Assembly (NCBI GenBank): GCA_016234805.1
Contig: JACRNU010000054.1
Coordinates: 24,329-88,328, forward strand
DNA: 64,000 nucleotides
Source of the DNA: Elusimicrobiota bacterium
Lineage (GTDB): Bacteria > Elusimicrobiota > Elusimicrobia > UBA1565 > UBA9628
Reading direction: 5' to 3'
Part shown: one piece after another, positions 1 to 64,000 of the stretch
How positions within the stretch are numbered: the stretch's first letter is position 1
Layout of the letters: every line of letters starts with the position of its first letter
Notes under the pieces: model-generated
The model's input: the letters and a program-made list of their open reading frames with translations, nothing else
Told to the model about the DNA's origin: nothing
Database searches by the model: none
Translations under genes and position numbers: made by a program

Positions 1-8
1 AGCCGGCG

Positions 9-2132
9 ATGGCCATGGTCATCGTCATCTCGCTGGGAGCTCTGGCAGCCGCGATCTGGCTCGTTCAATGGGTCATGAAGAAGGACATCGGCACGCCGGA
101 GATGCAGAAGATCTCCAACGCCATCAAGACCGGGGCCGAGGCTTTCCTCAGCAGGCAGTACCGGACCATCATCGCCTTGGCCGGGGTTTTCGCCGTGGCC
201 ATCTTCCTCCTTTATGCCTTCGTGCGGGCCCCCAACGCGCACGACCCGGCCGGCCCCATGGTCCTGGCCTTGTGCACGACCCTCTCCTTCATCATGGGAG
301 CGGCGTGTTCCCTGGCCGCGGGCTACGTGGGCATGTGGACCTCCATCCGCACCAACATCAGGACCGCCTCGGCCGCCCGGACCTCGCTCAACGGCGCCCT
401 TCAGGTCGCCCTGCGCGGCGGCGCGGTGAGCGGCATCTTCGTGGTGGCGCTCTCGCTCTTGGGCGTGGGCGGGCTTTTCGCCGCGCTCAAGCTCATGGGC
501 TTCGATTACACCAGGATCCCCTTCATGATCGTGGGCTACGGCTTCGGAGCCTCCTTCGTGGCGCTCTTCGCCCAGCTCGGCGGCGGCATCTACACCAAGG
601 CCGCGGACGTGGGCGCGGACCTCGTGGGCAAGGTCGAGGCCGGCATCCCCGAGGACGATCCGAGGAACCCGGCCGTGATCGCGGACCTGGTCGGCGACAA
701 CGTGGGCGACTGCGCGGGCCGCGGAGCGGACCTCTTCGAGTCCACGGCGGCCGAGAACATCGGCGCCATGATCCTCGGCGTGGGCCTCGCGTCCTACTTC
801 GGCTGGAGGGGCGTGCTGTTCCCTCTCGTGGCGCGCGCCATGGGCATCGTGGCGTCCATCGTCGGGGTCATGGTCGTCCGGACCGATGAGGACGGAGACG
901 CCATGGACGCCTTGAACCGGGGCTACTACGTGGCCTCGTTCCTGGCTGCCGTGGGCTTCGCGATCTCCGCGAAGTGGCTTCTCTCATCGGAGGTCTACCC
1001 GAACGCCTGGATGTACTTCTCCTGCTGCGGACTCATCGGCATCCTCATGGCCCAGGCTTTCGTGTACATCACCCAGTACTACACCGAGTACAAGTACCGG
1101 CCCGTGCTGTCCATCGCCAAGGCCTCGGAGACCGGCCCGGCCACGAACATCATCGCGGGCATCGCGGTCGGGTTCGAGTGCACGGCCGTCCCCATCCTGG
1201 TCATCTCGGCCGCCATCCTCGCCTCCTACAAGCTGGGCGTGGCCGCCATCGGCGCGCATGGCGGGCTCTACGGCACCGCGGTCGCGACCATGGGCATGCT
1301 CGGTACCTGCGCCTACATCCTGGCCATGGACACCTTCGGCCCCATCACGGACAACGCGGGCGGGATCGTCGAGATGTCAAGGCAGCCGGAGGAGATCCGC
1401 AAGAAGACCGACCGCTTGGACGCGGTGGGCAACACCACCAAGGCCCTGACCAAGGGCTACGCCGTGGGCTCGGCGGCCCTGGCCGCCTTCCTGCTGTTCT
1501 CGGCCTACCTCGACGAGATCTACAACTACACCGGCGTGCGCATCGCCGTCGACCTCTCCAAGCCCGAGGTGTTCGTGGCCGCCATGATCGGCGCCATGCT
1601 GGTCTTCCTGTTCTCTGCCCTCTCCATCCGGGCCGTGGGCACCGCGGCCTACGAGGTCATCCGTGAGGTCCGGCGGCAATTCAAGGAGAAGCCGGGCATC
1701 ATGGCCGGCAAGGAAGACCCGGACTACGGTCAGTGCGTGGATATCGTGACCATCGGAGCCCTGAAGGCCATGATCCTTCCCGGCATCCTGGCCGTGGCCG
1801 GTCCCGCCGTGGTGGGCATCGCCTTCAAGGTCTTCATCACCCCGGCGAATCCGACCATCGCGGCCGAGGCCGTGGCCGGCATGCTGATGGTCGGAACCAT
1901 CGCGGGTGTCCTCCTTGGCCTGTTCCTCAATAACGCGGGCGGGGCCTGGGACAATGCCAAGAAGTACATCGAGACGGGCCAGCTCGGCGGCAAGCGCTCG
2001 GACTCGCACAAGGCCGCGGTGGTCGGCGACACCGTGGGCGACCCGTTCAAGGACACCGCGGGACCCTCCCTGCATGTGCTCGTCAAGCTCCTGGCCACCG
2101 TGACCCTGGTCCTGGCTCCCTTGTTCTTATAG
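9..2132 (+). CDS. hppA: Membrane-bound proton-translocating pyrophosphatase (V-type H+-PPase)
   Basis: 707 aa polytopic protein with the H+-PPase motifs GDNVGDCAGRGADLFES, DVGADLVGKVE and KAAVVGDTVGDPFKDTAGPSLHV. The start codon is 9 nt from the window edge, so the N-terminus is probably intact but unverified. Confidence 0.9.
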   Translation: MAMVIVISLGALAAAIWLVQWVMKKDIGTPEMQKISNAIKTGAEAFLSRQYRTIIALAGVFAVAIFLLYAFVRAPNAHDPAGPMVLALCTTLSFIMGAACSLAAGYVGMWTSIRTNIRTASAARTSLNGALQVALRGGAVSGIFVVALSLLGVGGLFAALKLMGFDYTRIPFMIVGYGFGASFVALFAQLGGGIYTKAADVGADLVGKVEAGIPEDDPRNPAVIADLVGDNVGDCAGRGADLFESTAAENIGAMILGVGLASYFGWRGVLFPLVARAMGIVASIVGVMVVRTDEDGDAMDALNRGYYVASFLAAVGFAISAKWLLSSEVYPNAWMYFSCCGLIGILMAQAFVYITQYYTEYKYRPVLSIAKASETGPATNIIAGIAVGFECTAVPILVISAAILASYKLGVAAIGAHGGLYGTAVATMGMLGTCAYILAMDTFGPITDNAGGIVEMSRQPEEIRKKTDRLDAVGNTTKALTKGYAVGSAALAAFLLFSAYLDEIYNYTGVRIAVDLSKPEVFVAAMIGAMLVFLFSALSIRAVGTAAYEVIREVRRQFKEKPGIMAGKEDPDYGQCVDIVTIGALKAMILPGILAVAGPAVVGIAFKVFITPANPTIAAEAVAGMLMVGTIAGVLLGLFLNNAGGAWDNAKKYIETGQLGGKRSDSHKAAVVGDTVGDPFKDTAGPSLHVLVKLLATVTLVLAPLFL

Positions 2133-2138
2133 GAATAT

Positions 2139-2147
2139 TGATATAAT
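2139..2147 (+). promoter_or_regulatory. Extended -10 promoter element TGATATAAT about 9 nt upstream of the yajC ATG
   Basis: Perfect TGnTATAAT in an otherwise GC-rich intergenic region. The predicted transcription start falls at or next to the ATG, implying a leaderless or near-leaderless mRNA. Confidence 0.5.
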
Positions 2148-2156
2148 CGAGGTCCC

Positions 2157-2471
2157 ATGCAAAGCCAAGCCAATCCCATCGTCAGCCTTATCCCCATCAT
2201 CGCGATCTTCCTCATCTTCTACTTCCTGCTCATCCGTCCTCAGCAGAAGGAGGCTGCGACCCACAAAAAGATGCTCGAGGCCTTGAAGAAAGGCGACCGC
2301 GTCCTGACCAACTCCGGCTTCTACGGCGTCATCATGGGGATGAAGGGCGACGACCTCGAGGTGCGCTTCGGGGACTCCGTGAAGCTCCTCATGGCCCGCT
2401 CCGCGGTGACGAGGCTGCTCTCGAGCGAGTCGGGGATGGAGCTTTCGACGGCGAATAAGGAGAAAATCTGA
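2157..2471 (+). CDS. yajC: Preprotein translocase subunit YajC
   Basis: 104 aa with a single N-terminal TM segment and the YajC core LLIRPQQK...GDRVLTNSGFYGVI. It lies immediately upstream of secDF. Confidence 0.85.
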   Translation: MQSQANPIVSLIPIIAIFLIFYFLLIRPQQKEAATHKKMLEALKKGDRVLTNSGFYGVIMGMKGDDLEVRFGDSVKLLMARSAVTRLLSSESGMELSTANKEKI

Positions 2472-2557
2472 TGAAGCTTCGCTTTGCCCCCACAACTACG
2501 CGCCTCCCCGCGGGGGAGGCTTGTGACACCCCCGCGGGGGAGGCTTGTGAATTATGA
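2471..2557 (+). promoter_or_regulatory. Micro-ORF (28 codons, MKLRFAPTTTRLPAGEACDTPAGEACEL) spanning a tandem CCCCGCGGGGGAGGCTTGTGA hairpin; its stop/start codons overlap both neighbours (TGATG with the yajC stop, ATGA with the secD start)
   Basis: The reading frame and overlaps were read directly from the sequence. The palindrome CCTCCCCGCGGGGGAGG places a GGAGG Shine-Dalgarno about 12 nt before the secD ATG, with a complementary CCTCC in the other arm. This is copy 1 of 3 (see findings). Confidence 0.6.
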
Positions 2558-3966
2558 CAAAGCTCCAGATGAAGTGGGGCGGGGTCGGACTCCTGAGCGT
2601 GCTCGCGCTCTTCCTCCTGTACCCGAGCATCAACTGGTACTCGATGGATGCGGCCGAGCGCGAGAAGCTCGAGACCTTCAAGATGAGGCCCAAGTTCCTC
2701 GTCAACTTGGGATTGGACCTCAAGGGCGGGTCCCACCTCCTCATGGAGCTCGACATCGCCAAGCTCGACCCCAAGGCCGACATCCAGGACGCCATGGCGC
2801 GGGCCATCGAGATCATCCGCAACAGGGTGGACCAGTTCGGCGTCTCCGAGCCTCTCATCGCCCGGCAGGGCAAGCGCTGGATCGTGGTCCAGCTCCCCGG
2901 CATCTCGAACGCGGCCGCTGCCAAGGACATCGTGGGCAAGACCGCGCTCCTTGAGTTCCGCATCGTTCAGACGGGAGAGAAGGCCCAGGAGGCCCTGGGC
3001 AAGATCGCGGAGCTCGGCAACCCGTTCGTCGGCGAGTCGGTCTCCACGTCGGCGGCCAAGCTCGTGCCCCAGGGGATGGAGCTCTTCCGCGGCAAGGAGA
3101 GCCAGATCTATCTGCTGAGCTCCACGGTGCCTTTCACGGGCGCGGACCTCGAGACCGCGCGCGTCGAGACCGGCGGCAACTACGGCCTGCCGGTGGTGGC
3201 CTTCAAGTTCAAGCCCGAGAAGGGCAATGAGTTCGCGTCCTTCACCGGCGCCAACGTGCAGAAGAACATGGCCATCGTGCTCGACAGGGTCGTCTTTTCC
3301 GCGCCTGTCATCAAGCAGCGCATCACAGGCGGCTCGGGCATCATCGAAGGCGAGTTCACCATGCAGGACGCGCACGCGCTCTCCATCGTCCTGCGCGCGG
3401 GCGCCCTTCCGGCCCCGGTCAAGATCATCGAGGAGCGCACGATCGGCCCCTCCCTGGGAGAGGACTCCATCAAGGCCGGCCTCATGGCCACCGCCATCGC
3501 AGGCCTCTTCATCTTCGTCTTCATGATCGTCTACTACAAGGGCTCAGGGTTCATCGCGGACATCGCCCTGGTGCTGAACCTCGTCTTCCTCATGGCCGGG
3601 ATGGCCTACTTCGGGGCCACCCTGACCCTGCCCGGCATCGCGGGCATCATCCTGACCATCGGCATGGCCGTGGACGCCAACGTGCTGATCCTCGAGCGCA
3701 TCAAGGAGGAGCTGGCCTTGGGCAAGCCCATCCGCTTGGCCGTGGACGCCGGCTATGAGAAGGCCCTGAGCGCGATCATCGACTCGAACCTGACGACCGT
3801 GTTCACCGCCATCTTCCTGTTCCAGTTCGGCACCGGGCCCATCAAGGGGTTCGCCGTCACCCTGATGATGGGCCTCATGATCAGCATGTTCACCGCCATC
3901 TTCGTGACCAAGCTGATCTACCATACCTATCTCGCCAGCCGCGACGTGGCGGAGTTGAGCATCTGA
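2554..3966 (+). CDS. secD: Protein translocase subunit SecD
   Basis: 470 aa with an N-terminal TM, a periplasmic domain and C-terminal 6-TM bundle motifs (GIAGIILTIGMAVDANVLILERIKEE). Gene order yajC-secD-secF is conserved. Confidence 0.9.
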   Translation: MTKLQMKWGGVGLLSVLALFLLYPSINWYSMDAAEREKLETFKMRPKFLVNLGLDLKGGSHLLMELDIAKLDPKADIQDAMARAIEIIRNRVDQFGVSEPLIARQGKRWIVVQLPGISNAAAAKDIVGKTALLEFRIVQTGEKAQEALGKIAELGNPFVGESVSTSAAKLVPQGMELFRGKESQIYLLSSTVPFTGADLETARVETGGNYGLPVVAFKFKPEKGNEFASFTGANVQKNMAIVLDRVVFSAPVIKQRITGGSGIIEGEFTMQDAHALSIVLRAGALPAPVKIIEERTIGPSLGEDSIKAGLMATAIAGLFIFVFMIVYYKGSGFIADIALVLNLVFLMAGMAYFGATLTLPGIAGIILTIGMAVDANVLILERIKEELALGKPIRLAVDAGYEKALSAIIDSNLTTVFTAIFLFQFGTGPIKGFAVTLMMGLMISMFTAIFVTKLIYHTYLASRDVAELSI

Positions 3967-3968
3967 TC

Positions 3969-4913
3969 ATGCAATTCATCGGCAAGACCACCATCGACTT
4001 CGTCGGCAACCGCTGGAAGCTTTTCCTGCTTTCCGGCTTCCTTGTCGGCGGCTCTATCGTGAGCCTCGCGACCCGGGGGCTCGTGTTCGGCATCGACTTC
4101 ACGGGCGGGACCGTGGTCCAGGTCACCTTCGAAAAGCCCATGAACCTCGGCGACCTGCGCAAGGCCGTAGAGGAGTCCGGCATCCCGGACGCGTCCCTCC
4201 AGAGTTTCCCCAAGACCAACACCTTCTCCATCCGGATGAAGTCCGGGGAGGAGGCGTCCGCGGCGGACATCGAAGTGCAGGTGGCAGCCATCCAGAAGGC
4301 GGTCGGGGAAAACAAGTTCCGCATCGAGAGCCAGGAGTTCGTGGGCCCGGCCGTGGGCAAGCACCTCTACCGGCAGGCCCTGTGGGCCATCGTCCTCTCC
4401 CTGCTCGGCATCATCGTCTACATCGCGTTCCGGTTCGAGAATCCGATCTGGGGCGTGGCCGGCGTGGTCGCCATCGGCCACGATGTGCTCGCCACGCTGG
4501 GCCTGTTCTCCGTCACCGGGTGCGAGGTGGACCTGTTGATCGTCTCCGCCCTGCTGACCATCGCGGGCTACTCCATCAACGACACCATCGTCATCTTCGA
4601 CCGGATGCGCGAGCTCATGAAGCTCTACCGCCACGAGCCGCTCGACGCCACCATCAACCGGGCCGTCAACGAGACCCTGTCGCGCACCATCATCACCAAC
4701 GGCACGGTCTTCACGGTGGTCCTGATCCTGTTCCTCCTCGGCGGCAAGGTCATCCACAACTTCGCCATGGCCATGGTCTTCGGCGCGGTGGTCGGCACCT
4801 ACTCGACCATCGCCATCGCCTCGCCCATGGTATTCGAGTGGTATGTCCGGATGAAGAGGCCGGGGTCTTCACCCCAACCCGCCGGACGTCCTGCGGGCAA
4901 AGCCCGCCGATAG
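3969..4913 (+). CDS. secF: Protein translocase subunit SecF
   Basis: 314 aa with the SecF signature (GIDFTGGT, TLSRTIITNGT) directly after secD. Confidence 0.9.
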   Translation: MQFIGKTTIDFVGNRWKLFLLSGFLVGGSIVSLATRGLVFGIDFTGGTVVQVTFEKPMNLGDLRKAVEESGIPDASLQSFPKTNTFSIRMKSGEEASAADIEVQVAAIQKAVGENKFRIESQEFVGPAVGKHLYRQALWAIVLSLLGIIVYIAFRFENPIWGVAGVVAIGHDVLATLGLFSVTGCEVDLLIVSALLTIAGYSINDTIVIFDRMRELMKLYRHEPLDATINRAVNETLSRTIITNGTVFTVVLILFLLGGKVIHNFAMAMVFGAVVGTYSTIAIASPMVFEWYVRMKRPGSSPQPAGRPAGKARR

Positions 4914-4970
4914 GCAGGTGCCAGGCTTGGACGCAAGTATGGAGCTCCGGTTCAAGCCTGGCACCTGTGC
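4914..4970. repeat. Hairpin repeat GGTGCCAGGCTTGG-N-CCAAGCCTGGCACC (family copy 1)
   Basis: 14-bp near-perfect inverted arms read directly from the sequence. The same stem sequence recurs at 5607-5660 and 61660-61712. Confidence 0.8.
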
Positions 4971-4979
4971 TCCGGCAAT

Positions 4980-5606
4980 ATGAAGAAGATCCGCGGCTTC
5001 AAGCTTTCGGTCCGGCCCAAGGAGGTCCACCGCCTCGCCAGGAAGGCGGGACTCGACCTCGCCCCTTTCGGCGTGGAGCCCCCTCCTGAAGGACGGCCCA
5101 CCGCGGTCTCCGCCGCCGGCGTGGCCGCCCTCTCCAGGGAGATCGACCCGGCTGTCAGGCTCCTGACCCCCGCGGTCCTCTACGAATCCTTCCCGGGCTC
5201 CACCGTCGCCGACGCGTCCATCAAGCTGCTCGCCCCCATCCCGGGCGTGGCCTTCAGCCTGGTCCTGGCCACGCTCGGCGAAAGCATCGGCGCGAAGAAG
5301 CGCGAGCTGGAGGGGAGCGATCCCCCGCGGGCCCGGTTGTGGGCCGTCATCTGCGAGAGCGCCCTGGCTGAGGCGGTGCGGTTCGCGTCCTCCCTCATCG
5401 AGACCGAGGCCGCGCTGGAGAACTGCGAGCTCAGTCCTCTCAACCCTTTGACCGGCAACGAGGCCCTGGCCGCCGCGCTCGACAGGCTGGATTGCTCCAA
5501 GATCGGTGTGAGCCTTGCAGACGACGGGCTGCGGCCCCCGGATTCGACGATCGTGACCCTGAGTTGGCTTTCGAAGTCCCGCGGACGCAACAAGCCGAAG
5601 GCTTGA
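4980..5606 (+). CDS. Hypothetical protein (208 aa), bracketed by two copies of the GGTGCCAGG hairpin
   Basis: An ORF with a plausible start (MKKIRGFKL) that fills the interval between secF and the acyltransferase gene. I recognise no domain; its coding status rests on ORF length and context only. Confidence 0.4.
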   Translation: MKKIRGFKLSVRPKEVHRLARKAGLDLAPFGVEPPPEGRPTAVSAAGVAALSREIDPAVRLLTPAVLYESFPGSTVADASIKLLAPIPGVAFSLVLATLGESIGAKKRELEGSDPPRARLWAVICESALAEAVRFASSLIETEAALENCELSPLNPLTGNEALAAALDRLDCSKIGVSLADDGLRPPDSTIVTLSWLSKSRGRNKPKA

Positions 5607-5660
5607 GGTGCCAGGCCTGGGCGCAGACAGGTCGCACCGGTCCAGACCTGGCACCTGGGC
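5607..5660. repeat. Hairpin repeat GGTGCCAGGCCTGG-N-CCAGACCTGGCACC (family copy 2)
   Basis: Same arm sequence as 4914-4970 with one transition in each arm. It lies immediately 3' of the hypothetical gene. Confidence 0.8.
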
Positions 5661-5678
5661 CTAGTTTCTCCACGCAAG

Positions 5679-7631
5679 ATGCTTAGAGCCATCGCCCCGT
5701 ATCTCGGCTACCTCTACATGACCCTGGTGGGCTGGACCACCCGGTGGCGCGTCCTGGGCGGGGAGCGCAAGGCGGGCTTGAGGCGCTCGGGCCGGCGCTT
5801 CATCTACGCGTTCTGGCACCAGCGGCAGGTCTTTTTCACCTATTCGCACCGGGGCGACAGCGCCAAGGTCCTGGTGAGCCGCAGCAGGGACGGGGAGATC
5901 ATCGCCCGCGTCATGGAGATCTCCCGCATCGGCGCGGCGCGCGGCTCGTCGAGCAGGGGGTTCACGGCCGCCCTCAAGGACATGGCGCGCACCGTGGAGG
6001 AGGGCTTCGACCTCGGCATCACTCCGGACGGGCCCAGGGGGCCGGCCCGAGAGGTCAAATCCGGGGTGGTCTTCCTTGCCCAGAAGCTGGGCATCCCCAT
6101 CCTTCCCATCGCCACTGCGCTCACGAGCAAGCTGGTGTTCAAGAAGAGTTGGGACCTCTTTCAGTTCCCCCTGCCTTTCGGCAGGGGCATCGTGGCCTAC
6201 GGGATGCCCGTCGCGGTGGGCCCGGACGACGATCCCAAGGCCAAGGCCGCGGAGGTCAAGGCGGCCTTGGACCGCGTCACGGACGAGGCGGATGCGGCCG
6301 TGCTCCTGGAGCCGTCTTTCGTCGCGGCGGCCACGGCGCGGTGCGTGGCCCTTCTCTCGACTTTGCTCGCCCCGGTCGTGGCCGCGGGCTTCGCCTTGAA
6401 GATGCTGGCGTCGCCCAGGCGCAAGCTCATGCTTCCGCTGCCCGAGGAATGGAAGGAGCGCACCGGCCGCGTCGACGCGGGCAAGCTCGCGGCCGCTCCA
6501 GCCCGGCCCGTGCTCTGGGTCCACGCGGCCTCGGTCGGCGAGGCGGCCGCGGCCCAGCTCCTCATCGAGCGCGTCCTCGGCCGGAAGGCTCCTCCCTCGG
6601 TGGTCGTCACCTGCAACACCGCGGCGGGCCGCAGCCGGGCCCTCAAGATCCCGGGAATCTCAGCCGCGTGGCTGGCCCCGCTCGACAGCCTTCCCACGGT
6701 GGGCAGGTTCCTCGACGCGGTCAGGCCATACGCACTGCTCCTCATCGAGACCGAGCTCTGGCCAGGGATGCTCGAGGCCGCGTTCCGGCGCGGTCTGAAG
6801 GTCGGCCTGGCCAACGGGCGGCTTTCTCCAAGGAGCTTCGGAGCGTACCGGCTCTTCAAGCCCCTCATCAGCCCGTTCCTCAGGCGTCTGGACCGCGTCG
6901 CGGCCCAGACCCCGTCGGACGCTGAGCGTTTCCTGGCCTTGGGCGCGGACCGGGACAGGGTGGCCGTGTGCGGCAACATGAAGTTCGACCTCATCGCTCC
7001 GCCGGCGGGTCTTGACCGGACCCGGGAGTCCCTGCGCCGGCTCGGATGGGAGGCCAGCCCTCTGCTGGTGGCGGGCAGCACGCATCCCGTGGAGGAGGAG
7101 GCCGTGGTGGCCGCCTTCCAGCAGCTCCGACGCAGCCATCCAGGCCTTCGGCTCGTGCTCGCTCCGAGGCACCCGGAGCGCGGCGCGGACGCGGCAGCCA
7201 TGCTCACTCGCTTGGGCGTGCGCTTCGCGCTCTGGTCGAGGCTGGGAGAGGGACTGGGGGACCGCGAGTGCCTGCTGATCGATGTCATGGGCGTCCTGCC
7301 CGCGTGGTACGCTTTCGCCTCGGTCTGTTTCGTGGGCGGGACCCTGGTCCCGGTCGGAGGCCACAACCTCCTCGAGCCCGCCGCGCACGGCAAGCCTTCC
7401 GTGTTCGGCCCCCACACCTTCCACACCGAGCAGTCAGCCCTGGCCCTTGCCAGGTCGGGCGGCGGAGTGAGGGTGCGGGGCCCAGAAGAACTGGCTGCCG
7501 CGTTCGGCAAGCTCCTTGCCGAGCCCGAATTCAGCAGGAAGGCGGGAGAGAAGGCTCGGGAGACCCTGGCCGGCCTGCAGGGCGGCATCGAGAGGACCCT
7601 CGCCCACCTGGGTCCCTGCCTCGAAGTATAG
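5679..7631 (+). CDS. waaA: Fusion protein: DUF374 lysophospholipid-acyltransferase-like domain + 3-deoxy-D-manno-octulosonic acid (Kdo) transferase
   Basis: The N-terminal ~220 aa (FIYAFWHQRQ...SRDGEI...ITPDGPRGP) resemble DUF374. The C-terminal ~425 aa (VLWVHAASVGEA...SPLLVAGSTHP...RLVLAPRHPER...FVGGTLVPVGGHNLLEPAA) resemble GT30 Kdo transferase. Confidence 0.8.
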   Translation: MLRAIAPYLGYLYMTLVGWTTRWRVLGGERKAGLRRSGRRFIYAFWHQRQVFFTYSHRGDSAKVLVSRSRDGEIIARVMEISRIGAARGSSSRGFTAALKDMARTVEEGFDLGITPDGPRGPAREVKSGVVFLAQKLGIPILPIATALTSKLVFKKSWDLFQFPLPFGRGIVAYGMPVAVGPDDDPKAKAAEVKAALDRVTDEADAAVLLEPSFVAAATARCVALLSTLLAPVVAAGFALKMLASPRRKLMLPLPEEWKERTGRVDAGKLAAAPARPVLWVHAASVGEAAAAQLLIERVLGRKAPPSVVVTCNTAAGRSRALKIPGISAAWLAPLDSLPTVGRFLDAVRPYALLLIETELWPGMLEAAFRRGLKVGLANGRLSPRSFGAYRLFKPLISPFLRRLDRVAAQTPSDAERFLALGADRDRVAVCGNMKFDLIAPPAGLDRTRESLRRLGWEASPLLVAGSTHPVEEEAVVAAFQQLRRSHPGLRLVLAPRHPERGADAAAMLTRLGVRFALWSRLGEGLGDRECLLIDVMGVLPAWYAFASVCFVGGTLVPVGGHNLLEPAAHGKPSVFGPHTFHTEQSALALARSGGGVRVRGPEELAAAFGKLLAEPEFSRKAGEKARETLAGLQGGIERTLAHLGPCLEV

Positions 7632-7705
7632 CCGTTTTAGTACAATCAGCGGATGACCGAGCCTGGCGAGGAAATGGTCGATTCCGAGGTCGTGGGAGAG
7701 AGACC

Positions 7706-8299
7706 ATGACGCTCTCCGCCTCGTCGTTGACTCTCATCATCTGCGCGGCCTCTGCCGCGCTCCCGGCTGTCACGCTGGCTGCCCCGGCCGCGGGTTCGAA
7801 GTCCTCGGCCAGGAAGGAATCCCTTAAGACCATGGAGCTCAAGAGTCCCGCATTCGAGAACAACGGCCCCATCCCCAAGGCGCACACCTGCTCCGGGGAG
7901 GATCTCTCCCCTGCCCTGGCCTGGTCCGGGGTTCCCAAAGGCGCCAAGTCCCTGGCCCTCATCATGGACGATCCCGACGCTCCGGTCGGCACCTGGGTGC
8001 ACTGGGTGCTCTACGACCTCCCTGCGGATTCCACGGGCCTGCCCCAGGGCTTCCCCAGGACCGAGGCTTTCCCCGACGGGTCCAGGCACGGCCTCTGCTG
8101 GGGCGTCGAGGAATTCAGCCGTGTGGGCTACAACGGGCCCTGCCCTCCTCCTGGCAAGCAGCACCGGTACGAGTTCAAGCTGTACGCGCTCAAGGAGCCG
8201 CTCGGCCTGCCCCCCAAGGCGACCAAGGCTGAAGTGCTCAAGGCCATGGAGGGCCGCGTTCTGGGTCAGGCGCGGCTCATCGGCACCTTCAAGCGATAG
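7706..8299 (+). CDS. YbhB/YbcL-family PEBP (Raf-kinase-inhibitor-like) protein, secreted
   Basis: Signal peptide followed by the PEBP core motifs (IMDDPDAP...WVHWVLYDLP...GYNGPCPPPGKQHRYEFKLYAL). The start was taken at the ATG at 7706, in frame with the longer listed ORF. Confidence 0.8.
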   Translation: MTLSASSLTLIICAASAALPAVTLAAPAAGSKSSARKESLKTMELKSPAFENNGPIPKAHTCSGEDLSPALAWSGVPKGAKSLALIMDDPDAPVGTWVHWVLYDLPADSTGLPQGFPRTEAFPDGSRHGLCWGVEEFSRVGYNGPCPPPGKQHRYEFKLYALKEPLGLPPKATKAEVLKAMEGRVLGQARLIGTFKR

Positions 8300-8304
8300 G
8301 CGCC

Positions 8305-10098
8305 GTGAAGAGACTCATCCCCTGGCTCGTCGCGGCCGCGACCTTCCTCACCTTCATCCCGGCCCTGGAAAGCCTGTTCGTGAACTGGGACGACACCGCC
8401 AATTTCCTGGAGAACCCGGACTTCAAGAACGCCGGGTTGGGTGAGCTGCGTTGGATGTTCTCCACCTTCCACCTGGCGCATTACCAGCCCGTGACCTGGC
8501 TGACTTGGGGGTTGGACAAGGCGCTTTGGGGCACGAACCCCTTCGGCTACCACCTGACGAACCTCGTCATCCATTGCGCCACGGCCGCGATCTTCTGCCT
8601 GCTATGCCGCCGCGTCCTCGACCGCGTCATGCCTGAGAGTTCGGATTTCCACCCGTACGCCGCGGCTTGGGCCGCCCTGCTTTTCGCGGTGCACCCATTG
8701 CGGGTCGAGGCCGTGGCATGGGCCACGGAGCGCAGGGAGCTCCTGTCCTCGTTCCTGTTCCTCTCGGCCGCGGCCCTGTATCTGAGGCCTCGCGGCCGAA
8801 GCCATGAGGCCCCGAAGCCTGGGCTGCATTGGGTCCTGGTCCTGGGGGCCTTGGCCATGCTGTCGAACGTCCGCACGGTCTCCCTGCCCCTGGCCCTGCT
8901 TCTGCTCGACTACTATCCCCTCGGCAGGCTCTCGGCAACGAGGCCGGGCGCTGACCCGGGAGTCTGGAAGGAAAAGGCCCCTTTCTTCCTGCTGGCTTTC
9001 GGCGTGGGACTGATCGGCCTCCTGGCCCAGGCCACCACTTCCACCCTCATCCCGGTGGCCAAGGCCGGGTTCGTCTCAAGAGCGGTCCAGTCTTGCTTCG
9101 GGGTGGGCTTCTACCTGTGGAAATCGCTGGCTCCGTTCGGGCTGTCGAATTGGTACGGCGATTCCTATCTCGAAGCGCGCGCTCCTGTGGCCGTGCTCGG
9201 AGCGGCGGCAGCGGTCTTCTTGACCGCCGGGCTCGCTTGGCGGGCGAAGACCGGCCGTGGGAAAGCCCTGCTCGCGTGCTGGCTCTGGTATCTGGTCACC
9301 CTTTTCCCCTCCCTGGGGATCGTCAAGTCCGGCCGTCAGATCGTGGCGGATCGTTACAGCTATCTTCCCTGCATCGCCTTCGCCCTGCTGGCCGCGGCCG
9401 GTCTGTGCAAGCTGAGGACCCTCTCAAGGGAAGGCCATGTCAGGCGCTGGGTCTTCATCGGGGTCGCGGCGGGCGCCGTGGCATGCCTGCCGCTGCTCTC
9501 CGGCCTGACCTGGCAACAGTGCCGCGTATGGAACGACTCGGTCAGCCTGTGGTCAAGGGCTTTTGCCATCGACCCTCGCTCCGTGTTCATCCGCACCAAC
9601 TTCGGCATCGCGCTTCTCCAGGCCAGGAGATTCCAGGAGGCGGTGAAGGCCTTCGAGACCATCACCGAGGACGCGGTGGATGGGATGGACCCGGATTCCG
9701 GCAGGTCGTTCTTCAGCTTCATCCGGTTCCTTTCTGCCATGGCGCACAACAACTGGGGCGTGGATCTCATGACCCGTGGCCGGCCCGTCGAGGCCGTGCC
9801 TCATTTTCAGAAGGCCCTGTTCTACAATCCGGAGTCGGAGAGAGGCCACTTCAGCCTGGGTCTGGCCCTGCTGCGCTCCGGAAGGCTCGATGAAGCCATC
9901 CCGAGGTTCGAGGCCGCGGTGAAGGCCTCTCCGGATCTTCTGGATGGCAGGCTCCATCTCGGCGAGGCATTGGCCCTCAAGGGGAGGAGGAAGGACGCGG
10001 AAGCCCAGTTTCGAGCTGTTCTGCGTCTGGCTCCGGACCCGATGAGAGCCGCCAAAGCCCGGGAAGGACTGCGGCGGCTCGGCCGGGTGGATCGATGA
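8305..10098 (+). CDS. TMTC-like (DUF1736 / GT-C fold) polytopic membrane protein with C-terminal TPR repeats; putative protein O-glycosyl/mannosyltransferase (paralog 1)
   Basis: About 11 TM segments with a DD motif in the first loop (FVNWDDTANFLENP) and a WMFSTFHLAHYQPV motif. The C-terminal third is TPR-like (YNPESERGHFSLGLALLRSGRLDEAI...). Confidence 0.6.
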   Translation: MKRLIPWLVAAATFLTFIPALESLFVNWDDTANFLENPDFKNAGLGELRWMFSTFHLAHYQPVTWLTWGLDKALWGTNPFGYHLTNLVIHCATAAIFCLLCRRVLDRVMPESSDFHPYAAAWAALLFAVHPLRVEAVAWATERRELLSSFLFLSAAALYLRPRGRSHEAPKPGLHWVLVLGALAMLSNVRTVSLPLALLLLDYYPLGRLSATRPGADPGVWKEKAPFFLLAFGVGLIGLLAQATTSTLIPVAKAGFVSRAVQSCFGVGFYLWKSLAPFGLSNWYGDSYLEARAPVAVLGAAAAVFLTAGLAWRAKTGRGKALLACWLWYLVTLFPSLGIVKSGRQIVADRYSYLPCIAFALLAAAGLCKLRTLSREGHVRRWVFIGVAAGAVACLPLLSGLTWQQCRVWNDSVSLWSRAFAIDPRSVFIRTNFGIALLQARRFQEAVKAFETITEDAVDGMDPDSGRSFFSFIRFLSAMAHNNWGVDLMTRGRPVEAVPHFQKALFYNPESERGHFSLGLALLRSGRLDEAIPRFEAAVKASPDLLDGRLHLGEALALKGRRKDAEAQFRAVLRLAPDPMRAAKAREGLRRLGRVDR

Positions 10099-11783
10099 AG
10101 CGTCCGTCCCGCGCGGCCTGGCGGCAAAGGACCACCGTCCCCGAAGGCAGCGGGCAGGGGCCCGCAGTCCCCGCAGGGGGCGCTGGACGTCCTCCTTTCG
10201 CCGGAGGGGGCTGGTGGGCCTGTCTGGTCCTGGGAACCGCGGTCGCGTCCGTCTTCAGCGGGGTCCTTTCGAACGGGTTCTTCGACTTCGACGATTACGA
10301 GTGCTTCGTGGACAACCCCATGGTCCACGGCCTGGGCTGGACGCAGCTCAAGTGGATGTTCACGTCCCTGCACCTGACGGCCTATCAGCCGCTGGCCTGG
10401 CTGGCGGGCGCCCTGCTCTGGACGATCGCGGGCCCGCTGCCCGGCCCATTCCATCTGCTGAGCCTCGTCCTGCACATCGCCAACGCGATCCTGCTCTGCG
10501 TCCTGCTGTCCCGGATCCTGGAGCGGGCCGCGCCCTCGACCGAGGTCCGGGAGAGGCTGCTCGCGGCCGGAGCGGCCTCCCTCCTCTGGTCCATCCACCC
10601 CACGAAAGCCGCGGCCGTGGCCTGGGCCACCAAGGTCTCGGACCTGATGGCGGCGTTCTTCTTCCTCTGCGCATGTCTCTCCTACCTGGGGCGCGGTCAA
10701 GGCCGGAGGCCGAGCGCCCCGACCGCCTCCGAGGATGGCGTTGGCTGGTCGGGGCGCGGGCAGGAACAGGGACGGGCGTGGCGCCCCGGCATCCGGGCTT
10801 CGGCCTGGCTGTTCCTGGCCTCGGGTCTGTCGCATTGGACCGGCATCGCCTTTCCGCTGGTCCTGATCCTCCTGGATTTCTATCCGCTCAAGAGGCTCGG
10901 GGCCGATCCCGTGGGATGGTTCAAGGGGCCTTCGGCCAAGGTGTGGTTCGAGAAATGGCCTTTCCTCGCCATCGCCATAGGCCTCGCTGTCATCAACGGC
11001 CATGGCAAGGCTCAAGTCAAGGGCATCGAGCTTCTCTACGGCCTGACCCATCCCATGGAAGCGTCCCTGGCCGCGGCTTTCTATCTCCGAAAGGTCCTGT
11101 TCCCGACGGATCTCGCGGTCCTCTATGCCATCAACGGCCCCGCAAGCTCCGCGGGCCTCAATCCTGGAGCCGCGGCGCTCCTCATCCTCGTCGCGACCCT
11201 CTATGCCGCCTCGGTCTGGCGGTCCGCTCCCCTGGCCCTCGGAGGCTGGCTGTTCTGGCTCGCAGGGCTTCTTCCATCCTTCGCCTCTTCAGCCGAGGGT
11301 ATCATCTACGGACAGGATATCTATGCCTATATACCATCCATGGGCTTGGCGCTCCTGCTCGCCTGGGCCTTGTCGTCTGTCATGGGGTTCGAAGGGCCGG
11401 CCCCCTCCGGGGACCTGCCGCCCTTGCGGCAGGGCCCGCTGTCCCGGATGAAGAGGCTCCTGCTGCTCACCATGGCGCTGGGCTCGACGGCCGCTGCCTC
11501 GGCGATCTTCGTTCCGATGAGCATGCGGCAGACCGAGCTCTGGCGCGAGCCCGGAGCTGTGTGGAGGCAGACCCTTGCCGCGGACCCCGACCTGTGGATC
11601 GCGCACTACAACCTTGCCGCCCTGCTCGTGCGGCAGGGCCGCTGGGACGAGTCCAGGCCGCACTTCCAGGAGGCGCTGCGTCTGAGGCCCGGCGCAGAGG
11701 GATGGAAGGAAGACATCTCGGCCGCGCTTCGCCAAATGCCGTCTTCCTCGCCGGGGCGGAAACCGGGCGTCCCGGCGAAATGA
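10095..11783 (+). CDS. TMTC-like GT-C/TPR membrane protein (paralog 2)
   Basis: Architecture and motifs are shared with 8305-10098 (FDFDDYECFVDNP, WMFTSLHLTAYQPLAW). It carries the 57-bp repeat family near both its 5' and 3' ends, so the true start may be internal or non-ATG. Confidence 0.55.
   Translation: MKRPSRAAWRQRTTVPEGSGQGPAVPAGGAGRPPFAGGGWWACLVLGTAVASVFSGVLSNGFFDFDDYECFVDNPMVHGLGWTQLKWMFTSLHLTAYQPLAWLAGALLWTIAGPLPGPFHLLSLVLHIANAILLCVLLSRILERAAPSTEVRERLLAAGAASLLWSIHPTKAAAVAWATKVSDLMAAFFFLCACLSYLGRGQGRRPSAPTASEDGVGWSGRGQEQGRAWRPGIRASAWLFLASGLSHWTGIAFPLVLILLDFYPLKRLGADPVGWFKGPSAKVWFEKWPFLAIAIGLAVINGHGKAQVKGIELLYGLTHPMEASLAAAFYLRKVLFPTDLAVLYAINGPASSAGLNPGAAALLILVATLYAASVWRSAPLALGGWLFWLAGLLPSFASSAEGIIYGQDIYAYIPSMGLALLLAWALSSVMGFEGPAPSGDLPPLRQGPLSRMKRLLLLTMALGSTAAASAIFVPMSMRQTELWREPGAVWRQTLAADPDLWIAHYNLAALLVRQGRWDESRPHFQEALRLRPGAEGWKEDISAALRQMPSSSPGRKPGVPAK
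10152..10214. repeat. 57-bp structured repeat family, degenerate copy A (inside the 5' end of the TMTC-like gene)
   Basis: GTCCCCGCAGGGGGCGCTGGACGTCCTCCTTTCGCCGGAGGGGGCTGG aligns to the canonical unit CCTGGCGCAAGGGCGCCAGGTCCCCGGAGGGCAGATGTCCTCCGCTCCCGGAGGGGGC. Confidence 0.6.
11395..11443. repeat. 57-bp repeat family, shortened copy B (reverse orientation, inside the 3' end of the TMTC-like gene)
   Basis: The reverse complement reads CCTGCCGCAAGGGCGGCAGGTCCCCGGAGGGGGCC. It is translated in frame as PSGDLPPLRQGP. Confidence 0.65.
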
Positions 11784-11789
11784 TATAAT
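11781..11789 (+). promoter_or_regulatory. Extended -10 element TGATATAAT overlapping the stop of the TMTC-like gene, upstream of the GT9 gene
   Basis: Perfect TGnTATAAT, the second of three identical copies in the window. Confidence 0.4.
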
Positions 11790-11835
11790 CCCCTCCTCCG
11801 CTCCCGCCGCGGATGCCGCGACGGTCGTCGTCGAC

Positions 11836-13365
11836 ATGCCCAATAAGATCCTGGTCATCCGGCTCTCCTCGCTGGGGGATGTGGTGCTCACCGCTCCCGT
11901 GTTCCGCAGCCTCAAGGCGGCTTGGCCGGACTGCTCCATCTCCGTCCTGGTCAAGCCCCAGTTCGCTGGCGTGCTCAAAGGCAATCCGCACCTCAGCGAG
12001 ATCATCCCGTTCCGCGGCCTGAGGGACGCGGTCTCGACCATACGGTCGCGCGGGTTCACCCATCTCCTGGACCTCCACGCTACGACGCGGTCCTTCCTCA
12101 TCCGTTCCATGTGCGGCGTGCCCGAGGTCTCGGTATATAAGAAGGACGCGCTGGCACGGACGCTCTATGTCAGCTTCGGCTTGCGCTCGCCCGTGCTGGA
12201 GAAGCACACCATCGAGCGCTACCTCGAGGCTCTGTCGCCTTGGGGAGTGCGGTCGAGCGACCTCTCCCTCTCGTTCGGGGACTATGGCGAAGCGGGCCCT
12301 GTCGGGGAGACGGGGACCGAGCCAGGGGCGCGCCCGGCCAGCATCCTCGTCATCCAGACCGCTTTCCTCGGGGACTGCCTCCTGACCCTGCCTCTCCTGC
12401 GCGAGCTCAAGGCCCTCTCCCCCTCCTCCCGCGTCACGGTCCTGACCACGGAGCGCACGGAGGAGGTCTTCTCCGGGAGCGGTTGGGTCGACGAGACCAT
12501 CGTGGACCGCAAGCGGGGCGAGCACTCCGGCCTGTTCGGGACCCTGGTCATGGCGCGCAGGCTCCGTTCCAGGGGATTCGACTGCGCCGTGATACCGCAC
12601 CGCTCCTTCCGCAGCGCCTTCCTGGCGTGGCGCTCCGGGATCCGCGAGCGCATCGGCTTCTCCACCAGCGCGGGAAGCTTCCTCCTCACGCGGCAGGTCC
12701 CGTTCGCCTGGCACATGCACGACTTGGAGCGCAATCTCGCGCTCCTGCTGCCCCTGAAGGCCGGATTGAAGCTGCGGCCTGACGAGTCCCGCTACCTCGA
12801 GCCGGATATCGGCGGAGCCGCGGCAGCGCGGCTTCAGGCCGCCGGGATCGGCCCCCTTGACCGCGTTGTGGCCGTGCATCCCGGGTCGACCTGGCCTACC
12901 AAGAAGTGGTTCGAGCATCGTTTCCGCGACCTCTGCGGCCGCCTGGTGAAAGACGGCTTCAAGGTGGTCATCGTGGGCGGCGCGGCTGACAGGGACTTGT
13001 GCGCCAGGCTCGCTTCAGGCTCAGGGTCCGCGGACTTCTCCGGGGGCGCGCTTTCCGAGCTCAAGAGCCTGATGGGCAGGCTCTCCCTCTTCGTGACCAA
13101 TGACTCCGGCCCCATGCACGTTTCCGCCGCGTCCGGGGTGCCCACCCTGGCGATCTTCGGCCCCACCACGCGTGAGTTGGGTTTCTTCCCCTACGGTCCC
13201 GGCCATCGGGTCCTGGAGGCGGACCTCGCCTGCCGCCCCTGCGCCCTGCACGGCGGCAGGTCGTGTCCCGAGGGCCACTTCCTGTGCATGGGCCTCATCA
13301 CCACGGACCTCGCCCACCGCGCCGCCCGCGAGATGCTAGCGGCTAAGGAGCCGCTGTCCCTGTAG
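11836..13365 (+). CDS. Tandem-domain glycosyltransferase family 9 (two ADP-heptose:LPS heptosyltransferase-like modules in one polypeptide)
   Basis: Two GT9 N-terminal signatures are present (ILVIRLSSLGDVVLTAPVFRSLK and ILVIQTAFLGDCLLTLPLLRELK). A single C-terminal donor-binding motif follows (FVTNDSGPMHVSAASGVPTLAIFGPTT). Confidence 0.75.
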   Translation: MPNKILVIRLSSLGDVVLTAPVFRSLKAAWPDCSISVLVKPQFAGVLKGNPHLSEIIPFRGLRDAVSTIRSRGFTHLLDLHATTRSFLIRSMCGVPEVSVYKKDALARTLYVSFGLRSPVLEKHTIERYLEALSPWGVRSSDLSLSFGDYGEAGPVGETGTEPGARPASILVIQTAFLGDCLLTLPLLRELKALSPSSRVTVLTTERTEEVFSGSGWVDETIVDRKRGEHSGLFGTLVMARRLRSRGFDCAVIPHRSFRSAFLAWRSGIRERIGFSTSAGSFLLTRQVPFAWHMHDLERNLALLLPLKAGLKLRPDESRYLEPDIGGAAAARLQAAGIGPLDRVVAVHPGSTWPTKKWFEHRFRDLCGRLVKDGFKVVIVGGAADRDLCARLASGSGSADFSGGALSELKSLMGRLSLFVTNDSGPMHVSAASGVPTLAIFGPTTRELGFFPYGPGHRVLEADLACRPCALHGGRSCPEGHFLCMGLITTDLAHRAAREMLAAKEPLSL

Positions 13366-13374
13366 GCGAGGCCG

Positions 13375-13455
13375 TTCTCCTCCCGCCGGAGTGGGGCTGG
13401 GTGCAAAGGGGTCCCGCCCCTGAAGCCGAGGTAGGCTTCCTCCCTCCGGAGGGTT
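13375..13455. repeat. 57-bp repeat family, degenerate copy C (~1.3 units) in a convergent intergenic region
   Basis: CTCCCGCCGGAGTGGGG then GGTGCAAAGGGGTCCCGCCCCTGAAGCCGAGGTAGGCTTCCTCCCTCCGGAGGG aligns to the canonical unit. Confidence 0.5.
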
Positions 13456-13472
13456 TGGCGGGGCTGTTGCCA

Positions 13473-13514
13473 AGATATCCACAAACCTATCTTAAGATAT
13501 GTTTGTGGATATCT
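13473..13514. terminator. AT-rich perfect palindrome AGATATCCACAAAC-(CTATCTTAAGATAT)-GTTTGTGGATATCT between convergent genes; candidate bidirectional terminator or protein-binding site
   Basis: 14-bp perfect inverted arms with a spacer that is itself palindromic (ATCTTAAGAT). Local GC is far below the window average. Confidence 0.5.
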
Positions 13515-13562
13515 CGGGGGCCCGTGAAAATTTCTGGTGAAGGACTGCCTGCCGCCGCGGGG

Positions 13563-15221
13563 TTACTTCGCGCCTTTCACCGGGGCCGCGCAGCGTGAGT
13601 CCAGGTAGACCTTGCGCAGGAAGACCCCGAGGAAGAAGGACACGAGCGCGGAGCTGATGAAGTCCAGGTCGCAGGTATGGAAGGTCAGGGTGAACATGAG
13701 TCCCATGACGACCGCGGTCGCGATGTTCACCTTTCGCAGGAAGTCCCTGCCCAGGGCCGCGAAGTGCTCGGGCCCGAGCATGTACTCCGTCACATCCCCG
13801 GTGGCCATGGTCTCGCGTTCCTCGGGCAGCATGTGTGAGCCCATGAAGCTCAGGAAGTAGGCCGCGGTGCCGATGAGGATGAGCATGGCGATGGACATCT
13901 CGGCTCCGGACGCGGCCGGGATGCCGAATATGCCCTGCTGCAGGCTGCGCATGAACCCGTATTCGAGCCCGTGGGTGTAGAGCCAGGAGCCCGAGGAGTA
14001 GGAGAAGGAGTAGGCCAGGTTCGCCACGGACATGAAGCCCGCGAACAGGGCCCCGGCCGCCTTGGCGGGGATGACCGCGCCCACGAGGCTGAAGGTGCTC
14101 ATGCGGGTGAACCCGAGGAACACGGACAGGACGAAGCCGTAGAGGCACATGAATCCGAGCCGCACCTGAAGGGACGATAGGAAAGGCATAGCCGCGTTCA
14201 TGGCTCCGCAGATCTGGGTGAACCAGGGCTCGATCGTGAGGTACTGGGTGAGGTTGGCAAGCATGCTGAGCACGATCACGATCTGGAAGACGCGCTTCAA
14301 GCCCCACCGGTCCTGCCAGCGCGTGCCGTATTTAGCGAAGAGGAGGACGCCGACGAAGTAGCCCGCGTTGCTGAACCCGTCCGAGATGCCGATCTGGGTC
14401 TGGGTGAACTTGAGGGTCTCGATCAAGTAGTTCGTCCAGAGCGCGCCCATGGCGGGCTGGAAGTGGAACATGAAATAGAAGACGATGATCCACATGACCG
14501 GCCCGGTGTTGAGGCCGTTCCAGAAGTTGAGGACCGACTCCTTGAGAGGGATGGTGGCGGCCTTATCCTTGGGCAGGAAGAGGACCACGACCAGGACCAT
14601 GAGAGGCACTACCCCCAGGCCGACCATGAGCCAGTTGAAGGGCGCGTGGTCCGCGATCCACCCGCCTGAGACGGCTGAGAAGATGCCTGTCCCGTAGATG
14701 GCGGCCCAGCAGATGGCCTGGTTCAAGCCCACGGTGGTGGACTTGGACTGCCCGGATTCCTTGGCTTCCGAGTCCCCCTCGACCACGGTGGCCCGATCCA
14801 CGGACACGTCGGTCGCTGCCAGGATCACGGACAGGGCGAACATGTACCAGAAGAACACCATCACGCTGTGGTCCACCAGGGGGGTCAGCAGGAAGAAGGC
14901 GGTCGAGGCCGCGAGCAGGAAGGTGAGGATGACCTTGGTCTTGCCGTAGGCGTCGATGAGGAAGCCCAGGATGGGCTTGAAGCTCCATGCCAGGTAGGAC
15001 TGGGAGAAGAGGTTCTGGGTCGCGGCCTCGGTGAGCTTGTAGTCCACCGTGAAGTGCTTGAAGAATGGCTGGTAGGTGATGCCCTGGAACGGGTTGGCGA
15101 TGCCCTGCAGGACGTACTCGAGGGCGAAGACCACTTTCATGGGGTTCATGCCCAGGAAGGTGCGTCCGCTGTCCGCGGGCTTTTCCGCCTGCGGTTCCTT
15201 GACCGGCGCGCCCTGGTTCAT
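13563..15221 (-). CDS. MFS-type transporter (BT1 / folate-biopterin-transporter-like)
   Basis: 552 aa with about 12 TM segments. The family call rests on overall architecture and weak motif resemblance only. Confidence 0.45.
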   Translation of the reverse strand: MNQGAPVKEPQAEKPADSGRTFLGMNPMKVVFALEYVLQGIANPFQGITYQPFFKHFTVDYKLTEAATQNLFSQSYLAWSFKPILGFLIDAYGKTKVILTFLLAASTAFFLLTPLVDHSVMVFFWYMFALSVILAATDVSVDRATVVEGDSEAKESGQSKSTTVGLNQAICWAAIYGTGIFSAVSGGWIADHAPFNWLMVGLGVVPLMVLVVVLFLPKDKAATIPLKESVLNFWNGLNTGPVMWIIVFYFMFHFQPAMGALWTNYLIETLKFTQTQIGISDGFSNAGYFVGVLLFAKYGTRWQDRWGLKRVFQIVIVLSMLANLTQYLTIEPWFTQICGAMNAAMPFLSSLQVRLGFMCLYGFVLSVFLGFTRMSTFSLVGAVIPAKAAGALFAGFMSVANLAYSFSYSSGSWLYTHGLEYGFMRSLQQGIFGIPAASGAEMSIAMLILIGTAAYFLSFMGSHMLPEERETMATGDVTEYMLGPEHFAALGRDFLRKVNIATAVVMGLMFTLTFHTCDLDFISSALVSFFLGVFLRKVYLDSRCAAPVKGAK

Positions 15222-15293
15222 GTTTCTCCCTGGTCGAAAAAGCTATGGAGAAGCTACCAAATCGTGACAGTGAAGGATATATCTTCCGGTAAA

Positions 15294-15302
15294 TGATAGA
15301 AT
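15294..15302 (+). promoter_or_regulatory. Extended -10-like element TGATAGAAT about 10 nt upstream of the GT4 ATG (15313)
   Basis: TGnTAnAAT with one mismatch to TATAAT, in the divergent intergenic region. It would give a near-leaderless transcript. Confidence 0.35.
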
Positions 15303-15312
15303 CCAAGGGTTG

Positions 15313-16362
15313 ATGCGAATCCTTCACATCGAGGACGAGGTTTGGGATTCCGGGATCGCCCATTATGCCCTCACCCTGGCCGGGGCCTTGAAGTCCAGAG
15401 GGCATGAGGTCCTTTTCTGGGGCAGACCTGGGAGCGTGCCCTGCCGCAAGGCCCGGGAACTGGGCCTGGAAGTCTTCGAGGTCTCCAAGCCGTGGTTGAG
15501 CCTGCCCCGGCTCAGGGCCGCGGTCCGGGAACTCGGGGTGGAGGTCATCAACAGCCACACAGGCTCCGCCCATTCCCTGGCTGCCGCTGCTGCCGCTGGG
15601 CTCAAGGTGCCTGTGGTTCGCACTCGCGGCGATGCCCGGCCGCCTTCCGGCAACGCGTTGGCCAGGGCCTTGGCCAAGCGCACCGCGGCCTTCATCGCCG
15701 CGAACTCCGTCATCAAGGCCCAGCTCGAGCAGGCTTATCCCGGCTCCAGGGTCGAGGTCGTTTTCCAGGGACTGGCATCTTCCGAGCTTTCTCCCCTGCC
15801 CGAAGACCGGTCCGTGGGCATGGTGGGGAGGCTCGATCCGGTGAAGGGGCATGAGACGCTCATCAACGCCGCGCTCAGGGTCTTGGCCGAATTCCCCGCC
15901 ACGCGGTTCCGGGCTGCGGGAGCCGGCACGGCCGAGCGGGACGTGCTCCTGAGGGAAACGGTGAAGAAGGCCGGTCTCGAGGGCACGGTCGAGTTCCTCG
16001 GCTTCGTGCCGTCGGTGGATGGGTTCATCAAAGGCTGCCGGATCGGGGTCGTGGCCTCGCTCGGCTCCGAGGCGGTCTCCCGCGCCGCGCTCGAGTGGAT
16101 GTCCCATGGCCGGCCCCTGGTCGCGACCAGGGTGGGCTGTCTGCCGGACTTGGTGGAAGATGGGGTCACGGGCATCCTCGTTCCTCCCGGGGACTCCGGC
16201 GCCCTGGCCGACGCCGTGACGCTCCTGTTCCGTGAGCCGGGCCGCGCCGCTGCCATGGGGGCCAAGGCGAGAGTGCGTTTCGAGTCCCGCTTCTGCCTGG
16301 ACCGGTTCGCTGACGACACTGAAAGGATCTATCGTGACCTCCTGCACCGTCTACCATCTTGA
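15313..16362 (+). CDS. Glycosyltransferase family 4 (RfaG/WaaG-like)
   Basis: GT4 N-terminal sugar-binding motifs (ILHIEDEVWDSGIAHYALTLAGAL) and C-terminal motifs (E...GRPLVATRVGCLPDLVEDGVTGILVPPGDS). The ATG at 15313 is preferred over the TTG at 15310. Confidence 0.8.
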   Translation: MRILHIEDEVWDSGIAHYALTLAGALKSRGHEVLFWGRPGSVPCRKARELGLEVFEVSKPWLSLPRLRAAVRELGVEVINSHTGSAHSLAAAAAAGLKVPVVRTRGDARPPSGNALARALAKRTAAFIAANSVIKAQLEQAYPGSRVEVVFQGLASSELSPLPEDRSVGMVGRLDPVKGHETLINAALRVLAEFPATRFRAAGAGTAERDVLLRETVKKAGLEGTVEFLGFVPSVDGFIKGCRIGVVASLGSEAVSRAALEWMSHGRPLVATRVGCLPDLVEDGVTGILVPPGDSGALADAVTLLFREPGRAAAMGAKARVRFESRFCLDRFADDTERIYRDLLHRLPS

Positions 16363-17473
16363 CGGCGAGCGCACGCTCCGCGGCGGGGAGCGCCAGCTCC
16401 TCTACCTGGCCGCGACCCTCGACCGCCGCGGCCACCGCGACATCGTGGTCTGCAGGAAGGGCTCGCTCCTGGATGCCGAGGCCGGCCGGGTGGGCTTGGA
16501 GACCGCCCACCTGCCCTTCCTCACGGAATGGGACCCCTTGAGCGCGATGATGCTGCGCCTGATGGTCCGGGGCTCCCGGACCCCGGTCGTTCACAGCCAC
16601 ACGGCTCACACCGCGGCTCTGGCGGCCATTGCTTGCGGCAAGGCCGTGCCCAGGGTCGCTCATCGTCGGGTCGATTTCGATCTCAACGGGACGGCGAGCC
16701 GCTCCATCAAGTATGACCGGGCCTGCGCGGTGGTGGCGGTCTCGCAAGCCATCAAGGGCATCCTCGTGCGGAACGGCATGGACTCCGGCCGCGTCCGCGT
16801 GGTGCCGGACGCGGTGCCCGTAGGCGCGCAGGAGTGCGCCTGGGCGGGCCTGGCAGAGGGCGCCCTGTCCCCGTCCACGCCCGAGTCCCGCGCCCGGGAG
16901 AGGGAGCGGGTCGCCGCCAGATTCGGCGTCGAGCCGGACCTTCCCTGGGTCGGCAACCTCGCGGCCCTGGTACCGCACAAGGACCACGACACCCTGGTCG
17001 CCGCTGCCTTCATCGCCGCCAGGAAGATGCCGGCCCTGCGATTCCTCATCGCCGGAGACGGCCCCCTGCACGGATCCCTCACGGAGCAGATCACACGCAT
17101 GGGCCTTGCGTCCAAGGTGCGCCTCTTGGGCCGGGTGGATGACGGCCCCTCGTTCCTGAGGTCCCTCGACGTGCTCGCGCATTCCTCATGGGGAGAGGGC
17201 ATGGGCAGCGTCCTCCTCGAAGCCGCGATGTGCAGGATCCCCGTGGCCGCGACCACGGCCGGCGGCATCCCGGAGGTGGTGGAGGACGGCAAGACGGGCA
17301 TCCTCGTGCCGCCGAGGGACCCGGAGGCCTTGGCTTGCGCGATCCTCAGGCTCGTGGAGGACCGGGGACTGGCCTCGGCCATGGCCACCGCGGCCTGCTC
17401 CCGCGCCGCCGGGTTCTCCTTGTCCCGCATGGCCGAGCAGATGGAAGAGATCTATGGCGAGATCACCCGATAG
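16334..17473 (+). CDS. Glycosyltransferase family 4 (second copy)
   Basis: Motifs GERQLLYLAATLDRRGHRDIVV and EGMGSVLLEAAMCRIPVAATTAGGIPEVVEDGKTGILVPPRD. The start was placed at the GTG at 16334 because the listed ORF overlaps the preceding gene. Confidence 0.75.
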   Translation: MTSCTVYHLDGERTLRGGERQLLYLAATLDRRGHRDIVVCRKGSLLDAEAGRVGLETAHLPFLTEWDPLSAMMLRLMVRGSRTPVVHSHTAHTAALAAIACGKAVPRVAHRRVDFDLNGTASRSIKYDRACAVVAVSQAIKGILVRNGMDSGRVRVVPDAVPVGAQECAWAGLAEGALSPSTPESRARERERVAARFGVEPDLPWVGNLAALVPHKDHDTLVAAAFIAARKMPALRFLIAGDGPLHGSLTEQITRMGLASKVRLLGRVDDGPSFLRSLDVLAHSSWGEGMGSVLLEAAMCRIPVAATTAGGIPEVVEDGKTGILVPPRDPEALACAILRLVEDRGLASAMATAACSRAAGFSLSRMAEQMEEIYGEITR

Positions 17474-18242
17474 CGTCCCGGGCGGGCTCTCCGCCTTCAT
17501 CATCGCCCGCGACGAGGAGCGCGACCTGCCCGGGGCGCTCGCGAGCCTGGGGGGGCTGGCCGACGAGGTCGTGGTCCTGCTGGCCGAGGACTCCAAGGAC
17601 CTCACCGGAGACCTGGCCCGGCAAGCCGGGGCCCGGGTGGCGGTCCGGAAGTTCGACGACTACGCGCGGCACAAGGGCGCGGCGCTGGCCATGGCGACCC
17701 GGGAGTGGGCCCTGTCCATCGACGCTGACGAGCGGGTGACGCCGGAACTGAGGGATGAGATCCTCCGGGTCCTGAAATCCTCCGGGCCCCTGCCCGCCGG
17801 TTTCGGCATCCCCTTCGCGGTGCACTTCATGGGCCGGCGCCTGCGCTTCGGAGGCTTGGGGAAGGAGCGCCACCTGCGGCTCTTCCGCAGGACCCTCGGC
17901 CGCTTCACTGGAGGCGCCCTGCACGAGGGCATCGTTGTGGACGGTCCCGTGGCCCGGCTGTCCGGGCTCATGGAGCATTATCCGTACCATGACCTTTCGG
18001 ATTATCTCGGGAAGCTCGACCGCTACACGACCCTGGCGGCCCGCAAGCGCTTCGAGGCGGGCCAGAGGTTCCGGTTCTGGCACCACCTCATCCTGCCCGT
18101 GGAGTTCCTTGTCCGGGTCGTGGTCCGGCTGGGGATCCTTGACGGCGGGCCAGGCCTGGTGTGGGCGGGCTTGGCCGCTTTCCACAGCTGGCTGAAGTAT
18201 GTGAAGCTCGGAGGATTGGAGAGGGAGGAAAGACGGACTTGA
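17454..18242 (+). CDS. Glycosyltransferase family 2 (KdtX/WaaE-like LPS core glycosyltransferase)
   Basis: Motifs SAFIIARDEERDLPGALASL and DADERVTPEL (the DxD region). Confidence 0.7.
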   Translation: MARSPDSVPGGLSAFIIARDEERDLPGALASLGGLADEVVVLLAEDSKDLTGDLARQAGARVAVRKFDDYARHKGAALAMATREWALSIDADERVTPELRDEILRVLKSSGPLPAGFGIPFAVHFMGRRLRFGGLGKERHLRLFRRTLGRFTGGALHEGIVVDGPVARLSGLMEHYPYHDLSDYLGKLDRYTTLAARKRFEAGQRFRFWHHLILPVEFLVRVVVRLGILDGGPGLVWAGLAAFHSWLKYVKLGGLEREERRT

Positions 18243-19054
18243 TAGGAACGGCAACGGCGGCCGCCGCGGCGCTCGCCGCCGCGGCGGCGAGCGCGCGCTG
18301 GAATTGGTGGCGGCCCAAGGTCCGGGGGCTGGCCTCCCTGATGTACCACAAGATCGGGGACTTCCCCCCCGGTTCCCGGCTCAAGAAGCTGTGGGTCACG
18401 GTCGAGGACTTCCGGAGGCAGATGGTCTGGCTCAAGGAGCACGGATACACCACTCTTACTTTTACAGAACTGAGAGAAGCGGAAGAGGGAACGTCACCAA
18501 TGCCGGCAAGGCCGGCCTTGGTGACGTTCGATGACGGCTACTCCAACAACTACGAGCTCGCCTTCCCGGTCCTGTCCGAGCTGGGCATGAAGGGCAACAT
18601 CTTTTTGGTCTGCGACACGATCGGCCGGCACAACGCCTGGCACGACCCGGCCTCGGAATCATGGCTGAGGATGGTCACCTGGGCCCAGGTCGAAGAGATG
18701 CAGGGGTCCGGGGTCATCGAGTTCGGCTCCCACACCGTGACCCACCGCAATCTCTCCGAGATCAGCCTCGAGGACGCGGCCTGGGAGGTCCGGGAGAGCA
18801 AGAAGCGGCTCGAGGATAGGCTCGGGCGGCCCATGGTCGGCTTCGCCTATCCGTACGGCGCCGGCGCCTTCGTGCCCGAGGTCCGGGCCCGCGCCCGCGA
18901 AGCCGGATATCGCTACGATTTCTCCATCAAGCAGGGCATCACCCCCCTGCCCTGGCGCCCGGACGCCGGTCCCCTGAAGCGCCTGCTCATCCGGGGCGAC
19001 GACAACATGCTCGACTTCCACCTCAACATGACCCGAGGAAGGGCGAGGTTCTAG
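18239..19054 (+). CDS. Polysaccharide deacetylase (NodB-homology domain)
   Basis: Motifs LVTFDDGYSNNYELAFPVLSELGMKGNIFLV, SHTVTHRNL and GFAYPYG. The start is uncertain; the TTG at 18239 overlaps the upstream stop. Confidence 0.7.
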   Translation: MIGTATAAAAALAAAAASARWNWWRPKVRGLASLMYHKIGDFPPGSRLKKLWVTVEDFRRQMVWLKEHGYTTLTFTELREAEEGTSPMPARPALVTFDDGYSNNYELAFPVLSELGMKGNIFLVCDTIGRHNAWHDPASESWLRMVTWAQVEEMQGSGVIEFGSHTVTHRNLSEISLEDAAWEVRESKKRLEDRLGRPMVGFAYPYGAGAFVPEVRARAREAGYRYDFSIKQGITPLPWRPDAGPLKRLLIRGDDNMLDFHLNMTRGRARF

Positions 19055-20055
19055 TGCCTGGCACCTCCTTGCCGCGCAAGGTCCTCGTCATCCAGCTGCG
19101 CCGCATCGGAGACGTCCTGATGGCGACCCCGGCCGTGGCCGCTCTTAAGAAGCGCTACCCCGCGGCGGCCGTGGATTTCCTGGTGGAGCCTCCGTCGGAC
19201 GAGGTCCTCGCGGGCAACCCCGACATCAGCCGGGTGCTCGTCTATCACTCGAACGGGTGGCGGGATTATCTCGCGTGGCTTCTACGCGTCCGCTCCGAGC
19301 GCTACGATTGGGTCGTGGATTTCATGGGCAACCCGAGGAGCGCCTTCCTGGCCGCGGCCAGCGGCGCTTCCCTGCGCGCCGGGCCGGCCCACGTCGGGCA
19401 CCGCTGGGCCTACAACCTGCGCATGGTGCAGTCCTCCACGACCCACTACGCGGGGCGGGAGAAGATCCGCCTTCTTTCAGGGCTCGGGGTCCCGGACACG
19501 CACACGGACATCCTTCCCAAGGTCTACCTCGGCACGCCGAAAGCCCCGGACCCCGCGGGACCCATCGCCCTGGCCCCCGCTTCCCGCAAGCCCACGCGCC
19601 AGTGGCCCTCCCGGCACTATGTCGCGCTGGGGAGGATGCTCCACGAGCGCTACGGGTGCGGCATCACCGTGCTGTGGGGCCCGGGAGAGAAAGCCCTGGC
19701 CGAGAAGGTCGCCTCCGGCATCGGGAAGGCTGCTTCAGCGCCCGAGACCAGGGACCTGCGGGAGGCCGCCCGCGTCCTGGCCGGCTGCCGATTGTTGGTC
19801 ACGAACTGCAGCGGGACCAAGCATCTCGCGGTCAGCCTCGGCGTGCCCACGGTCACGATCCACGGGTCGAGCGACCCGGCGAGCTGGACCCCTCCGGACC
19901 CCAGGCATCTGGCGGTGCGGCGCCAGGACCTCTCCTGCATGGGCTGCGGGTTCAACGAGTGCCCGCGGACGCCCGACTGTCTCGACGGGCTCTCTCCCGA
20001 GACGGTCTTCGGCGCGGCCCGCGGATTGCTGGACTCTATCTATGGACCTTCCTAA
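19054..20055 (+). CDS. Glycosyltransferase family 9 (LPS heptosyltransferase, WaaC/WaaQ-like)
   Basis: Motifs KVLVIQLRRIGDVLMATPAVAALKKRYP and LLVTNCSGTKHLAVSLGVPTVTIHGSS. Confidence 0.75.
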   Translation: MPGTSLPRKVLVIQLRRIGDVLMATPAVAALKKRYPAAAVDFLVEPPSDEVLAGNPDISRVLVYHSNGWRDYLAWLLRVRSERYDWVVDFMGNPRSAFLAAASGASLRAGPAHVGHRWAYNLRMVQSSTTHYAGREKIRLLSGLGVPDTHTDILPKVYLGTPKAPDPAGPIALAPASRKPTRQWPSRHYVALGRMLHERYGCGITVLWGPGEKALAEKVASGIGKAASAPETRDLREAARVLAGCRLLVTNCSGTKHLAVSLGVPTVTIHGSSDPASWTPPDPRHLAVRRQDLSCMGCGFNECPRTPDCLDGLSPETVFGAARGLLDSIYGPS

Positions 20056-21118
20056 GCTGCGTTCGAAGCTCAAAGAGAAGCTCGCGGGCCGGACCTTTCT
20101 CGGCGCCGCGGCCCTGGCTTACGGCGCGGCCGTGCGTGCCCGCCGCAAGCTCTATGACTGGCGCGTGCTCAAGTCGGCCAGGCTGGGCTGCCGGGTCGTG
20201 TGCTTCGGCAACCTCACGACCGGGGGCACGGGCAAGACCCCGGCCGTGGCTCTGGCCGCGCAGACCTTGCGCGAGCGCAAGTATCGGGTCGTGATCCTGA
20301 GCCGAGGCTACGGGCGGGAGGGCAGCAAGGAGATCTCAGTGCTCAGGGACGGGCGCACGCCTCCGTGGACGGAATGCGGGGACGAGCCCTGGATGCTCCA
20401 CCAGGCCCTGCAGGGGCTCGACATCCCCATCCTCGTGGCCCCGGACCGGGTGGCCGCGGGCGGCCAGGCCATGTCCTTCTATGGTCCAGAAGTCATCCTG
20501 CTCGACGACGGTTTCGGGCACCTGGCCCTGCGCCGCGACCTTGACGTGCTCATGGTCCACGCGGTCCGGCCGTTCGGGGATCGGCGCCTCCTGCCCTACG
20601 GTGACCTGCGCGAACCCCTGGGGTCGTTGTCCCGGGCCAAGCTCGTGGTGCTGACGCACGCGGACCTCGTGACTCCCTCCGAGCTCGACCTTCTTAAAGA
20701 TGAGATCCGGGCACTGAGTCCCGGGGCCGCGGTCGTGGAGTCCTCCCACAAGCCGGACTACCTTCTTGAAGCCTCCTCGGACCGCAGGTTGGAACCGGAG
20801 AGTCTCCGCGGGAAGAAGGCCGTGGCGCTCAGCGGCATCGCGGACCCCTCCCAGTTCGAGGACCTGCTGGCGTCTCTTGGCGTGGAGCTGGTCCAGCGCT
20901 GGCGCTTCCCGGACCACCACCCGTTCTCGGAGGAAGAGCTGCGTTCCATCGACACTGCCCGGCAGGGCCTGCCCGTGATCGCCACCATGAAGGACCTCGT
21001 CCGCCTGCCCCCCGCGTGGCGCGATATCCTGGGCTCCGGGCTGCACGGCTTGGCCATCAAGCTCGAGATCACCAAGGGCAAGGCCACCTGGGCCAAGATG
21101 CTCACGGATGGGCTTTGA
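20042..21118 (+). CDS. lpxK: Tetraacyldisaccharide 4'-kinase
   Basis: Motifs VVCFGNLTTGGTGKTPAVALAAQTL, ILSRGYGR and ILLDDGFGH. The start was taken at the ATG (MDLPKLRSKL) within the longer listed ORF. Confidence 0.85.
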   Translation: MDLPKLRSKLKEKLAGRTFLGAAALAYGAAVRARRKLYDWRVLKSARLGCRVVCFGNLTTGGTGKTPAVALAAQTLRERKYRVVILSRGYGREGSKEISVLRDGRTPPWTECGDEPWMLHQALQGLDIPILVAPDRVAAGGQAMSFYGPEVILLDDGFGHLALRRDLDVLMVHAVRPFGDRRLLPYGDLREPLGSLSRAKLVVLTHADLVTPSELDLLKDEIRALSPGAAVVESSHKPDYLLEASSDRRLEPESLRGKKAVALSGIADPSQFEDLLASLGVELVQRWRFPDHHPFSEEELRSIDTARQGLPVIATMKDLVRLPPAWRDILGSGLHGLAIKLEITKGKATWAKMLTDGL

Positions 21119-21178
21119 CCGCATGATATCCCGCATGGAATCCGACAGTGTTTCCCGGATGTATTTCTGGAGGATTCC

Positions 21179-22045
21179 ATGCGGAAAGGTTTGACGCTGG
21201 TCGTTCTCATGAAGAGCCTCCTGATGTCGTCCCTGGTATCCTTCATGATGTCCCCCTGCCTCGCCGCGGACATCTTCACCGCCTCCTTCACCGACCCGCG
21301 CGAGCTCATCGCGCCGGGGGTGGAGCCTTCGTCCGGCGCGGCCGTGCCGGGGTTCCCGGAGAAGCTGGTCTTCGACGTTTCCTGGGGCCTCATCGGGGTC
21401 GGACAGTCCACGCTGGAGATGAGCCGCATGGTGGATTTCAACGGCCGGCCCGCCTACGAGATCGTCTCCAGGGCCTACTCTAACGGCTTCTGCAACACCT
21501 TCTATAAGGTCCGCGATGAGAACTACGCCTGGCTCGACGCGGCCAGCCTGAGTTCCCTGGGCTACCTGAAGAACCTCCGGGAGGGAAACTTCTACCGGGA
21601 CGAGTGGGTGCTCTTCGACCATGCTTCCAAGCGCTACCTGGCCAAGTGGGCCGGCCGGGATCACAACTACAGCGTGCGGCAGGGCACCATCCCGGTTCCG
21701 GTGCAGGACATCCTTTCGAGCATGTATTACATCAGGACACAGGAGCTCAAGGAGGGCGCTGAGATCATCCTCGACGTCAACACGAAGGAGAATTGGCCGC
21801 TCGTGGTGAAGGTGGTCAAGAGGACCAAGGTGAAGGTCCCGGCCGGCAAGTTCGACACTTTTCTCCTCGAGCCCTTCATGCGCAAGGAGGGCATCTTCGT
21901 GCAGAAGGGCAAGCGCCTGCGGATCTGGGTGACCGCGGACGAGCGCAAGATCCCTGTCCTCATGAAGGTCGAGGTCTTCTTCGGCCACGTCACCGCGGCC
22001 TTGTCCACCATCGGAGACGGGACCCCGGCGCGCGGCAGGGAATGA
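21179..22045 (+). CDS. DUF3108-domain secreted protein
   Basis: Signal peptide plus resemblance to the DUF3108 beta-barrel-like fold. Confidence 0.6.
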   Translation: MRKGLTLVVLMKSLLMSSLVSFMMSPCLAADIFTASFTDPRELIAPGVEPSSGAAVPGFPEKLVFDVSWGLIGVGQSTLEMSRMVDFNGRPAYEIVSRAYSNGFCNTFYKVRDENYAWLDAASLSSLGYLKNLREGNFYRDEWVLFDHASKRYLAKWAGRDHNYSVRQGTIPVPVQDILSSMYYIRTQELKEGAEIILDVNTKENWPLVVKVVKRTKVKVPAGKFDTFLLEPFMRKEGIFVQKGKRLRIWVTADERKIPVLMKVEVFFGHVTAALSTIGDGTPARGRE

Positions 22046-22051
22046 TATAAT
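22043..22051 (+). promoter_or_regulatory. Extended -10 element TGATATAAT overlapping the DUF3108 stop, immediately 5' of the hldE start
   Basis: Third perfect copy of TGATATAATC. The predicted transcription start coincides with the in-frame ATG at 22059, implying a leaderless mRNA. Confidence 0.45.
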
Positions 22052-22052
22052 C

Positions 22053-23072
22053 ATGCCCATGAAGAAGCATCCCGCGGTGCTGACGGCCCGAGAACGCCGC
22101 CGCCTGAAGGGCTATGTCCGGCAGTTCTCCGGCAAGAGGGTCCTGGTGGTCGGGGACCTCATGCTCGATGAGTTCATCCGCGGGGCGGTGCACCGCATCT
22201 CCCCGGAGGCGCCGGTCCCGGTCGTGCAAGTCCGGGCCGAGAGCTACGTCCCGGGCGGGGCGGGCAACGTGGCCCGCAACCTGGCCGCCCTCGGGGCGGG
22301 CGTCGTGGTCGTGGGCGTGGTGGGCGAGGACGCGGCCGCGGAGCGCCTGCGCTCGGATTTCGCGGGCCACGGCATCGACGTGGCCGGCCTGTTGTCGGAC
22401 TCCGGGAGGGTGACCTCCCAGAAGTGCCGGATCATCGCGGAGCACCAGCAAGTCGTCCGGTTCGACCGGGAGACCACGGGCCCGCTGTCCGGCGCCTCGG
22501 AGCGCGAACTCCTGCGCCGCATCCCCGCGGCCGTGGACCGCGCACACGCCGTGGTCCTCTCCGACTACGGCAAGGGCGTTGTGACGCCCGCGGTCGTCAA
22601 AGCCGTCCTCTCCCGGGCCAAAGGCCGGCGATTGCCGGTCACCGTGGACCCCAAGCCGGAGAACTTCAACCTCTACCGCGGCGTCACCTGCCTGACGCCC
22701 AACGTGCACGAGGCTTGGGCCGGGATGCGGCGCCATCCCGAGCCGGGAAGAGGGGCTCTCGACGCGCTGGGACGGAGCATCCTCTCAGGGCTCGGATGCG
22801 CGTCCCTCATCATCACCCGCGGCCCCGAAGGCATGAGCCTCTTCAAGCGGGGCGGGGCCGGAGTCATCCACATCCCCACCGAGGCGCGCGAGGTCTACGA
22901 CGTGACCGGGGCGGGCGATACGGTCATCTCCGTGCTCACCCTGGGCCTGGCCAGCGGAGCCTCCATCGAGGCCGCCGCGGTCGTGGCCAACTGCGCTGCG
23001 GGCATCGTGGTGGGCAAGCTCGGCACCGCCACGGTCTCATCGGAGGAGCTCATCAAGGCCCTGGCCCAATGA
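22053..23072 (+). CDS. hldE: D-glycero-beta-D-manno-heptose-7-phosphate kinase (HldE/RfaE domain I only, PfkB family)
   Basis: Motifs VLVVGDLMLDEFIRGAVHRISPEAPVPVV and DVTGAGDTVISVL. No adenylyltransferase domain is attached. The true start may be the second ATG at 22059. Confidence 0.8.
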   Translation: MPMKKHPAVLTARERRRLKGYVRQFSGKRVLVVGDLMLDEFIRGAVHRISPEAPVPVVQVRAESYVPGGAGNVARNLAALGAGVVVVGVVGEDAAAERLRSDFAGHGIDVAGLLSDSGRVTSQKCRIIAEHQQVVRFDRETTGPLSGASERELLRRIPAAVDRAHAVVLSDYGKGVVTPAVVKAVLSRAKGRRLPVTVDPKPENFNLYRGVTCLTPNVHEAWAGMRRHPEPGRGALDALGRSILSGLGCASLIITRGPEGMSLFKRGGAGVIHIPTEAREVYDVTGAGDTVISVLTLGLASGASIEAAAVVANCAAGIVVGKLGTATVSSEELIKALAQ

Positions 23073-23887
23073 GGAAAAGGGACGCGGTCCAGGTCGGCGG
23101 GACCGCGGTCATCATCCCTGCCCGGTGGGGATCCACGCGCTTCCCCGGCAAGGTCCTCGCCCTTCTCGGAGGCAAGCCCATCGTCCGGTGGTGCCACGAG
23201 GCCGCGGTCGCGTCCCGGATCGGCCCTGTGGCCGTGGCCACGGACGACCTCGAAGTCGTCCGGGCCGTGGAAGCCTTCGGAGGCCGCGCTGTCATGACCC
23301 CGAAAAACCTGGCCTCGGGCACGGACAGGGTCCTTGCGGCCCTCAAGCGGCTGCGGTGGTCCCCCCGCTTCGTGGTCAACCTGCAGGGAGACGAGCCCCT
23401 GATCTCCCCGTCGGGTTTGAGGAGCCTCGATCGCCTCCTGCGCTCCGCGGGCGCCGACGTGGCGACCCTCGTCACCCCCTTGAAGGGCGCGGAACGCCTC
23501 CAGCGGCCCGACGTGGTCAAGGCCGTCCTGGCCAAGGACGGGCGGGCCCTTTACTTCTCCCGTTCCCCTGTCCCGTACCGCCGCCAGCCCCCTCCGGCGA
23601 GAGGAGTACGGCTTTCGCCTTCGGGGACGGCGGTCCCTTGCCGCCAGGAAGAGCCCCGGCGCTGGGAGCACATCGGCATCTACGGGTACAAGGCCGCATC
23701 CCTGCGCCGCTTTGTCTCCCTTCCCCCCTCCCCGCTCGAGCGTGCCGAGTCGCTCGAACAGCTCCGGGCCCTGGAGGATGGGATGAGCATCTACGCCGCG
23801 GTGGTTCCCGCCCGCGGCGTGGCCATCGACACGCCGGCGGACCTGGCGCAAGCAGAACGACTGATACAGAAAAGAAGGAGCCCTTGA
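23069..23887 (+). CDS. kdsB: 3-deoxy-manno-octulosonate cytidylyltransferase (CMP-Kdo synthetase)
   Basis: Motifs [39 protein letters not shown] and HIGIYGY. It carries a 57-bp repeat copy in frame at 23588-23648. Confidence 0.85.
23588..23648. repeat. 57-bp repeat family copy D (reverse orientation), in frame inside kdsB
   Basis: The reverse complement reads CCTGGCGGCAAGGGACCGCCGTCCCCGAAGGCGAAAGCCGTACTCCTCTCGCCGGAGGGGG. It encodes ...[19 protein letters not shown]... in a loop that is enlarged relative to typical KdsB sequences. Confidence 0.75.
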
Positions 23888-23949
23888 TGAAACGACGAAT
23901 CGTCCCCCACGATGCTCGCCTCCCCGCGGGGGAGGCTCGCGGCATATGA
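23887..23949 (+). promoter_or_regulatory. Micro-ORF (20 codons, [20 protein letters not shown]) spanning the CCTCCCCGCGGGGGAGG hairpin; stop/start overlaps on both sides (TGATG with the kdsB stop, ATGA with the pyrG start)
   Basis: Copy 2 of the coupling cassette. It shows both nucleotide-level and peptide-level similarity to 2471-2557. Confidence 0.6.
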
Positions 23950-25598
23950 CCAAATACATTTTCGTCACGGGCGGAGTCGTCAGCTCCCTGGGCAAGGGGA
24001 TCAGCGCGGCCTCGCTCGGCAAGCTCCTCGAGGCCCGGGGCCTGTCGGTGGCCATGCTCAAGTGCGACCCCTACATCAACGTGGACCCGGGCACCATGAA
24101 TCCCTTCCAGCACGGCGAGGTCTACGTCACGGAGGACGGGGCCGAGACCGACCTCGACCTGGGCCACTACGAGCGCTTCCTCAACAAGGAGATGCACCAC
24201 ACCAACAACATCACTGCCGGCAGGATCTACGAGACCGTGATCGCGCGCGAGCGGCGCGGGGACTTCCTCGGGATGACGGTGCAGGTCATCCCCCACATCA
24301 CCGACGAGATCAAGAGCCGCTTTAAGCTCCCGGCCAAGGGCGCCGACATCGTCATCATCGAGATCGGCGGCACCGTGGGCGACATCGAGAGCCTGCCCTT
24401 CCTCGAGGCGGCCCGGCAGATGGGGCTCGAGGCGGGCCGCGAGAACACCCTCTACATCCACGTGACCCTCGTGCCCTTCATCAAGGCCTCGGAGGAGCTC
24501 AAGACCAAGCCCACCCAGCACTCCGTGGCCAAGCTCCGGGAGCTCGGCATCAGCCCGGACATCATCGTGTGCCGCAGCGAGAAGCCCCTCTCCTCGGAGA
24601 TCAAGGCCAAGATCAGCATGTTCTGCAGCGTGCCCAAGGAGTCCGTGGTGGACGCCCCGGACGTGGCCAGCATCTACGAGGTCCCCATGGTCTTCGACAA
24701 GCAGGGCCTTGACGACCAGGTCGTCATGCTCCTGCGCCTGCGCTCGCGGGCCAAGGACCTCGAGAGCTGGAGCACGGTCGTCCACCGCCTCAAGAACCCC
24801 AAGCACGAGGTCCAGATCGCGCTCGCCGGCAAGTACACGGACTACAAGGATGCCTACAAGTCCGTCCACGAGGCCCTGGTGCACGGCGGCATCGCCAATG
24901 ACTGCCGGATCACGGTCCGCTATCTGGACACGAGCTCGCCTTCCATCCTCGAGGACCTGCACGGGGTCCACGGCATCCTTGTTCCCGGCGGGTTCGGCGA
25001 CCGCGGCATCGAGGGCAAGGTCAAGGTGACGGGCCTGGCGCGCGAGGAGCGCATCCCCTTCCTCGGGCTGTGCCTGGGCCTTCAGATCGCGGTGGTGGAG
25101 TTCGGGCGCAGCGTGCTCAAGCTCTCGGGCGCCCACTCCACCGAGTTCGACCCCAAGACCCGCTACCCTGTCATCGATCTCCTGCCCGAGCAGAAGGCCG
25201 TGCAGGCCAAGGGCGCGAGCATGCGCCTGGGGACCTACGAGTGCTGTCTCAAGAAAGGCAGCCTCGCGCACAAGGCGTATGGGACCGCCACGGTTCAGGA
25301 GCGCCACCGCCACCGCTACGAGGTGAACAACAAGTTCCGCAAGCTCTACGAGGACGCCGGGCTCCAGGTGACCGGGACCTACGCGCCCAAGAACCTGGCC
25401 GAGATCGTGGAGCTCCGCGACCACCCCTGGTTCCTGGCGGCCCAGTTCCACCCCGAGTTCAAGAGCCGTCCCGAGAGCCCGCACCCGCTGTTCCGCGACT
25501 TCGTGGCCGCGGCCCTGGCCCGCTCGCGCGGCTTGGACCGGCGCCCGGCCGGCGTCAAGCCCGCGGGCCGGGGCTTCTCCGGCGAGGACCATGGCTAA
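23946..25598 (+). CDS. pyrG: CTP synthase
   Basis: Motifs [19 protein letters not shown], a glutamine-amidotransferase C-domain ([20 protein letters not shown]) and HRHRYEVN. Confidence 0.95.
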
Positions 25599-26451
25599 GA
25601 GCATCACGGTCCGGATCGGCAAGGTCCTGGTCGGCAACGATTCCCCGGCTGTCTTCATCGCGGGCCTCTGCTGCCTCGAGTCCGAGGCCATCCTGCGCGT
25701 GGTGGCCAAGGGCCTCAAGGCGGCCCTCTCCCGCGCCGCGGTTCCTTTCATCTTGAAATGCTCGTTCGACAAAGCCAACCGCACCTCGCTGAAGTCCTTC
25801 CGCGGACCGGGGCCGCGCGAGGGGCTGGCGATCCTCCGGAAGGTCGCCTCGGAGTTCGGCGTTCCCGTCCTGACCGATGTGCACGACCCCGGACAGGCCG
25901 AGCTCGCCGCGGAGTATGTGGACGCTCTCCAGGTGCCGGCATTCCTCTGCAGGCAGACGGACCTCCTGGTCGCCTGCGGCCGCACGGGCCTGCCGGTGAA
26001 CGTCAAGAAGGGCCAGTTCCTCTCTCCCTGGGAGATGGCCCGCGCCGTGGAGAAGATCGAGTCCACGGGCAACCACCGCATCCTCCTAACCGAGCGCGGC
26101 ACCTTCTTCGGCTACGGCAACCTCGTGGTGGACATGCGCTCCCTCGACATCATGAGGGGACTGGGGTACCCCGTGGTCTTCGACGCCACCCACTCGGTCC
26201 AGCTCCCGGCCAGCCGCGGCTCCGAGACCGGGGGCGACCGGGAGCGGATATGGGGGCTCGCTCGGGCCGCCGCTGCCGCGGGCGTGGCCGCGGTCTTCCT
26301 CGAGACGCATCCTCGTCCCGAGAAAGCCCTTTCGGACGGCCCCAACGCGCTGCATCTCAAGGATGTGCCGGAGTTCGTGAGGCAGATTTGCGCCATCGAT
26401 GGGCTGGTGAAGAAGCAGGGATTCATCAAACGAGGGAGGAGGCAGTCATGA
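25591..26451 (+). CDS. kdsA: 2-dehydro-3-deoxyphosphooctonate aldolase (Kdo-8-phosphate synthase)
   Basis: Motifs [44 protein letters not shown] and KKGQF. Confidence 0.9.
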
Positions 26452-26501
26452 AACGGCATTCGCCCCCACACTACTTCCCTCCCCGTGGGGGAGGGAAGTA
26501 G
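26448..26501 (+). promoter_or_regulatory. Micro-ORF (17 codons, [17 protein letters not shown]) spanning the CTTCCCTCCCCGTGGGGGAGGGAAG hairpin; ATGA overlap with the kdsA stop, ending 5 nt before the next ATG
   Basis: Copy 3 of the coupling cassette. It shares the ATGAAAC...CCCCCAC...CCTCCCCGYGGGGGAGG core. Confidence 0.55.
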
Positions 26502-26504
26502 CAC

Positions 26505-26894
26505 ATGAAATGCATGAATTGCGGGCAGGACAACAAGGACACGGCCAAGGCGTGCAGGAAGTGCGGCCGCGACCTTTCCACTCCGCCGGCGTGGTTCCCG
26601 GACGCGAAGTGGCACATGCGCACACTGGGGATCATCTACGCGTGCCTGGTGGTCCTGTACTTCGGAGTCTCCTTCCTCCTGCGAAGATTGCCCAGGCCCT
26701 ACCACATCCGCGACATCGCGCCCGAGATGACGCCCTGGCTCAAGCGGCCGGGTCTGCCCAAGCACCTGCCGGAGGAGCAGCTCAAAGCTCCGGCGAGTCC
26801 CCCGAAGCCTGTCTCGGAAGCGGGAGCCACTGGCGGCAAGGGACCGCCGTCCCCGAAGGCGCCGGACGTTCTCCTCTCGCCGGAGGGGGAGTGA
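26505..26894 (+). CDS. Zinc-ribbon (CxxC...CxxC) membrane protein; its C-terminal tail is encoded by a 57-bp repeat copy
   Basis: MKCMNCGQDNKDTAKACRKCG followed by one TM segment. The last ~25 aa (...[23 protein letters not shown]) derive from repeat copy E. Confidence 0.5.
   Translation: MKCMNCGQDNKDTAKACRKCGRDLSTPPAWFPDAKWHMRTLGIIYACLVVLYFGVSFLLRRLPRPYHIRDIAPEMTPWLKRPGLPKHLPEEQLKAPASPPKPVSEAGATGGKGPPSPKAPDVLLSPEGE
26828..26890. repeat. 57-bp repeat family copy E
   Basis: CACTGGCGGCAAGGGACCGCCGTCCCCGAAGGCGCCGGACGTTCTCCTCTCGCCGGAGGGGGA, the reverse complement of copy D. Confidence 0.75.
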
Positions 26895-27484
26895 GACGGA
26901 TCCTGGCTCTCGCCGGCCTGGTCGCTCTGGCGGCCTCCTGCAAGGAGGTCAAGCCGGACGCCCACGCGCCGCAGCAGAGCCTCGAGGATTTCACCATGAC
27001 CCGGTCGAAGGACGGGGTCCCGGTCTGGCTGCTCCAGTCTCGCGTCGCCTTTCTCCGCGAGGACTCCAAGAAGGCGCTCCTGTCCGAGCCGCGTCTGGAG
27101 GTCCGGGAGCTCGGCAAGCCCATCCTTAGGGCGCAGGCGCGCAGGGGCACGGCCCACATCGAGAACCACGACGTCCTCCTGTCAGGGGCCGCCAAGCTCT
27201 TCTTTGTGCAGGAGGATTCGACCCTGGAAACCGAAGAGCTCATGTTCGTGCCCCAGACCCGCCAGTTCCGCAGCGACCGCGAGGTCGTGCTGCGGCGGCC
27301 GGGCGCGGTGGTCCGGGGCACGGGCTGCGTGGCCGGCTCGGACCTCTCCGAGGTCAAGATCTTCAATCAGAAGTCCGTCATCCAGCCGGGCGCTTCCGCG
27401 CCCATGCGGAGTGTCGCCCCAGCCGCGGTCCGGACCATCCCTGCCGCTGATTCAAGCCGCGCCAAAGGGGGGTCCGGCGGATGA
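26891..27484 (+). CDS. lptC: LPS export system protein LptC-like
   Basis: GTG start with an N-terminal anchor (VRRILALAGLVALAASC), about 190 aa, predicted beta-jellyroll periplasmic protein. It sits immediately upstream of lptA-lptB. The call rests on position and size. Confidence 0.55.
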   Translation: MRRILALAGLVALAASCKEVKPDAHAPQQSLEDFTMTRSKDGVPVWLLQSRVAFLREDSKKALLSEPRLEVRELGKPILRAQARRGTAHIENHDVLLSGAAKLFFVQEDSTLETEELMFVPQTRQFRSDREVVLRRPGAVVRGTGCVAGSDLSEVKIFNQKSVIQPGASAPMRSVAPAAVRTIPAADSSRAKGGSGG

Positions 27485-28293
27485 GGCTCGCCCTGATGAT
27501 CATCTTTCTCGCCGCGCCCCTGGCCGCCAACGCCGCGGACGCCGCCCCCGCTGCCGGTGCCGACTCCCGGAAACCCCTGGCCGCCACCTTCGTGAGCAGC
27601 AAGGAATGGATGATGCGCCGGTCCCCCGTCAAGGAAGAAGAGTTCACCGGAGACGTGCGGTACTGGACCTACTCGCGGTTCGTGCGCGCTGATTGGGCCT
27701 TGTACCGGCATGATGACGAGACCTGGGCCGCCCGCGGCAACATCCGGGCGGAGCACACCCTGCCCAGGGGACGCGGGGTCTGCGAGGTCTTCGGCGAAAA
27801 GGCGGTCTTCGACCAGAAGCGCCGGACCGGTTCCCTGACCGGCAAGAAGGGCTATGTCGACGTCGTCCTCTCCAGCCCCGGCGGGGGCAAGGACTTCGGC
27901 CGGGCCGGGCGCCTGGTATGGGAGTTCGACAAGAACGTCTCCCTGCTCGACGGAGTCCGGCTCTGGGGGGATCGGGTGGAGGCCTGGGCGGACCGGGCGG
28001 ACTACGACCAGGTCTCCGGCGTCATGAGGCTTTCCGGAGGCAGACCCGTCCTGCATAAGAAGATCGGAGATTGGACCGCGGCCATCAAGGCGGACACGAT
28101 CATCGCGCTCGAGCCTGTCCCGGCCGCGCCTGGCGCGATGACCGAGCCGGGGTATCCACGCAGCGGGCCCTTTCCGCAGGGCTCCAAGGACGCCGGCAGG
28201 GCGGAGACCATGCCCAGTCACTTGCTGGCCGAGGGGGCTGTCCGAGGCTGGATCGACTTCAAGAACAAGCCCGTCTCCCCCCTGGAGCCATGA
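27481..28293 (+). CDS. lptA: LPS export periplasmic protein LptA (OstA N-terminal-like)
   Basis: Signal peptide plus an OstA-like beta-jellyroll. It overlaps the lptC stop and the lptB start. Confidence 0.65.
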   Translation: MRLALMIIFLAAPLAANAADAAPAAGADSRKPLAATFVSSKEWMMRRSPVKEEEFTGDVRYWTYSRFVRADWALYRHDDETWAARGNIRAEHTLPRGRGVCEVFGEKAVFDQKRRTGSLTGKKGYVDVVLSSPGGGKDFGRAGRLVWEFDKNVSLLDGVRLWGDRVEAWADRADYDQVSGVMRLSGGRPVLHKKIGDWTAAIKADTIIALEPVPAAPGAMTEPGYPRSGPFPQGSKDAGRAETMPSHLLAEGAVRGWIDFKNKPVSPLEP

Positions 28294-29009
28294 GACTCGC
28301 CGCTGTCGACCTGCGCAAGCGCTACGGCGAGAGGGAGGTCGTCAAGGGTCTCTCTCTGGAGGTCCGTTCCGGGGAGATCGTGGGGCTGCTGGGCCCCAAC
28401 GGGGCCGGCAAGACCACGACCTTCTACAGCATGGTGGGCTTCATCCGGCCCGAGAGCGGGGCCATCATGATCGACGAGGAGAACGTCACGGACCTGCCGA
28501 TGTACGCCCGCGCCAGGCGGGGCATGGGCTACCTCGCCCAGGAGCCCACCGTGTTCGCGGGCCTGACCGTGGAGCAGAACCTGCGGGCCATCCTGGAGAG
28601 GACCATCGACAGCAGGCTCGACCAGATGCGCAAGGTCAAGGAGCTCCTCGAGGAGTTCGGCCTCTGGGAGCTCAGGCGCCAGTACGCGGGCAGCCTTTCC
28701 GGGGGCGAGAAGCGGCGGCTCGTGGTGGCCAGGGCCATGATCCATTCGCCCAAGCTCCTGCTGCTCGACGAGCCCTTCGTGGGCATCGACCCCATCACCG
28801 TGGGAGAGCTCAAGAAGATGATCCTCGACCTCAAGGCCCAGGGCATCGGGTGCCTCATCACGGACCACAACGTGCGGGAGACCTTGCCCATCCTCGACAG
28901 GGCCTACCTCATCTACGACGGCAAGATCCTCTTCGAGGGGGCGTCCAAAAACCTCCTCGAGGACCCCAAGGCGCGCTCCCTCTACCTGGGAGAAGACTTC
29001 AAGATCTGA
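28290..29009 (+). CDS. lptB: LPS export ABC transporter ATP-binding protein LptB
   Basis: Walker A GPNGAGKTTTF, the signature LSGGEKRRLVVARAM, Walker B LLLDEPFVGID and the H-loop. Confidence 0.9.
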   Translation: MRLAAVDLRKRYGEREVVKGLSLEVRSGEIVGLLGPNGAGKTTTFYSMVGFIRPESGAIMIDEENVTDLPMYARARRGMGYLAQEPTVFAGLTVEQNLRAILERTIDSRLDQMRKVKELLEEFGLWELRRQYAGSLSGGEKRRLVVARAMIHSPKLLLLDEPFVGIDPITVGELKKMILDLKAQGIGCLITDHNVRETLPILDRAYLIYDGKILFEGASKNLLEDPKARSLYLGEDFKI

Positions 29010-29017
29010 GGCGGGCG

Positions 29018-29398
29018 ATGACCGACAACCCCAGCCGGAAGAGGATCGTGGTGGTCGATGACGATCCCATCATGAGGGACCTCTACGACGCCATCCTCTC
29101 CGACGATTTCGAGGTCCAGCTCGCCGAAGACGGCGAGGAGGGTCTCGAACTGGCCAGGAAAGCCGTGCCCGATCTGGCCATCATCGACGTCAACATGCCG
29201 AAGATGCACGGCTTCGAGCTCTGCCGCAGGCTGCGTGCCGAGGCCTCCCTGGCCAAGACCAGGATCATGTTCGTCTCGGCCAAGTCCTACGAGGGCGACA
29301 TCAAGACCGCCAAGGAGATCGGCGCAGACGAGTACATGGTCAAGCCCTTCGAGGCGAAGGTCCTGCTGGAGACGGTCCGCAAGCTCTTGGCCTGCTGA
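29018..29398 (+). CDS. Single-domain response regulator receiver (CheY-like)
   Basis: Motifs IVVVDDDPIMRDL...DLAIIDVNMPKMHGFEL...VSAKS...KPF. Confidence 0.8.
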   Translation: MTDNPSRKRIVVVDDDPIMRDLYDAILSDDFEVQLAEDGEEGLELARKAVPDLAIIDVNMPKMHGFELCRRLRAEASLAKTRIMFVSAKSYEGDIKTAKEIGADEYMVKPFEAKVLLETVRKLLAC

Positions 29399-29400
29399 CC

Positions 29401-29477
29401 CTGCTCCCCTTCAGGGGGCCTGGCGCAAGGGCGCCAGGTCCCCGAAGGGCAGGCGTCCTCCGCTCCCGGAGGGGGCC
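29401..29477. repeat. 57-bp repeat family copy F (canonical form) between convergent genes; it encodes the C-terminal tail of the minus-strand metalloprotease
   Basis: CCTGGCGCAAGGGCGCCAGGTCCCCGAAGGGCAGGCGTCCTCCGCTCCCGGAGGGGGCC, preceded by a CCCCTTCAGGGGG mini-hairpin. Confidence 0.8.
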
Positions 29478-31273
29478 ATGCTGCGCCGCTTGAGCAGGAG
29501 GAAGGCGAGCCTGAGGTGCCGGGGAAGGACCGAGCCTGCGAGCGAGCTCATGATGCTGGCTGGGTTCTGGAACTCCACCGAAGCGCGCAGGTCCGGGTCG
29601 TAGCCGTTGCGGTACTCGTCGGCCAGGCCCATGGTGTGGCCGAACTCGTGGGCTGCGGTGGCGTACTGGAGGTCGTGGCCCAGGAGGATGACGTCCGGCC
29701 CGGCCAGGGAGAGCCACTTGTCATTGTCCCGGATGGCCAGGGCTCCCTGGGAGAAAGCGGTCCCAGGGGCGAGCTTGCGGATCTCGATCTCCGTCCTGAA
29801 GGTGTGGGTCTTCTTCTGGAACTCGAAGCTGCCCTGCCAGTACTCCTCGATGGAGGCTTTGACGGACCGGAGCACGGCGTCGTCCTGGATGTCGGTCTCG
29901 AACGAGGCCTTCACCACCCAGCCGCCCTTCTCCGCGGACAGGCGCAAGCCTTTGTTGTCCGGGACCCATACGATGCCGCGGGCCCTGCCCGTGATGGATT
30001 CGGGGTTGAGGAAGCCGTTCACCAGCGAGTAGGACGCGATGCGCTCCACCCCGGTGAAGAGCACGCCCGCCTTGCGCTTGTAATCCTCGAGCACAGCGAT
30101 GAGCTTCTGCGCGGTGAATTCCTTGGCTGAAAGAGAATATCCCTCGATGCGGCGCGAGAACTTGGCGCTGCGCGCAGCGATCTGGTAGCGGGAGAGGTGC
30201 TTCTCCACGAGGAACCGCCACTCCTTGACCATGGCCGCCCAATCAGCCGTCTTGTTGACCAGGGAGACCTCGGTGTCGCGGTCCTGCCCGCGAGATTCCT
30301 TGGGGAGCGGAGGCTTGATCTGCCAGGGGTGCTCGACTTTCTCCTGCGCCTGGCCCGTGGGAGCGCCGGTCTGGGCTGGAGACGGGGCGAGCAGGCTCTG
30401 GACCTTGCCGTCGAGAGTCCGCATGGGCTTGAGATAGGGGTTTTCGCTCAGGGCCTTCACGGTCCCCTTGAGTCGTTCGTTGAGCGCCTGGGCCAGTCGG
30501 CCGCGCTCCATGGCCGGCAGGTCGCTTTCCGCCACGCGGCGCAGACTTCCGATCATGGCGTTGAGCGTCAGAGCCATGGCCTGCCGCTCGTTACGCAGCC
30601 AGGGGAGGACCTCTTCCATGGCTTTCGCGTCCCAAAGGATGAAGGCTTGGAACCCCTGGCTGGTCAGGATGGGATGGGCTCCTGTCACGAACTCGGCTTC
30701 CATCCAGGAGACCTGCTTGCTGTCCAAATCAGTGACAGGCCCGGCAGGAGGCAGGTCTTCCTGGGCTTCGGCCAGGGTCTCCCCGATCAAAGCTTTCTCG
30801 ATCTCCTGTCCGGCCCGGCGGCTTCCGTCCGGGGAGGCCTTGTCATCCCCTGCTGTCTTCAAGGGGGCGGCAATGGTCTCGCTCAACTGAAGGATGCGCG
30901 ATTCAAGGCTGGTTGCGGCTTTCCTTTCAGCCGATGTCTGTGAGGGTCCGGCCGGCGTCAGGACCGGGACCGCGGCGCTGAGAGAGGGGACGACCGAGTC
31001 CTTGATCTCCGGAGCAGGCAGACTGAGCAGCGCGATTGAAACAGGGATGATGCTGCCGGCCGGGGCCGCGAGGCTCAGGGAAAGCTGGTTCTGGAAGGAG
31101 GGCCCTGAGATCGGGCTGACCGGCGCCGCCAAGATCGAGCCCGGGACTGTCCGGATCCGGATGGGAGCGGTCCTGATGGTCTGGCACCAGGATGTGCCGG
31201 TCAGGACCAGGGCCGCGGCAAGGATAGGACTCGGGAACGCCATTGATTGATTATGCTTGCAGGATAAGACCAT
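29411..31273 (-). CDS. Secreted zinc metallopeptidase-like protein (HEXXH)
   Basis: 620 aa with a signal-peptide-like N-terminus and HEFGHTMGLADEY near the C-terminus. The last 19 aa (SGSGGRLPFGDLAPLRQAP) are read from repeat copy F. Confidence 0.5.
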   Translation of the reverse strand: MVLSCKHNQSMAFPSPILAAALVLTGTSWCQTIRTAPIRIRTVPGSILAAPVSPISGPSFQNQLSLSLAAPAGSIIPVSIALLSLPAPEIKDSVVPSLSAAVPVLTPAGPSQTSAERKAATSLESRILQLSETIAAPLKTAGDDKASPDGSRRAGQEIEKALIGETLAEAQEDLPPAGPVTDLDSKQVSWMEAEFVTGAHPILTSQGFQAFILWDAKAMEEVLPWLRNERQAMALTLNAMIGSLRRVAESDLPAMERGRLAQALNERLKGTVKALSENPYLKPMRTLDGKVQSLLAPSPAQTGAPTGQAQEKVEHPWQIKPPLPKESRGQDRDTEVSLVNKTADWAAMVKEWRFLVEKHLSRYQIAARSAKFSRRIEGYSLSAKEFTAQKLIAVLEDYKRKAGVLFTGVERIASYSLVNGFLNPESITGRARGIVWVPDNKGLRLSAEKGGWVVKASFETDIQDDAVLRSVKASIEEYWQGSFEFQKKTHTFRTEIEIRKLAPGTAFSQGALAIRDNDKWLSLAGPDVILLGHDLQYATAAHEFGHTMGLADEYRNGYDPDLRASVEFQNPASIMSSLAGSVLPRHLRLAFLLLKRRSMAPSGSGGRLPFGDLAPLRQAP

Positions 31274-31298
31274 GGAGAGGGTCCTAGGACCCAGAAGG

Positions 31299-31325
31299 GA
31301 TGGATAGAGGGCCTAAACCATAGGG
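31299..31325. repeat. 22-bp direct repeat GGGCCTAAACC(A)TAGGGCCTAT, left copy
   Basis: It recurs at 33553-33580 with one mismatch. The two copies bracket a 2.25-kb pseudopilin and Cys-rich-protein module. Confidence 0.75.
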
Positions 31326-31448
31326 CCTATAAGAGCTGCTCCGATTGGTCACCACGCCTGCCGCCGAGCAGCAACGGGCGCACACGGATTTTGCGAATTA
31401 TGCCGCACTTCCCATCAGATGTCGCTGGACCCCGCGAAGAACTTCAGG

Positions 31449-32033
31449 CTAGGGCACGCACAGGCACTTCACCGCCGACCCGGTCACATCCGCCATGACC
31501 CCTCCCTTGAAGAGGCGCCCTGCGGCGGAGTCCGTGCAATAACGGTTGCAGGCCGCCAGGCAGGCCAGCTCGTTCCAGTCATCGCCGGCTCCGCAGGAGC
31601 CGACGTACTCCTTCAGGGCGGCGAAGCTGACGGTCGCCACCAGGGCGCTCATCGGCCGCCAGCCCTGCCTGAGCCTGAGGTTCAGGTCCTGCGTGTCGGT
31701 GGTGTAGATGAGCGCGCCCTCCGTCGTGATGGCGTCCCTCTGCGTCGTGTTCATGCGGGGCGGGAGGAACCCCGCGGTCGTGGACTCCACGTCGAGCGCT
31801 CCGTTCGGGTTGGTCGTGCCCACGCCCACGCGTCCGCCGTCCCGGGCCAGCAGGGTGACGCCCGTGGTGGTCAGCCGCTGATAGACGCCAGCGGGCGACG
31901 GATAGTAGGTCGTCATGGTGAGCGACTCGGAGCCGAGTTCGGCCGCGCAGAGGCAGACCAGGCAGGCCGCCAGGATGCCGCGCGCCTGCCCGCGGCCGAA
32001 CCGGATGCGGATGACGATCTCCCTTTCTTCCAT
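31449..32033 (-). CDS. Secreted Gly/Thr-rich protein with a Cys-rich C-terminal domain (tail-fibre-like motif pair)
   Basis: Hydrophobic N-terminus, then GVGTTNPNGALDV...PRMNTTQRDAITTEGALIYTTDTQDLNLRLRQGW, then 8 Cys in the last 50 aa (CGAGDDWNELACLAACNRYC...KCLCVP). The start codon is uncertain. Confidence 0.45.
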   Translation of the reverse strand: MEEREIVIRIRFGRGQARGILAACLVCLCAAELGSESLTMTTYYPSPAGVYQRLTTTGVTLLARDGGRVGVGTTNPNGALDVESTTAGFLPPRMNTTQRDAITTEGALIYTTDTQDLNLRLRQGWRPMSALVATVSFAALKEYVGSCGAGDDWNELACLAACNRYCTDSAAGRLFKGGVMADVTGSAVKCLCVP

Positions 32034-32120
32034 AGAGGCCCTCCGTACCTCATCTTAGCACTATCCGAAGGGATTGCGAAAGGCGCGCCACAACGATATA
32101 CTCCGAGGAAGGACCGAACC

Positions 32121-32537
32121 ATGGACTCCCGGGGAACAACCTTCGTCGAGCTGATGGTCGCGACCGTGCTGCTCGCCTCGGCGGCCTCGATGGTGGGCTC
32201 CGTCTTCCTGAGCGGCAGCCAGCAATCAGCGCGGGCGCAGCGGCGGGAGGAGGGCTCCGTTTGCCTTCAGCAGCTCATGGACGAGCTCAGGAACTACGTG
32301 ACGGCGGACACCGGAACGGTCGCGGCCGCTCCCGGCGGGAGCTGGGCGCTCCCGGGCGACGGCTGCGGGTCCTGCTGGGCGCTCCAGCCGGGCAAGCACG
32401 ACGTCACGGCCCGTCTCCCGACCGCCTGGGCCGGCGTCGGCATGGAAGCGGCGATGAGCTACACCGTGGCCGGGGAATCCCGCAACGGGCTCACCGTGCG
32501 GCGCGTGGACGCCCGCATCGACTGGAATGTGCGCTAA
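32121..32537 (+). CDS. Minor pseudopilin (prepilin-type N-terminal cleavage/methylation domain)
   Basis: MDSRGTTFVELMVATVLLASAA gives G|TTFVEL with a Glu at +5, followed by a hydrophobic helix. Confidence 0.6.
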   Translation: MDSRGTTFVELMVATVLLASAASMVGSVFLSGSQQSARAQRREEGSVCLQQLMDELRNYVTADTGTVAAAPGGSWALPGDGCGSCWALQPGKHDVTARLPTAWAGVGMEAAMSYTVAGESRNGLTVRRVDARIDWNVR

Positions 32538-33132
32538 GAGACTCCTTCCGCGCGGCCGAGGCGGCGTCACTCTCGTCGAGCTGCTCCTCTGCATGACCCT
32601 TTTCTCCATGGTCCTCGCGGCCGTCCTCCAGATCGAGTACATGGGACTCAGGGCTCAGATGCGCTCCGCCGCCGCGATGGTCGTGAGCGCCAACGTCGTC
32701 CTGGCCCGCCAAGCCCTGGTCGGCGCGCTCCAGCCTGCGTGCGACGTGCTGAGCCCGGCTCCCGGCTCCCGGGGGCCCTCCCTCACCGTGCTGCATAACT
32801 ACGACGCCGAGTTGCGGCAGCCCCTGATAAGCGGCTTGCCGGCCGAGCTCTCGTACTTCTGCGTGGATGAGGGGAAGCGACGATTGTTCCTCTACCGCGG
32901 GCCCGTCACGGCCGCCTTCGGGGACTGCGGCTCGCTGCCGGGCCTGGGCGTCGAACGGGTCCTCGTCGCGGGAGGCGACAACTTCCGCGTCACGGCGGAT
33001 TTCTCCCGTCCGCCGGCCGCGAACAACCTGGTGGCGGCGGACTTCACCGTGTCCCTCCGGCACGCCTCGCTCACCACGGACACCACGGTGACGCGTCATC
33101 TCGAGGTGGGCTTTCGCCATGCCCTGCGATAG
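32527..33132 (+). CDS. Minor pseudopilin (GspJ-like)
   Basis: ...RGRGGVTLVELLLCMTLFSMVLAAV is a prepilin-like leader plus helix. Its start overlaps the previous gene. Confidence 0.55.
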   Translation: MCAKRLLPRGRGGVTLVELLLCMTLFSMVLAAVLQIEYMGLRAQMRSAAAMVVSANVVLARQALVGALQPACDVLSPAPGSRGPSLTVLHNYDAELRQPLISGLPAELSYFCVDEGKRRLFLYRGPVTAAFGDCGSLPGLGVERVLVAGGDNFRVTADFSRPPAANNLVAADFTVSLRHASLTTDTTVTRHLEVGFRHALR

Positions 33133-33481
33133 AGCCCGGTCCCTGCGCCTCGCGGGCGGCCGCACCGGGTCGGTCCTGATATGGGTCGAGGTGACTCTGG
33201 TCATCCTCGCGATCATGAGCAGCCTGGTGGTCAGGATCGCTATGAACCAGCACACCATGGTCGCCCGGGCCAACGACTCGGCCCAGATGCGGCTGGCGGC
33301 CCTGGCGGCGGAGAGCCAGGCCGCGGCCTGCCTCTACGACGAAGGGGATTTCGGCCGCGCCCACTGCTCGCTGGCCTTGGCGGCCGCCTGCCTGCCGTCC
33401 CGGATCGCGGGCTACGACGTGACATTCACCGCCTCGGGCTCGCCCCCGTCCTGCGAGCTCAAGGTGAACCTCACCCGGTAG
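33119..33481 (+). CDS. Pseudopilin-like small protein
   Basis: Hydrophobic N-terminal helix VLIWVEVTLVILAIMSSLVV with a Glu, 120 aa. This is a weak call. Confidence 0.35.
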   Translation: MPCDRARSLRLAGGRTGSVLIWVEVTLVILAIMSSLVVRIAMNQHTMVARANDSAQMRLAALAAESQAAACLYDEGDFGRAHCSLALAAACLPSRIAGYDVTFTASGSPPSCELKVNLTR

Positions 33482-33552
33482 CCGATCCGTGTCGCATCCG
33501 GCCGCTTATGCCTCCCGCGAATCCAGTCCGGGAACCAGGCCTGTCTTTCGAC

Positions 33553-33580
33553 GAGGGGCCTAAACCCTAGGGCCTATTCG
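33553..33580. repeat. 22-bp direct repeat GGGCCTAAACC(C)TAGGGCCTAT, right copy
   Basis: Pairs with 31299-31325. Confidence 0.75.
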
Positions 33581-33599
33581 AGGAAAACTTATGTTCAGT

Positions 33600-34700
33600 C
33601 TAGGTATAGATTTCCAGATGGGTATGCAGGCCGGTCTTCCTGGCAAGGGCCAGGCCTTGGTCGAAGAGCTTCTCACCTTCAGTCGTGCGGCCTTGAGCGT
33701 GTCGGACCGCTGCCAGGGCCATGAGGGATAGAACGACGCCCCGGTGCTCCTCGAACCTGCCGAACCCTGAGAGAGCTGTCATGAGCCTTCGGCCTGCATC
33801 ATCGAGCCTGCCCTCTGCCATGGCGATCTTGCCCAGGCCCCAATCCACATAGGCCAGGTCCACCGGGTCCTTGATGAGGGTGTAGAGCCGGTGCGAGGCA
33901 GCGTAGCAGCCACGCGCTTCCTTCAGCCTGCCCAACTGCCGCAGGCAGTTGCCTGTCCCGCACTCGGCATAGGCTTGGGCGAAGAGGTCTTGGGTCTTGG
34001 CAAAGGCCTTCCTGCTGCGAAGGTACCAAGCCAGGGCAGCGGATAGGTTTCCCTTGATCCTCTCGATGCCGCCCAGGCCGAGCATGGCATATCCCCGGCC
34101 CATGGGATCCTTGGCCTTGCCTGCCAGAGCCAGGGAGTCCTCGTAGTCCTTGAGAGAGCCGGAGAGGTCGCCGCTGAAGCGTCGCGCTCCGCCCAGGGCC
34201 CAGAGGATGTAGGCCATGGCTGGAAGGTCCTTCCTGCGCCGGAAGAGCGCGAGGAATCCCGAGAGCTCCCGGATGCTCCGAGGGTAACGGCCCTCGGCCC
34301 GGTCGAGCAGGATGCCTTCGAGCCTGCAGCGTTCCGCGTGGGAGGCCAGGCCCTGTTTTTTGGCCAAGGACATCCCCTGGGAGAGGAGTCTCCTGGCCTT
34401 CGCGCATTCCCCGAGGCTGCGCAGCGCTGAGACCAGACCCAGGCAGGAATCGAGCCAGAGCACGGTGTCGCGGGACCGGTCCGTGCCGGCCAGGGCTTTC
34501 TCGTACCAGGGCCGGCATCCGCCCAGGCTGCCCATGGACCTCAGGCACTCTGCGCGCACATGCGCGTGCTCGGCGCGGAACTGCGGCGGCACGCCAAGGC
34601 CGAGAGCGCGCAATCCATCCTGAGGCCTGCCATCTTCGAGGAGCTGTTGGGCTTTCTCGAGGTCCTGCGCCGCGCTGAAAAGGTCCTTCGATGCGCTCAT
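33600..34700 (-). CDS. Tetratricopeptide-repeat protein
   Basis: 366 aa of consecutive TPR-like helical hairpins (AxxYxxxG-type spacing). Confidence 0.7.
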   Translation of the reverse strand: MSASKDLFSAAQDLEKAQQLLEDGRPQDGLRALGLGVPPQFRAEHAHVRAECLRSMGSLGGCRPWYEKALAGTDRSRDTVLWLDSCLGLVSALRSLGECAKARRLLSQGMSLAKKQGLASHAERCRLEGILLDRAEGRYPRSIRELSGFLALFRRRKDLPAMAYILWALGGARRFSGDLSGSLKDYEDSLALAGKAKDPMGRGYAMLGLGGIERIKGNLSAALAWYLRSRKAFAKTQDLFAQAYAECGTGNCLRQLGRLKEARGCYAASHRLYTLIKDPVDLAYVDWGLGKIAMAEGRLDDAGRRLMTALSGFGRFEEHRGVVLSLMALAAVRHAQGRTTEGEKLFDQGLALARKTGLHTHLEIYT

Positions 34701-36154
34701 TTCATCAGCCTCCGGGCTGCGTCGATCACGATGCTGGTCGCGGACCTGCCGATGGAGTTGGTCTCCTCGTAGTGGTGTCCGGGCCTGCGAGGCAGGAGCG
34801 TCAGGCTGTCCTGGACCTTGAAATCGTATTCGGGCACGATGTAGCCGAGCTCGTCATTGGCAAGGTTGACCACGAAGCGGGTCTTGCATGGCAGGAGATC
34901 CTTGAGGTACGGGCCCTTGGGAGCCTTGGACAGGTCCGGCGGGTCAGGATTGGCCGGGTCCAGGAGAGGCTGCCCTCCGCGGAATTCGCCGGCAAAGCCT
35001 CCGATGGCCAGTTCCGGGAAGAGCTCCCCCGGGATGCCGAGCCCGCACGCCGGGCCCAGGGAAAGGAAGCTCACCTCGGTCTCGACCCAGGGCAGTTCGT
35101 CCTTCTTGAGCCTGCGAACAATGTGCCGCGCAGGCAGGGTGTAGGCCTTGGAAGCGGGCAGGGGATCGCCGGCCGCGTCCCGGAGCGTGTGCCCGGAAGC
35201 CAGGGAGCGCAGGGACAGGAGGTAGCGCGAGTTCTCGACCGGCACGCGCACGGTCTCGGCCTTGGAATCCACGGGGAAGCCGGTCATGGGCTTGCAGGCT
35301 TCTGAGGAAAGGGCCTTCATGGCGCGGGCAGCCAGTTCGCCGCCGATGCGAGAAACTTCGCGGAAATCGCGCGGGGCCCGCGTGTCCGGGGTAGCGAGCC
35401 CGCCGATGGAGCCGGGCAGGAACAGGCAGGTCCCTCCTCGCTCCTCATCGAGTTTCGAGCAGAGCGCTCCGGCATAGTCGCCGCTCACGAGCATGTTCGT
35501 CTTGTCGAGGACTTCAGGGTGGCAGGACCAGTTCACGATGGTCGCGACAGGCTTGCCGGCCATGGTCTCCGCGGCCAGGACGGTGAGGTACGGGTCCACC
35601 ACGGCCGGGTCACGCAGGTCCTTGCACAGCCCTTTCGGGTCGAGCTTGGAGGAGGCTGAGCGAAGACGCGCGGGCTTGAGCCTGTCATTGGCGGTGAGGA
35701 CCGCGGCCGCCACCTTCTCCTTGACGCCTTTCATGTATCCGAGGTCCACGCCCGAGACTCCCGGCACCGGGCCCCACATCCCGAGGGTGTCCGGCCCGGA
35801 GTGCGTGTGGCTCGCGGTCACGAAGAGGTAGCGGCCCGGCTTGTCGAAGCGGGTCATCCTGCGCAGGTCGAGCACATCGTTGAGGAACAGGCCGATGAGG
35901 TCCAGGGACACGATCGCCACGGTCTTCCTGCCGTCGGAGAACACCGCGATCCTCGCGTAGAGCCGGTCGTGGATGCCCTGGGCTCTGCGGCCCGTGGCTC
36001 CGTAGCCGGCGAGGAACACGCGGTTCGTGTCGAGCGCCGGAGTGATGTCCACTTTGCTCGCAGAGGCGAAGGAGACCTGTCCTCCCCCTGCCGCGCCGGC
36101 GGACAGCGGCGCGAGGCCAAGGCAGGCTGAAGCGGCGAGAGCAAGGGCCAGCAT
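34697..36154 (-). CDS. Neutral/alkaline ceramidase-family protein (secreted)
   Basis: Signal peptide MLALALAASACLG. N-terminal ceramidase motifs VDITP...GYG...GIHDRLYARIAVFSDG...VSLDLIG...FVTASHTHSGPDT. The start was taken at the ATG at 36154. Confidence 0.6.
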   Translation of the reverse strand: MLALALAASACLGLAPLSAGAAGGGQVSFASASKVDITPALDTNRVFLAGYGATGRRAQGIHDRLYARIAVFSDGRKTVAIVSLDLIGLFLNDVLDLRRMTRFDKPGRYLFVTASHTHSGPDTLGMWGPVPGVSGVDLGYMKGVKEKVAAAVLTANDRLKPARLRSASSKLDPKGLCKDLRDPAVVDPYLTVLAAETMAGKPVATIVNWSCHPEVLDKTNMLVSGDYAGALCSKLDEERGGTCLFLPGSIGGLATPDTRAPRDFREVSRIGGELAARAMKALSSEACKPMTGFPVDSKAETVRVPVENSRYLLSLRSLASGHTLRDAAGDPLPASKAYTLPARHIVRRLKKDELPWVETEVSFLSLGPACGLGIPGELFPELAIGGFAGEFRGGQPLLDPANPDPPDLSKAPKGPYLKDLLPCKTRFVVNLANDELGYIVPEYDFKVQDSLTLLPRRPGHHYEETNSIGRSATSIVIDAARRLMK

Positions 36155-36158
36155 GACG

Positions 36159-36896
36159 CTAGGACGCGCTCCCACGGCGGCATCCCTTCCTGAGAGGACA
36201 CCCCTCGCAGACAGGCTTCTTCCTGCAGTGGCGCTTGGCAAGCTCGACGATGAGGGCGTGGTATTCGGCGTAGAGTTCCGCGGATACGGCCAGGCGCCCG
36301 GTGAAGAACGAGGCTGCCTCGTCATAGGAGGCCCCTTGTCCGAACCAGCCGATCCGGGATCCGATGCGAAGGGTGTAGGCGTCCACCACGAACGAGGGCC
36401 TTCCCCCGGCGTAGAGCAGGATGGAGTCCGCGGTCTCAGGCCCGATGCCGTGGAGGGACCTGAGCTCCTCTCGCAGCAGGGGCAGGGGGCCGGCCAGCCA
36501 GCGGCCGATCCCGGCTTTCGTCAAGGCGTGCTTCGCGAAAGTCTTGAGCTTGATCGCCTTCTGCCTGAAGTAGCCCGAGGACCGGATGAGGTCCTCGAGC
36601 CTGCGGGAAGGCATGCGCACGAGCTTGTCGAGACGCGCGCTGTCCGCCCGGTTCAGGGCTTCGATGGCGCGGGAGGCGTTGGTCCATGCCGTGTTCTGGG
36701 TCAGGAGGGCGCCGAGGCAGACCTCGAGCCGTTGGCGCTCCGTGAGCCTTCCCCGGGACCCGGGCCGGTAGGACGGAGTCGTCCCCCTGCCGCGCGTCAC
36801 AGGCCACCAACCTTGGCGGCCGAAGGAATCCAGGAGCGTTTTGTAGGCCGAGCACGGCGTCCAGGCCGGCCGGGTGGGACTCGCGCGAAAGGCCAC
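36159..36896 (-). CDS. Endonuclease III-related HhH-GPD protein with a C-terminal 4Fe-4S cluster loop
   Basis: Motifs FGRQGWWP...LLTQNTAWTNASRAIEAL...LHGIGPETADSILLYA and C-x6-C-x2-C-x5-C (HCRKKPVCEGCPLRKGC). The start (GTG?) is uncertain. Confidence 0.6.
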   Translation of the reverse strand: MAFRASPTRPAWTPCSAYKTLLDSFGRQGWWPVTRGRGTTPSYRPGSRGRLTERQRLEVCLGALLTQNTAWTNASRAIEALNRADSARLDKLVRMPSRRLEDLIRSSGYFRQKAIKLKTFAKHALTKAGIGRWLAGPLPLLREELRSLHGIGPETADSILLYAGGRPSFVVDAYTLRIGSRIGWFGQGASYDEAASFFTGRLAVSAELYAEYHALIVELAKRHCRKKPVCEGCPLRKGCRRGSAS

Positions 36897-36900
36897 GCCC

Positions 36901-37269
36901 CTATGAGGCAAGCACCTTGTCCAGCTTCTTGTAGAGCTTCTCCTGGTCGAAGGGCTTGGTGAGGTAGTCCGATGCCCCATGCTGGAACGCGGTCTCGATG
37001 TCGCCCATGCGGTCGAGGGCGGTGATCATGAGGATCTTGATGTTCTTGGTGGCCGGGTCGGCCTTGAGGACGCGGCACACGTCGAAGCCCCCCATCCGGG
37101 GCATGAGGATGTCGAGCAGGAGCACGTCCGGACGCTCCTTGCGGCAGACCTCCACGGCCTCGACACCGTCGCCGGCGGAGAAGACCTTGTATCCCCGGGC
37201 GGCCATGAGGGCCTTGATGTTCTCCGCCACGACGAACTCGTCTTCAGCGATGACCACCTTGATGGACAT
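36901..37269 (-). CDS. Single-domain response regulator receiver (CheY-like)
   Basis: Motifs VVIAEDEFVVAE...DVLLLDILMPRMGGFDV...ITALD...KPF. Confidence 0.85.
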   Translation of the reverse strand: MSIKVVIAEDEFVVAENIKALMAARGYKVFSAGDGVEAVEVCRKERPDVLLLDILMPRMGGFDVCRVLKADPATKNIKILMITALDRMGDIETAFQHGASDYLTKPFDQEKLYKKLDKVLAS

Positions 37270-37293
37270 GGCGCTATATTACAATAAAACCCG

Positions 37294-38100
37294 CTAGGAG
37301 GGTCGGAGCGCGGCCACGGCCGGCGGCTTGAGGGTGGTGGGCAGCCGCATGGCCATGCGCGAGACCCCGTCGGCGTCCACGCTGAACCCGAAGTCGCCGC
37401 CCTGGAGCCGGGCCACGAGCTTGAGCATGCCCAGCCCCATGCCGACCGAGCAGAGCTGCTGGTCCTTGCGGCGCTTGGCCGGATAATACAGGTCGAGCGA
37501 GTTCTCCGCGTCTTCAGCCGACATCTTGGCCCCGTGGTAGGTCACCACGGTCTCGACCTCGCCTTGGAGGGCCCGCGCCGTGATGGTGATGTCCCCCGCG
37601 GTGCGGAACTTGCGCGCGTGGAACAGCATGCTCGAGATCGAGCGGAAGAGCCGGTCCGGGTCCGCCATCACCGCCGGGAGTTCCCCGACCTCCGTCTTGA
37701 CCTTGACGTCGGACTCCGCCACCGAGGATCCCACCGCGCGGAGCACGGACTCCACGGCCTCGGCCACGGACGAGGGCTCGACGTAGACCACGAGGTCGCG
37801 CCGCATCACGTGGTGGATGAGGTCGCGCAGCTCTCCCACGATGGAGCCCATGCGGCTCGTCTGAGCCCGCATGAGCTGCATCCACTTGGCTTGGTCCTCG
37901 GGGATGTCGCCGAAGATGCCGCTGAGGAAATTGAGGGCCGTCATGTTCACCGCGGTCAGCGGGGTGTTGATCTCATGCCCCGCGAAAGAGATGAGCCGGC
38001 CGAGCTGGCCGATCTCCCTGCGCCTGAGGTAGAACCCCGCCGCGGCGGCGCCGGCCGCGCCCACGGCCAGTCCCGCGAGGAAGACCGCGGCCCCTCTCAT
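37294..38100 (-). CDS. Small sensor histidine kinase (one TM, HisKA + HATPase_c)
   Basis: H-box FAGHEINTPLTAV and a C-terminal ATP-binding region (GMGLGMLKLVARLQGG). The start was taken at the ATG at 38100 within the longer listed ORF. Confidence 0.7.
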   Translation of the reverse strand: MRGAAVFLAGLAVGAAGAAAAGFYLRRREIGQLGRLISFAGHEINTPLTAVNMTALNFLSGIFGDIPEDQAKWMQLMRAQTSRMGSIVGELRDLIHHVMRRDLVVYVEPSSVAEAVESVLRAVGSSVAESDVKVKTEVGELPAVMADPDRLFRSISSMLFHARKFRTAGDITITARALQGEVETVVTYHGAKMSAEDAENSLDLYYPAKRRKDQQLCSVGMGLGMLKLVARLQGGDFGFSVDADGVSRMAMRLPTTLKPPAVAALRPS

Positions 38101-38621
38101 GGCCGGAACACCACCCTGCTCGCACGCTTCGTCGCGGCCGAGAGGGCCGTATAATCCGCGGCGCTCGCGCGGATCTCCTTGATGGAGTCCTTGTGGAGCT
38201 TCTTGACGACCTTGGCCGGGACGCCCAGCACCAGGCTGCCGGGCGGCACTTTGAGCCCCGCCGGGACCACGGCCCCGGCTCCGATCACGCTGCCGCGGCC
38301 GATGGTCGCTTCCATCACCACCGCGCCCATGCCGATGAGGCAGTCGTCGCCGATGACCGAGCCGTGGATGACCGCGCCGTGGCCGACCGTGATCCGCTTG
38401 CCCAGGATTGCCGGCCTGCCGCGCCTGTTGTGCACGACCGACATGTCCTGGATGTTGGTGTCCGCCCCGACCACGACCTTGTCCACGTCCCCGCGCAGCA
38501 CGCACATGGGCCAGACCGACGCGCCCGGGCCCAGGGAGACCCTTCCGATGACCTCGGCCGAGTCGTGGACAAAGGCTTTCGGGTGGATCTTCGGGCTGTT
38601 GCCGTTGAAGGTGCGTATCAT
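38097..38621 (-). CDS. Gamma-class carbonic anhydrase / hexapeptide-repeat family protein (YrdA/PaaY-like)
   Basis: Left-handed beta-helix hexapeptide repeats with Zn-ligand histidines (VVHNRRG...ITVGHGAVIHGSVIGDDCLIGMGAVV). Confidence 0.85.
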   Translation of the reverse strand: MIRTFNGNSPKIHPKAFVHDSAEVIGRVSLGPGASVWPMCVLRGDVDKVVVGADTNIQDMSVVHNRRGRPAILGKRITVGHGAVIHGSVIGDDCLIGMGAVVMEATIGRGSVIGAGAVVPAGLKVPPGSLVLGVPAKVVKKLHKDSIKEIRASAADYTALSAATKRASRVVFRP

Positions 38622-38693
38622 GTATCCTTGGGATTATAGCATGACCGAGCTTAAGCGAGGAAATGGTAGCGTCAATGGCCGTAGGAGGCAACC

Positions 38694-40316
38694 ATGAACA
38701 AGGATTGCGATTTCCTCGTGCTTGGAAGCGGCATCGCGGGCCTCATGGCCGCGCACAAGCTCTCCACCCTGGGCCGGGTCGTGATCGCCACCAAGAAAGA
38801 CGCCGCCGAGTCCAACACCAACTACGCCCAGGGCGGCATCGCCTCCGTGACCGCGGCGACCGACAGCGTGGAGCGGCACGCGGCCGACACCATGGCCGCG
38901 GGAGCCGGGCTCTGCGACGAGAGGATCGTCCGCCAGGTGGTCACCGAGGGGCCTGAGCGCATCAAGGAGCTCATCAGCCTCGGGGTCAAGTTCAGCCACG
39001 CCAAGGCCGCTGCCAAGGCGCGCGGCTCGCGGCGGGGTCCGCGTCCCGCGGACCGCTCAGGCACGGCCCTGGACCTGGGCCTCGAAGCCGGCCACTCCCA
39101 CCGCCGGGTCCTCCACGCGGGCGACATCACCGGCCGCGAGATGGAGCGGGCCCTGCTCCAGCGCTGCCGCGAGAACCCCCGCATCCGCATCCTCGAGGAT
39201 TCCCTCGCCGTCGACCTCATCTGCCGTCCCGACTGCCAGGGCGCTTACATCATGGACGTCCGGAGCAGGAAGATCCACTCCTGGAGCGCCAAGGCCGTGG
39301 TCCTGGCCACGGGCGGGGCCGGCAAGGTCTACCTCTACACCTCCAATCCCGACATCGCCTCCGGCGACGGCATGGCCATGGCCTACCGCGCCGGAGCCGC
39401 CATGGCCAACATGGAGTTCGTCCAGTTCCACCCCACCTGCCTCTACCACCCGCAGGCCAAGTCCTTCCTCCTCTCCGAGGCCCTGCGCGGGGAGGGAGGC
39501 AGGCTCGTGCGCAAGGACGGCGCGGCCTTCATGGCAAAGTACACGCCCATGAAGGAGCTCGCGCCCCGCGACATCGTGGCCCGGGCCATCGACTCGGAGC
39601 TCAAGCGCACCGGCGACGACTGCGTCTACCTCGACATGACGCACCAGTCCCGCGGCTTCCTGCAAGGCCGCTTTCCCAACATCTACGAGAAGCTCATGAG
39701 CTTCGGCATCGACATGGCGGTCGAGCCCATCCCGGCCGTGCCCGCGGCCCACTACTTCTGCGGCGGGGTCAAGACCGACGCCTGGGGCTCGACCACCATC
39801 CCCGGCCTCTATGCCTCGGGCGAGGTGGCCTGCACCGGCCTGCACGGCGCCAACCGCCTGGCTTCCAACTCCTTGCTCGAAGGCTGCGTGTTCAGCCACC
39901 GCATCTTCCTCAAGCTCAGCGAGCTCTGGCCCACGCTCAAGCGCTCGCGCCCGGCCCCTCCGCGCGACTGGAACCCAGGCAAGGCCGTGCCCATCGACGA
40001 GGCCGTGGTCATCACCCAGAACTGGGACGAGATCCGCCGCCTCATGTGGAACTACGTGGCCATCGTGCGCTCCGACCGCAGGCTCGAGCGAGCGCTCCAC
40101 CGCATGTGGCTCTTGAACGCGGAGATCGACCAGTACTACTGGAACTACATCCTCACTCCGGACCTCGTGGAGCTCCGCAACCTCGCCGTGGTCGCGACCC
40201 TAGTCATCAGCTCGGCGCGCAAGCGCAAGGAGAGCCGCGGCCTGCACTACAACCTCGACCACCCCAAGCTTCGGGCCCGCGAGCTCCACGACACCGTCAT
40301 CCAGAGGAAGAAGTAG
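38694..40316 (+). CDS. nadB: L-aspartate oxidase
   Basis: FAD-binding motif DFLVLGSGIAGL, AQGGIA and RVLHAGDITGRE, plus the succinate dehydrogenase / fumarate reductase flavoprotein fold. Confidence 0.9.
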   Translation: MNKDCDFLVLGSGIAGLMAAHKLSTLGRVVIATKKDAAESNTNYAQGGIASVTAATDSVERHAADTMAAGAGLCDERIVRQVVTEGPERIKELISLGVKFSHAKAAAKARGSRRGPRPADRSGTALDLGLEAGHSHRRVLHAGDITGREMERALLQRCRENPRIRILEDSLAVDLICRPDCQGAYIMDVRSRKIHSWSAKAVVLATGGAGKVYLYTSNPDIASGDGMAMAYRAGAAMANMEFVQFHPTCLYHPQAKSFLLSEALRGEGGRLVRKDGAAFMAKYTPMKELAPRDIVARAIDSELKRTGDDCVYLDMTHQSRGFLQGRFPNIYEKLMSFGIDMAVEPIPAVPAAHYFCGGVKTDAWGSTTIPGLYASGEVACTGLHGANRLASNSLLEGCVFSHRIFLKLSELWPTLKRSRPAPPRDWNPGKAVPIDEAVVITQNWDEIRRLMWNYVAIVRSDRRLERALHRMWLLNAEIDQYYWNYILTPDLVELRNLAVVATLVISSARKRKESRGLHYNLDHPKLRARELHDTVIQRKK

Positions 40317-40347
40317 GCCTGGAGGCGGCCGGTGGAGCCGTCGCGCG

Positions 40348-41151
40348 TCAGGCCGTCTTCCAGACCTCGTCGAGCGATTCGCGGAAGACGGCGTCCAGCG
40401 TCTCCCAATCCACGGGATGCCGGGCGGCCTTGGGAGGCATTTCATTGTTCAGCCGGGAGATCTCCCGCTCCACGAACCCATTGATATCCGGTATTCTGGG
40501 ACCGTCAGCGAGCTCTTCTCCCGCTCGCTTGCGGCGGAGGAGATCGGACACGATGGGTCGGAGCCGCTCGGGCAGCCGGTCGTCCACGAGTTTGGCGAAC
40601 TCCATCGGCGGCATGGACCGGTGCGCTTCGATCCAGCGGCACGCCAGGATCGGACGGAGCACATAGAAGTACTTCTTGGTGCGGACGCGCGGGCCCTGGA
40701 GATACTCGCGGAAGTTGCCCTGCGCCATGTGAAGATAGTGGTGGAGGCACGACCGGGAGGAAAAGAACGCCGCTGACATGCGGCGCAAGCTCGCCATCGT
40801 CGAATACGCCTCCCGATAGACCATCGGAGAACGGAGCCACTCGAAGAGCGGCGGATTCGATTTGGCGAAGAGCCCGAGAGCCTTCCGCAGGTCCCAACCG
40901 CTGACATCGAGAGATTCGGAAAGCGGGAATTCGAGGACATCCCTTCTCCGCTGGATCGACAGATACCATTCGGGCCGCCTCAAGTAGATGAAGCGGACGT
41001 CCCAATCGGAATCGGTCGAGGCGAAGCCCCATGCCCTGCTGCCCGATTCGACCGCGAGCAGGACTTTGACCCCTTCGTTCCTTTCAATCCGCCCGAGCGC
41101 GGCGCGGATGGTATTTTTCATGGCGTCTCTGTGCCCTTCCATCCGTATCAT
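40348..41151 (-). CDS. Pol-beta-superfamily nucleotidyltransferase (PF10127/RlaP-like 'predicted nucleotidyltransferase')
   Basis: GS...D.D core LLAVESGSRAWGFASTDSDWDVRFIY with a C-terminal helical domain. The start was taken at the ATG at 41151, a 4-nt overlap with the upstream gene. Confidence 0.55.
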   Translation of the reverse strand: MIRMEGHRDAMKNTIRAALGRIERNEGVKVLLAVESGSRAWGFASTDSDWDVRFIYLRRPEWYLSIQRRRDVLEFPLSESLDVSGWDLRKALGLFAKSNPPLFEWLRSPMVYREAYSTMASLRRMSAAFFSSRSCLHHYLHMAQGNFREYLQGPRVRTKKYFYVLRPILACRWIEAHRSMPPMEFAKLVDDRLPERLRPIVSDLLRRKRAGEELADGPRIPDINGFVEREISRLNNEMPPKAARHPVDWETLDAVFRESLDEVWKTA

Positions 41152-42326
41152 GATGCGTTGCCGCCGATCCCTCCGGCGCTCGATCGCGGATAACCCCGCT
41201 CGATTTCCGCGAATATCTGCCAATCCCTTGCAATAAACGGCTGAATGGTTCGGCCTGTCATTTCCCCCATAGCCTGAATCAGCGAGAGATCGTCCGGGTT
41301 GGCCATGGCTATTGCAAGGATGCCCTCGTCCAGGAAGAGAGGCACCACGGCGTGTTCTTTGGCAAAGGACCGCGGGATGAGTTTCTCTAGACCCTGCGCA
41401 TGTTCCATTTTTAGAATCTTGTTCTCGAATGAGGCATAGGGAATCCCCATCTGTCGCGAGATGGCTGTCACCATCGTCTCGTCATCGGTGCCGCCCACTC
41501 TACGCAGAAGATCCATGAAATCGTGGAAATCGATGCTCATGTCCACCCGTAATGCCTCGGCGATTCCCGCAGTGAGATCATATGCCGGCAGACGGCGAAC
41601 CTGGTTGGTGTGTTGGGGGAGGACCTGACGCAAGGCTTCTGTTCCAGCCTTCCATGGCTCGTCAGCCCGTTGCTTGTGATTGAACACGGTGCTGAACGAG
41701 CTGGGCAATCGGGATTGAACGAATTCCCGCGCAAGCGCGTTCAGGGCTGGGATGTTCCGTTCAGCGATATTGTCCTCGTGGGGATCGACAACCCAAAAGC
41801 CATGTTCGATCTCCATCAGGAGGGATCGGCCGAAATGGCTGGATGGCCGGTGGATATCCCCGATTTCTGGTCCGAAGTCCAGGACCACATTGTAATGGCT
41901 CTTTAGGTCGTCCAGCAAACCCTTCAAGAATTCGGGCGATAAAGCCTTAAGGGCGGACTCATTCTTCCCCAGCGGGAGGATGCCAAGTCCTGTGGTTGAG
42001 AACGGAACAGATGTAGTTGTCGCTTGGAGGTCCAGCACGCTTTGGGTACCGGCAATTCCAAGCTGTCCTTGGAATCGATTCGCGCTCTCGAAATCGAGTG
42101 TGAGCAGCACGGTCTTGCATCTGGACCAATCTGCCCACGCCAACGCGACATGGAATGCCAGAGTTGAAACTCCGACTCCCGGAACACCGGCGAAACCCAC
42201 CGCCTTCTTCGTGGCGATGGGGGTTGGACTGCTCCCGCCCGCCATGTCGGTCCCCACTCGTGTTGGCGGCCAACGGGGCGGTCTGTCTCGGGAGGCTTTG
42301 GGTTTCTTGTCTGGGTCGGATGTCAT
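41148..42326 (-). CDS. Fusion protein: degenerate ParA/MinD-like P-loop domain (Walker A Lys replaced by Val: GVPGVGVST) + GspE-N1 / MshEN-like domain
   Basis: The C-terminal 95 aa (ISRQMGIPYASFENKILKMEHAQGLEKLIPRSFAKEHAVVPLFLDEG...) is ~50% identical to residues ~50-145 of the GspE encoded at 59835-61583. The N-terminal half has a MinD/ParA-like layout with an inactivated P-loop. Local GC (~52%) is lower than the window average. Confidence 0.5.
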   Translation of the reverse strand: MTSDPDKKPKASRDRPPRWPPTRVGTDMAGGSSPTPIATKKAVGFAGVPGVGVSTLAFHVALAWADWSRCKTVLLTLDFESANRFQGQLGIAGTQSVLDLQATTTSVPFSTTGLGILPLGKNESALKALSPEFLKGLLDDLKSHYNVVLDFGPEIGDIHRPSSHFGRSLLMEIEHGFWVVDPHEDNIAERNIPALNALAREFVQSRLPSSFSTVFNHKQRADEPWKAGTEALRQVLPQHTNQVRRLPAYDLTAGIAEALRVDMSIDFHDFMDLLRRVGGTDDETMVTAISRQMGIPYASFENKILKMEHAQGLEKLIPRSFAKEHAVVPLFLDEGILAIAMANPDDLSLIQAMGEMTGRTIQPFIARDWQIFAEIERGYPRSSAGGIGGNAS

Positions 42327-42473
42327 CCTATTGTAGTCACGCCGACATTGGACTGCCTCCTAATGAGTAGATAGGCCAGTATAACACGGCTGACGAGAAT
42401 CGCTCAACAGATAAGCGCCCTGAAGGCCGTCGAAATCGGCAAGGGTGGTGCGTGTGGGTGGCATGCGGCGGGC

Positions 42474-42881
42474 CTATCGTCGTGCCTTGGATCTCCGATT
42501 GCCGCGGGAGGAGAGGGTTCCATAGCGACGACGGCGATCCGCCACGGCGGACTCTGTCCAGTGATAAGCGTGTCCTTTCCCGTTGATCGGGAAGAAGCCG
42601 ATCCTCAGGCCGTAGACGTTGAGGATCGCGTCCAGGGTGTTGAATTCGGGGTTGCCTCTTGAGGAAAGGGTCTTGTATAGGGTAGTCCTGCTCAAGCGGG
42701 TCTTCTTGGCCAGGGCGCCGACGCCGCCTTGGGCCTCCACGACATCGCGCAGGGCCTCCAGGAGGAAATCGAGTTCGTTGTCTTCGGCGATTGCGTTGAG
42801 GTAGGCAGCGGCCTCTATTGGATCGGCAAGATACTTCTTGAGGAACTCTTCATGCGGCCTAGTCGTGATGATGGGTTTCAT
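42474..42881 (-). CDS. Addiction-module antidote protein (HigA-like, TIGR02684-type HTH antitoxin)
   Basis: ...TRPHEEFLKKYLADPIEAAAYLNAIAEDNELDFLLEALRDVVEAQGG...LSRTTLYKTLSSRGNPEFNTLDAILNVYGL. It sits downstream of and overlaps the toxin gene. Confidence 0.7.
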   Translation of the reverse strand: MKPIITTRPHEEFLKKYLADPIEAAAYLNAIAEDNELDFLLEALRDVVEAQGGVGALAKKTRLSRTTLYKTLSSRGNPEFNTLDAILNVYGLRIGFFPINGKGHAYHWTESAVADRRRRYGTLSSRGNRRSKARR

Positions 42882-43222
42882 GGAAGCCTCCTGTGCTGTA
42901 GCCACATCTGGTGGGCTCTATGGATGTCCTTTGTCTGGGTATCCTTGGGGCCAGCGCAGAGCAGCAGCACGATGACTGGCCCGTCCTCGCCGTAGTAGAC
43001 ACGGTAGCCTGGGCCGGTATGGATGCGCAGTTCCCAGACTCCGCACCCCACGGAACGATGGTCTCCAAATTGGCCTTTGCGTACCCGGGCAATGCGCTTG
43101 AGGATCGCGATGCGACCGGACATGTCGCGAAGGCCGAATAGCCAGTCCTCAAAGATGTTCTTTCCATTGGCGAGATAGTGCTGAATCTGTCGTCTTCGGG
43201 GTTCCAAGTCTTCCTCCTTCAA
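42878..43222 (-). CDS. Addiction-module killer protein (RelE/HigB-like, TIGR02683-type)
   Basis: ...FEDWLFGLRD...GNFGDHRSVGCGVWELRIHTGPGYRVYYGEDGPVIVLLLCAGPKDTQTKDI. It is toxin-first, the HigBA-type arrangement. Confidence 0.7.
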   Translation of the reverse strand: MKEEDLEPRRRQIQHYLANGKNIFEDWLFGLRDMSGRIAILKRIARVRKGQFGDHRSVGCGVWELRIHTGPGYRVYYGEDGPVIVLLLCAGPKDTQTKDIHRAHQMWLQHRRLP

Positions 43223-43339
43223 GTGTAGTCTATAAAAGACAATCGGTCAAGGGCCCGGATCTCGACCTCACCCAGTGTTCGGGCGGGCGGATTGATCCCT
43301 GGGCCAGTGGAGCACCCAAGGCCGTTCATCGGCCGGCAA

Positions 43340-43440
43340 GAATTGCGTTTCCATTCATTTCGCTGTTTCCGGGATCGCGGAAATGGCGTTTCTATGAATT
43401 TCTCTTTCAGCGCTGGAAGAGAACTGCAGGGAAACGCAAT
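43340..43440. promoter_or_regulatory. Cluster of GCGTTTCC / GGAAACGC inverted and direct repeats upstream of the toxin-antitoxin operon
   Basis: AATTGCGTTTCC...CTGTTTCCGGG...CGGAAATGGCGTTTC...GGGAAACGCAAT within about 100 bp. This is a candidate operator array. Confidence 0.4.
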
Positions 43441-43802
43441 CATGCATCCGTGAGGGCGGCCGCGATACTCCGCTTCGTATCGAGCCAATCGTTGTCGAGC
43501 TGGGCTTGGCGCCGGTCAAGTTCGTAGAGCGCGCCTGCCGGCAGAGCCACGAGACGGCACCCGAGAGCTGCGTATAGACTTTTGAGCGTGCTGAGCCGGA
43601 TGTCCGAACCCTTCTCGGCCCGGCCGACCAACGAGGCGGAGACCCCTGCCTGGGCCGCGAGCTGCTTTCGATTCAAGCCGAAGCGGATGCGCAGCCGGCG
43701 CAGACATTCACCGACGTCCCACGACGCGAAGTCAACGGGAGCCGACTCCCCATGCGCGAGAGCATCGCGCACCGGATCGGAGACGTCCCGAAGTTCCCCC
43801 AT
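43440..43802 (-). CDS. XRE-family helix-turn-helix transcriptional regulator, divergent from uvrA
   Basis: HTH_XRE signature [48 protein letters not shown]. The start was chosen at MGELRD; the listed ORF extends further upstream. Confidence 0.55.
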
Positions 43803-43931
43803 ACAGAGTATACGACTGACCCCGGCAAAAAGTTCCCTTGGGGGCTTGAATCTCTGAAGGGAAATCGGAATCTCAATGGAATGGAGCTCGCGTTCGCGGA
43901 TAGGGGCCGAAAGGCCGGGCAGGAAGGCAAA

Positions 43932-46772
43932 ATGGTAGAATCGTCTCCGGTGGACAAGATACGCATCGTCGGCGCGCGCCAGCATAACCTCAAGAACATC
44001 ACACTGGAGCTTCCCAGGGGCAAGATGATCGTGCTGACAGGGCTTTCGGGGTCAGGGAAATCCTCCCTGGCCTTTGACACGCTCTATGCCGAGGGCCAGC
44101 GCAGGTATGTGGAGAGCCTCTCGGCTTATGCGCGGCAGTTCCTCGAGATGATGGACAAGCCGGACGTGGACCTCATCGAGGGGCTTTCGCCTGCCATCTC
44201 CATCGAGCAGAAGAACCCCTCTCACAACCCGCGCTCGACCGTGGCCACGGTCACGGAGATCTACGACTACATGCGCCTGCTCTACGCCAGGGTGGGCCTG
44301 CCGCACTGCCCGCAGTGCGGCAGGCCGATCAAGGCGCAGTCAGCGCAAGCCATCGTCAACGAGATACTGCGCAAGCACGACGGCCGATCCGTGACCTTTT
44401 ACTCCCCCCTGGTGCGGGGCAGGCAGGGCACTTACGAAGAGTTGTTCAAGCGGTTGAAGCGCTCCGGGTTCCAGGCAGTGCGTGTGGACGGCAAGCCGCG
44501 CGACCTGGACACGGTGCCGTCTTTGACGCGGTACGGGAAGCATACCATCGACCTTTTCGTGGACAAGCTGAAGGTGTCCGGGGATGACAAGGCCAGGCTG
44601 ACGGACTCGGTGGAGATCGCTCTCAAGGAGTCGAAGGGGCTGGTGTTGGTCGAGCCTGGGGGCTCGGCCAAGGACGCGGCTGTCTTGAGCGAGCACCACG
44701 CCTGCCCTGAGTGCGGGGTGAGCCTGCCGGAACTGGAGCCGAGGCTGTTCTCCTTCAACTCACCCTACGGCGCCTGTCCCACCTGCGACGGGCTGGGAGT
44801 CAAGACCGAGGTGGATGGTTCCTTGGTGGTCCCGGATCCCGGGCTCTCGGTCAATGACGGGGCCTTGGTGGCTTGGTCGGACCCGATCACGACCCGCACG
44901 AACAGGTGGAAGAAGTCCTGGTCAGGGTATTACACGGAGATCCTCCAGCAGGTCTGCCGGCAGCACGACATCAACATGGACAAGCCGTGGAAGGACCTTC
45001 CAGCCAAGCAGAAGCAGATCCTGTTCTACGGAGGCGGGACTTACAAGCCGTCCTGGGCGAAGAACGAGCAGGAGTTCGAGGGCGTCATCCGGAACCTGGA
45101 GCGCAGGCTCTCGGAGTCCGAGTCGGATTTCGTCAAAGGCGCGGTCGTGGACCGGTTCATGCGCAAGCGGACCTGCCCTTCCTGCAAGGGGGCCCGCCTC
45201 AAGCCCGAGGCCCTGGCGGTCAAGGTGGGCGGGCAGGGCATCGATCGGACCACGGGGTTGTCCGTGGCCAAGGCCTCGGAGTTCTTCAAGGGGCTGGACC
45301 TGAACGCGAGCGAGCTCTCGATCTCCAAGCCCATCCTCAAGGAGATCAACTCGCGCCTGGAATTCCTCATGAGCGTGGGGCTGGATTACCTCACCCTGGA
45401 CCGCGCCTCGGAGACCCTGGCCGGCGGGGAGTCCCAGCGCATCCACCTGGCCACGCAGATCGGGTCAGGCCTGACCGGGGTCCTGTATGTGCTCGATGAG
45501 CCCACCATCGGCCTGCATCCGCGCGACAACACGCGCCTGCTGGCCACTTTGAAGCGGCTTCGGGACATCGGCAACACCCTGGTGGTGGTGGAGCATGACG
45601 AGGAGACGATCCGCGCCGCGGATTGGATCGTGGACCTGGGCCCTGGAGCGGGCAAGCACGGCGGAGAGGTCGTGGCTCAAGGCACGGTGGACGACATCGT
45701 CAATGAGCCGCGGTCCCTGACAGGGGCCTATCTTTCGGGCAAGCTCAAGCCTCTCCAGCGGCTGGAACGGAGGAAGGCCAAGGGCTCCCTGCGGGTCCTG
45801 GGCGCCAAGCAGTTCAACCTCAAGGACATCGACGTGGAGATCCCCCTGGGCATGTTCGTGTGCGTCACCGGGGTCTCGGGGTCGGGCAAGTCCACCCTGG
45901 TGCACGAGGTCATCTGCAAGGCCCTGGCCGCGGACCTGCACGGCGCCAAGGAAGCGGCGGGACAGCACCGCGCCATCAAGGGCATCGAACAGTTGGACAA
46001 GGTCGTGGTGGTCGACCAGAGCCCCATCGGCCGGACCCCGCGCTCCAACCCCGCCACTTACACGGGCCTATGGGCCCCTATCCGCGAGCTCTTCGCCATG
46101 ATGCCGGAGTCCAAGGCCCGCGGTTACAAGCCGGGCAGGTTCTCCTTCAACGTCAAGGGCGGCAGGTGCGAGAACTGCCAGGGAGACGGCACCCTGCGCA
46201 TCTCCATGCAGTTCCTGCCGGACGTGTACGTGCAGTGCGACGAGTGCCACGGCCACCGGTTCAATGACGAGACCCTGACGGTCCGGTACAAGGGCAGGAG
46301 CATCGCCGAGGTCCTGGCCATGAGCGTGGAAGCGGCCTCGGAGTTCTTCCAGGTCCACACCCCCATCAAGCGGGTCCTGACTACCCTGCAGGACGTGGGC
46401 TTGGGCTATATCGCCCTGGGCCAGAGCGCGACCACGCTCTCAGGCGGCGAGGCCCAGAGGGTCAAGCTTGCCACGGAACTCTCGCGCAGGGGCACGGGCC
46501 GGACCCTCTACATCCTGGACGAGCCCACCACGGGCCTGCACTTCGCGGACACGGCCAAGCTCCTCGAGGTCCTCCACCGGCTGGTGGATTCGGGCAACAC
46601 GGTGCTCGTCATCGAGCACAACCTGGACGTGGTCTCGACCGCGGACTGGGTCGTGGACCTGGGCCCTGAAGGAGGCGACCGCGGGGGTCATGTCGTGGCT
46701 GTGGGCCACCCCAAGGACATCGCCAACCACCCATCTTCCCACACCGGCCGCTACCTAGCTGCCCTCAAGTAG
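43932..46772 (+). CDS. uvrA: Excinuclease ABC subunit A
   Basis: Two ABC ATPase modules ([14 protein letters not shown]..., [11 protein letters not shown]...), zinc fingers (CPECG..., CENCQGDG...CDEC) and LSGGE signatures, 946 aa from the ATG at 43932. Confidence 0.95.
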
Positions 46773-46793
46773 CCCCAGATGGGGCCATACAAT

Positions 46794-46842
46794 GGTGTCA
46801 GACGTTAAGCTGTGAAGTGTTCGTTTCTTAACGTCTGACACC
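46794..46842. terminator. Perfect 16-bp-stem hairpin GGTGTCAGACGTTAAG-(17 nt)-CTTAACGTCTGACACC between convergent uvrA and the peptidase gene
   Basis: Read directly from the sequence. It has relatively low GC and is followed by CACCAGCA repeats. It is a likely bidirectional terminator. Confidence 0.6.
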
Positions 46843-46874
46843 AGCAGGGGACACCAGCAAAGCACCAGCAACGC

Positions 46875-47813
46875 CTATCGGCGGAAGGAGTCGAAGCCCT
46901 TGGCTTCGATGGGGGTGGCCAGGCCTCCGGGCGCGGTGGCCGAGGCTGAGACGCGCTCGACCTTGCGCTGGTGCTTGGGGTCCGCCAGCCAGGCGCGCCA
47001 GGACTTTTCGAGCTTGTCGAGGGTCTTGTAGCGGTAGCCGGTCCAGAGGGCGTCCTCGAGCGGGGAGCCGTCCCTGAGCTTGGCGCAGAAGATCTTGAAC
47101 TGCATGGGCGACTGGTGTCCCCGGTGCAGGAAGAAGACCAGGGAGTAGGCCTGCACGTACCAGCCTGCCACGGACTTGTCGTCCTTGCCCTTGTCCTTCA
47201 TATCCACGGTGGGCGCGGTCTCGAGGAAGCCTGGCAGGGACATGAAGGTCTTGTGGTCCCAATAGGCCATGGTCTGGTACCAGTCCGACTTCTCGGGCTG
47301 GGTCGCGTAGGCGCCCTCCTCCATCATGGCCAGGCCCTCGTTGAGCCAGGTCGGAGGCTGCTTGTTGACCTCGCTCCAGTAGCCTTCGAAGAGCAGGTGG
47401 GTGGTCTCGTGGCCGATGACCTCGAGGAGCTTCTTGCGGTCCTCCTTCTGGTCGTAGACGATCACGGCCTTGCGGTCGTACATGGCCAGGCCGTTGGACC
47501 ACTCCGGGGGCTGGAACTCTCCTTTGACGTAGGAATCGCGGCCCTTGTAGAGATAGAGGGTCAGGCGCTCCTTGGCCATCCATGGGGAGAACATGGACAG
47601 GTCCATGCGCAGCCTGGAGTGGATCTTCTCGAGGCTGAGGGTGAAGCCGGGCGGCATCCATGGAGACTCGTGCTTGATGACGAAGTGCGGGGCCACGCTC
47701 TCGTTCCAGGAGTCGATGGCCGGGCAGCTGGAAGGGGCGAGCAGGGCTCCCAGGCACAGGAGAGGGCCGAGGATGCCTGTCTTCGAGGAGGGAAGGCCGG
47801 CCCGGATGCTCAT
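46875..47813 (-). CDS. Secreted MA-clan zinc peptidase-like protein (Peptidase_MA_2/DUF1570-like)
   Basis: Signal peptide, HETTHLLF (HExxH) and a downstream NEGLAMMEE third-ligand motif. Confidence 0.55.
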   Translation of the reverse strand: MSIRAGLPSSKTGILGPLLCLGALLAPSSCPAIDSWNESVAPHFVIKHESPWMPPGFTLSLEKIHSRLRMDLSMFSPWMAKERLTLYLYKGRDSYVKGEFQPPEWSNGLAMYDRKAVIVYDQKEDRKKLLEVIGHETTHLLFEGYWSEVNKQPPTWLNEGLAMMEEGAYATQPEKSDWYQTMAYWDHKTFMSLPGFLETAPTVDMKDKGKDDKSVAGWYVQAYSLVFFLHRGHQSPMQFKIFCAKLRDGSPLEDALWTGYRYKTLDKLEKSWRAWLADPKHQRKVERVSASATAPGGLATPIEAKGFDSFRR

Positions 47814-47857
47814 TCAGGAAGATTAACAGATAATTTAATTGTTCGCCAGGGGCCTTT

Positions 47858-49399
47858 TTGGTAAAATCTCCCTTCCAACCAACGATGAAGACCCTTTTCC
47901 TCAACCCCCCCTCATTCTCGGGATTCGATGGCGGAGCAGGGTCGAGGTTCCAGGCCCGGCGCGAAGTCCGGTCTTTCTGGTATCCGACCTGGCTGGCCCA
48001 GCCCGCGGCCCTTATCCCGGACTCCAAGCTCGTGGACGCCCCGGCTGACGGCCTGACCGTGGAGGACGCAGCCCGGATGGCGGCAGGCTACGAGCTGTGC
48101 GTCATGCACACCTCCACGCCTTCCTTCGACAACGACGTGAAGGTCGCGGAGCTCCTCAAGCAGCGCTACCCGGGCATCATGGTCGGGTTGGTGGGCGCTC
48201 ACGTGGCGGTCCTGCCCGAGGAGTCCCTCAAGGCCTCGTCCGCGGTGGATTTCGTGGCCCGCGAGGAGTTCGACTATTCCCTGCGCGAGGTGGCCCTGGG
48301 CGAGCCCCTGGACAAGGTCCGGGGCTTAAGCTGGCAGAAAGACGGCCGCATCCGCCACAACCCGGACCGCGAGCTCATCGCGGACATGGACGAGCTTCCG
48401 AGCGTGCTCGATGTCTACAAGCGCGACCTCACCGTCGAGAACTACTACATCGGCTACCTCAAGCACCCCTATCTCTCGCTCTACACGGGCCGCGGGTGCC
48501 CGAGCCGGTGCACCTTCTGCCTCTGGCCGCAGACCGTGGGCGGGCACGTCTACCGCACCCGCTCTCCTGAGAGCGTCATCGGGGAGATGGCTCGGGCCAA
48601 GACCCTCTTCCCGCAGGTCAAGGAGTTCTTTTTCGACGACGACACCTTCACCGCGGACCTCGAGCGCGCGGCCGCCATCGCCCGGGGCCTCGGGCGGCTG
48701 GGGATCATGTGGTCCTGCAACGCCCGGGCGAACGTCCCCTTCGAGTACCTCAAGATCTTCAAGGAAGGCGGGCTGAGGCTCGTGGTCGTGGGCTACGAGT
48801 CGGGCAACCAGGCCATCCTCAACAACATCAAGAAGGGCATCCGCGTGGACATCGCCCGCCGGTTCACCAAGGACTGCCGCAAAGTGGGCGTCGCGGTGCA
48901 CGGGACCTTCATCTTGGGCCTGCCCGGCGAGACCCCTGAGACCATGGATGAGTCCCTGCGCTTCGCCTGCGACCTGGACATGGACACCATCCAGGTCTCC
49001 CTGGCCGCACCCTACCCAGGGACCGAGCTCTACCGCCAGGCCATGAAGAACAAGTGGTTCGACGAGAACTCCCTGGTGCGCAACGACGGCACCCAGGGCT
49101 GCACCCTGCAGTACCCGCACCTTCCTTCCGCGGCCATCACCGCGGGCGTGAAGCGCTTCTACAGCCGGTTCTACGGCAGGCCCAAGCCCATCCTGCGCAT
49201 GCTCGTGAAGATGGCGCTCGACCCCGAGGAGCGGCGCCGCAGGCTCCGCGAGGGCAAGGAATTCCTGAGCTACCTGCGCGGCCGCGACGGGTGCGAGTGC
49301 CTGGCGCAAGGGCGCCAGGTCCCCGGAGGGCAGACGTCCTCCGCTCCCGGAGGGGGCGAGGCTCAAAGACGCGTCGAGAAAGAGGGCGTCGATGCTTGA
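47858..49399 (+). CDS. hpnJ: B12-binding radical SAM protein, HpnJ-like (hopanoid side-chain cyclitol ether formation)
   Basis: MKTLFLNPPSFSGFDGGAGSRFQARREVRSFWYPTWLAQPAA N-terminus. B12-binding and radical SAM core with an unusual CxxxxCxxC spacing (CPSRCTFC). The C-terminal ~30 aa are encoded by 57-bp repeat copy G. Confidence 0.65.
   Translation: MVKSPFQPTMKTLFLNPPSFSGFDGGAGSRFQARREVRSFWYPTWLAQPAALIPDSKLVDAPADGLTVEDAARMAAGYELCVMHTSTPSFDNDVKVAELLKQRYPGIMVGLVGAHVAVLPEESLKASSAVDFVAREEFDYSLREVALGEPLDKVRGLSWQKDGRIRHNPDRELIADMDELPSVLDVYKRDLTVENYYIGYLKHPYLSLYTGRGCPSRCTFCLWPQTVGGHVYRTRSPESVIGEMARAKTLFPQVKEFFFDDDTFTADLERAAAIARGLGRLGIMWSCNARANVPFEYLKIFKEGGLRLVVVGYESGNQAILNNIKKGIRVDIARRFTKDCRKVGVAVHGTFILGLPGETPETMDESLRFACDLDMDTIQVSLAAPYPGTELYRQAMKNKWFDENSLVRNDGTQGCTLQYPHLPSAAITAGVKRFYSRFYGRPKPILRMLVKMALDPEERRRRLREGKEFLSYLRGRDGCECLAQGRQVPGGQTSSAPGGGEAQRRVEKEGVDA
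49300..49357. repeat. 57-bp repeat family copy G (canonical), in frame at the 3' end of hpnJ
   Basis: CCTGGCGCAAGGGCGCCAGGTCCCCGGAGGGCAGACGTCCTCCGCTCCCGGAGGGGGC encodes ...LAQGRQVPGGQTSSAPGGGEA... Confidence 0.8.
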
Positions 49400-50681
49400 G
49401 GCCTTCCTCGCGGACCCGCCCTCGCTGACCGAGCTCATCAAGAGCGTTTTCAGCGTGGCCGCGGGGTTCGCGGGGGTCTTCTCCGCGGGATTCTGCCTCT
49501 CCTCCGCGGTATGCGGGAGCTTCGTTCTGCGGCCCAAGCGCCGCGCCGAGGTCCCTGACGCGGACCTGCCGCCGGTCACGATGCTCAAGCCTCTCAAGGG
49601 CCGCGACCGGGGGCTCTACCAGAACCTGGCGAGCTTCTGCAGCCAGGACTACCCCCGCTTCCAGATCGTCTTTGCGCTCGACGACACGAACGACCCGGCC
49701 GCGGAGGTCATCGAAGAGCTCAAGAAGGACTTCCCCGAGACGGACATGGAGGTCGTGGTCTCCTCCACGCGCATCGGCTGCAACCCCAAGATCAACAACC
49801 TCGCCAACGCCTACCACCGGGTCAAGCACGATACCCTCGTGATCGCGGACTCGGACATCAGGGTGAGGCCGGACTTCCTGCGCGTTGCGGTGCGGCCCCT
49901 GAGGGATCCCCGCGTCGGCATCGTGACCTGCTTCTACAGGGCGTGCGGGGCCAAGGGCGTCTGGGGCATGATGGACGAGCTCGCCATCAACGCGCACTTC
50001 CTCCCTCAAGCCCTGACCGCGGCCTTCATGGGCGTCAAGTTCGCCATGGGCGCGGCCATCGTCCTGCGCCGGTCGGCCTTCGACAAGACCGGCGGGTTCA
50101 AGAACCTGGCGGACCACATCGCGGACGATTTCTTCCTGGGCCGGTCCATCCAGGCCGCGGGCTTCCGGCTGGCTTTCGCCGAGACCGTGGTGGACGTCAT
50201 CCCGGACGTGCACAGCTACGAGGAGCACATCCGGCACCAGATCCGGGAGCACCGGGTCATCCGCCTGTGCAAGCCCTCCGAATACGGGGGCATCCTCCTG
50301 CTCCACGGGTTCTCCCTGCTGACCCTGAGGATGGCTTTCGTGGGCCCCGACGCCCTGGGCGTGGGGCTCCTCGCCCTGCTCTGGGCCGTCAAGGCCGCCT
50401 CGGTGGCCTGGATCCAGGAGCGGCTCCTGGATGGCCGGGTCAACCTGCGCTCCCTGTGGCTCCTGCCGCTCAGCGAGTGGACGGCCTTCGCCTCCTGGAT
50501 CTGCGGCTTCGGGTACAACCGCGTGGTCTGGCGCGGCGTCTTCTACGCCATCCATCCCAACGGCAAGCTCACCCCGCTGACGCCTCCCCTGGCCGCCCGC
50601 GCGGGCGCGGGCGGTCTCCCATCGCCCTGTGCCGGCGGACGCTCGGTCCCGGCCGCCGGCGCGGGGGCGCCGACCGGATGA
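49392..50681 (+). CDS. hpnI: Glycosyltransferase family 2/21 (ceramide-glucosyltransferase-like), HpnI-like
   Basis: Motifs LKPLKGRDRGLYQNLASFCSQDYPRFQIVFALDD...IADSD...RVIRLC, adjacent to the hpnJ-like gene. Confidence 0.65.
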   Translation: MLEAFLADPPSLTELIKSVFSVAAGFAGVFSAGFCLSSAVCGSFVLRPKRRAEVPDADLPPVTMLKPLKGRDRGLYQNLASFCSQDYPRFQIVFALDDTNDPAAEVIEELKKDFPETDMEVVVSSTRIGCNPKINNLANAYHRVKHDTLVIADSDIRVRPDFLRVAVRPLRDPRVGIVTCFYRACGAKGVWGMMDELAINAHFLPQALTAAFMGVKFAMGAAIVLRRSAFDKTGGFKNLADHIADDFFLGRSIQAAGFRLAFAETVVDVIPDVHSYEEHIRHQIREHRVIRLCKPSEYGGILLLHGFSLLTLRMAFVGPDALGVGLLALLWAVKAASVAWIQERLLDGRVNLRSLWLLPLSEWTAFASWICGFGYNRVVWRGVFYAIHPNGKLTPLTPPLAARAGAGGLPSPCAGGRSVPAAGAGAPTG

Positions 50682-51726
50682 AGCTGGCGCCCAGGCCGTG
50701 AAGACCTTCGAGCGCGTCATCCTCGTCGTCGGCGCGCTCATGATGGCGGGCCTGCTGGTCAAGCTCGACCCTGCCGCGGTCTGGGCCAACATCGCGCAGG
50801 TGGGCTGGGGGTTCGCGGTCCTGGTCCTGATCCACCTCGCGGACCACCTCATCAATGCCCAGGCCTGGAGGCTCTCCTTCAACCCTTCGGAGGGCGCGGC
50901 CGTGCCCTTCTGGCGCCTGGTGACGGTCCGGATCGCGGGGGACGGGGTCAACTACCTCACCCCGAGCGCGACCATCGCGGGCGAAGTGGTGCGGCCCGCC
51001 ATGCTCGGCAGCGGAGTCCCGGTCGAGGCCAGGGTGGCCAGCGTGGTGGTGGCGAAGTTCACCCAGTCCCTGGGCCAGGCCCTCTTCATCCTCACCGGCA
51101 TCGTGTTCATCGCCGCGGCCCGCATCCCGGTGGCGGACGAGTTCAAGGGCTGGTTCTACGCCGCGGTGGCGTGCCTGACCACGGTCTTCACCGCTCTCAT
51201 CCTGTACGCGGTCCTGGTCCGCAAGGGGAGCGGGACTCCCGAGGGCCCGGGCGCGGAGCTCGGGCGGGACAGCCTGGGGTCCGGCTGGAGCCTCAAGTCC
51301 TTCAAGAAGCAGATGGGGTTCTACTTCCGCAGGCATCCGGGCAGGTTCGTCGGATCCATCCTCCTGTTCGCCCTCGGATATGTCTGGGGCACGATCGAAG
51401 CCTTCCTCATCTGCCGTTTCCTGGGCCTCTCCATCACCGTGACCATGGCCTACGCCATCGAGGTCCTTTCCTCGGCGTTCGACGGAGCCTTCTTCATGGT
51501 GCCGGCCAAGATGGGGACCGCGGAGGCGGGCAAGACCGCCATCTTCGCGGGCCTGGGCTACCCGGCCGCGACAGGGTTCGCGTTCGGGGTCGTGCGGCAC
51601 CTGCGCGAACTGGTCTGGGCGGCCTTCGGCTTCGCCCTGTTCTCCCTCCATCGCAGGGCTTCGGAGCGCCGCAGCGCGGGCCGCAAGGCGGGCCGGCCCG
51701 TCCCTGAGACCGCAGCTGTTCCCTGA
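50629..51726 (+). CDS. Flippase-like / lysylphosphatidylglycerol-synthase-TM-region family membrane protein (UPF0104; HpnL-like)
   Basis: 8 TM segments with VILVVGALMMAGLLVKLDPAAVWANIAQVGWGF...LINAQAWRL. The start is ambiguous: the ATG at 50629 overlaps hpnI by 53 nt, and a GTG at 50698 is the alternative. Confidence 0.55.
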   Translation: MPADARSRPPARGRRPDEAGAQAVKTFERVILVVGALMMAGLLVKLDPAAVWANIAQVGWGFAVLVLIHLADHLINAQAWRLSFNPSEGAAVPFWRLVTVRIAGDGVNYLTPSATIAGEVVRPAMLGSGVPVEARVASVVVAKFTQSLGQALFILTGIVFIAAARIPVADEFKGWFYAAVACLTTVFTALILYAVLVRKGSGTPEGPGAELGRDSLGSGWSLKSFKKQMGFYFRRHPGRFVGSILLFALGYVWGTIEAFLICRFLGLSITVTMAYAIEVLSSAFDGAFFMVPAKMGTAEAGKTAIFAGLGYPAATGFAFGVVRHLRELVWAAFGFALFSLHRRASERRSAGRKAGRPVPETAAVP

Positions 51727-51733
51727 GCCTTCC

Positions 51734-53164
51734 GTGACGGCATCCAGCCCTGGGTCCCAACTAGGGGCCTGGACTCTCTACGGGTTCTCCGTCCTGGTAT
51801 TCCTCCCAAGCCTTTTCAACGGTTTCGTTCTCGACGACCTGTTCTATATCGCGCACAACCCGGTGCTCCAAGAGCCTGGGCAGTGGCCCAGGTTCCTCTA
51901 CGACCATTCGAGCCTGCTCTCCGAGAGCTCCCTTTCGAGGCTCATCTGGAGGCCCCTGCTGGGCTTGAGCTATGCCGTGAACCGGTCGGTCCTCGGTCCT
52001 GCCCCATTCTGGTTCCACTTGCACGACAGCCTCCTTCACGGAGCCAATACCCTGTTGGTTCTGGCCCTCCTGCGCCGCCTGGCCGGGCCTGGACCGCACT
52101 CCTGGGCCGGAGCCCTGCTTTTTTGCTGCCATCCGGTCCAGGCGCAGTCCGTGGCTTACGCGGGCGCCAGACCCGGCCTCCTGTCCCTTTTCTTCTGTCT
52201 GGTCTCGTTCCTGCTCTATGCCGGCGCTTCCGGGGGAACCGGGCCCGGAAGGGCGCGCTTGGCCCTGTCTGCGGGAGCATTCTGCCTGGGACTGTTGTCC
52301 AAGGAATCCACCCTGTTCCTCCTGCCTGTCCTGGCTGCTTTCGAGTGGGTCGAGCGGCCTGGTGCCGGAGACCGCGCTGCCTGGGGCCGACGGCTGATGG
52401 TCTTCGCCGCGGCAGGGACCCTCTATCTCTCGGCAAGGGCCTTGGTCCTGGGCATCGGGGCTCAGCGCGGTCCATGGGGCGGCGACTGGATGATGCATTT
52501 CCAACTCGCGTCGCACGGCCTGTTCAAGACAGTATCCCTGGCATTCTGGCCCAAGGGCTTGCGCGAGCCCTATGGCTTCATCCTCTCTCCCGGCTTCATG
52601 GCTGAATCCGTGCTCATGGCCTCTTGCCTGAGCCTGGCAGCAGGGCTTGCGGTCTGGGGGGTGTGGAAGCGCCGGTCCTGGGGCTTCGCCCTGTTCTGGG
52701 CTTTCGCGGGCCTGCTGCCGGTCTCCAACATCGTGCCTTTCGGCGCTCTGGCCGCTGACCGCTACCTCTACGGGCCCATGGCCGGGGTCAGCCTTCTTGT
52801 CGCCCTGGCATTGAAGGGCCGGCTCTTCGGATGGGTCAAGGGGAGCTGCCTGGTCCTGGCCGGCGTCATGGCTTTTGCCTGCGTGGAGGCTCAATTGCAA
52901 TGGCGCAGCGGGTTCGTCCTGGACCTTTCAGCGTGCGCCGCGGCTCCCAAGGACCCGTATCCGCCCCTGCGTCTGGCCACCCACTACCTGGAATGGAGGA
53001 TGTTCTCCAGGGCTGAGGAGCTTTCGGTCCGTGGTCTGGAGCCTCAAGCGCCCCCGGATGTGCGCAGGCTCGCGCTCAAGAGGCTGGCCGTGATCCGCAT
53101 GAGCGCCGCCGACCGCGCCAAGGCCGGCCAGGACCATCTTCTCAAAGCCTCGCTCCTCCAGTGA
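51734..53164 (+). CDS. TMTC-like GT-C/TPR membrane protein (paralog 3)
   Basis: N-terminus FNGFVLDDLFYIAHNPVLQEP...LIWRPLLGLSYAVN matches the other two paralogs. The C-terminal TPR region is shorter. Confidence 0.55.
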   Translation: MTASSPGSQLGAWTLYGFSVLVFLPSLFNGFVLDDLFYIAHNPVLQEPGQWPRFLYDHSSLLSESSLSRLIWRPLLGLSYAVNRSVLGPAPFWFHLHDSLLHGANTLLVLALLRRLAGPGPHSWAGALLFCCHPVQAQSVAYAGARPGLLSLFFCLVSFLLYAGASGGTGPGRARLALSAGAFCLGLLSKESTLFLLPVLAAFEWVERPGAGDRAAWGRRLMVFAAAGTLYLSARALVLGIGAQRGPWGGDWMMHFQLASHGLFKTVSLAFWPKGLREPYGFILSPGFMAESVLMASCLSLAAGLAVWGVWKRRSWGFALFWAFAGLLPVSNIVPFGALAADRYLYGPMAGVSLLVALALKGRLFGWVKGSCLVLAGVMAFACVEAQLQWRSGFVLDLSACAAAPKDPYPPLRLATHYLEWRMFSRAEELSVRGLEPQAPPDVRRLALKRLAVIRMSAADRAKAGQDHLLKASLLQ

Positions 53165-53226
53165 GCTCCTTCGGCGCCAGCGCCTATCTTGATTTTCAGA
53201 TTCGGCTCTGGATAAAGGGTGGATTG

Positions 53227-53270
53227 TTTGTGTGCAACTTGTGAATTCCATATAATGACTGTGAACTTGG
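53227..53270 (+). promoter_or_regulatory. Promoter region of the two-component operon: TTGTGT-17 bp-TATAAT, with direct repeats TGTGCAACTTG / TGTGAACTTG
   Basis: The -35-like and -10 hexamers with 17-bp spacing were read directly. The 18-mer TGTGTGCAACTTGTGAAT recurs (17/18) at 58584-58609, upstream of the pilin gene. Confidence 0.5.
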
Positions 53271-53302
53271 GTACCCGTCGAAGGCGGGCTGGCGAGGAAA
53301 TC

Positions 53303-53995
53303 ATGCCGAAGATCCTGATGGTCGAAGACGAGGCGTGCATCATAGAAGCCGTGGAGAAGACCCTCGCCTCGGCCGGGGGTTTCTGCCTGGTCGCGGTGAA
53401 GGATCCCGACAGGGCCGTGTCCGCGGCCATCAGCGAGAAGCCCGACCTCATCCTCCTCGACATCCGGCTGCCCGGATCCGACGGCAGGCACATCCTGAAA
53501 GCCCTCAAGGAGAACGCCGCCACGAGGGTGGTCCCGGTCATCTTCCTGACCGGCATGTCCGGCGAGGGCGACAAGGTCATCGGCCTCAACATGGGCGCGG
53601 ACGACTATGTGGTCAAGCCCTTCGGGGCCATGGAGCTCATGGCCCGGATCCACGCGGTCCTGCGGCGCGTCCGGCCGCACTCCAGCCTCGATTCCGTCGA
53701 TATCGGGGGGCTCAAGCTCGACGCCGGAAGCCGCGGAGCGAGCTTCAAAGGCAAGCCTTTGCGGCTTCAGCCCAAGGAGTTCGAGATCCTTTTCCTGCTG
53801 GCCTCCGAGCCCGGACGGGCCCATACCCGCGGCTGGCTCATCGACAACACCTCCTCCTACGGCATGCCCGTGAACACCAGGAGCCTGGACACGCACATCA
53901 AGAACATCCGCAGGAAACTCGGGACAGGCGCCTGCCTCATCGAGACCGTTCCGAAAGTCGGCTACCGGTTCGTCTCGCCCCATGAGCGTCTTTAG
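53303..53995 (+). CDS. OmpR-family response regulator (receiver + winged-helix DNA-binding domain)
   Basis: Motifs ILMVEDEACI...DLILLDIRLPGSDG...IFLTGMS...KPF and a C-terminal trans_reg_C domain (LRLQPKEFEILFLLASEPGRAHTRGWLI...VGYRF). Confidence 0.85.
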   Translation: MPKILMVEDEACIIEAVEKTLASAGGFCLVAVKDPDRAVSAAISEKPDLILLDIRLPGSDGRHILKALKENAATRVVPVIFLTGMSGEGDKVIGLNMGADDYVVKPFGAMELMARIHAVLRRVRPHSSLDSVDIGGLKLDAGSRGASFKGKPLRLQPKEFEILFLLASEPGRAHTRGWLIDNTSSYGMPVNTRSLDTHIKNIRRKLGTGACLIETVPKVGYRFVSPHERL

Positions 53996-55289
53996 GGCTT
54001 CGGCCGCTTCCAAGACCTTGGAGGCGGCACTAGGCCGGTTCATCCGGCCGTCGGCCGGCTCCGCCCTGGACGAGCGGCGCACCACCTATTTCGCGTTCCA
54101 GGGCCTGCTCATGGCGGTCCTGCTGCTCATCTTCCTCACCCATCGTCCTGACGCGTCCTCCTGGCTTCCCCGATTCGCTTTCCTGATGACCTTCCTGAGC
54201 GGGTCGCTCGTGGCCCTGCGCCTGACCCCTGCTCCACTGCTGGCGACCTGGAGGTTCCAGGTCGGGCTCTTCCTGGGGGACGCGGTCCTGGCCACCGTGG
54301 CCCTGGCCTGGGCCAAGCCCCTCGCTGAGCTCTACCTGATCTTCCTCCTCATCATCTTCGGGGCAGCCCTGACCCGAAGCCTCGGCCAGAGCCTGATCAT
54401 CGCCACGGTGGTTTCCTTCCTCTACCTGGCCGCGGGCTGGAGGCCGAACCGCGGCCTGCCGCACGACGCCGGGTTCTGGGTCCAGTTCATGTTCCTGTGG
54501 GTGCTCTCCGCGCTCCTGGCCGTGCTTTCGCGCGACGTGGCGCGGGCCCAGGCCTTCCGGGAGCGCAAGCTGCGCGACCAGGTCGTGGAGGCTGAGCGCC
54601 TATCGAGCCTGGGCCGCCTCTCCGCCGAGGTGGCCCATCGCATCAAGGGGCCTCTGACCACCATCATGGTCAACGCGGACCTGCTGGCCGCGGAGCTCTC
54701 GGGCTCGAAGAAGGTGGTCGCGGACCTCCGCCAGATCCAGGAATCGGCGCGCCACTGCAAGGAGATCCTCAAGTCCCTGCTGGACCTCGGCCGCATCGAG
54801 GAGATGGACCGCATTCCCATGGACCTGGGCAGGGCCGCTGCCTCGGCCGTGGAGTCCATCGAGGCCCAGGCCCGGAAAAAGGGCGTCCGCCTCCGAACAG
54901 AGGGCCTCGAAGGCGAATTCCCCATGCTGGGGGACCCGGCGCTCCTCCGCGAGGCTGTCTGCGCCGTGCTCCAGAACGCGCTGGAGTCCGCGGCCAAGGG
55001 CGGCCGGGTCGCGCTCGCGCTCAAGCGGCGGCTCGGCGCGCTGGAGTGGGTGGCCATGGCCGCTGGAGGGTGCTATGTCCTGGAGGTTTCGGATGACGGG
55101 CACGGCATCGCTTCCGATATCATGAGCCGCATCTTCCAGCCCTTCTTCACCACCCGCAAGGGGGGCTCCGGCCTCGGCCTCTCCTCTGCCCTGCGCATCC
55201 TGCAGAAGCACGGCGGGAGCATCGAGGTCGAGAGCGACGGCCCGGGCAGGGGAGCGGTCTTCAGCCTGATCCTGCCCCGGCCGACCTAA
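53982..55289 (+). CDS. Membrane sensor histidine kinase
   Basis: About 6 N-terminal TM segments, an H-box LSAEVAHRIKGPLTTI and HATPase_c (GHGIASDIMSRIFQPFFTTRKGGSGLGLS). Confidence 0.8.
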   Translation: MSVFRASAASKTLEAALGRFIRPSAGSALDERRTTYFAFQGLLMAVLLLIFLTHRPDASSWLPRFAFLMTFLSGSLVALRLTPAPLLATWRFQVGLFLGDAVLATVALAWAKPLAELYLIFLLIIFGAALTRSLGQSLIIATVVSFLYLAAGWRPNRGLPHDAGFWVQFMFLWVLSALLAVLSRDVARAQAFRERKLRDQVVEAERLSSLGRLSAEVAHRIKGPLTTIMVNADLLAAELSGSKKVVADLRQIQESARHCKEILKSLLDLGRIEEMDRIPMDLGRAAASAVESIEAQARKKGVRLRTEGLEGEFPMLGDPALLREAVCAVLQNALESAAKGGRVALALKRRLGALEWVAMAAGGCYVLEVSDDGHGIASDIMSRIFQPFFTTRKGGSGLGLSSALRILQKHGGSIEVESDGPGRGAVFSLILPRPT

Positions 55290-55400
55290 CGACCATAGGG
55301 CCGGCCGGGACCGTCGGCCTCCGGCCTGGACCCGGCCCCGGCCGGCCTGACGGCCCCTATGGCCGGCCGGGACGGTCGGCCTCCGGCCTGGACCCCGCCC
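55290..55400. repeat. Tandem ~54-bp direct repeat (2 copies), GC-rich, between convergent genes
   Basis: GGCCGGCCGGGACCGTCGGCCTCCGGCCTGGACCCGGCCCCGGCCGGCCTGACGGCC repeated with 4 mismatches. Confidence 0.7.
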
Positions 55401-56184
55401 CGGCCAGCCTGACCCCGCTCCGGGCCAGGCACTCGCGGACCCGCGGGCTGGTCAGGGCCAGGAACTCGGCGTAGGAATGATGGGTCGAAGTCGGGCCGTG
55501 TTCGGCCTTGGCTTCCGGGTCCGCGGTGGGGTGCAGGTAGATCTCCGTCAACCCGCCTGGAAGGCGGGGGATGAGCCAGAGCAGGTAGTCCTCGGTCATC
55601 ATGCCGGACCGCAGAAGGCCCAGGGTCCGGTCCGGCACGGTGAGCCCGGCTTGGGCGGCCGAGCGTCTCATCCAGGCCCCGAGAGCCCCGAAGACGCAGC
55701 CGAGAGCGAGCGCGGCCGCGGCGCCGCGGCCGCCGAACCCGGCCCTGAGAAGGACCTCCCCCCCGGTCAAGCGCACCCGCGGGATGCCGTGCCGCAGGGC
55801 CGCCCGGACGACCATGGGGAAAACAGTGGGGTGGACGTGCGCGTTGAGGTGGCTGTCGAGGTGCGTGGGCTTGATGCCGAAGGAGAGGCACAGCCGCACC
55901 TGGCTCTCGATCTCGCTTTCGATCCCCCGGCCCCTGTTCAGGAAGGAGGCCAGGCCCCAGGCCGGCGCCGACCCGGAGCAGAGCTCGAGGTGCACCCCGA
56001 CCCCGAGCCCAGGATTGGCGCGTGCGACGCGGACCGCGTCGCGGACCGCGCTCCCGCGGACCATGAGGCTTGCGAATCCGAGGACCCCGTCCCGGTGGGC
56101 CCGCTCGACCGCGTCATTGAGTCCCGGGGAGCCCCCGAAGTCGTCCGCGCTGACGATGAGCGTGGCCGCGCCGGCCTGGCTCAA
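55357..56184 (-). CDS. hpnK: YdjC/ChbG-family carbohydrate deacetylase (HpnK-like)
   Basis: Motifs LIVSADDFGGSPGLNDAVERAHRDGVLGFASLMV and VGVHLEL. It overlaps (ATGA) the pseudopilin-like gene upstream. Confidence 0.55.
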   Translation of the reverse strand: MSQAGAATLIVSADDFGGSPGLNDAVERAHRDGVLGFASLMVRGSAVRDAVRVARANPGLGVGVHLELCSGSAPAWGLASFLNRGRGIESEIESQVRLCLSFGIKPTHLDSHLNAHVHPTVFPMVVRAALRHGIPRVRLTGGEVLLRAGFGGRGAAAALALGCVFGALGAWMRRSAAQAGLTVPDRTLGLLRSGMMTEDYLLWLIPRLPGGLTEIYLHPTADPEAKAEHGPTSTHHSYAEFLALTSPRVRECLARSGVRLAGAGSRPEADRPGRP

Positions 56185-56570
56185 GGGGTCGTTCCAGGGA
56201 GGGGCTGGGTGAACGAAGCCGTCACCAGGCAGGGGCCTAACGTATCGTCGGCGGTGACGGTCGGGTAAAAGGTATCGGCGGGGGTGGCGCTGCAGGTGCA
56301 GGAGCAGACGCCGGGCGTGCCCGTGCAGTCGTAGGAGATCGCGCCGGTCCCCGTCAGGTTCGCGTCCGAGCAGACCGCCTGCTGTTCGCTCCAGAAGGAG
56401 AGCAGGAGGGAGAAGGCCATTTCGTCGTATTTCTCCCCCTTGTTCCCGTAAGCCGTCCGGTGGATGAGCTGGTACTGCATGAGCACGATGCTCATCATGC
56501 CCGCGGCCAGCATGGCCATGATCGCGCCCGTGATCAGGACGTGGACCATCACCGACCCTCGCTGGTTCAT
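56181..56570 (-). CDS. GspK-like / minor pseudopilin-like Cys-rich small protein
   Basis: Hydrophobic N-terminal helix RGSVMVHVLITGAIMAMLAAGMMSIVLM with 8 Cys in the C-terminal half. It is the last gene of the pilin operon. Confidence 0.35.
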   Translation of the reverse strand: MNQRGSVMVHVLITGAIMAMLAAGMMSIVLMQYQLIHRTAYGNKGEKYDEMAFSLLLSFWSEQQAVCSDANLTGTGAISYDCTGTPGVCSCTCSATPADTFYPTVTADDTLGPCLVTASFTQPLPGTTP

Positions 56571-56577
56571 GTGGTTC

Positions 56578-57234
56578 TCAATCCGACCCGAAGTACTGCC
56601 TGTTCGACCGGAGGAAGGTGTCGACCTTGAGGCTGACGGGGACCGGGATGGTGGCCGCGGCGCCCGTGGCCGGGCGGGTGCCGCTGCCGACCGCGAAATG
56701 CATCTCGATGCCGTCCCCGCGGTTCCTGAAGATGGGCGGCGACGAGGTGAGGTCCTCGTCGCGATAGTGGAAATTCCTGACCAGCACCGTGGTGTTCCCC
56801 CCGAGGATGCAGCCGCCCCCGTTAGGGATGCTGGCCGGGCAATTGAGGCCCGGTCCGACGACCGCGATGCGCAGAAGGGCGGGCATGCCCCCGCCGATGT
56901 CGGGGCTCCGGCAGTAGTAGAACGCGGTGACGTTCAAGCTCGTGTTGAGGCGGCCCTCACCCAGGCTGGTGAATTGCAGGGGCGAGAAATTGACGCACCC
57001 GCCGAGGCCGTCTCCCGTGGCGCCGTGGGCGGGGACGTTGATGAACGAGGCTTCCTCGATCTCCTGGCTCATCTGCTCAAGGGCCATGATGGTCCATCCG
57101 CTCACCTCCCCCTTGAGGCTCGTGTCCACGTGGCTCCTCAGGAGGGAGGCGAACACGGTCATGAGGGCGACGAGGACCGCGGAGCTCAGGCTCAGGGCAA
57201 GGAGCAGCTCGATGAGGGTGAACCCCTGGCGCAA
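56578..57234 (-). CDS. Minor pseudopilin with a G|FTLIELLLAL prepilin cleavage site; its 5' end and leader lie inside the 57-bp tandem repeat array
   Basis: ...LAPLRQG|FTLIELLLALSLSSAVLVALMTV. There is no ATG. The candidate start is TTG at 57234 (MRQG|FTLIE) or an upstream CTG. The same frame stays open through all four repeat units. Confidence 0.55.
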   Translation of the reverse strand: MRQGFTLIELLLALSLSSAVLVALMTVFASLLRSHVDTSLKGEVSGWTIMALEQMSQEIEEASFINVPAHGATGDGLGGCVNFSPLQFTSLGEGRLNTSLNVTAFYYCRSPDIGGGMPALLRIAVVGPGLNCPASIPNGGGCILGGNTTVLVRNFHYRDEDLTSSPPIFRNRGDGIEMHFAVGSGTRPATGAAATIPVPVSLKVDTFLRSNRQYFGSD

Positions 57235-57472
57235 GGGCGCCAGGTCCCCGGAGGGCAGATGTCCTCCGCTCCCGGAGGGGGCCCGGCGCAAGGGCGCCAG
57301 GTCCCCGGAGGGCAGATGTCCTCCGCTCCCGGAGGGGGCCCGGCGCAAGGGCGCCAGGTCCCCGGAGGGCAGATGTCCTCCGCTCCCGGAGGGGGCCCGG
57401 CGCGGGGGCCCGGCGCAAGGGCGCCAGGTCCCCGGAGGGCAGATGTCCTCCGCTCCCGGAGGGGGCCCGGCG
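57225..57472. repeat. Tandem array of four 57-bp repeat units (canonical family sequence), the fourth with an 11-bp insertion
   Basis: CCTGGCGCAAGGGCGCCAGGTCCCCGGAGGGCAGATGTCCTCCGCTCCCGGAGGGGGC x4. The unit is 19 codons, so every frame repeats (e.g. RRAPSGSGGHLPSGDLAPL on the minus strand). There are no spacers, so this is not a CRISPR array. Confidence 0.85.
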
Positions 57473-57473
57473 T

Positions 57474-57986
57474 TTACGGTTCGGTCCAGTCGACATAGAC
57501 CTCCACTCGAGGGATCTGCGCGCCGGAAAGGCCTCCTGCTCCGAAAGGGTGCATCTGGGTGACGACGTAGCGCATGGTGGCGTTGTAGGGCGGGCCGCTG
57601 AACCAGATGGGGAGCATCCCGGTGATGGTGTGCGTGCCCAGCGCGAGGGCGTTGGCGGCGCCCATGCTGTCGGTGATGGTCGCGGCGTCGTACCCGTCGT
57701 TCGGGGCTTTGGCGCCGTTGATGGACCAGTTGGTGGAGGCGGAGGTCCCGCTGGACGGCCCGCGGAAGCCGATGTCGATGGGGGCCTGCGTGGTATCGCC
57801 GGAGACGTAGCCCTTGAGCTTCTCCGACAGCTGGCGCGAAACCTGGTTCGCGACGAGGCGGCGCATGGAGCGTCCCGAGCCCTGGCGGGCGGTGATGGCC
57901 ACGCTGAAGACAGAAGACGTGATGACCGCCACGAGCATCATGGCGATGGTGACCTCGAGGAAAGTCGAACCGCGTTCCTTGTCCAT
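57474..57986 (-). CDS. Minor pseudopilin (GspI/J-like)
   Basis: MDKERG|STFLEVTIAMMLVAVITS has a prepilin-type leader with Glu at +5. Its stop abuts the repeat array. Confidence 0.6.
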   Translation of the reverse strand: MDKERGSTFLEVTIAMMLVAVITSSVFSVAITARQGSGRSMRRLVANQVSRQLSEKLKGYVSGDTTQAPIDIGFRGPSSGTSASTNWSINGAKAPNDGYDAATITDSMGAANALALGTHTITGMLPIWFSGPPYNATMRYVVTQMHPFGAGGLSGAQIPRVEVYVDWTEP

Positions 57987-58001
57987 GGTCCGGCTCCCGG
58001 C

Positions 58002-58517
58002 TTATAATCCCGTCACCGAGGGCGGGTTCGTTCCGATCGCTTCGATCCCGCCGTTGGTGTCCACCGCGAAGCCCCAGGTGTTGTAATCCCCGGACGTGCT
58101 TTTTCGCGTCGCGCAGGCCACCCAATTCCGGCTGGAAAAGGTCTTGCCGCCGCAGGATGACGTCACGCTCCCGTTGGCCGCGTCGAACCGGTACTTCTCG
58201 CCGTCCCAATTCTGCGAGGATATGTATTTGCACTTGACCAGGTCGCAGCCGTCGGCCGCCCCGCCCGTGGGACAGGCGGTCCCGTTGCAGGAGCTCGTCA
58301 GCTGGCCCGCCCGCAAGGTGGTCTGGTTGAGGTCCATGCTCGCCATGCGGTTGGCGGCGGCGAGCGTGCGCACCGTGGCGATGGCATTGTCGGCCCTGGT
58401 CGATTCCATGGCCCTCAGGTATTGGGGGATGCCGTACGCCGCGAGGATGCCGATGAGAGTGACCACGACCACGAGCTCGATGAGGGTGAATCCGGCGGGC
58501 GAGGGTCTTCGCGCCAT
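58002..58517 (-). CDS. Major type IV pilin / GspG-like pseudopilin
   Basis: MARRPSPAG|FTLIELVVVVTLIGILAAYGIPQY is a classic class-III signal. C-terminal Cys pairs (CNGTACPTGGAADGCDLVKC...SSCGGKTFSSRNWVAC) resemble type IVa pilin disulfide loops. The start was taken at the ATG at 58517. Confidence 0.8.
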   Translation of the reverse strand: MARRPSPAGFTLIELVVVVTLIGILAAYGIPQYLRAMESTRADNAIATVRTLAAANRMASMDLNQTTLRAGQLTSSCNGTACPTGGAADGCDLVKCKYISSQNWDGEKYRFDAANGSVTSSCGGKTFSSRNWVACATRKSTSGDYNTWGFAVDTNGGIEAIGTNPPSVTGL

Positions 58518-58583
58518 GTTCCTATTCCTCCGGCCGTCCCCTTCATAGTATGCCTCCGGCATCTGTGCGACATGAGGGCGGCC

Positions 58584-58609
58584 TGTGTGCAAGTTGTGAA
58601 TCATTTCGC
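58584..58609. promoter_or_regulatory. 18-mer TGTGTGCAAGTTGTGAAT in the pilin upstream region (shared with the two-component operon promoter)
   Basis: 17/18 identity to 53229-53246. It lies between the gspF stop and the pilin start. Confidence 0.45.
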
Positions 58610-59827
58610 CCCCAGGGAGGACATCTTGAAGATGGGCAGGAACACGGCCAGCACGATGGTGCCGACGATGAGGCCGATGCCGACGACCATGATGGGCTCG
58701 ATGATGGCCGTGAACCTCCGGGTGAACTGCTCGATCTGCTCGCGGTAGAAGCCCGAGAGGGTCACGAGCATCTCGGGGAGCTTGCCGGACTCTTCTCCCA
58801 TGAACATCATCTCGGTCACCAGCGGAGGGAGGACGCCGGTCTTCTTGAACGCTCCGGAGATGGATTTGCCGCTCGCCACGTCGTTGCGAACCATGCGCAG
58901 GAAGCGCTGGAACATGACGTTGGTGGCGAAGACCCCCTCGAGCACGGTGATGGTGTTGAGGATGCTCACGCCGCTCTCGATGAGGGCCGACATGGTCGTG
59001 AGCAGGCGCTCGACGAGGATGTTCATGATGAACTGGCCGAAGAAGGGGACCTTGAAGGTGAGGGACCATTTCGTCACGTTGCCGGCTTCCGTCGAGGTGT
59101 AGGCCCTCCAGACGAACCCCGAGCCGACGAGGACGAACACGAGGGCCGCGAAGTGGTGCACCATGATGTCCGAGATCAGGACGATGGCCTTGGTCAGGGG
59201 CGGGAGCTGGACTCCGAACTGCTTGAAGATGTCGGAGAAGACCGGCACGATCTTCACGATGAAGAAGGTGAGCACGCCCATGGAGATGAAGAACAGGATG
59301 CCCGGGTACGCCAGGGCGGTGATGACCTTGGCCTTGAGTTCCGACTGGGCCGCGAGGTAGGCGCCGATCTGCTTGAGGGATTTCGGGAGCTGGCCGCCCA
59401 TCTCTCCGGCCTGCACCAGGGAGACCCAGAGGGTGTCGAAGGCCTTGGGGTGCTTCTCGAGCGCCTTGTACAGGGCGGTCCCGCTGGCCACGTCCTTCGT
59501 GACCTGGCCGACCGCGATCTGCAGGCCCTTGGAGCTCGAGTGCTCGCCCAGGAGCGAGAGGGCGCGCACCAGGGGCACGCCGCCGTTGAGGAGGGTGGCC
59601 AGCTGCTCCGCGAAGAAGACGAGGTCGCGCTCGGCGACCCCGGCGGAGCTGACCGCCGCGCCCTTGCCCGACAGCGAGGAGCGGGCGCTCTTGTCGGACG
59701 AGATCGACAGGATGAAGTAGCCCTTGCCCTGGAGGACGCCGATCGCGTCGTTCTCGTCGTTGGCCTCGAGCGAGCCGGAGATGGTCTCTCCCTTGCTGTC
59801 CTGGACCGTGTACGCGAAGCGTGCCAT
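58601..59827 (-). CDS. gspF: Type II secretion / type IV pilus inner-membrane platform protein (GspF/PilC family)
   Basis: 408 aa with two T2SSF repeats (LATLLNGGVPLVRALSLL..., LTTMSALIESGVSILNTITVL...) and 3 TM segments. Confidence 0.9.
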   Translation of the reverse strand: MARFAYTVQDSKGETISGSLEANDENDAIGVLQGKGYFILSISSDKSARSSLSGKGAAVSSAGVAERDLVFFAEQLATLLNGGVPLVRALSLLGEHSSSKGLQIAVGQVTKDVASGTALYKALEKHPKAFDTLWVSLVQAGEMGGQLPKSLKQIGAYLAAQSELKAKVITALAYPGILFFISMGVLTFFIVKIVPVFSDIFKQFGVQLPPLTKAIVLISDIMVHHFAALVFVLVGSGFVWRAYTSTEAGNVTKWSLTFKVPFFGQFIMNILVERLLTTMSALIESGVSILNTITVLEGVFATNVMFQRFLRMVRNDVASGKSISGAFKKTGVLPPLVTEMMFMGEESGKLPEMLVTLSGFYREQIEQFTRRFTAIIEPIMVVGIGLIVGTIVLAVFLPIFKMSSLGAK

Positions 59828-59834
59828 GGTTCTC

Positions 59835-61583
59835 CTAGTCCGCCAACGTGATGGACATGATCTCTTCGACCGTGGTGAGGCCCCGGATGACTTTGCGCCA
59901 GCCGCTCGCGCGCAGGCTCAGCTTGCCGAGCTTGTCCGCCACGGAGCGCAGGCGGGTGAGGTCGCCGCCGTACTTGTAGATGATATCCTTCATCTCCCGC
60001 TCCATGGGGTAGACCTCGAGGATGGCTTTGCGGCCTCCGTAGCCGGTGCGCGCGCACTTGTCGCAGCCCTTCTCTTTGTAGAACATGAGCGTGTCGAGGT
60101 CGGGCTGGTCCTCGGGCTTGAGCATCGCCTGCTCGACGACCATCTTGGCCTCGTCGGCCTCGGGCTTGTAGGGCTTCTTGCAGAGGGGGCAGAGCACGCG
60201 CACGAGGCGCTGCGCCGCGGCGAGTATGAGGCTGCCCGAGAGGAGGAACGGCTCGATGCCGAGGTCGATGAGGCGCACCACGGTCGAGAGGGCGTCGTTG
60301 GTGTGCAGGGTGGAGAGCACGAGGTGGCCGGTGAGGGCCGCGCGCAGGCAGGTCTGGGCGGTCTCCTGGTCGCGCACCTCTCCGACCAGGATGACGTCCG
60401 GGTCCTGCCGCAGGAAGGAGCGCAGAGCGGCCGCGAAGGTGAGCCCGATGGCGGCGCGCACCTGGACCTGGTTGATGCCCTCGAGCTTGATTTCGACGGG
60501 GTCTTCGATGGTCATGAAGTTGAGCTCGGGGGTCTTGATGGTGTTGAGGACCGTGTTGAGGGTGGTGGTCTTGCCCGATCCGGTCGGGCCGGTCAGGAAG
60601 ATGAGCCCGTGCGGCATCGCCGCGCACTTGAGGAAGTCCTCCTTCTGCTCGGGCTCGAGGCCGATCTTGTCGATGTTGAGCTCGACCGCCCCCTTGTCGA
60701 GCAGGCGCATGACCAGCTTCTCGCCGTAGACGGTGGGGCAGATGCTGACGCGCAGGTCGATGATCCTGTTCTGGATCTTCATCGAGAAGGTGCCGTCCTG
60801 GGGCAGGCGCCGCTCCGCGATGTCGAGCTTGGAGAGGATCTTGAACCTGGACACGACCGGGCTGAAGAGGGACTTCGGCGGCGGCATGCGCTCGTAGAGA
60901 CAGCCGTCGATGCGGAAGCGCAGCATGACGCGCTCGTCGTAGCACTCGAGGTGGATGTCCGAGCACCTCTCGGCCACGGCCTGCTTGAGGATGGCGTTGA
61001 CGAGCGCGACCGGGTGCGCGTCCTGGCCGCCGCCGGAGGTGTCCTTGTCGAGGTCGAGCTTCACGTCGGCGTCCGGCATCTCCTCGGCCGCCTCGGTCGT
61101 GGCCGACTGCTTGTCCATCGTCTTCTCGATGATCTCGCGTCCCCCGGCCTGGTAGAACTCGTCGATGGCCTTGATGATCTGGGTCTTCGTCGCGACGAAG
61201 GGCTGGACCTCCCGGCTGGTGAGGAGCTTGAGGTTGTCCATCATGACCATGTTGTCGGGGTTGACCACGGCCACGGCGATGACCCCTTCGTCGAGGAACA
61301 GGGGGAGGACCAGGTTGTCCCGGGCGAAGGACTCGGTGATGAGCTTCTCGAGGCCCTGGCCCTTCTCGGCCTTGAGGATCTTGTTCTCCTTGGAGGCGTA
61401 GGGGACCCCGATCTGCTTGGACATCGCGACCGCGATGTCCTCTTCGGTCGCGAACCCCAGCTTGATGACCGCTTCGGCGAACTGACACCGCGCCTGCTGC
61501 GCGGTCTTGAGGGCTCTCGAGTGCTGCTCCTCGTTGAGGACATTGCCCTGAAGCAGTATCTGGTCCAAGGTCAGCTTCTGCAT
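59835..61583 (-). CDS. gspE: Type II secretion / type IV pilus assembly ATPase (GspE/PilB family) with an N-terminal N1E/MshEN-like domain
   Basis: Walker A LIFLTGPTGSGKTTTL, Asp box, Walker B, His box and a tetracysteine motif (CPLCKKPY...CDKCARTGY). The N-terminal domain is paralogous to the C-terminus of the 41148-42326 protein. Confidence 0.9.
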   Translation of the reverse strand: MQKLTLDQILLQGNVLNEEQHSRALKTAQQARCQFAEAVIKLGFATEEDIAVAMSKQIGVPYASKENKILKAEKGQGLEKLITESFARDNLVLPLFLDEGVIAVAVVNPDNMVMMDNLKLLTSREVQPFVATKTQIIKAIDEFYQAGGREIIEKTMDKQSATTEAAEEMPDADVKLDLDKDTSGGGQDAHPVALVNAILKQAVAERCSDIHLECYDERVMLRFRIDGCLYERMPPPKSLFSPVVSRFKILSKLDIAERRLPQDGTFSMKIQNRIIDLRVSICPTVYGEKLVMRLLDKGAVELNIDKIGLEPEQKEDFLKCAAMPHGLIFLTGPTGSGKTTTLNTVLNTIKTPELNFMTIEDPVEIKLEGINQVQVRAAIGLTFAAALRSFLRQDPDVILVGEVRDQETAQTCLRAALTGHLVLSTLHTNDALSTVVRLIDLGIEPFLLSGSLILAAAQRLVRVLCPLCKKPYKPEADEAKMVVEQAMLKPEDQPDLDTLMFYKEKGCDKCARTGYGGRKAILEVYPMEREMKDIIYKYGGDLTRLRSVADKLGKLSLRASGWRKVIRGLTTVEEIMSITLAD

Positions 61584-61659
61584 ACTTGAAGTATAACTCC
61601 ATGGCGGGGAATGTTCAAGAGGAAATGTAACATATCATCGGCGGCTAGCCGCCGATGGG

Positions 61660-61712
61660 GGTGCCTGGCTTGGGCCTGACCAAGTCACCCCGGTTCAAGC
61701 CTGGCACCCGGG
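61660..61712. repeat. Hairpin repeat GGTGCCTGGCTTGG-N-CAAGCCTGGCACC (family copy 3) between gspD and gspE
   Basis: Same arms as 4914-4970 and 5607-5660. Confidence 0.75.
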
Positions 61713-61723
61713 ACATCGTACGG

Positions 61724-63412
61724 CTAGTCGCCGACGATCGTAGGCGTGATGAAGATGACCAGGTCGGAGTTCTTCCTGCGGGTGCTGCTCGAGGTGAACA
61801 GCCACCCGATGAGAGGGATGTAGCCGAGGAACGGGACCTTGCGTACCACCTTGTTCTCGGTGGATTGCAGAAGTCCGCCGAGCACCAGGGTCTGCCCGTT
61901 CTTGACCCGGACCAGGGTGGAGGCCCCCCTGGTGATCGGGTCGAAGATGCGCTTGGCCGAGGAGGAGATGGCGGACTCCTGAGCGTCCGTGAAGGAGGGT
62001 TGGACGAGCATGGTGATGTAGCCCTCCTTGTTGATCTGGGGAGTGACCTTCAGGATAAGCCCGGTCGTGACGCGCTCCACCGTGACGGAGGCCGTGCCCA
62101 GGCCGGAGCCCGAGGACGCGCTCTGCTGTTGGGTGGCCACGGCCGCGTTCCGAGCAATCTGGATGATGGCCGGCTTGTTGTTGAGGGTGAGCACCTTGGG
62201 CTTGCCGAGGAAGCGTGCCTCGGAACGGCTGACCAGGGCCCTAAGCACGACCTTGAGCATGGTGAGGTCGAAGATGCCGTTGGTCAGGGCTCCAGTGCCC
62301 GGGACCGTGACCGGGAAGGGAGAGGAGGTCTCAGCGGCGGCTTGGGACGTCCCTGTGGCTTCGCCATCGGCTCTCGCGACGCTCCCGGTGGTGAACGGGT
62401 CGAAGAAATGCGTGTTGCCCATCTTATTTGGGAGGTTGAGAGGGAACGAGACGTCGCGCTTTCCCGCGGTGAAGCTCGCGAGCTCGCCTCCCGCGCCGCC
62501 CCACTCGAAGCCCAGCTCCCGGGCGCGGTCCGAGTTGATCTCCACGATCTGCGCCTCGATCATGACCTGCGGGGTCTTCTTGTCGAGCTCGGCGATGATC
62601 TGCTCGACCTGGGGGAAGGACTCCGGGATGTCCGTGACGATGATCGAGTTGGTCCGAGGCTCGATCGCGATCGAGCCATTGGTCTTGCTGAGCACGCTCT
62701 GGATGACCTTGACGATCGCGACCTCTCCCCCGCCGCCGGTCGAGCCTCCGCCCGCAAGACTGGCGACGCTCGACACCGGCGTGATGGAGGCTTGCTCGGA
62801 CTCGGCGCTGCCCAGGGCGATGAGAGGGACATAGGCCAGGGTGTAGATGCGGGTGATCACGGGCTCGGCGGCCTTGGAGCGCGGGGCGATGACGAAGGTG
62901 TTGCTCTTGCCGATCTGCTGGTAGGTCAGGCCCTTGATCTCGAGCAGGATCTGCAGGGCCTCGCGCACGGTGACGTTCTGCAGGAAGGCCGTGATCTGCT
63001 TGGTCTCCAGCCCTTCGGTGATGATGAAGTTGACCTTGGACTGGGCGGAGATGGTGTCGAGGAAGGTCGCCAAAGGCGCCCCTTTCACGCGGACCGTGAC
63101 GCGCGTCTCGAGCGGATTGAGCGGCGAGGCCGGGGCGGCCTTCGACGGCGCGGCCGCTCCGATCTGGATGCCGCCGACCGCGGGACGGGCGACGGCTTCG
63201 GGCTCGGCGCCCGGCGGCGGTCCCTCGTCGGTGGGGACGCCCAGGGGGCCGGCCTCCGACGCCGGGGAAGCCTGCGTCCCCTTGAACTCGGGGTTGGCCA
63301 CGGGCTCCTCGCGCCGCCTCTGCGCGAACCCCGGGCCGGCCGAGGAAAGGATGATCTGGACAGCGATGGTGATCGCGCTGATGCGTTTCGCGATGCTCTT
63401 GATTGTCATCAT
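61724..63412 (-). CDS. gspD: Secretin (GspD/PilQ family outer-membrane channel)
   Basis: Signal peptide MMTIKSIAKRISAITIAVQII, N-domains and the C-terminal secretin domain (...VRVKNGQTLVLGGLLQSTENKVVRKVPFLGYIPLIGWLF...VIFITPTIV). The start was taken at the ATG at 63412. Confidence 0.85.
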   Translation of the reverse strand: MMTIKSIAKRISAITIAVQIILSSAGPGFAQRRREEPVANPEFKGTQASPASEAGPLGVPTDEGPPPGAEPEAVARPAVGGIQIGAAAPSKAAPASPLNPLETRVTVRVKGAPLATFLDTISAQSKVNFIITEGLETKQITAFLQNVTVREALQILLEIKGLTYQQIGKSNTFVIAPRSKAAEPVITRIYTLAYVPLIALGSAESEQASITPVSSVASLAGGGSTGGGGEVAIVKVIQSVLSKTNGSIAIEPRTNSIIVTDIPESFPQVEQIIAELDKKTPQVMIEAQIVEINSDRARELGFEWGGAGGELASFTAGKRDVSFPLNLPNKMGNTHFFDPFTTGSVARADGEATGTSQAAAETSSPFPVTVPGTGALTNGIFDLTMLKVVLRALVSRSEARFLGKPKVLTLNNKPAIIQIARNAAVATQQQSASSGSGLGTASVTVERVTTGLILKVTPQINKEGYITMLVQPSFTDAQESAISSSAKRIFDPITRGASTLVRVKNGQTLVLGGLLQSTENKVVRKVPFLGYIPLIGWLFTSSSTRRKNSDLVIFITPTIVGD

Positions 63413-63438
63413 GATGTCTCCCTTGGTGCCGCCGTCCG

Positions 63439-63990
63439 TCACTGCATGCGCTTCAAGAATGCCTTGCCCTTGTGCGTGAAAGTCACTCCTGTCTGGGAGA
63501 TCTTCAGGACCTTGATCCCCGAGTTCCCGATCCACTCGCCTTCGCTGTACATGTCGTTGTTGATGATGGCTTTGTTGCCTTCCGGCGTGGTCACGATGCC
63601 CTGCAGGCTGAGGGTCTGCTCGACGGGCTTGTCTCGCTGGACCTTGGCCCGGAGCGCCTGCTCTTCGACCTCTTTGCGTTTGATGAGCTTCTCGAGCTCC
63701 TCCTGTTCGAGGAGGAACTGGTCGTAGGGGGAAAGCAGGGGATCGCGCCAATCCACGGCCACGAGGTCCGCGGTGCTCACCGCGATTTCCGGGGCCTGCG
63801 GCGGGGCCGGCGTCGCCAGGGACGCGGTCGAGGCCGGAGGCCGAGCGTCCCCGCCGCCCTCAGGCATGGCGTTGGCGGACGGGGGCGCGGGGGTCACGGC
63901 GCCGGAGGCGTCGACCGGGGCCGGGTCGGACGGGGCGGCCGCGTCCACCACGGCGGCCGCTGTCTGGGAGGCGGTCTCCGTGCTGACCAC
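63439..63990 (-). CDS. Ala/Pro-rich protein with a PilP/GspC-like C-terminal beta domain; possibly 5'-truncated by the window edge
   Basis: The C-terminal ~70 aa (LQGIVTTPEGNKAIINNDMYSEGEWIGNSGIKVLKISQTGVTFTHKGKAF) resemble secretin-binding pilot domains. The listed ORF reaches to within 10 nt of the window end. Confidence 0.35.
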   Translation of the reverse strand: MVSTETASQTAAAVVDAAAPSDPAPVDASGAVTPAPPSANAMPEGGGDARPPASTASLATPAPPQAPEIAVSTADLVAVDWRDPLLSPYDQFLLEQEELEKLIKRKEVEEQALRAKVQRDKPVEQTLSLQGIVTTPEGNKAIINNDMYSEGEWIGNSGIKVLKISQTGVTFTHKGKAFLKRMQ

Positions 63991-64000
63991 GGCGCCGGAT

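Follow-up and report, generated by a model that had tools for sequence, protein, structure and literature searches.

The best documented case of selfish repeats that colonise housekeeping genes in frame is that of Rickettsia, and the phenomenon is usually discussed together with reduced genomes and relaxed selection. REPs are typically extragenic, and the reading frames of MIRUs connect with the stop and start codons of adjoining genes. MIRUs, said to have been described by Supply et al. in 1997, are reportedly 40-100-bp units, often in tandem, placed between the operon genes of mycobacteria; as far as is known they are intergenic, and we know of none inside enzyme domains. Rickettsia palindromic elements (RPEs; Ogata et al. 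2000, 2002) are described in PMC10969869 as dispersed non-autonomous repeats, many of which lie in unrelated genes, including housekeeping genes. According to that source, RPEs are always in-frame and are read through as an extra peptide that is apparently compatible with the host fold, and insert-free orthologues of the host genes exist (PMC10969869). MITEs, such as Correia/NEMIS, ERIC and BOX, are small, non-autonomous and multi-copy, and can form in-frame fusions with host ORFs (PMC10969869).

In the window, by which we mean the whole 64-kb stretch of Elusimicrobia DNA that was analysed, a family of dispersed repeats with units of 57 or 60 nt was found, one copy of which lies within kdsB. 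Judged by analogy of behaviour, the closest precedent of this 57/60-nt family is the RPEs, since both are dispersed, in-frame in unrelated genes, apparently compatible with the host fold and absent from existing orthologues. However, RPEs are ~150 bp long, AT-rich and found in the reduced genomes of obligate intracellular bacteria, whereas the Elusimicrobia units measure 57-60 nt, have ~75% G+C and belong to groundwater genomes. Many of the Elusimicrobia copies are also located at gene ends or junctions and in tandem arrays, positions in which we know of no RPEs. Given the differences in length (57-60 vs ~150 bp) and in composition, homology is not expected, and we know of no sequence relationship between the two. 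The 57/60-nt family is a new repeat family, representing a kind of phenomenon that is already known (RPE-like).

Likenesses to other systems were also found. As in the REP/BIME and REPIN sequences of proteobacteria, the units are short GC-rich hairpin repeats, located mostly at gene ends or operon junctions and sometimes in tandem, without terminal inverted repeats and without target-site duplication. Unlike REPs, the Elusimicrobia units are longer, contain two different hairpins and are often translated; regarding REP hallmarks, the family consensus has no GTAG-type head, and no inverted doublets were seen, the copies being single or in direct tandem. The repeat shares with MITEs its small size, its non-autonomous nature and its multiple copies, but it differs in having no terminal inverted repeats (ends CTGGCGGC... 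/ ...GGAGGGGG) and no duplication at position 26830, and in that the 8-nt repeat observed at kdsB is part of the element. In common with MIRUs, the 57/60-nt family forms tandem arrays and often keeps stop/start overlaps intact.

The kdsB gene and its 60-nt insert

The gene located at 23069-23887 (+), with 819 nt and a product of 272 aa, is kdsB (CMP-Kdo synthetase), as the preliminary description of this DNA had stated. The product covers profile positions 1-217 of 217 of PF02348 (CTP_transf_3; E = 8e-52, 176.5 bits with a cut-off of 22.6), matches 13 solved KdsB chains in the PDB (E = 1e-48 to 1e-36) and is identical to NCBI MBI5883066.1, from an Elusimicrobia MAG. The start ATG of kdsB overlaps the stop of the PfkB-family (hldE/rfaE-like) gene upstream. 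By analogy with E. coli, kdsB would be an essential gene in this organism too; efforts towards antibiotics have taken KdsB enzymes as targets (PMC7717453).

The peptide that the preliminary description had quoted from this protein is present in the ORF translation, and the underlying segment was indeed found to be a repeat copy on the reverse strand. Positions 23588-23647 and 26830-26889 are reverse complements, 92% identical over 60 nt, a match to which nothing comparable was obtained in 100 shuffles; the 5 differences between the two copies are clustered centrally. A profile constructed from copies in other genomes only recovered the kdsB segment at full length (E = 8e-14). The copy had been taken for a 57-bp repeat, but it is one of the 60-nt members of the family. 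Translation of its 20 codons gives residues ~173-192, with a boundary ambiguity of 8 nt, and all six frames across it are open, with no stop codon. Local duplication or slippage was considered as the origin of the lengthened loop and was rejected, as the segment matches a dispersed family that includes copies in other genomes.

The closest orthologues, P0002 and P0003, have 242 aa and are 85% and 80% identical, respectively, over aligned residues (79% and 75% by BLASTP). Each of them lacks exactly 20 aa in the protein alignment and exactly 60 nt in the DNA alignment, and excision of the 60 nt from the window gene leaves an 11-residue loop, as in the orthologues (PVPFERLETPRRWEH, PVPFRRLECPKRWEH; FERLETPRRWE, FRRLECPKRWE). 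The orthologue contigs share synteny with the window (lpxK-DUF3108-PfkB-kdsB-pyrG-kdsA-small zinc-ribbon gene-lptC onward), and blastn collinearity with them is interrupted only at repeat sites. Orthologues this similar, in the same gene order and without exactly these 60 nt, rule out that the segment is ancestral KdsB sequence. The excess length of the linker had been estimated at about 10 aa; relative to the closest orthologues it is exactly 20 aa, and the lower figure applies only to the comparison with gammaproteobacterial enzymes, where the surplus is 10-12 aa because their loop is longer.

Among the best 120 homologues, nearly all of which are Elusimicrobia KdsB proteins of 240-255 aa, only the window protein has 272 aa and the segment. 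The insert was found in no protein database record other than the source record MBI5883066.1, no contig record was found for the exact protein, and the kdsB-specific variant was present in no JGI/ENA metagenome contig. A member of the repeat family occurs at a different locus (L005) of the genome that encodes P0003 (JACRDQ), indicating that the family predates the kdsB insertion.

The repeat family in the window and in other genomes

About 13 repeat units were detected by nhmmer at 8 loci of the window (Table 1). Two variants were distinguished, one of 57 nt, CCTGGCGC-AAGG-GCGCCAGG-TCCCCGGAGGGCAGAYGTCCTCCGCTCCCGGAGGGGG, and one of 60 nt, CTGGCGGCAAGGGACCGCCGTCCCCGAAGGCGCCGGACGTYCTCCTCTCGCCGGAGGGGG, whose members include the kdsB and 26830 copies. 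Both lengths are multiples of three, and all six frames of the units are open. The two-hairpin fold of the 57-nt copies is much stronger than that of shuffled sequences (z = -5.5, -3.9 and -2.2); the 60-nt copies fold no better than shuffled sequence (z = -1.2 for the kdsB copy and -0.1). The pairing of hairpin 1 is kept via compensatory changes at 3/8 pairs (13 cells), a value reached by 0/500 shuffles and obtained from related sequences, in which the 60-nt variant is shifted in register by one column. Hairpin 2 was left out of the covariation count, the alignment of 57- with 60-nt units being out of register there. Within the 64-kb window and the 8-kb loci available, the family showed neither a transposase nor terminal inverted repeats, nor any consistent duplication of target sites, the ends CTGGCGGC / CCTGGCGC and GGAGGGGG not being complementary, and the whole window gave no Rfam match at the gathering threshold.

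Table 1. Location of the repeat copies in the window and of the direct repeat at the kdsB junction.
Feature	Position	Strand	Evidence
60-nt repeat copy, antisense to kdsB	23588..23647	-	92% reverse-complement identity; E = 8e-14; absent from P0002/P0003; blastn break of +60 nt
GCCGCCAG, left member of the 8-nt direct repeat flanking the insert	23580..23587	+	read from sequence
60-nt copy, closest to that of kdsB	26830..26889	+	protein and DNA alignments with L001, L002
57-nt copy, antisense to HEFGH-motif gene (- strand)	29419..29475	+	two-hairpin fold, z = -5.5
57-nt copy in the last 33 codons (C-terminal tail) of a B12/radical-SAM gene (47858-49399)	49300..49356	+	reading frame only
Four units in tandem array (spacing 57, 57, 70 nt)	57225..57465	+	between two pilin-like genes (- strand)
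93-nt copy (unit plus extra internal sequence)	10118..10210	+	in a TPR-containing membrane-protein gene (10095-11783)
Partial copy (hairpin 1 + CCCCGGAGG), also in the 10095-11783 gene	11404..11433	-	read as PSGDLPPLRQG
Two degenerate units in a convergent intergenic region	13345..13452	+	partial copy at the orthologous site of L002

The 26830 copy, located 3.2 kb from that of kdsB, adds exactly 60 nt in frame to the gene for a 129-aa zinc-ribbon/membrane protein (26505-26894). A single codon separates it from the stop, and it lies just upstream of a GTGA stop/start overlap with lptC that has been preserved. The 29419 copy replaces the stop codon of the HEFGH-motif gene and extends its C-terminus by 19 aa (SGSGGRLPFGDLAPLRQAP), while the 49300 copy is read as CLAQGRQVPGGQTSSAPGG. 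The copy at 10118 falls within the first 40 codons of its gene, just after the start codon, and the adjoining paralogue is free of it. Comparison with orthologues or with this paralogue confirmed recurrent in-frame insertion in the zinc-ribbon, HEFGH and TPR/membrane genes. In the tandem array, each unit has an in-frame TTG, the last of them 3 codons before the GFTLIE prepilin motif.

A degenerate 30-nt pattern was used to scan a collection of species-representative genomes and metagenome contigs. In the species-representative genomes the pattern was found at 8 loci only, all of them in four other groundwater Elusimicrobia MAGs, and it was also found in two Hainich groundwater metagenome contigs, numbers that are too small for firm statistics. 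No papers on REP-type repeats in Elusimicrobia were found. In other genomes, one and the same frame of high GC3 continues on either side of the copies in a QueG-like gene (inside PF08331), in the gene for a 1,200-aa GltD-like oxidoreductase and in two membrane-protein genes, these inserts being recognised by frame and composition only. Further copies of this description lie at the very end of coding sequences, in the final codons of genes for an epimerase, an ABC transporter, RimP and others.

Sense copies are read in the LAQGRQVPGG...GGG frame in 8/9 cases and antisense copies in the APSGxGGxxPxGDLAPLRQ frame in 5/6, with the kdsB and 26830 copies as exceptions. The apparent preference for one frame per orientation is taken as a lead only, since the sample is small and its members are not fully independent.

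The insertion junction and the predicted effect on KdsB

Very probably, a short GC-rich non-coding dispersed repeat was inserted antisense in kdsB and is tolerated in a permissive loop as a neutral or slightly deleterious passenger. The junction offers some indication of how the copy may have arrived. The right member of the 8-nt direct repeat that flanks the insert, at 23640-23647, constitutes the terminal 8 nt of the element, which are also found in the copies at 26830 and 10118. The direct repeat leaves the insertion point ambiguous over 9 positions and duplicates Arg-Gln codons. A MITE with an 8-bp target-site duplication was considered and rejected: the 8 nt belong to the element, terminal inverted repeats are lacking, and nothing is duplicated at the 26830 site. 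Moreover, the direct repeat was not read as a target-site duplication because a chance match between a duplicated target and the end of the element is very unlikely. It is more likely that the target already held GCCGCCAG (codons Arg-Arg-Gln) and that the copy entered by a homology-assisted event. The empty-site comparison at 26830 showed neither duplication nor microhomology, and the two sites that were compared (kdsB and 26830) yield no general insertion rule.

Under the tolerated-insertion explanation, a repeat copy from this family of 57/60-nt, two-hairpin units would have entered codon ~172 of kdsB, in antisense orientation, in the lineage of the MAG. Its route may have been homology-assisted copying, for example by template switching or by gene conversion with a tandem array as donor, and not cut-and-paste with target-site duplication, as suggested by the 8-nt identity between the target and the end of the element. 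Since the unit has 60 nt and no stop in any of the six frames, translation continues through it and adds 20 residues, among which Pro, Gly, Ser and Arg are frequent. The landing site is the loop between the YFSR and HIGIYGY strands of the C-terminal (Kdo-binding/dimerisation) domain, where an active enzyme probably tolerates the insert, which would persist as a neutral or slightly deleterious passenger.

Structural prediction is consistent with such tolerance. The AF2 model of the protein with its insert has a pLDDT of 92.2, and only residues ~170-200 score 65-76, forming a coil flanked by strands 159-164 (ALYFSR) and 199-208. In the AF2 model of the insert-free P0002 the same strands enclose a 14-residue coil, which has the lowest pLDDT of that model (76). 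Foldseek comparison gave target-normalised TM values of 0.88-0.93 to the solved KdsB structures 3K8D, 1H7E and 2Y6P. As modelled, the rest of the predicted KdsB fold is unaltered by the insert. Both the orthologue alignments and the AF2 model bear out the earlier view of an in-frame insert between conserved motifs of an otherwise intact-looking KdsB.

The loop itself is variable in nature. In the 95 homologues in which both motifs could be located it has 9-34 aa, usually 11-12, and other KdsB lineages show independent expansions to 23-34 aa (including loops of 31 and 34 aa). The window protein retains 36/36 of the columns invariant across 72 KdsB sequences (itself included), among them P17, R19, K28, Q106, D108, R165, H201, E224 and D254. 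With the insert removed, dN/dS was 0.16 and 0.21 with respect to the two orthologues, and 0.18 between the orthologues, values that average the whole time since divergence and not just the time since insertion. The kdsB gene looks functional, with the insert lengthening a naturally variable loop.

The proposal that the insert occupies a surface loop away from the active sites is at most partly supported. The insert forms a low-confidence coil in a length-variable loop, but the C-terminal domain of KdsB, to which this loop belongs, binds Kdo and forms the dimer (PMC3149649). The insert starts directly after an Arg that is at least 90% conserved and whose codon the 8-nt repeat duplicates, and only 9 residues separate its end from the invariant His201. 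Because it lies in the Kdo-binding/dimer domain, adjoining the conserved Arg and near His201, the insert can be considered harmless only presumptively.

Alternative explanations and wider implications

Three other explanations were weighed, all of them weaker than a genuine, tolerated insertion. It is highly improbable that short-read mis-joining at the repeat put the 60 nt into an insert-free kdsB. In favour of such an artefact, the MAG was assembled from short reads and holds many near-identical repeat copies, and the insert appears in no second assembly or protein record; however, a mis-join would link different loci, whereas both flanks are collinear with the orthologue and the surplus is exactly one in-frame unit. 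The sequence of the kdsB copy is also shared by no other copy, the nearest one differing from it at 5 positions, and it is therefore no collapsed copy of another locus of the window. In addition, the 60 nt are shorter than a typical read length, and equally clean insertions were found at 26830 and 29419. No greater probability is assigned to the inactivation of kdsB, according to which the gene would be a young pseudogene, its function being supplied by another copy or LPS synthesis being lost. The position of the insert in the Kdo-binding/dimerisation domain, adjoining conserved residues (PMC3149649), would fit with a loss of function, and the view of the genome covers 64 kb only. Nevertheless, the ORF is open over 819 nt, the family-invariant residues are kept, and dN/dS is 0.16-0.21. 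The gene is part of a conserved LPS cluster, in which the lpxK, kdsA, lptC and lptB ORFs are present and align with L001 and L002, and loops as long as this one (31 and 34 aa) occur in other KdsB lineages.

Slightly less remote, although still improbable, is a function for the insert itself, either as a new KdsB interaction or regulation, or as an mRNA element affecting stability or translation pausing in the hldE-kdsB-pyrG-kdsA operon. Several properties of the family point in this direction: the compensatory changes that keep the pairing of hairpin 1 (3/8 pairs, 13 cells, 0/500 shuffles), the favoured frame of translated copies in each orientation, the unit lengths in multiples of three, and a GGAGG motif carried by the copies, which at 26830 is 4 nt before the GTG start of lptC. 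The copy in kdsB does not conform well to a functional role, given that it was found in one genome only among the best 120 homologues and its frame differs from that of the other antisense copies, so that no conserved peptide is produced. Its fold energy is unremarkable (z = -1.2), it is modelled as an unstructured coil, and the copies of the family are heterogeneous in host, orientation and position.

Beyond kdsB, the family might represent a second, independent RPE-like case of 'protein-coding repeats', in a high-GC Elusimicrobia lineage that the analysis met only in groundwater assemblies, shaped for translated DNA and spread by homology-assisted copying and not by a transposase, although we hold this broader reading to be doubtful. 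The shaping for translation would be suggested by the 3n unit lengths, the six open frames, the preferred frame and the preserved stop/start coupling in packed operons. Homology-assisted spread would be suggested by the tandem arrays, by partial unit starts that follow three loci and, at kdsB, by the identity of GCCGCCAG in target and element.

The insertion represents an RPE-like outcome in a conserved LPS-cluster gene of a high-GC bacterium whose phylum is not that of Rickettsia, and orthologues free of the insert are available. The gene and its orthologues form a natural before/after pair that could inform how much loop insertion KdsB tolerates, and the family offers a small, tractable system for the entry of non-coding repeats into the coding DNA of near-gapless operons. 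A single insertion in kdsB would not surprise a specialist; what is notable is that copies across the family tend to sit in translated sequence, and this in a high-GC lineage that presumably does not consist of obligate intracellular bacteria. For annotation, it should be kept in mind that low-complexity Pro/Gly/Ser segments in Elusimicrobia proteins may be repeat-derived.

A different repeat of ~60 nt was observed between the kdsB stop and the pyrG start, at 23885-23949 (+), with a second copy at 2469-2557. This second repeat has exactly the stop/start arrangement of MIRUs: at 23885-23949 it carries a mini-ORF of 20 codons, which overlaps the TGA of kdsB with its ATG and the ATG of pyrG with its TGA. 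In L001 and L002, kdsB and pyrG overlap directly.

Main-family repeats within and beside coding sequences

Copies of the dispersed main repeat family in related Elusimicrobia MAGs (see table) are found in a QueG-like gene, where the copy falls within the PF08331 domain, in a gene for a ~1,200-aa GltD-like oxidoreductase and in two membrane-protein genes. An identical high-GC3 frame runs on past both ends of each copy, and from this continuity the four copies are predicted to be intragenic.

The reading frame was tallied for all translated main-family copies, from the window and from L004-L011 (loci in related genomes). Although all six frames are open, the tally points to a frame bias: the sense copies read (G)LAQGRQVPGG...GGG in eight of nine cases, and APSGxGGxxPxGDLAPLRQ was the reading of 5/6 antisense copies. 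The copies in kdsB and near the stop of the zinc-ribbon/membrane protein gene (26830) are read in frames other than those of the majority.

Each unit of the tandem array between the pilin-like genes reads APSGSGGHLPSGDLAPLRR/Q on the gene strand (-) and contains an in-frame TTG, the final one lying three codons upstream of the GFTLIELL prepilin motif. Given this position and frame, translation of the downstream pseudopilin may start within the repeat, which would then encode its leader; alternatively, the repeat may extend a leader that the protein already has.

Location of repeat copies and of ORFs in the stretch missing from L002
Feature	Position	Description
Main family, 4 tandem 57-nt units	57225-57465	Between two pilin-like genes, 57474-57986 (-) and ~56578-57220 (-)
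Main family, related MAGs	L006 4356-4412; L007 5617-5675; L008 616-674; L010 1140-1198	
Second family, ~60 nt	23885-23949; 2469-2557	Unrelated to main family; core palindrome GCCTCCCCGCGGGGGAGGC
Third family	55274-55428; 10685-10760; 63816-63891	62-nt unit, GCCCCGGCCGGCCTGAC...GGCCTCCGGCCTGGACCCC
Fourth family	4917-4965; 5607-5655; 61660-61708	49-nt palindromes, GGTGCCAGGCTTGG...CCAAGCCTGGCACC
ORFs in the ~2.3-kb stretch	31449-32054 (-); 32458-33132 (+); 33092-33481 (+)	

Additional repeat families

Both second-family copies start with TGATGAA, in which the stop of the upstream gene overlaps the ATG of a mini-ORF, and end with ATGA, in which the mini-ORF stop overlaps the ATG of the downstream gene, a MIRU-like layout. 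One mini-ORF (20 residues) sits between kdsB and pyrG, which overlap directly in the orthologous loci, unlike in the window; the other, at 2471-2557, encodes MKLRFAPTTTRLPAGEACDTPAGEACEL*. With its main-family insert and this second-family copy at its 3' end, kdsB has thus been struck twice by repeats.

The third family forms 2.3 tandem copies at 55274-55413, and the copy at 10685-10760 lies in the TPR-containing membrane-protein ORF 10095-11783 together with two main-family copies. The fourth-family palindromes are located at ORF boundaries (4913/4914, 5606/5607 and 61634-61724).

Differences from a syntenic locus

The syntenic locus L002 carries a degenerate partial main-family copy (489-525) at the intergenic site orthologous to window 13345-13452, suggesting that this insertion is older than the window/L002 split; a second unit would since have been gained, or kept, in the window. 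About 2.3 kb at window ~30815-33600 is not present in L002 (17451-17940), and weak partial repeat matches were found within this stretch near 32894-32940.

Follow-up and report, generated by a model that had tools for sequence, protein, structure and literature searches.

The locus described here raises the question of how a small set of pilus-tip-like genes came to lie between two genes that are neighbors in related genomes, and what the two short repeats at its edges represent. The window, that is, the whole 64,000-nucleotide stretch of an Elusimicrobiota contig that was analyzed, contains the 22-mer GGGCCTAAACC(A/C)TAGGGCCTAT (plus strand) at positions 31309 to 31330 (copy 1) and 33556 to 33577 (copy 2). 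Read on the minus strand, copy 1 is ATAGGCCCTATGGTTTAGGCCC and copy 2 is ATAGGCCCTAGGGTTTAGGCCC, with 21 of the 22 positions identical and position 12 being A versus C. A preliminary description had reported this pair, which is real, but its coordinates (31299 to 31325 and 33553 to 33580) had to be replaced by the exact ones above. Its statement that the repeat occurs nowhere else in the window was borne out by a scan of both strands allowing up to three mismatches, which returned these two matches only, and none of 100 dinucleotide shuffles contained any match. The similarity can be extended to 27 nt at 89%. The 110 nt flanking each copy on either side were not more similar than shuffled controls, and homology between the copies ends sharply at the repeat edges.

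The two copies enclose a segment of 2,225 bp (31331 to 33555), composed of four genes and noncoding ends of 118 and 74 nt. The downstream neighbor of the junction is the gene of a 610-aa HExxH protein (29411 to 31243, minus strand), referred to here as the protease, the start of which at 31243 fits the 610 aa of the NCBI protein P0023. The upstream neighbor codes for a 366-aa TPR protein (33600 to 34700, minus strand; Pfam TPR_12 and TPR_MalT). We compared this junction with those of three related Elusimicrobia genomes (L082, L083, and L085), whose protease orthologues (P0024 to P0026) are 63 to 66% identical. In L082 and L085, the gene order is HisK-RR-HhH_GPD-ceramidase-TPR-protease, the segment is absent, and the TPR and protease genes are separated by only 84 and 82 nt, respectively, which represents the empty site. 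The same junction in L083 carries a different insert of 1.4 kb with BrnT, CopG, and DUF6941 genes (a low-GC toxin-antitoxin set, GC content of 0.54 versus 0.68 to 0.69), located on the same side of the element. Each of the three junctions has one homologous, although not identical, copy of the 22-mer. Since the TPR and protease genes are adjacent in two relatives and separated by another insert in the third, the 2.2-kb module was inserted at this junction, and the 22-mer is a duplicated piece of its target. Two earlier proposals are upheld by these data, namely, that the block interrupts a conserved gene order and that the repeats are insertion boundaries.

Rather than arriving with the cassette, the 22-mer belongs to the native spacer and is conserved in relatives that lack the cassette. 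This element contains two AGGNCCT boxes spaced 14 nt apart; behind it come, in this order, a pyrimidine run, the palindrome GGGTCCTAGGACCC, the CATAAT box, and the start codon of the protease gene. An alignment of five sequences shows 12 invariant positions among the 22, the boxes being conserved and the spacer between them variable across genomes. Copy 1 (minus strand), the native copy, runs directly into the conserved pyrimidine run, the palindrome (31279 to 31292), and the protease start. The pyrimidine run, the palindrome, and the CATAAT box are conserved behind this copy only. The palindrome is native to the region upstream of the protease gene, is conserved in L082, L083, and L085, and contains a CCTAGG site, of which the 64 kb has only one other. 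The CATAAT hexamer (31250 to 31255, minus strand), which precedes the protease start codon (ATG at 31243) by 6 nt, is conserved in sequence and distance in four genomes; it resembles a −10 box and, acting as a promoter, would give a leaderless protease mRNA. Copy 2 (minus strand) is located beyond the insert, 22 nt 3′ of the stop codon of the TPR gene.

A PWM of the element scored 27.6, 27.0, and 21.8 bits at the orthologous position in the three relatives (the last value being leave-one-out). Elsewhere in these three loci it did not exceed 10 bits, self-overlaps aside, and the maximum over about 1.7 Mb of unrelated Elusimicrobia DNA was 19.0. The strict two-box pattern was found at these loci only, apart from one unrelated match in about 1 Mb. 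No second copy of the element was detectable at the L083 insert by either the PWM or a gapped scan. A degenerate candidate at its left junction (two TCGGCC boxes 14 nt apart) was rejected, being outside the top PWM matches and ranking 1195 of 32,876 in the gapped scan. The exact pattern GGGCCTAAACCNTAGGGCCTA gave zero matches in each of the GTDB representative genomes, JGI metagenomes, and IMG/VR, the source metagenome-assembled genome (MAG) being evidently outside these collections. With two copies in 64 kb and none in the three collections, the case in which the 22-mer would be a common intergenic repeat, named beforehand as one that would overturn the insertion, did not materialize. Judged by these sequence comparisons, the 22-mer is native sequence, namely, the first 22 nt of the TPR-protease spacer, and neither cargo of a mobile element nor a genome-wide repeat.

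It might be argued that the second copy was kept by function, a cis-regulatory or terminator element being needed at two places, the 3′ end of the TPR operon and the region preceding the protease gene, with selection or gene conversion maintaining the identity of the copies; their similarity would then neither date nor explain the insertion. The element is conserved at 63 to 66% protein identity within an otherwise variable spacer. In the empty sites, it shares nucleotides with the TPR stop codon and is followed by a T/C-rich run, and its two boxes can pair as a hairpin of 5 to 7 bp in all four genomes. Moreover, the 43 to 46% identical protease orthologues of L088 and L089, where no TPR gene lies upstream, are also preceded by TAGG boxes, a T-run, and a palindrome of related sequence. 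However, copy 2 has no pyrimidine run, palindrome, or −10 box and would thus be neither terminator nor promoter by itself. The fold energies of the element are no better than those of shuffles (z between +0.4 and −1.9), a terminator scan found no intrinsic terminator, and no structured RNA or riboswitch was matched in Rfam, either at the gathering threshold or at an E value of ≤1. As for its function, the element may represent protein-binding boxes, a weak terminator hairpin, or a recombination site. The hairpin of the two boxes is a weak possibility as a terminator, and this explanation would still require a duplication event to provide the second copy. We regard it as unlikely. A CATAAG hexamer followed by 7 nt and an ATG is found after copy 2, but a longer diverged duplication was rejected, as local alignment of the flanks was no better than for shuffles.

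The module might instead be ancestral at the junction, the relatives having lost it by recombination between the 22-mers with one copy left behind. Deletion between direct repeats would give single-copy empty sites like those of L082 and L085. However, the four proteases are 63 to 66% identical each to each, so that an empty ancestral site requires the fewest events; with four roughly equidistant lineages, an ancestral module would need two or three independent precise losses plus the replacement in L083, compared to two gains. The module is also found in unrelated contexts in two other contigs (L002 and L092; see below). The element begins directly at the TPR stop codon in the empty sites. 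In the window, 22 unrelated nucleotides separate the stop from copy 2, which indicates either that the event was not a simple duplication of the arrangement of the relatives or that the ancestor differed. Such a history seems very improbable.

We also considered whether the pair could be a chance match, a dispersed REP- or MITE-type repeat, or the product of a chimeric assembly. Several other families of GC-rich intergenic repeats are present in the window, which would fit a repeat of that kind. The empty shuffles speak against chance, and the absence of any further copy, together with the locus-specific orthologue in the relatives, does not fit a dispersed sequence; a REP/BIME-like repeat was discarded for this reason (two copies only in 64 kb at up to three mismatches and none in the GTDB representatives, JGI metagenomes, or IMG/VR). 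As for the assembly, a contig (L087) of the Logan assembly of run SRR12113407 reproduces positions 32289 to 35501 of the window at 99.9% identity and independently confirms the junction from the last module gene through copy 2 to the TPR gene. The junction at copy 1 is backed by the MAG contig alone, the corresponding Logan contig (L001) ending at 31330, i.e., at the inner edge of copy 1. Both Logan contigs represent the integrated form only. The mismatch in the middle of the repeat splits it into exact runs of 11 and 10 nt, which are not long enough to misguide an assembler. The independent second junction and these short exact runs rule out an assembly artifact, and the three explanations taken together are scarcely credible.

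The explanation that we consider probable is that an element of the native spacer was duplicated by the insertion of a pilus-tip-like module. The 2.2-kb block was inserted immediately upstream of the spacer element, which is now found on both sides as a 22-bp target duplication with sharp edges. In the block, a tip-like gene is transcribed divergently from three others, those of a GspI-like pilin, an N_methyl pilin, and a third, small protein. The duplication may have been made by the integration event, through either a staggered cut across the element or a crossover that a recombinase encoded elsewhere carried out within a shared core. With 21 of 22 positions identical, the event was probably fairly recent. 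The repeats mark an insertion and are not a proof of present mobility; what we have is a well-documented insertion scar in a single instance. In this sense the locus provides a comparatively dated example of an uncultured Elusimicrobia lineage gaining an extra pilus-tip/minor-pilin set, with the empty site, an alternative occupant, and the duplicated target all visible at one junction.

The arrangement recalls a transposon target-site duplication in that a native target is duplicated on both sides with sharp edges. Usual transposon target duplications are 2 to 14 bp, though, and the one found here is far longer, at 22 bp. The insert has no terminal inverted repeats, and no transposase or recombinase open reading frame was found in the module or beside it, in agreement with the preliminary description for its interior. 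The noncoding ends had no match to the other sequences compared and no remnant of a previous context. A transposon, insertion sequence, or MITE was discarded on these grounds. The GC content of the insert is 0.687 versus 0.66 in the flanks, and both GC and GC3 of the module are host-like, with no mark of recent foreign origin. The invertible cassette proposed earlier does not hold either. The asymmetric spacer AAACCMT sets the direction of the element, and both copies lie on the same strand as direct rather than inverted repeats, so that recombination between them would excise the block instead of inverting it. The dif site of Escherichia coli has an 11-6-11 layout; the 22-mer, judged by eye, does not, and a dif/Xer-type site was rejected. 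A second variable island of the window, at 40.3 to 43.7 kb, has no direct repeats around it.

Alternatively, the 22-mers could be the attL and attR of an integrase-less, CIME-like or satellite-like element, a circular 2.2-kb cassette that a tyrosine recombinase encoded elsewhere integrated by crossover within a core common to cassette and chromosomal site, and that is still excisable as a circle. CIMEs are cis-mobilizable elements that are integrated and keep attL and attR without genes for integration or transfer (PMC5704250), so that such elements are a described class. The likeness is that of a short recombinase-less block with direct repeats matching a single site in genomes without the block, as found here with two repeats in the window and one homologous copy each in L082, L085, and L083. 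The sequence AGGGCCT-N7-AGGGCCT, in which a 7-nt spacer separates two quasi-palindromic 7-mers, formally resembles a core-type site with conserved boxes and a variable spacer, and the junction has been occupied twice in four lineages. On the other hand, no recombinase is found in the module or its neighbors, and the single mismatch falls in what would be the spacer or overlap, a region in which the two sites normally have to be identical. Module copies elsewhere and the L083 insert do not have such repeats, and the absence of the 22-mer from the three collections means that no attP donor is known. The target also differs from that of CIMEs, being a promoter-proximal spacer element instead of a tRNA or gene end, with one instance only; ICE or IME ancestry, integrase, and excision would all be putative. 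We consider an att origin possible but doubtful. Still more speculative, and in our opinion a long shot, would be a class of recombinase-less cassettes of Elusimicrobia integrated in trans at the two-box, hairpin-forming element, by an enzyme cutting on both sides so that the whole 22 bp is duplicated, as a CRISPR repeat is at spacer acquisition. The TPR-protease junction would then be a dedicated landing pad with lineage-specific cargo, the pilus-tip set here and the toxin-antitoxin genes in L083. If a site-specific system does act in trans, the element would offer a way to study the exchange of gene cassettes in a phylum without genetics. Otherwise, it is still defined as a conserved cis-element upstream of the HExxH-protein gene.

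The gene content of the module is as described previously, a minus-strand gene for a secreted, Cys-rich protein and a plus-strand trio. The former (31449 to 32033, minus strand) codes for a tip-like protein of 194 aa that matches Pfam PF20010 (E value of 6.5e-6) and, in precomputed annotation, PF26696 (PTL_trimer). It consists of an N-terminal hydrophobic helix, the segment SESLTMTTYYPSPAGVY...LARDGGRVGVGT, a trimerization-type motif, and a C-terminal domain with six conserved Cys; 6 of its 9 Cys are within the last 50 residues. The AlphaFold model was poor (pLDDT of 61), too poor for a fold search. A promoter-like sequence, TTGCGA-17-TATACT (32074 to 32102, plus strand), with hexamers and spacing conserved in L002, precedes the trio. 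Its first product, p1 (138 aa; 32121 to 32537, plus strand), is a GspI-like minor pilin whose fold, in which a long helix at the N terminus packs against a small beta-sheet, is closest to GspI/XcpV/EpsI. Its prepilin motif is RG|TTFVELMV, and its N_methyl score (15.3 bits) is under the cutoff, although 32 of 60 members of the p1 family match. The second, p2 (201 aa; 32527 to 33132, plus strand), scores 26.3 bits with Pfam N_methyl (cutoff of 21.2) and 17.4 bits with TIGR02532 (cutoff of 16.3). The module holds the prepilin-type N terminus, G-x-x-x-x-E followed by a hydrophobic helix, above the N_methyl cutoff in p2 and below it in p1. The start of p2 is uncertain, Logan calling 179 aa, its homologue search returned the query itself only, and it can be called GspJ-like in size on the basis of size and gene order. 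The third, p3 (120 aa; 33119 to 33481, plus strand), has a hydrophobic N-terminal segment, four conserved Cys, and no Pfam match. Its N terminus is atypical (GSVLIWVEV), and it has a weak N-terminal match to GspK (E value of 0.033), for which the NCBIfam profile is 307 positions long; p3 is a putative pilin. Profile searches of PDB sequences with the three proteins gave weak N-terminal pilin matches only.

Related gene sets were found in different genomic contexts in four other Elusimicrobia contigs. L002 contains all four orthologues (57, 52, 43, and 55% identical for the tip-like protein, p1, p2, and p3, respectively), arranged divergently as in the window and surrounded by unrelated genes. 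In L049, L091, and L092, which have related sets, the tip-like gene adjoins p1(-p2-p3), and p3 follows p2 in L049 and L092. Judging by this recurrence, the four genes are a conserved unit elsewhere. No flanking repeats like the 22-mer were found at any of the four copies, and the L002 module has no direct or inverted repeats at both ends. A local REP-like triplet is present in L002 at positions 8483 to 8590.

Within the window, genes of a filament machine (T2SSF, T2SSE plus MshEN, and Secretin) are located at 58601 to 63751. On gene content only, the module would most likely supply an alternative tip or priming complex for this type IV filament machine at 58.6 to 63.7 kb. PMC7541494 and PMC8833165 describe multiple alternative minor-pilin/PilY1 gene sets for the type IVa pili of Myxococcus xanthus. 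Like these sets and the GspI-J-K tip of T2SS pseudopili (PDB 3ci0 and 5bw0), the module is a small cluster of pilin-like genes with a nonpilin secreted protein, away from the machine genes. Unlike in the PilY1 sets, however, the partner is a 194-aa, tail-fiber-like, Cys-rich protein with a Sec-type N terminus, unrelated to PilY1. Compared with GspI-J-K and minor-pilin tips, there are only three pilin-like genes, the third coding for 120 aa, and the tip complex is putative.

In the tip-like protein, the invariant N-terminal motif and the trimerization-type segment are those of an Elusimicrobia family of secreted proteins with the pattern TTYYPxPxGxY ... LARDGGxVG, some members of which match Pfam PF26696 (PTL_trimer). 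This family comprises at least 278 loci in Elusimicrobia, and most of them lack neighboring pilin genes. The tip-like protein has its Cys-rich C-terminal domain in common only with P0002, the 57% identical orthologue. What is defined in addition is a conserved association at five loci between this tail-fiber-like secreted family and GspI-like pilins, which suggests a role for a large uncharacterized family.

The HExxH protein, hereafter the protease (29411-31243, minus strand), has three orthologues at 63 to 66% identity, all located in the same block of HisK, RR, HhH-GPD, ceramidase-like, TPR and protease genes, beyond which a response regulator and lptB are found on the opposite strand. In two of these relatives, L082 (JACRDQ010000039) and L085 (Ga0376277_0003794), the TPR gene adjoins the protease gene, with gaps of 84 and 82 nt, respectively. 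The third, L083 (JACQWX010000066), carries at this junction a 1.4-kb insert made up of a BrnT/CopG-type toxin-antitoxin pair and a DUF6941 gene, with a GC content of 0.54 versus 0.68 to 0.69 in the flanks. This insert (8499-9913) also has a promoter region rich in A and T, and its perfect 10-bp terminator-like hairpin is followed 31 nt later by the native element described below. Thus, of four lineages that are about equally distant from one another, two have an empty TPR-protease junction and two carry different inserts, the second being the 2,225-bp module of the window (31331-33555); the most parsimonious history is an empty ancestral site and two gains. Synteny supports the inserted cassette proposed in the preliminary description, although its other proposal, an invertible cassette, was wrong, since the repeats are direct and recombination between them would delete or excise the module.

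The module is bracketed by the 22-mer GGGCCTAAACC(A/C)TAGGGCCTAT, found at 31309-31330 (copy 1, protease side) and 33556-33577 (copy 2, TPR side), on the plus strand in both cases. The pair and its restriction to these two places had been recognized previously, with coordinates that were a few bases off. A scan of both strands of the 64 kb, allowing up to three mismatches, found no third copy, and no dinucleotide shuffle contained a match. The copies differ at one position (21/22 identical), and their ungapped extension reaches up to 27 nt at 89%. The 110-nt flanks on each side of both copies were no more similar than shuffled sequence, indicating that the repeat is sharp-edged.

We aligned the spacers in the TPR-to-protease direction (the minus strand of the window). 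They read ATAGGCCCTATGGTTTAGGCCC at copy 1, ATAGGCCCTAGGGTTTAGGCCC at copy 2, TTAGGTCCTCCGTTCTAGGCCT in L082, CTAGGTCCTAGGGCGTAGGACC in L085 and TTGGGCCCTTGGGTCTAGGCCC in L083, with 12 of the 22 positions of the element invariant. In the three relatives and at copy 1, the element is followed by a pyrimidine run of ca. 16 nt, then by the palindrome GGGTCCTAGG(A/G)CCC, ca. 23 nt, the hexamer CATAAT and, after 6 to 7 nt, the ATG, which in the window is at 31243 and agrees with the 610-aa NCBI protein. The conserved CATAAT (window 31241-31255; ca. 9985-10003 in L082, L083 and L085) and the lack of a Shine-Dalgarno sequence ahead of the ATG in all four genomes suggest a leaderless mRNA. A position weight matrix (PWM) of the element scored 27.6, 27.0 and 21.8 bits (the last by leave-one-out) at the orthologous sites, at most ca. 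10 bits elsewhere in those loci, self-overlaps aside, and 19.0 at best in ca. 1.7 Mb of other Elusimicrobia DNA. The strict two-box pattern was confined to these loci plus one unrelated match. More distant orthologues (43 to 46% identity) with no TPR gene upstream have TAGG boxes, a T-run and a related palindrome before the gene, which is only suggestive. The 22-mer is therefore a native spacer sequence tied to the upstream region of the protease, with copy 1 in the native position and copy 2 as a duplicate beyond the insert. We accordingly read the repeat as a native cis-element that has been duplicated.

The window, with locus tags HZB91_08220 and HZB91_08225, lies on a 103-kb contig of an Elusimicrobia MAG. 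Run SRR12113407 was also assembled independently by Logan, and one of the resulting contigs, L087, is 99.9% identical to window 32289-35501; as it runs from within the module through copy 2 into the TPR gene, this junction is not an artifact of MAG assembly. The copy 1 junction is covered by the MAG contig only. A second contig of the run, L001 (SRR12113407_6370097), corresponds to 31330-32315 and stops right at the inner boundary of copy 1. A k=31 graph would not be expected to break at a 22-nt repeat; candidate causes are a coverage drop or strain variation.

A staggered cut across the element during integration would leave a sharp 22-bp target duplication around the insert, which has no terminal inverted repeats and no transposase or recombinase inside. 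Several points argue against any simple account of the duplication: it is a single instance, 22 unrelated nucleotides separate the TPR stop codon (TPR gene, 33600-34700, minus strand) from copy 2, whereas at the empty sites the element starts at the stop codon, no second copy was detectable at the L083 insert by PWM and gapped scans, and both the GC content of the module (0.687) and its GC3 are host-like. Alternatively, a recombinase acting in trans might have produced a crossover within a shared core. One described class of elements, CIMEs (PMC5704250), keeps attL and attR but lacks integration genes. The 7-7-7 layout of the element formally resembles a core-type recombinase site, and the single A/C difference between the copies falls within the middle 7 nt. 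We consider att-like repeats rather unlikely. In genetic terms, the module is similar to a CIME-like islet or to an insertion that duplicated its target, and is a candidate member of the att-element class. That the copies are 21/22 identical suggests that the event was recent, or that both copies are subject to constraint or gene conversion.

Regarding the possible role of the element, the AGGNCCT boxes are themselves small palindromes, two more of which lie within the large one, suggesting a protein-binding array. The large palindrome has its center ca. 42 nt ahead of the putative leaderless start, a distance that would fit binding by an activator or repressor. The window contains just two CCTAGG sites, against ca. 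20 expected from our own base-composition estimate: one at 31283, in the native palindrome, and one at 33566, in copy 2. The two boxes can also pair in a 5-to-7-bp hairpin followed by a T/C-rich run, resembling a weak TPR-operon terminator. These folds were no more stable than shuffles (z from +0.4 to -1.9), and the element region gave no hit in the terminator scan and no Rfam match.

Gene calls confirmed the layout previously proposed between the repeats, one minus-strand gene coding for a tip-like protein (31449-32033, 194 aa) and three on the plus strand, p1 (32121-32537, 138 aa), p2 (32527-33132, 201 aa) and p3 (33119-33481, 120 aa). The 194-aa protein has an N-terminal hydrophobic helix (residues 14 to 33, pLDDT of >90 in the predicted structure), the motif SESLTMTTYYPSPAGVY...LARDGGRVGVGT and six cysteines in the last 50 residues, kept in its sole full-length relative, P0002. 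It matches Pfam Collagen_trimer and, according to the precomputed annotation, PTL_trimer as well. The prepilin N-terminal methylation motif of p2 scored above the Pfam cutoff, and p3 showed a weak resemblance to GspK, only at the N terminus. A predicted sigma-70-like promoter (TTGCGA-17-TATACT) precedes p1. Genes of the T2SS/T4P machine (platform protein, ATPase and secretin) are located at 58.6 to 63.7 kb.

The N-terminal motif marks a large secreted family (TTYYPxPxGxY / LARDGGxVG), mainly from Elusimicrobia, with at least 278 loci in GTDB representative genomes and several paralogues per genome (at least seven loci in CAIKVT01 and eight in JACQBA01). C-terminal domains vary, a few members come from MAGs labeled Omnitrophota or Planctomycetia, and pilin genes are absent nearby at most loci. 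A 20-kb Logan contig, L002, contains orthologues of all four module genes (57, 52, 43 and 55% identical), arranged divergently as in the window and with both promoter hexamers and their spacing kept. There the module has a methyltransferase gene on one side and HAD and arginine-decarboxylase genes on the other. It has neither a 22-mer copy nor repeats at both ends, so that repeat flanking is not a general property of the module. Between its methyltransferase start and p3 end (8483-8590), a 25-to-27-nt element, GGGGTCAGGTCTGGACATTGGGACA, occurs three times, one inverted and two direct. Three other contigs, again in unrelated contexts, have a tip-like paralogue followed by co-directional pilin-like genes: p1 in L091; a GYF-like gene and p1-p2-p3 in L092; and a GYF-like gene, p1-p2, a second GYF-like gene and p1-p2-p3 in L049. 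The GYF-like protein (217 to 228 aa; L049 3369-4031 and 5115-5801, L092 1972-2625) has the N terminus MRYFVLLDG..GPL and a central hydrophobic segment; its gene, found between the tip-like gene and p1, is absent from the window and L002. The co-occurrence in these four contigs shows that the link of the pilin trio to the tip-like protein is conserved, which argues that the two work together.

Functionally, the module is similar to the GspI-J-K tip of T2SS pseudopili and to the additional minor-pilin/PilY1 sets known for the type IVa pili of Myxococcus (PMC7541494, PMC8833165). It differs in its partner, a small, tail-fiber-like, Cys-rich protein in place of PilY1, and in its very short third pilin-like protein.

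A second variable island (40348-43750; GC content of 0.57 to 0.59 versus 0.66) lies between nadB (38694-40316) and uvrA (43752-46772), with no flanking direct repeats found around it. It encodes an RlaP nucleotidyltransferase, a 392-aa MshEN-domain protein, an HTH protein and a HigA-like antidote (PF21716) preceded by a small partner. The nadB-uvrA junction differs in every relative, with DUF488, a 392-aa protein, barstar and GNAT in L082, an ISL3 transposase and GrpB in L085 and nothing in L083. The window also contains a GC-rich repeat family, CCTGGCGCAAGGGCGCCAGGTCCCCGGAGGGCAG...CTCCGCTCCCGGAGGGGGC (29404-29491, 49285-49372 and 57210-57481), with four tandem units of 57 to 70 nt adjoining pilin-like genes at 57.2 to 57.5 kb, single copies at 49.3 kb and where the ends of the RR and protease genes converge, and inverted relatives at 11403-11437. 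Inverted repeats of 60 nt (23588-23647 and 26830-26889, 92% complementary) bracket 3.2 kb with pyrG and kdsA, an unusual length around housekeeping genes; with related copies at 10117-10217, they look like a REP-like family. A third intergenic hairpin family, AGGTGCCAGGCTTGG ... CCAAGCCTGGCACCT (4916-4970, 5606-5660 and 61659-61713), is located at gene ends and is terminator-like.

Follow-up and report, generated by a model that had tools for sequence, protein, structure and literature searches.

TadZ and CpaE are ParA/MinD-family proteins that give the Tad (type IVc) pilus machine its polar position (PMC11407121). Related SIMIBI-class positioning ATPases such as FlhG, FleN and MinD depend on ATP-driven dimerisation via a deviant Walker A motif. 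In pilus ATPases of the MshE, PilB and PilF type, an N-terminal MshEN (GSPII) domain is followed by the ATPase domain; the c-di-GMP-binding motif of MshEN domains, RLGxx(L/V/I)(L/V/I)xxG(L/V/I)(L/V/I)xxxxLxxxLxxQ, occurs as two 24-residue copies within a four-helix MshEN_N subdomain (PMC5013675). Nucleotidyltransferases of the RlaP family have been characterised biochemically and add one or two NMPs to the 3'-OH ends of RNA; damaged RNA is the preferred substrate, and a role as antidote to ribotoxins has been proposed (PMC12776372). The characterised RlaP members are found inside RtcB/RtcA or other RNA-ligase operons. Lastly, HigBA-style type II toxin-antitoxin systems such as HI1419/HI1420 place a RelE/ParE-family toxin ahead of an HTH antitoxin. 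Relatives of all of these lie together in the locus described here, which is best read, with moderate confidence, as a mosaic of accessory genes between nadB and uvrA in an Elusimicrobia genome, the units of which are most likely independent of one another.

The insertion between nadB and uvrA

Between nadB (38694-40316, plus strand) and uvrA (plus strand), the real start of which is near 43932, there is a run of five ORFs, all on the minus strand. The islet so delimited runs from 40348 to ~43930 (~3.6 kb) and is the sole stretch with a GC content below 0.60 in the window, that is, the whole 64-kb stretch of DNA analysed; the lowest 1.2-kb value, 0.559, falls at 41201, the overall mean being 0.662 (sd 0.03). 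Third-position GC (GC3) is likewise 0.64-0.79 in the islet genes and 0.89-0.96 in host genes. The order gammaCA-nadB-[gap]-uvrA-peptidase is kept in the closest relatives. Eight close relatives retain gammaCA-nadB-gap-uvrA, with nadB 63-70% identical and a gap of 1.0-1.36 kb, which is occupied in seven of the eight by an HNH-endonuclease-like gene and in L092 by two unknown ORFs; in two more distant relatives the gap measures just 60-104 bp. The gap between nadB and uvrA is a variable spot holding an accessory insertion, around which an integrase, a tRNA gene and flanking direct repeats were looked for and none found.

An earlier, sequence-only reading of this DNA had described a low-GC accessory islet with no functional link to the housekeeping genes on either side, and both aspects are borne out, the first by the composition and the second by the differing gap contents of relatives. 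That reading had also limited the low-GC part to four genes and treated the nucleotidyltransferase gene as being of native GC. The GC3 of this gene (0.79) and its absence from the gap of relatives count against a native status, and the islet is corrected to five genes.

The toxin-antitoxin pair, its regulator and the repeats

The HI1419-type toxin of the RelE/ParE family (HigB-like; 42878..43207, minus strand) comprises 109 aa from a TTG at 43207, with AGGAGG positioned 5 nt upstream. It matches TIGR02683 well above the cutoff (E=3.9e-34; 116.9 bits, cutoff 62.85) and PF05973 (Gp49) weakly. The HI1420-type HTH antitoxin (HigA-like; 42474..42881, minus strand) comprises 135 aa from ATG 42881, matches PF21716 (E=2e-14), and reaches 52.6 bits with TIGR02684, below the cutoff of 53.7. 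The toxin stop and antitoxin start share the sequence ATGA (42881-42878), so the toxin-first HigB/HigA-like pair noticed earlier is upheld by both domain matches and the 4-bp overlap, all as in HI1419/HI1420. The pair differs from that system in the extra basic C-terminal tail of the antitoxin (~35 aa) and in the unusual distance of its repeats from the promoter-like site. A search by sequence for a relative of the pair with a solved structure found none. By analogy with type II systems, the pair would be autoregulated, the HTH antitoxin restraining an mRNA-cleaving toxin, and it probably aids retention of the islet.

Further upstream is an XRE-family HTH regulator (43440..43802, minus strand; HTH_3 E=5e-8, HTH_31 E=2e-7; GC3 0.74), again in agreement with the earlier assignment. 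It is divergent from uvrA and its likely start is ATG 43802, the frame being open to 43985. Directly after its stop codon begins a cluster of a 13-nt motif, A[TG][GA]GAAACGC[AC]AT (43342..43440, unstranded), in three copies, two direct and one inverted. The cluster lies ~100-200 bp upstream of a higB promoter-like site predicted by consensus scan (43250-43222). The predicted RNA fold of the cluster has an energy of -41.6 kcal/mol (z=-3.8); no Rfam match was found for the region. What had been taken for an array of GCGTTTCC / GGAAACGC units does contain repeats, though not an array: each strand carries a single exact 8-mer and the other copies are degenerate, the whole being better described as the three 13-nt motifs. 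This palindromic cluster is probably an operator and/or a structure marking a transcript end.

An orphan TadZ-like protein fused to a PilB fragment

The sole component of the islet that is mildly novel is an orphan fusion (41148..42326, minus strand; 392 aa; GC3 0.64) of a TadZ/CpaE-like ParA/MinD fold to a PilB-derived MshEN_C (GSPII) segment, without an ATPase core. None of the sequence HMMs matched the N-terminal domain as ParA, and an exhaustive HMMER search recovered only nine remote relatives. A profile search with this domain retrieved the Elusimicrobia CbiA/AAA_31 proteins of Tad operons, where relatives fill the slot between the secretin and TadA (CpaF) genes and in one instance are fused to TadA. 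An alignment-based AF2 model (pLDDT 74) has as its best Foldseek matches ParA 3ea0, FlhG 4rz2, FleN 5j1j and MinD 1hyq (E from 3e-8 to 4e-7), together with PilF GSPII-A 9g1w. From the remote homologues and the predicted fold, the N-terminal domain is assigned to the ParA/MinD fold, and by its sequence relatives the protein is placed as an orphan of a rare Elusimicrobia lineage of TadZ/CpaE-like pilus proteins.

The P-loop, however, is degenerate. At aa 47-55 (42162..42188, minus strand) the Walker A sequence reads GVPGVGVST, with Val in place of Lys and one residue fewer, whereas ~30 relatives have G-x-G-K-[ST] (G-x-G-K-[ST][TS] in all other family members listed, intact examples being GPKEGVGKTT and SAHSGVGKST); among these sequences the substitution and the deletion, GVGVST, are confined to the islet copy. 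The earlier view of an inactivated ParA-like P-loop protein agrees with both the fold and this motif, the ParA assignment coming from remote homologues and structure comparison and not from the sequence HMMs that had been suggested as a check. FlhG, FleN and MinD differ from the islet protein in just this respect, as it has neither the signature lysine nor the P-loop lysine. From TadZ/CpaE it differs further in lying outside a tad locus, in carrying a PilB N-terminal fragment at its C-terminus, and in having a proline-rich motif, KPKASRDRPPRWPPTRVGT (aa 8-26; 42249..42305, minus strand), in place of the N-terminal receiver-like domain. The motif is also present in the relatives P0149 and P0154 and, in L006, ahead of the start annotated for P0146; because it is conserved, the start at 42326 is favoured over the annotated ATG at 42245. 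The leader (42337..42407, minus strand) holds a promoter-like site predicted by consensus scan (42407-42378) and, as read from the sequence, a 3-codon mini-ORF, ATG TCG GCG TGA (42348-42337), with AGGAGG ahead of it.

The C-terminal segment (41169..41519, minus strand) corresponds to residues 35-148 of the host PilB (P0002), to which it is 46% identical (tblastn, E=5.6e-29), and is composed of a helical hairpin and the alpha/beta MshEN_C. The match to PF05157 (aa 313-381) has E=1.5e-16, and aa 281-380 are modelled at pLDDT 82-98. Compared with MshE, PilB and PilF, the MshEN_C half and one helical hairpin are kept and the following ATPase domain is missing. The c-di-GMP-binding motif was found in neither strict nor relaxed form in this ORF, and since both MshEN_N motifs are absent, c-di-GMP binding is not expected; of the c-di-GMP-receptor-like domain proposed earlier, the MshEN_C half stands and the binding motifs do not. 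A complete type IV pilus cluster (secretin, PilB, PilC, pilins) is located 16 kb from the islet.

The fusion junction at PilB residue ~35 is common to the islet ORF and its closest relatives, P0146 and P0149; P0146 and P0149, each with a stop codon of its own, extend to PilB ~295, and the islet ORF to ~148. In an ancestor, this Elusimicrobia-specific TadZ/CpaE-like branch was probably fused to PilB-type residues ~35-295 without the ATPase core, after which the islet copy would have lost the P-loop lysine and all PilB sequence past residue ~148. With these parts lost, ATP-driven switching would not be expected and c-di-GMP binding is unlikely; the protein would be a decaying relic, or else serve the type IV pilus machinery as a scaffold or decoy that needs no nucleotide. 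The islet version is present in a single genome. It may be functional rather than a relic: no stop codon or frameshift interrupts the frame, GC1, GC2 and GC3 vary as in coding sequence, and the model of its PilB-derived domain is of very high confidence.

The specific proposal that the protein acts as a nucleotide-independent decoy or adaptor of the host pilus machine, its PilB-like domain docking at the PilB site and its TadZ-like domain serving to localise or oligomerise it, so that pilus assembly is modulated or blocked (excluding, for example, pilus-dependent phages), is unlikely, yet it survives better than the other alternatives to a mosaic. It draws on the nearby pilus cluster, on the identity and confident fold of the PilB-like domain, and on the conserved proline-rich motif, which implies a binding partner; the shared ATPase-less architecture and identical end points of P0146 and P0149 suggest design over decay. 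The orphan subfamily also adjoins toxin-antitoxin or IS elements in all three informative contexts, which hints at a mobile-element-related role. However, only ~5 sequences were found among roughly 15 billion proteins, and the islet copy is more reduced than its relatives, lacking both the P-loop lysine and the stretch of PilB from residue 149 to 295. P0149, moreover, has lost most of MshEN_C, and the pattern is equally typical of erosion.

The nucleotidyltransferase and its neighbours

The last gene of the islet encodes an RlaP-family Pol-beta nucleotidyltransferase (40348..41121, minus strand; 257 aa), the HMM check of which gave a full-length PF10127 match (E=6e-94). The clade-invariant residues are all present, including G37-S38, D49, D51 and D82 (numbered from a start at 41151), and the catalytic G-S / D-x-D / D signature is intact; in its full-length domain and conserved catalytic aspartates it resembles the RlaP proteins of Pseudomonas fluorescens/aeruginosa and NrdC.11 of T4. 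In-frame ATGs occur at 41151, 41142 (the NCBI annotation) and 41121. In 84 of 120 homologues the start lies 26 aa ahead of the GSR motif, equivalent to 41121, which is the probable start here and lies 30 nt downstream of 41151. Unlike the characterised members, the enzyme is not in an RNA-ligase operon but falls within a 'solo' clade that is widespread, with 47-80% identity across many phyla, and whose neighbours are mostly lineage-specific housekeeping genes: 112 same-strand neighbours fall into 117 Pfam families, with RNA ligases in two of the 112 and PIN-domain genes in four. Judged by its family, it is an intact solo RlaP, expected to extend damaged RNA 3' ends by one or two nucleotides.

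Such an activity near a ribonuclease-family toxin, which is encoded 1.7 kb upstream in the same orientation, invites the idea of an RNA-damage/RNA-repair cassette in which RlaP repairs or marks RNA ends that the toxin, or invading ribotoxins, would generate. The preference of RlaP for damaged RNA and its proposed antidote role (PMC12776372) would fit, as would the PIN-domain genes beside some RlaP homologues. The idea is nonetheless improbable: none of 80 RlaP loci has an HI1419/HI1420 homologue within 10 kb, the islet has no RNA ligase and such ligases are rare beside RlaP homologues, and the TadZ-like ORF with its own promoter-like site separates the pair from RlaP. Somewhat less probable still is that the islet descends from the stability region of an integrated plasmid or ICE, with a ParA-like partition protein, an addiction module and a regulator; a ParA/MinD-fold protein, toxin-antitoxin pair, XRE regulator and foreign composition are typical of such regions, but the nearest relatives of the N-terminal domain are pilus-operon TadZ-like proteins rather than partition ParAs, neither a ParB nor a replication gene is present, nor an integrase or a repeat boundary, and tblastn searches of 72,556 plasmids and 50,697 phages, together with an IMG/VR scan, gave no match.

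Least probable is the signalling or defence module that the sequence-only reading had put forward, with the MshEN part sensing c-di-GMP or another nucleotide and the nucleotidyltransferase acting as effector or modifier; the same-strand linkage, the accessory setting beside a toxin-antitoxin pair and the action of RlaP-type enzymes on conflict-damaged RNA (PMC12776372) speak for it, but it is already largely refuted by the non-conservation of the pair. Homologues of the ORF were found within 10 kb of none of the 80 RlaP homologues, and no CbiA/ParA or MshEN domain occurs among the 112 neighbours. Conversely, no RlaP was seen beside P0149, with adequate flanking sequence, nor beside P0146 (72 bp downstream) or P0154 (80 bp upstream), where short contigs make the test a weak one. 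PADLOC, run as the suggested defence-system search, matched neither protein, the missing c-di-GMP motifs count against such sensing, and the dead P-loop makes ATP sensing unlikely. The co-translation read from the ATGA overlap is doubtful: the string is there (41151-41148), but the homology-supported start abolishes the overlap and leaves a 26-nt gap. In the mosaic that we prefer, this junction would be a secondary juxtaposition unique to one genome, possibly the very event that truncated the ORF, and not an evolved operon. No terminator is predicted between the two genes, which share a strand and are separated by 26 nt or less; co-transcription is probable, and a functional link specific to this lineage may exist.

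The islet between nadB and uvrA

The whole 3.6-kb block between nadB (38694-40316, plus strand) and uvrA (plus strand, ORF open from 43752) is accessory. It lies on a 103,170-bp contig of an Elusimicrobia metagenome-assembled genome and consists of five minus-strand genes: a nucleotidyltransferase (40348-41151 by the start chosen in the sequence-only reading), a central ORF of 392 aa (41148-42326; NCBI locus HZB91_08285), an antitoxin of 135 aa (42474-42881), a toxin of 109-114 aa (42878-43207/43222) and an XRE-type HTH gene (43440-43802/43985). Between 41.2 and 43.4 kb the GC content falls to 0.54-0.58 in a window whose mean is 0.662 (sd 0.03), and the islet is the sole part of the 64 kb with 1.2-kb windows below 0.60 (minimum 0.559). 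GC3 ranges from 0.89 to 0.96 in host genes (nadB, uvrA, PilB, PilC, a peptidase, a radical-SAM gene and others), and within the islet it is 0.79 for the nucleotidyltransferase, 0.64 for the central ORF, and 0.73, 0.68 and 0.74 for the remaining three genes. The low-GC accessory islet of the sequence-only reading is therefore real, as the GC dip, GC3 and the nadB-uvrA synteny of relatives all indicate, but it is larger than had been proposed: because of its GC3, the nucleotidyltransferase is not native in composition and cannot be set outside the islet.

Synteny was compared by a metagenome scan with NadB, from which the eight closest relatives with enough flank were taken (NadB 63-70% identical, UvrA 72-74%). 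All eight keep the order gamma-carbonic-anhydrase-like gene, nadB, gap, uvrA and MA-peptidase gene, with a gap of 1.0-1.36 kb in which none of the five islet genes has a homologue. The gap is filled in seven of them by a minus-strand gene of 380-400 aa with an HNH endonuclease domain, and in the other by two small ORFs of no known function; in two more distant relatives the nadB-uvrA spacing is 60-104 bp. Since gap content varies in this way among relatives, the nadB|uvrA junction (window 40317-43931, compared with loci L092, L094-L097, L100, L101, L107, L112 and L136) is a site that has repeatedly taken up cargo in this lineage of Elusimicrobia, and the block in the window is accessory over its whole length. 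The window has no tRNA gene, no integrase was found, and no direct repeats of at least 12 nt flank the islet. Just upstream of the window's gamma-carbonic-anhydrase-like gene (38097-38621, Hexapep) there is a response-regulator ORF (36901-37269) with an adjacent histidine-kinase-like ORF, both within 36901-38000 on the minus strand and of native composition.

At the other edge of the islet, the mechanically called ORF of uvrA (from 43752) overlaps that of the XRE gene (to 43985), which runs on the opposite strand. Translation probably starts at 43932 in uvrA, judging from the conserved UvrA N-terminus, and at 43802 in the XRE gene, where an in-frame Met precedes the HTH domain; these leave a divergent intergenic region of ~130 bp with a GC of 0.55.

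The toxin belongs to the RelE/ParE family, HI1419 type (TIGR02683, 116.9 bits vs a cutoff of 62.85), and the antitoxin has an HI1420-type HTH (PF21716, 53.6 vs a cutoff of 27, E=2e-14; TIGR02684, 52.6, slightly under the cutoff of 53.7). The toxin gene comes first and overlaps its partner by ATGA at 42881-42878, so that in toxin and antitoxin models, gene order and overlap the pair corresponds to the type II HI1419/HI1420 (HigBA-like) systems, in agreement with the sequence-only reading, whose XRE regulator was likewise recovered through an HTH_3 domain. A search of PDB sequences with HigB gave no matches. Directly after the XRE stop codon a 13-nt motif occurs three times within 99 bp, twice direct and once inverted; when up to 3 mismatches are allowed, the 64 kb contain eight matches, these three included. 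The 11-nt repeat core shows no enrichment across the 172 other loci. As RNA, the repeat cluster (43325-43450, minus strand) is predicted to form a compound hairpin of -41.6 kcal/mol (z=-3.8, with 0 of 200 shuffles as stable). Rfam returned no family for the cluster and only sub-threshold miRNA noise for the islet. The cluster could be an operator for one HTH protein, or a transcript-end structure.

Promoter-like hexamers are found upstream of higB (43250-43222) and of the central ORF (42407-42378). A mini-ORF of three codons (ATG TCG GCG TGA; 42337-42361, minus strand), preceded at a distance of 7 nt by a perfect AGGAGG, stops 10 nt short of the ATG of the central ORF at 42326, whose own Shine-Dalgarno is poor; on this arrangement the mini-ORF may be a reinitiation leader.

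The central ORF and its fusion family

The components of the islet are known families, and its sole unusual element is the very rare ATPase-less architecture of the central ORF, in which a TadZ-like domain is joined to an N-terminal part of PilB, and of which the window copy is the most degenerate. About five examples are present among roughly 15 billion proteins. For residues 1-280 Pfam gave nothing but noise (NACHT, RIX1), even with the threshold relaxed to E<=10, and phmmer of the N-domain against PDB sequences gave chance thioredoxin matches only (E>=0.07). Among 5.8 billion clustered proteins the sole full-length match was the ORF itself, and all other matches were the N-termini of Elusimicrobia PilB-type ATPases, that of the contig's own PilB among them. 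When 1.84 billion representatives were searched exhaustively with HMMER, the N-domain had nine remote relatives (E=3e-13 to 1e-3) with CbiA/AAA_31/ParA domains, and a profile made from these nine brought in ~25 more, from Elusimicrobia wherever named, with E down to 1e-57; one match is named CpaF-fused, and the relative P0153 has a REC+CpaE-like architecture. The relatives on usable contigs (P0162, P0163 and P0167) all lie in Tad-pilus operons of the order TadE, RcpC, secretin, member of the ORF family, TadA/CpaF, TadB, TadC and TPR, and one Tad-operon relative is fused to TadA. From its place between secretin and TadA/CpaF, the ORF family occupies the slot of TadZ/CpaE, the MinD-like protein responsible for the polar placement of the Tad machine (PMC11407121). 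Proteins in this position are the closest sequence relatives of the ORF; however, TadZ/CpaE sits in a tad/cpa locus beside secretin and TadA/CpaF, whereas the ORF is found between a toxin-antitoxin pair and an RlaP-family nucleotidyltransferase gene, and tblastn with Tad proteins detected no tad locus in the window.

AF2 run on the ORF sequence by itself gave an unusable model (pLDDT 35). The alignment-based model (pLDDT 74) matched ParA 3ea0, FlhG 4rz2, FleN 5j1j and MinD 1hyq with a Foldseek probability of 1.00, and the modelled ORF has the SIMIBI alpha/beta fold of the ParA/MinD ATPases, but the Walker A lysine (G-x-G-K-[ST]) and the signature lysine of KGGxGK[ST] are missing. In ~30 relatives the P-loop is G-x-G-K-[ST], as GPKEG[VAS]GKT[TS] or SAHSGVGKST, vs GVPGVGVST in the ORF, where K is replaced by V and the loop is one residue shorter, a state unique to the window copy. 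The sequence-only description of a ParA-like domain with an inactivated P-loop was right in both respects, and the remote homologues and the fold now place the domain in the TadZ/CpaE-like clade.

The C-terminal domain of the ORF is PilB-derived. PF05157 (MshEN) matches aa 313-381 (E=1.5e-16), which confirms the earlier domain call for the MshEN_C alpha/beta subdomain; in the AF2 model this region forms three strands with flanking helices at pLDDT >90, and the C-domain matched PilF GSPII-A in Foldseek. The homology spans PilB residues ~35 to ~148, with 46% identity to the host PilB. Given this identity and a GC3 of 0.63 vs 0.96, an origin by recent duplication of the host PilB was rejected. 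The host PilB with MshEN (59835-61583) belongs to a type IV pilus / T2SS-like cluster on the minus strand (56578-63751), together with a secretin (61724-63751), PilC (58601-59827) and pilin-like N_methyl ORFs.

MshE binds c-di-GMP with its four-helix MshEN_N (residues 1-64), by way of two tandem 24-residue motifs, RLGxx(L/V/I)(L/V/I)xxG(L/V/I)(L/V/I)xxxxLxxxLxxQ, and MshEN_C makes a single c-di-GMP contact (PMC5013675). The ORF has no match to this pattern at any point, whether in the strict form or in the relaxed form of the publication, and since its similarity to PilB sets in only at PilB residue 35, it lacks the first-motif region altogether. With both motifs missing, the label of a cyclic-di-GMP-receptor-like domain is unsupported, and the ORF is predicted from their absence to bind no c-di-GMP. 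The N-terminus of the host PilB likewise has no match to the relaxed pattern.

The ancestral architecture of the fusion family is displayed by the two closest relatives, the orphans P0146 and P0149. P0146, which is 32% identical to the ORF over aa 5-379 (tblastn E=1e-51), joins the TadZ-like domain to PilB residues 35-295 (MshEN_C plus the N2 domain), and P0149 joins it to residues 36-78 and 187-294. Each gene is complete and ends in a stop codon of its own at the same PilB position; the ATPase core is absent from both, and no remnant of it lies downstream of either. The window ORF has the same fusion junction, but it ends at PilB ~148, right before the RlaP gene. An N-terminal proline-rich motif, K-x-[KR]-x-S-R-x-x-P-P-x-x-P-P-T-x-[VI]-G, is shared by the ORF (window 42249-42305), P0146, P0149 and the shorter orphan P0154, and in locus L006 (142-205) it lies upstream of the annotated start. 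The motif is limited to the orphan TadZ-like subfamily, Tad-operon members being without it, and its sharing favours 42326 (392 aa) as the start rather than the annotated one (365 aa).

The ORF had no match among plasmids and phages by tblastn and no relatives in a scan of IMG/VR. At the loci of the other orphan TadZ-like genes (L007:1669-3407, L008:286-2319, L172:80-2174), a BrnT/BrnA toxin-antitoxin pair accompanies P0149 and an IS110 transposase P0154, and the window ORF has the HigBA-type pair; with the window counted, selfish elements thus adjoin orphan TadZ-like genes in all three informative contexts.

A solo RlaP nucleotidyltransferase

The nucleotidyltransferase belongs to the RlaP family, with a PF10127 score of 314.8 bits (cutoff 23, E=6e-94) over profile positions 1-248 of 249. 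G37, S38, D49, D51 and D82 are invariant in an alignment of 22 sequences that includes the window protein, which retains all clade-invariant residues, among them the G-S and D-x-D...D catalytic signature; three Asp are strictly conserved in RlaP (PMC12776372). According to the same 2025 preprint, the RlaP enzymes of Pseudomonas extend the RNA 3'-OH by one or two NMPs with a preference for damaged RNA, a role in the repair of RNAs trimmed by ribotoxins has been proposed, and the family takes its name from its frequent location in RNA-ligase operons (PMC12776372). This name-giving trait, an adjacent RtcB, Rnl or other RNA ligase, is lacking here, the neighbours being nadB and the TadZ-like ORF, and PF09414 RNA_ligase occurs in only 2 of 112 same-strand neighbours of RlaP homologues. 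The homologues number thousands (47-80% identity) and come from Elusimicrobia, Acidobacteriota, NC10, Nitrospirota, Bacteroidota, Bacillota and others; such a large solo clade outside RNA-ligase operons, in many phyla, bears on the role of RlaP in vivo. Searches with RlaP gave no matches among PDB sequences and no relatives in IMG/VR.

Exactly 26 residues precede the GSR motif in 84 of 120 homologues, which maps to the ATG at 41121, the NCBI start being 41142; the ATG at 41151, which overlaps the ORF stop as ATGA, would add 10 residues common to no homologue. The overlapping string noted in the sequence-only reading is real, but the co-translation drawn from it is not established, as the homologues favour 41121. 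The two genes are 26 nt apart at most and are probably co-transcribed.

A new defence module that paired a nucleotidyltransferase with a nucleotide sensor would have been notable, but the suggestion that the two genes form a signalling or defence unit is not supported. The pair is not conserved as neighbours, the outcome that the sequence-only reading had itself named as refuting its proposal. A genome scan with RlaP yielded 80 loci, one per GTDB species, with +/-10 kb of flank, and tblastn found no relatives of the ORF, the toxin-antitoxin pair, the XRE gene or nadB in any of them. The immediate neighbours (269 proteins) fall into 222 BLAST clusters, with synteny that is lineage-specific only, for example NuoG in Saprospiraceae and MiaB in Chitinophagales. 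Among the 112 same-strand neighbours 117 Pfam families were counted, of which lineage-specific housekeeping genes are the commonest; PIN and DUF3226 occur four times each, and CbiA, ParA and MshEN not at all. The genes flanking three RlaP homologues of 68-80% identity are an HTH gene, dapA/dapF and a gene for a 289-aa protein. This last gene, directly upstream of a 77%-identical homologue (L005), was considered as a relative of the ORF and is unrelated (BLASTP E>1). Conversely, no RlaP lies beside P0149, nor in the little flank that short contigs leave around P0146 and P0154. PADLOC-DB v2 gave zero families at E<=0.1 for the nucleotidyltransferase and the ORF, and weak generic HTH matches only for the XRE protein.

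In another Elusimicrobia MAG (L001:7686-8798), a 98-aa HTH_3/HTH_37 gene lies 19 bp upstream of an RlaP homologue (68% identical), a layout that resembles a two-gene toxin-antitoxin system.

Possible roles of the islet components

The islet is most likely a mosaic of separately acting units: an autoregulated toxin-antitoxin pair, a regulator, a nucleotidyltransferase that works alone on RNA 3' ends, and the orphan TadZ-like::PilB-N protein. No ATP-dependent dimerisation is expected of the last, because the P-loop lysine that established ParA/MinD biochemistry calls for is lost, and no c-di-GMP binding, because the MshEN_N motifs are lost. It would be either a nucleotide-independent adaptor or decoy for pilus components or an eroding relic, and the point of its truncation, which abuts RlaP, suggests that the junction is a rearrangement scar.

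A broader proposal, to which we give very little credence, is that the orphan TadZ-like::PilB (~35-295) proteins are a small class of mobile-element-associated pilus-motor decoys. All carry K-x-[KR]-x-S-R-x-x-P-P-x-x-P-P-T and lack the ATPase core; by taking the place of the motor ATPase at the platform of the type IV/Tad pilus they would turn piliation off, for instance to exclude pilus-dependent phages or competing elements, and the window copy would be a nucleotide-independent version captured next to RlaP. If functional, the TadZ-like::PilB-N fusion could shed light on the recruitment or blocking of pilus motors in a phylum that has received little study.
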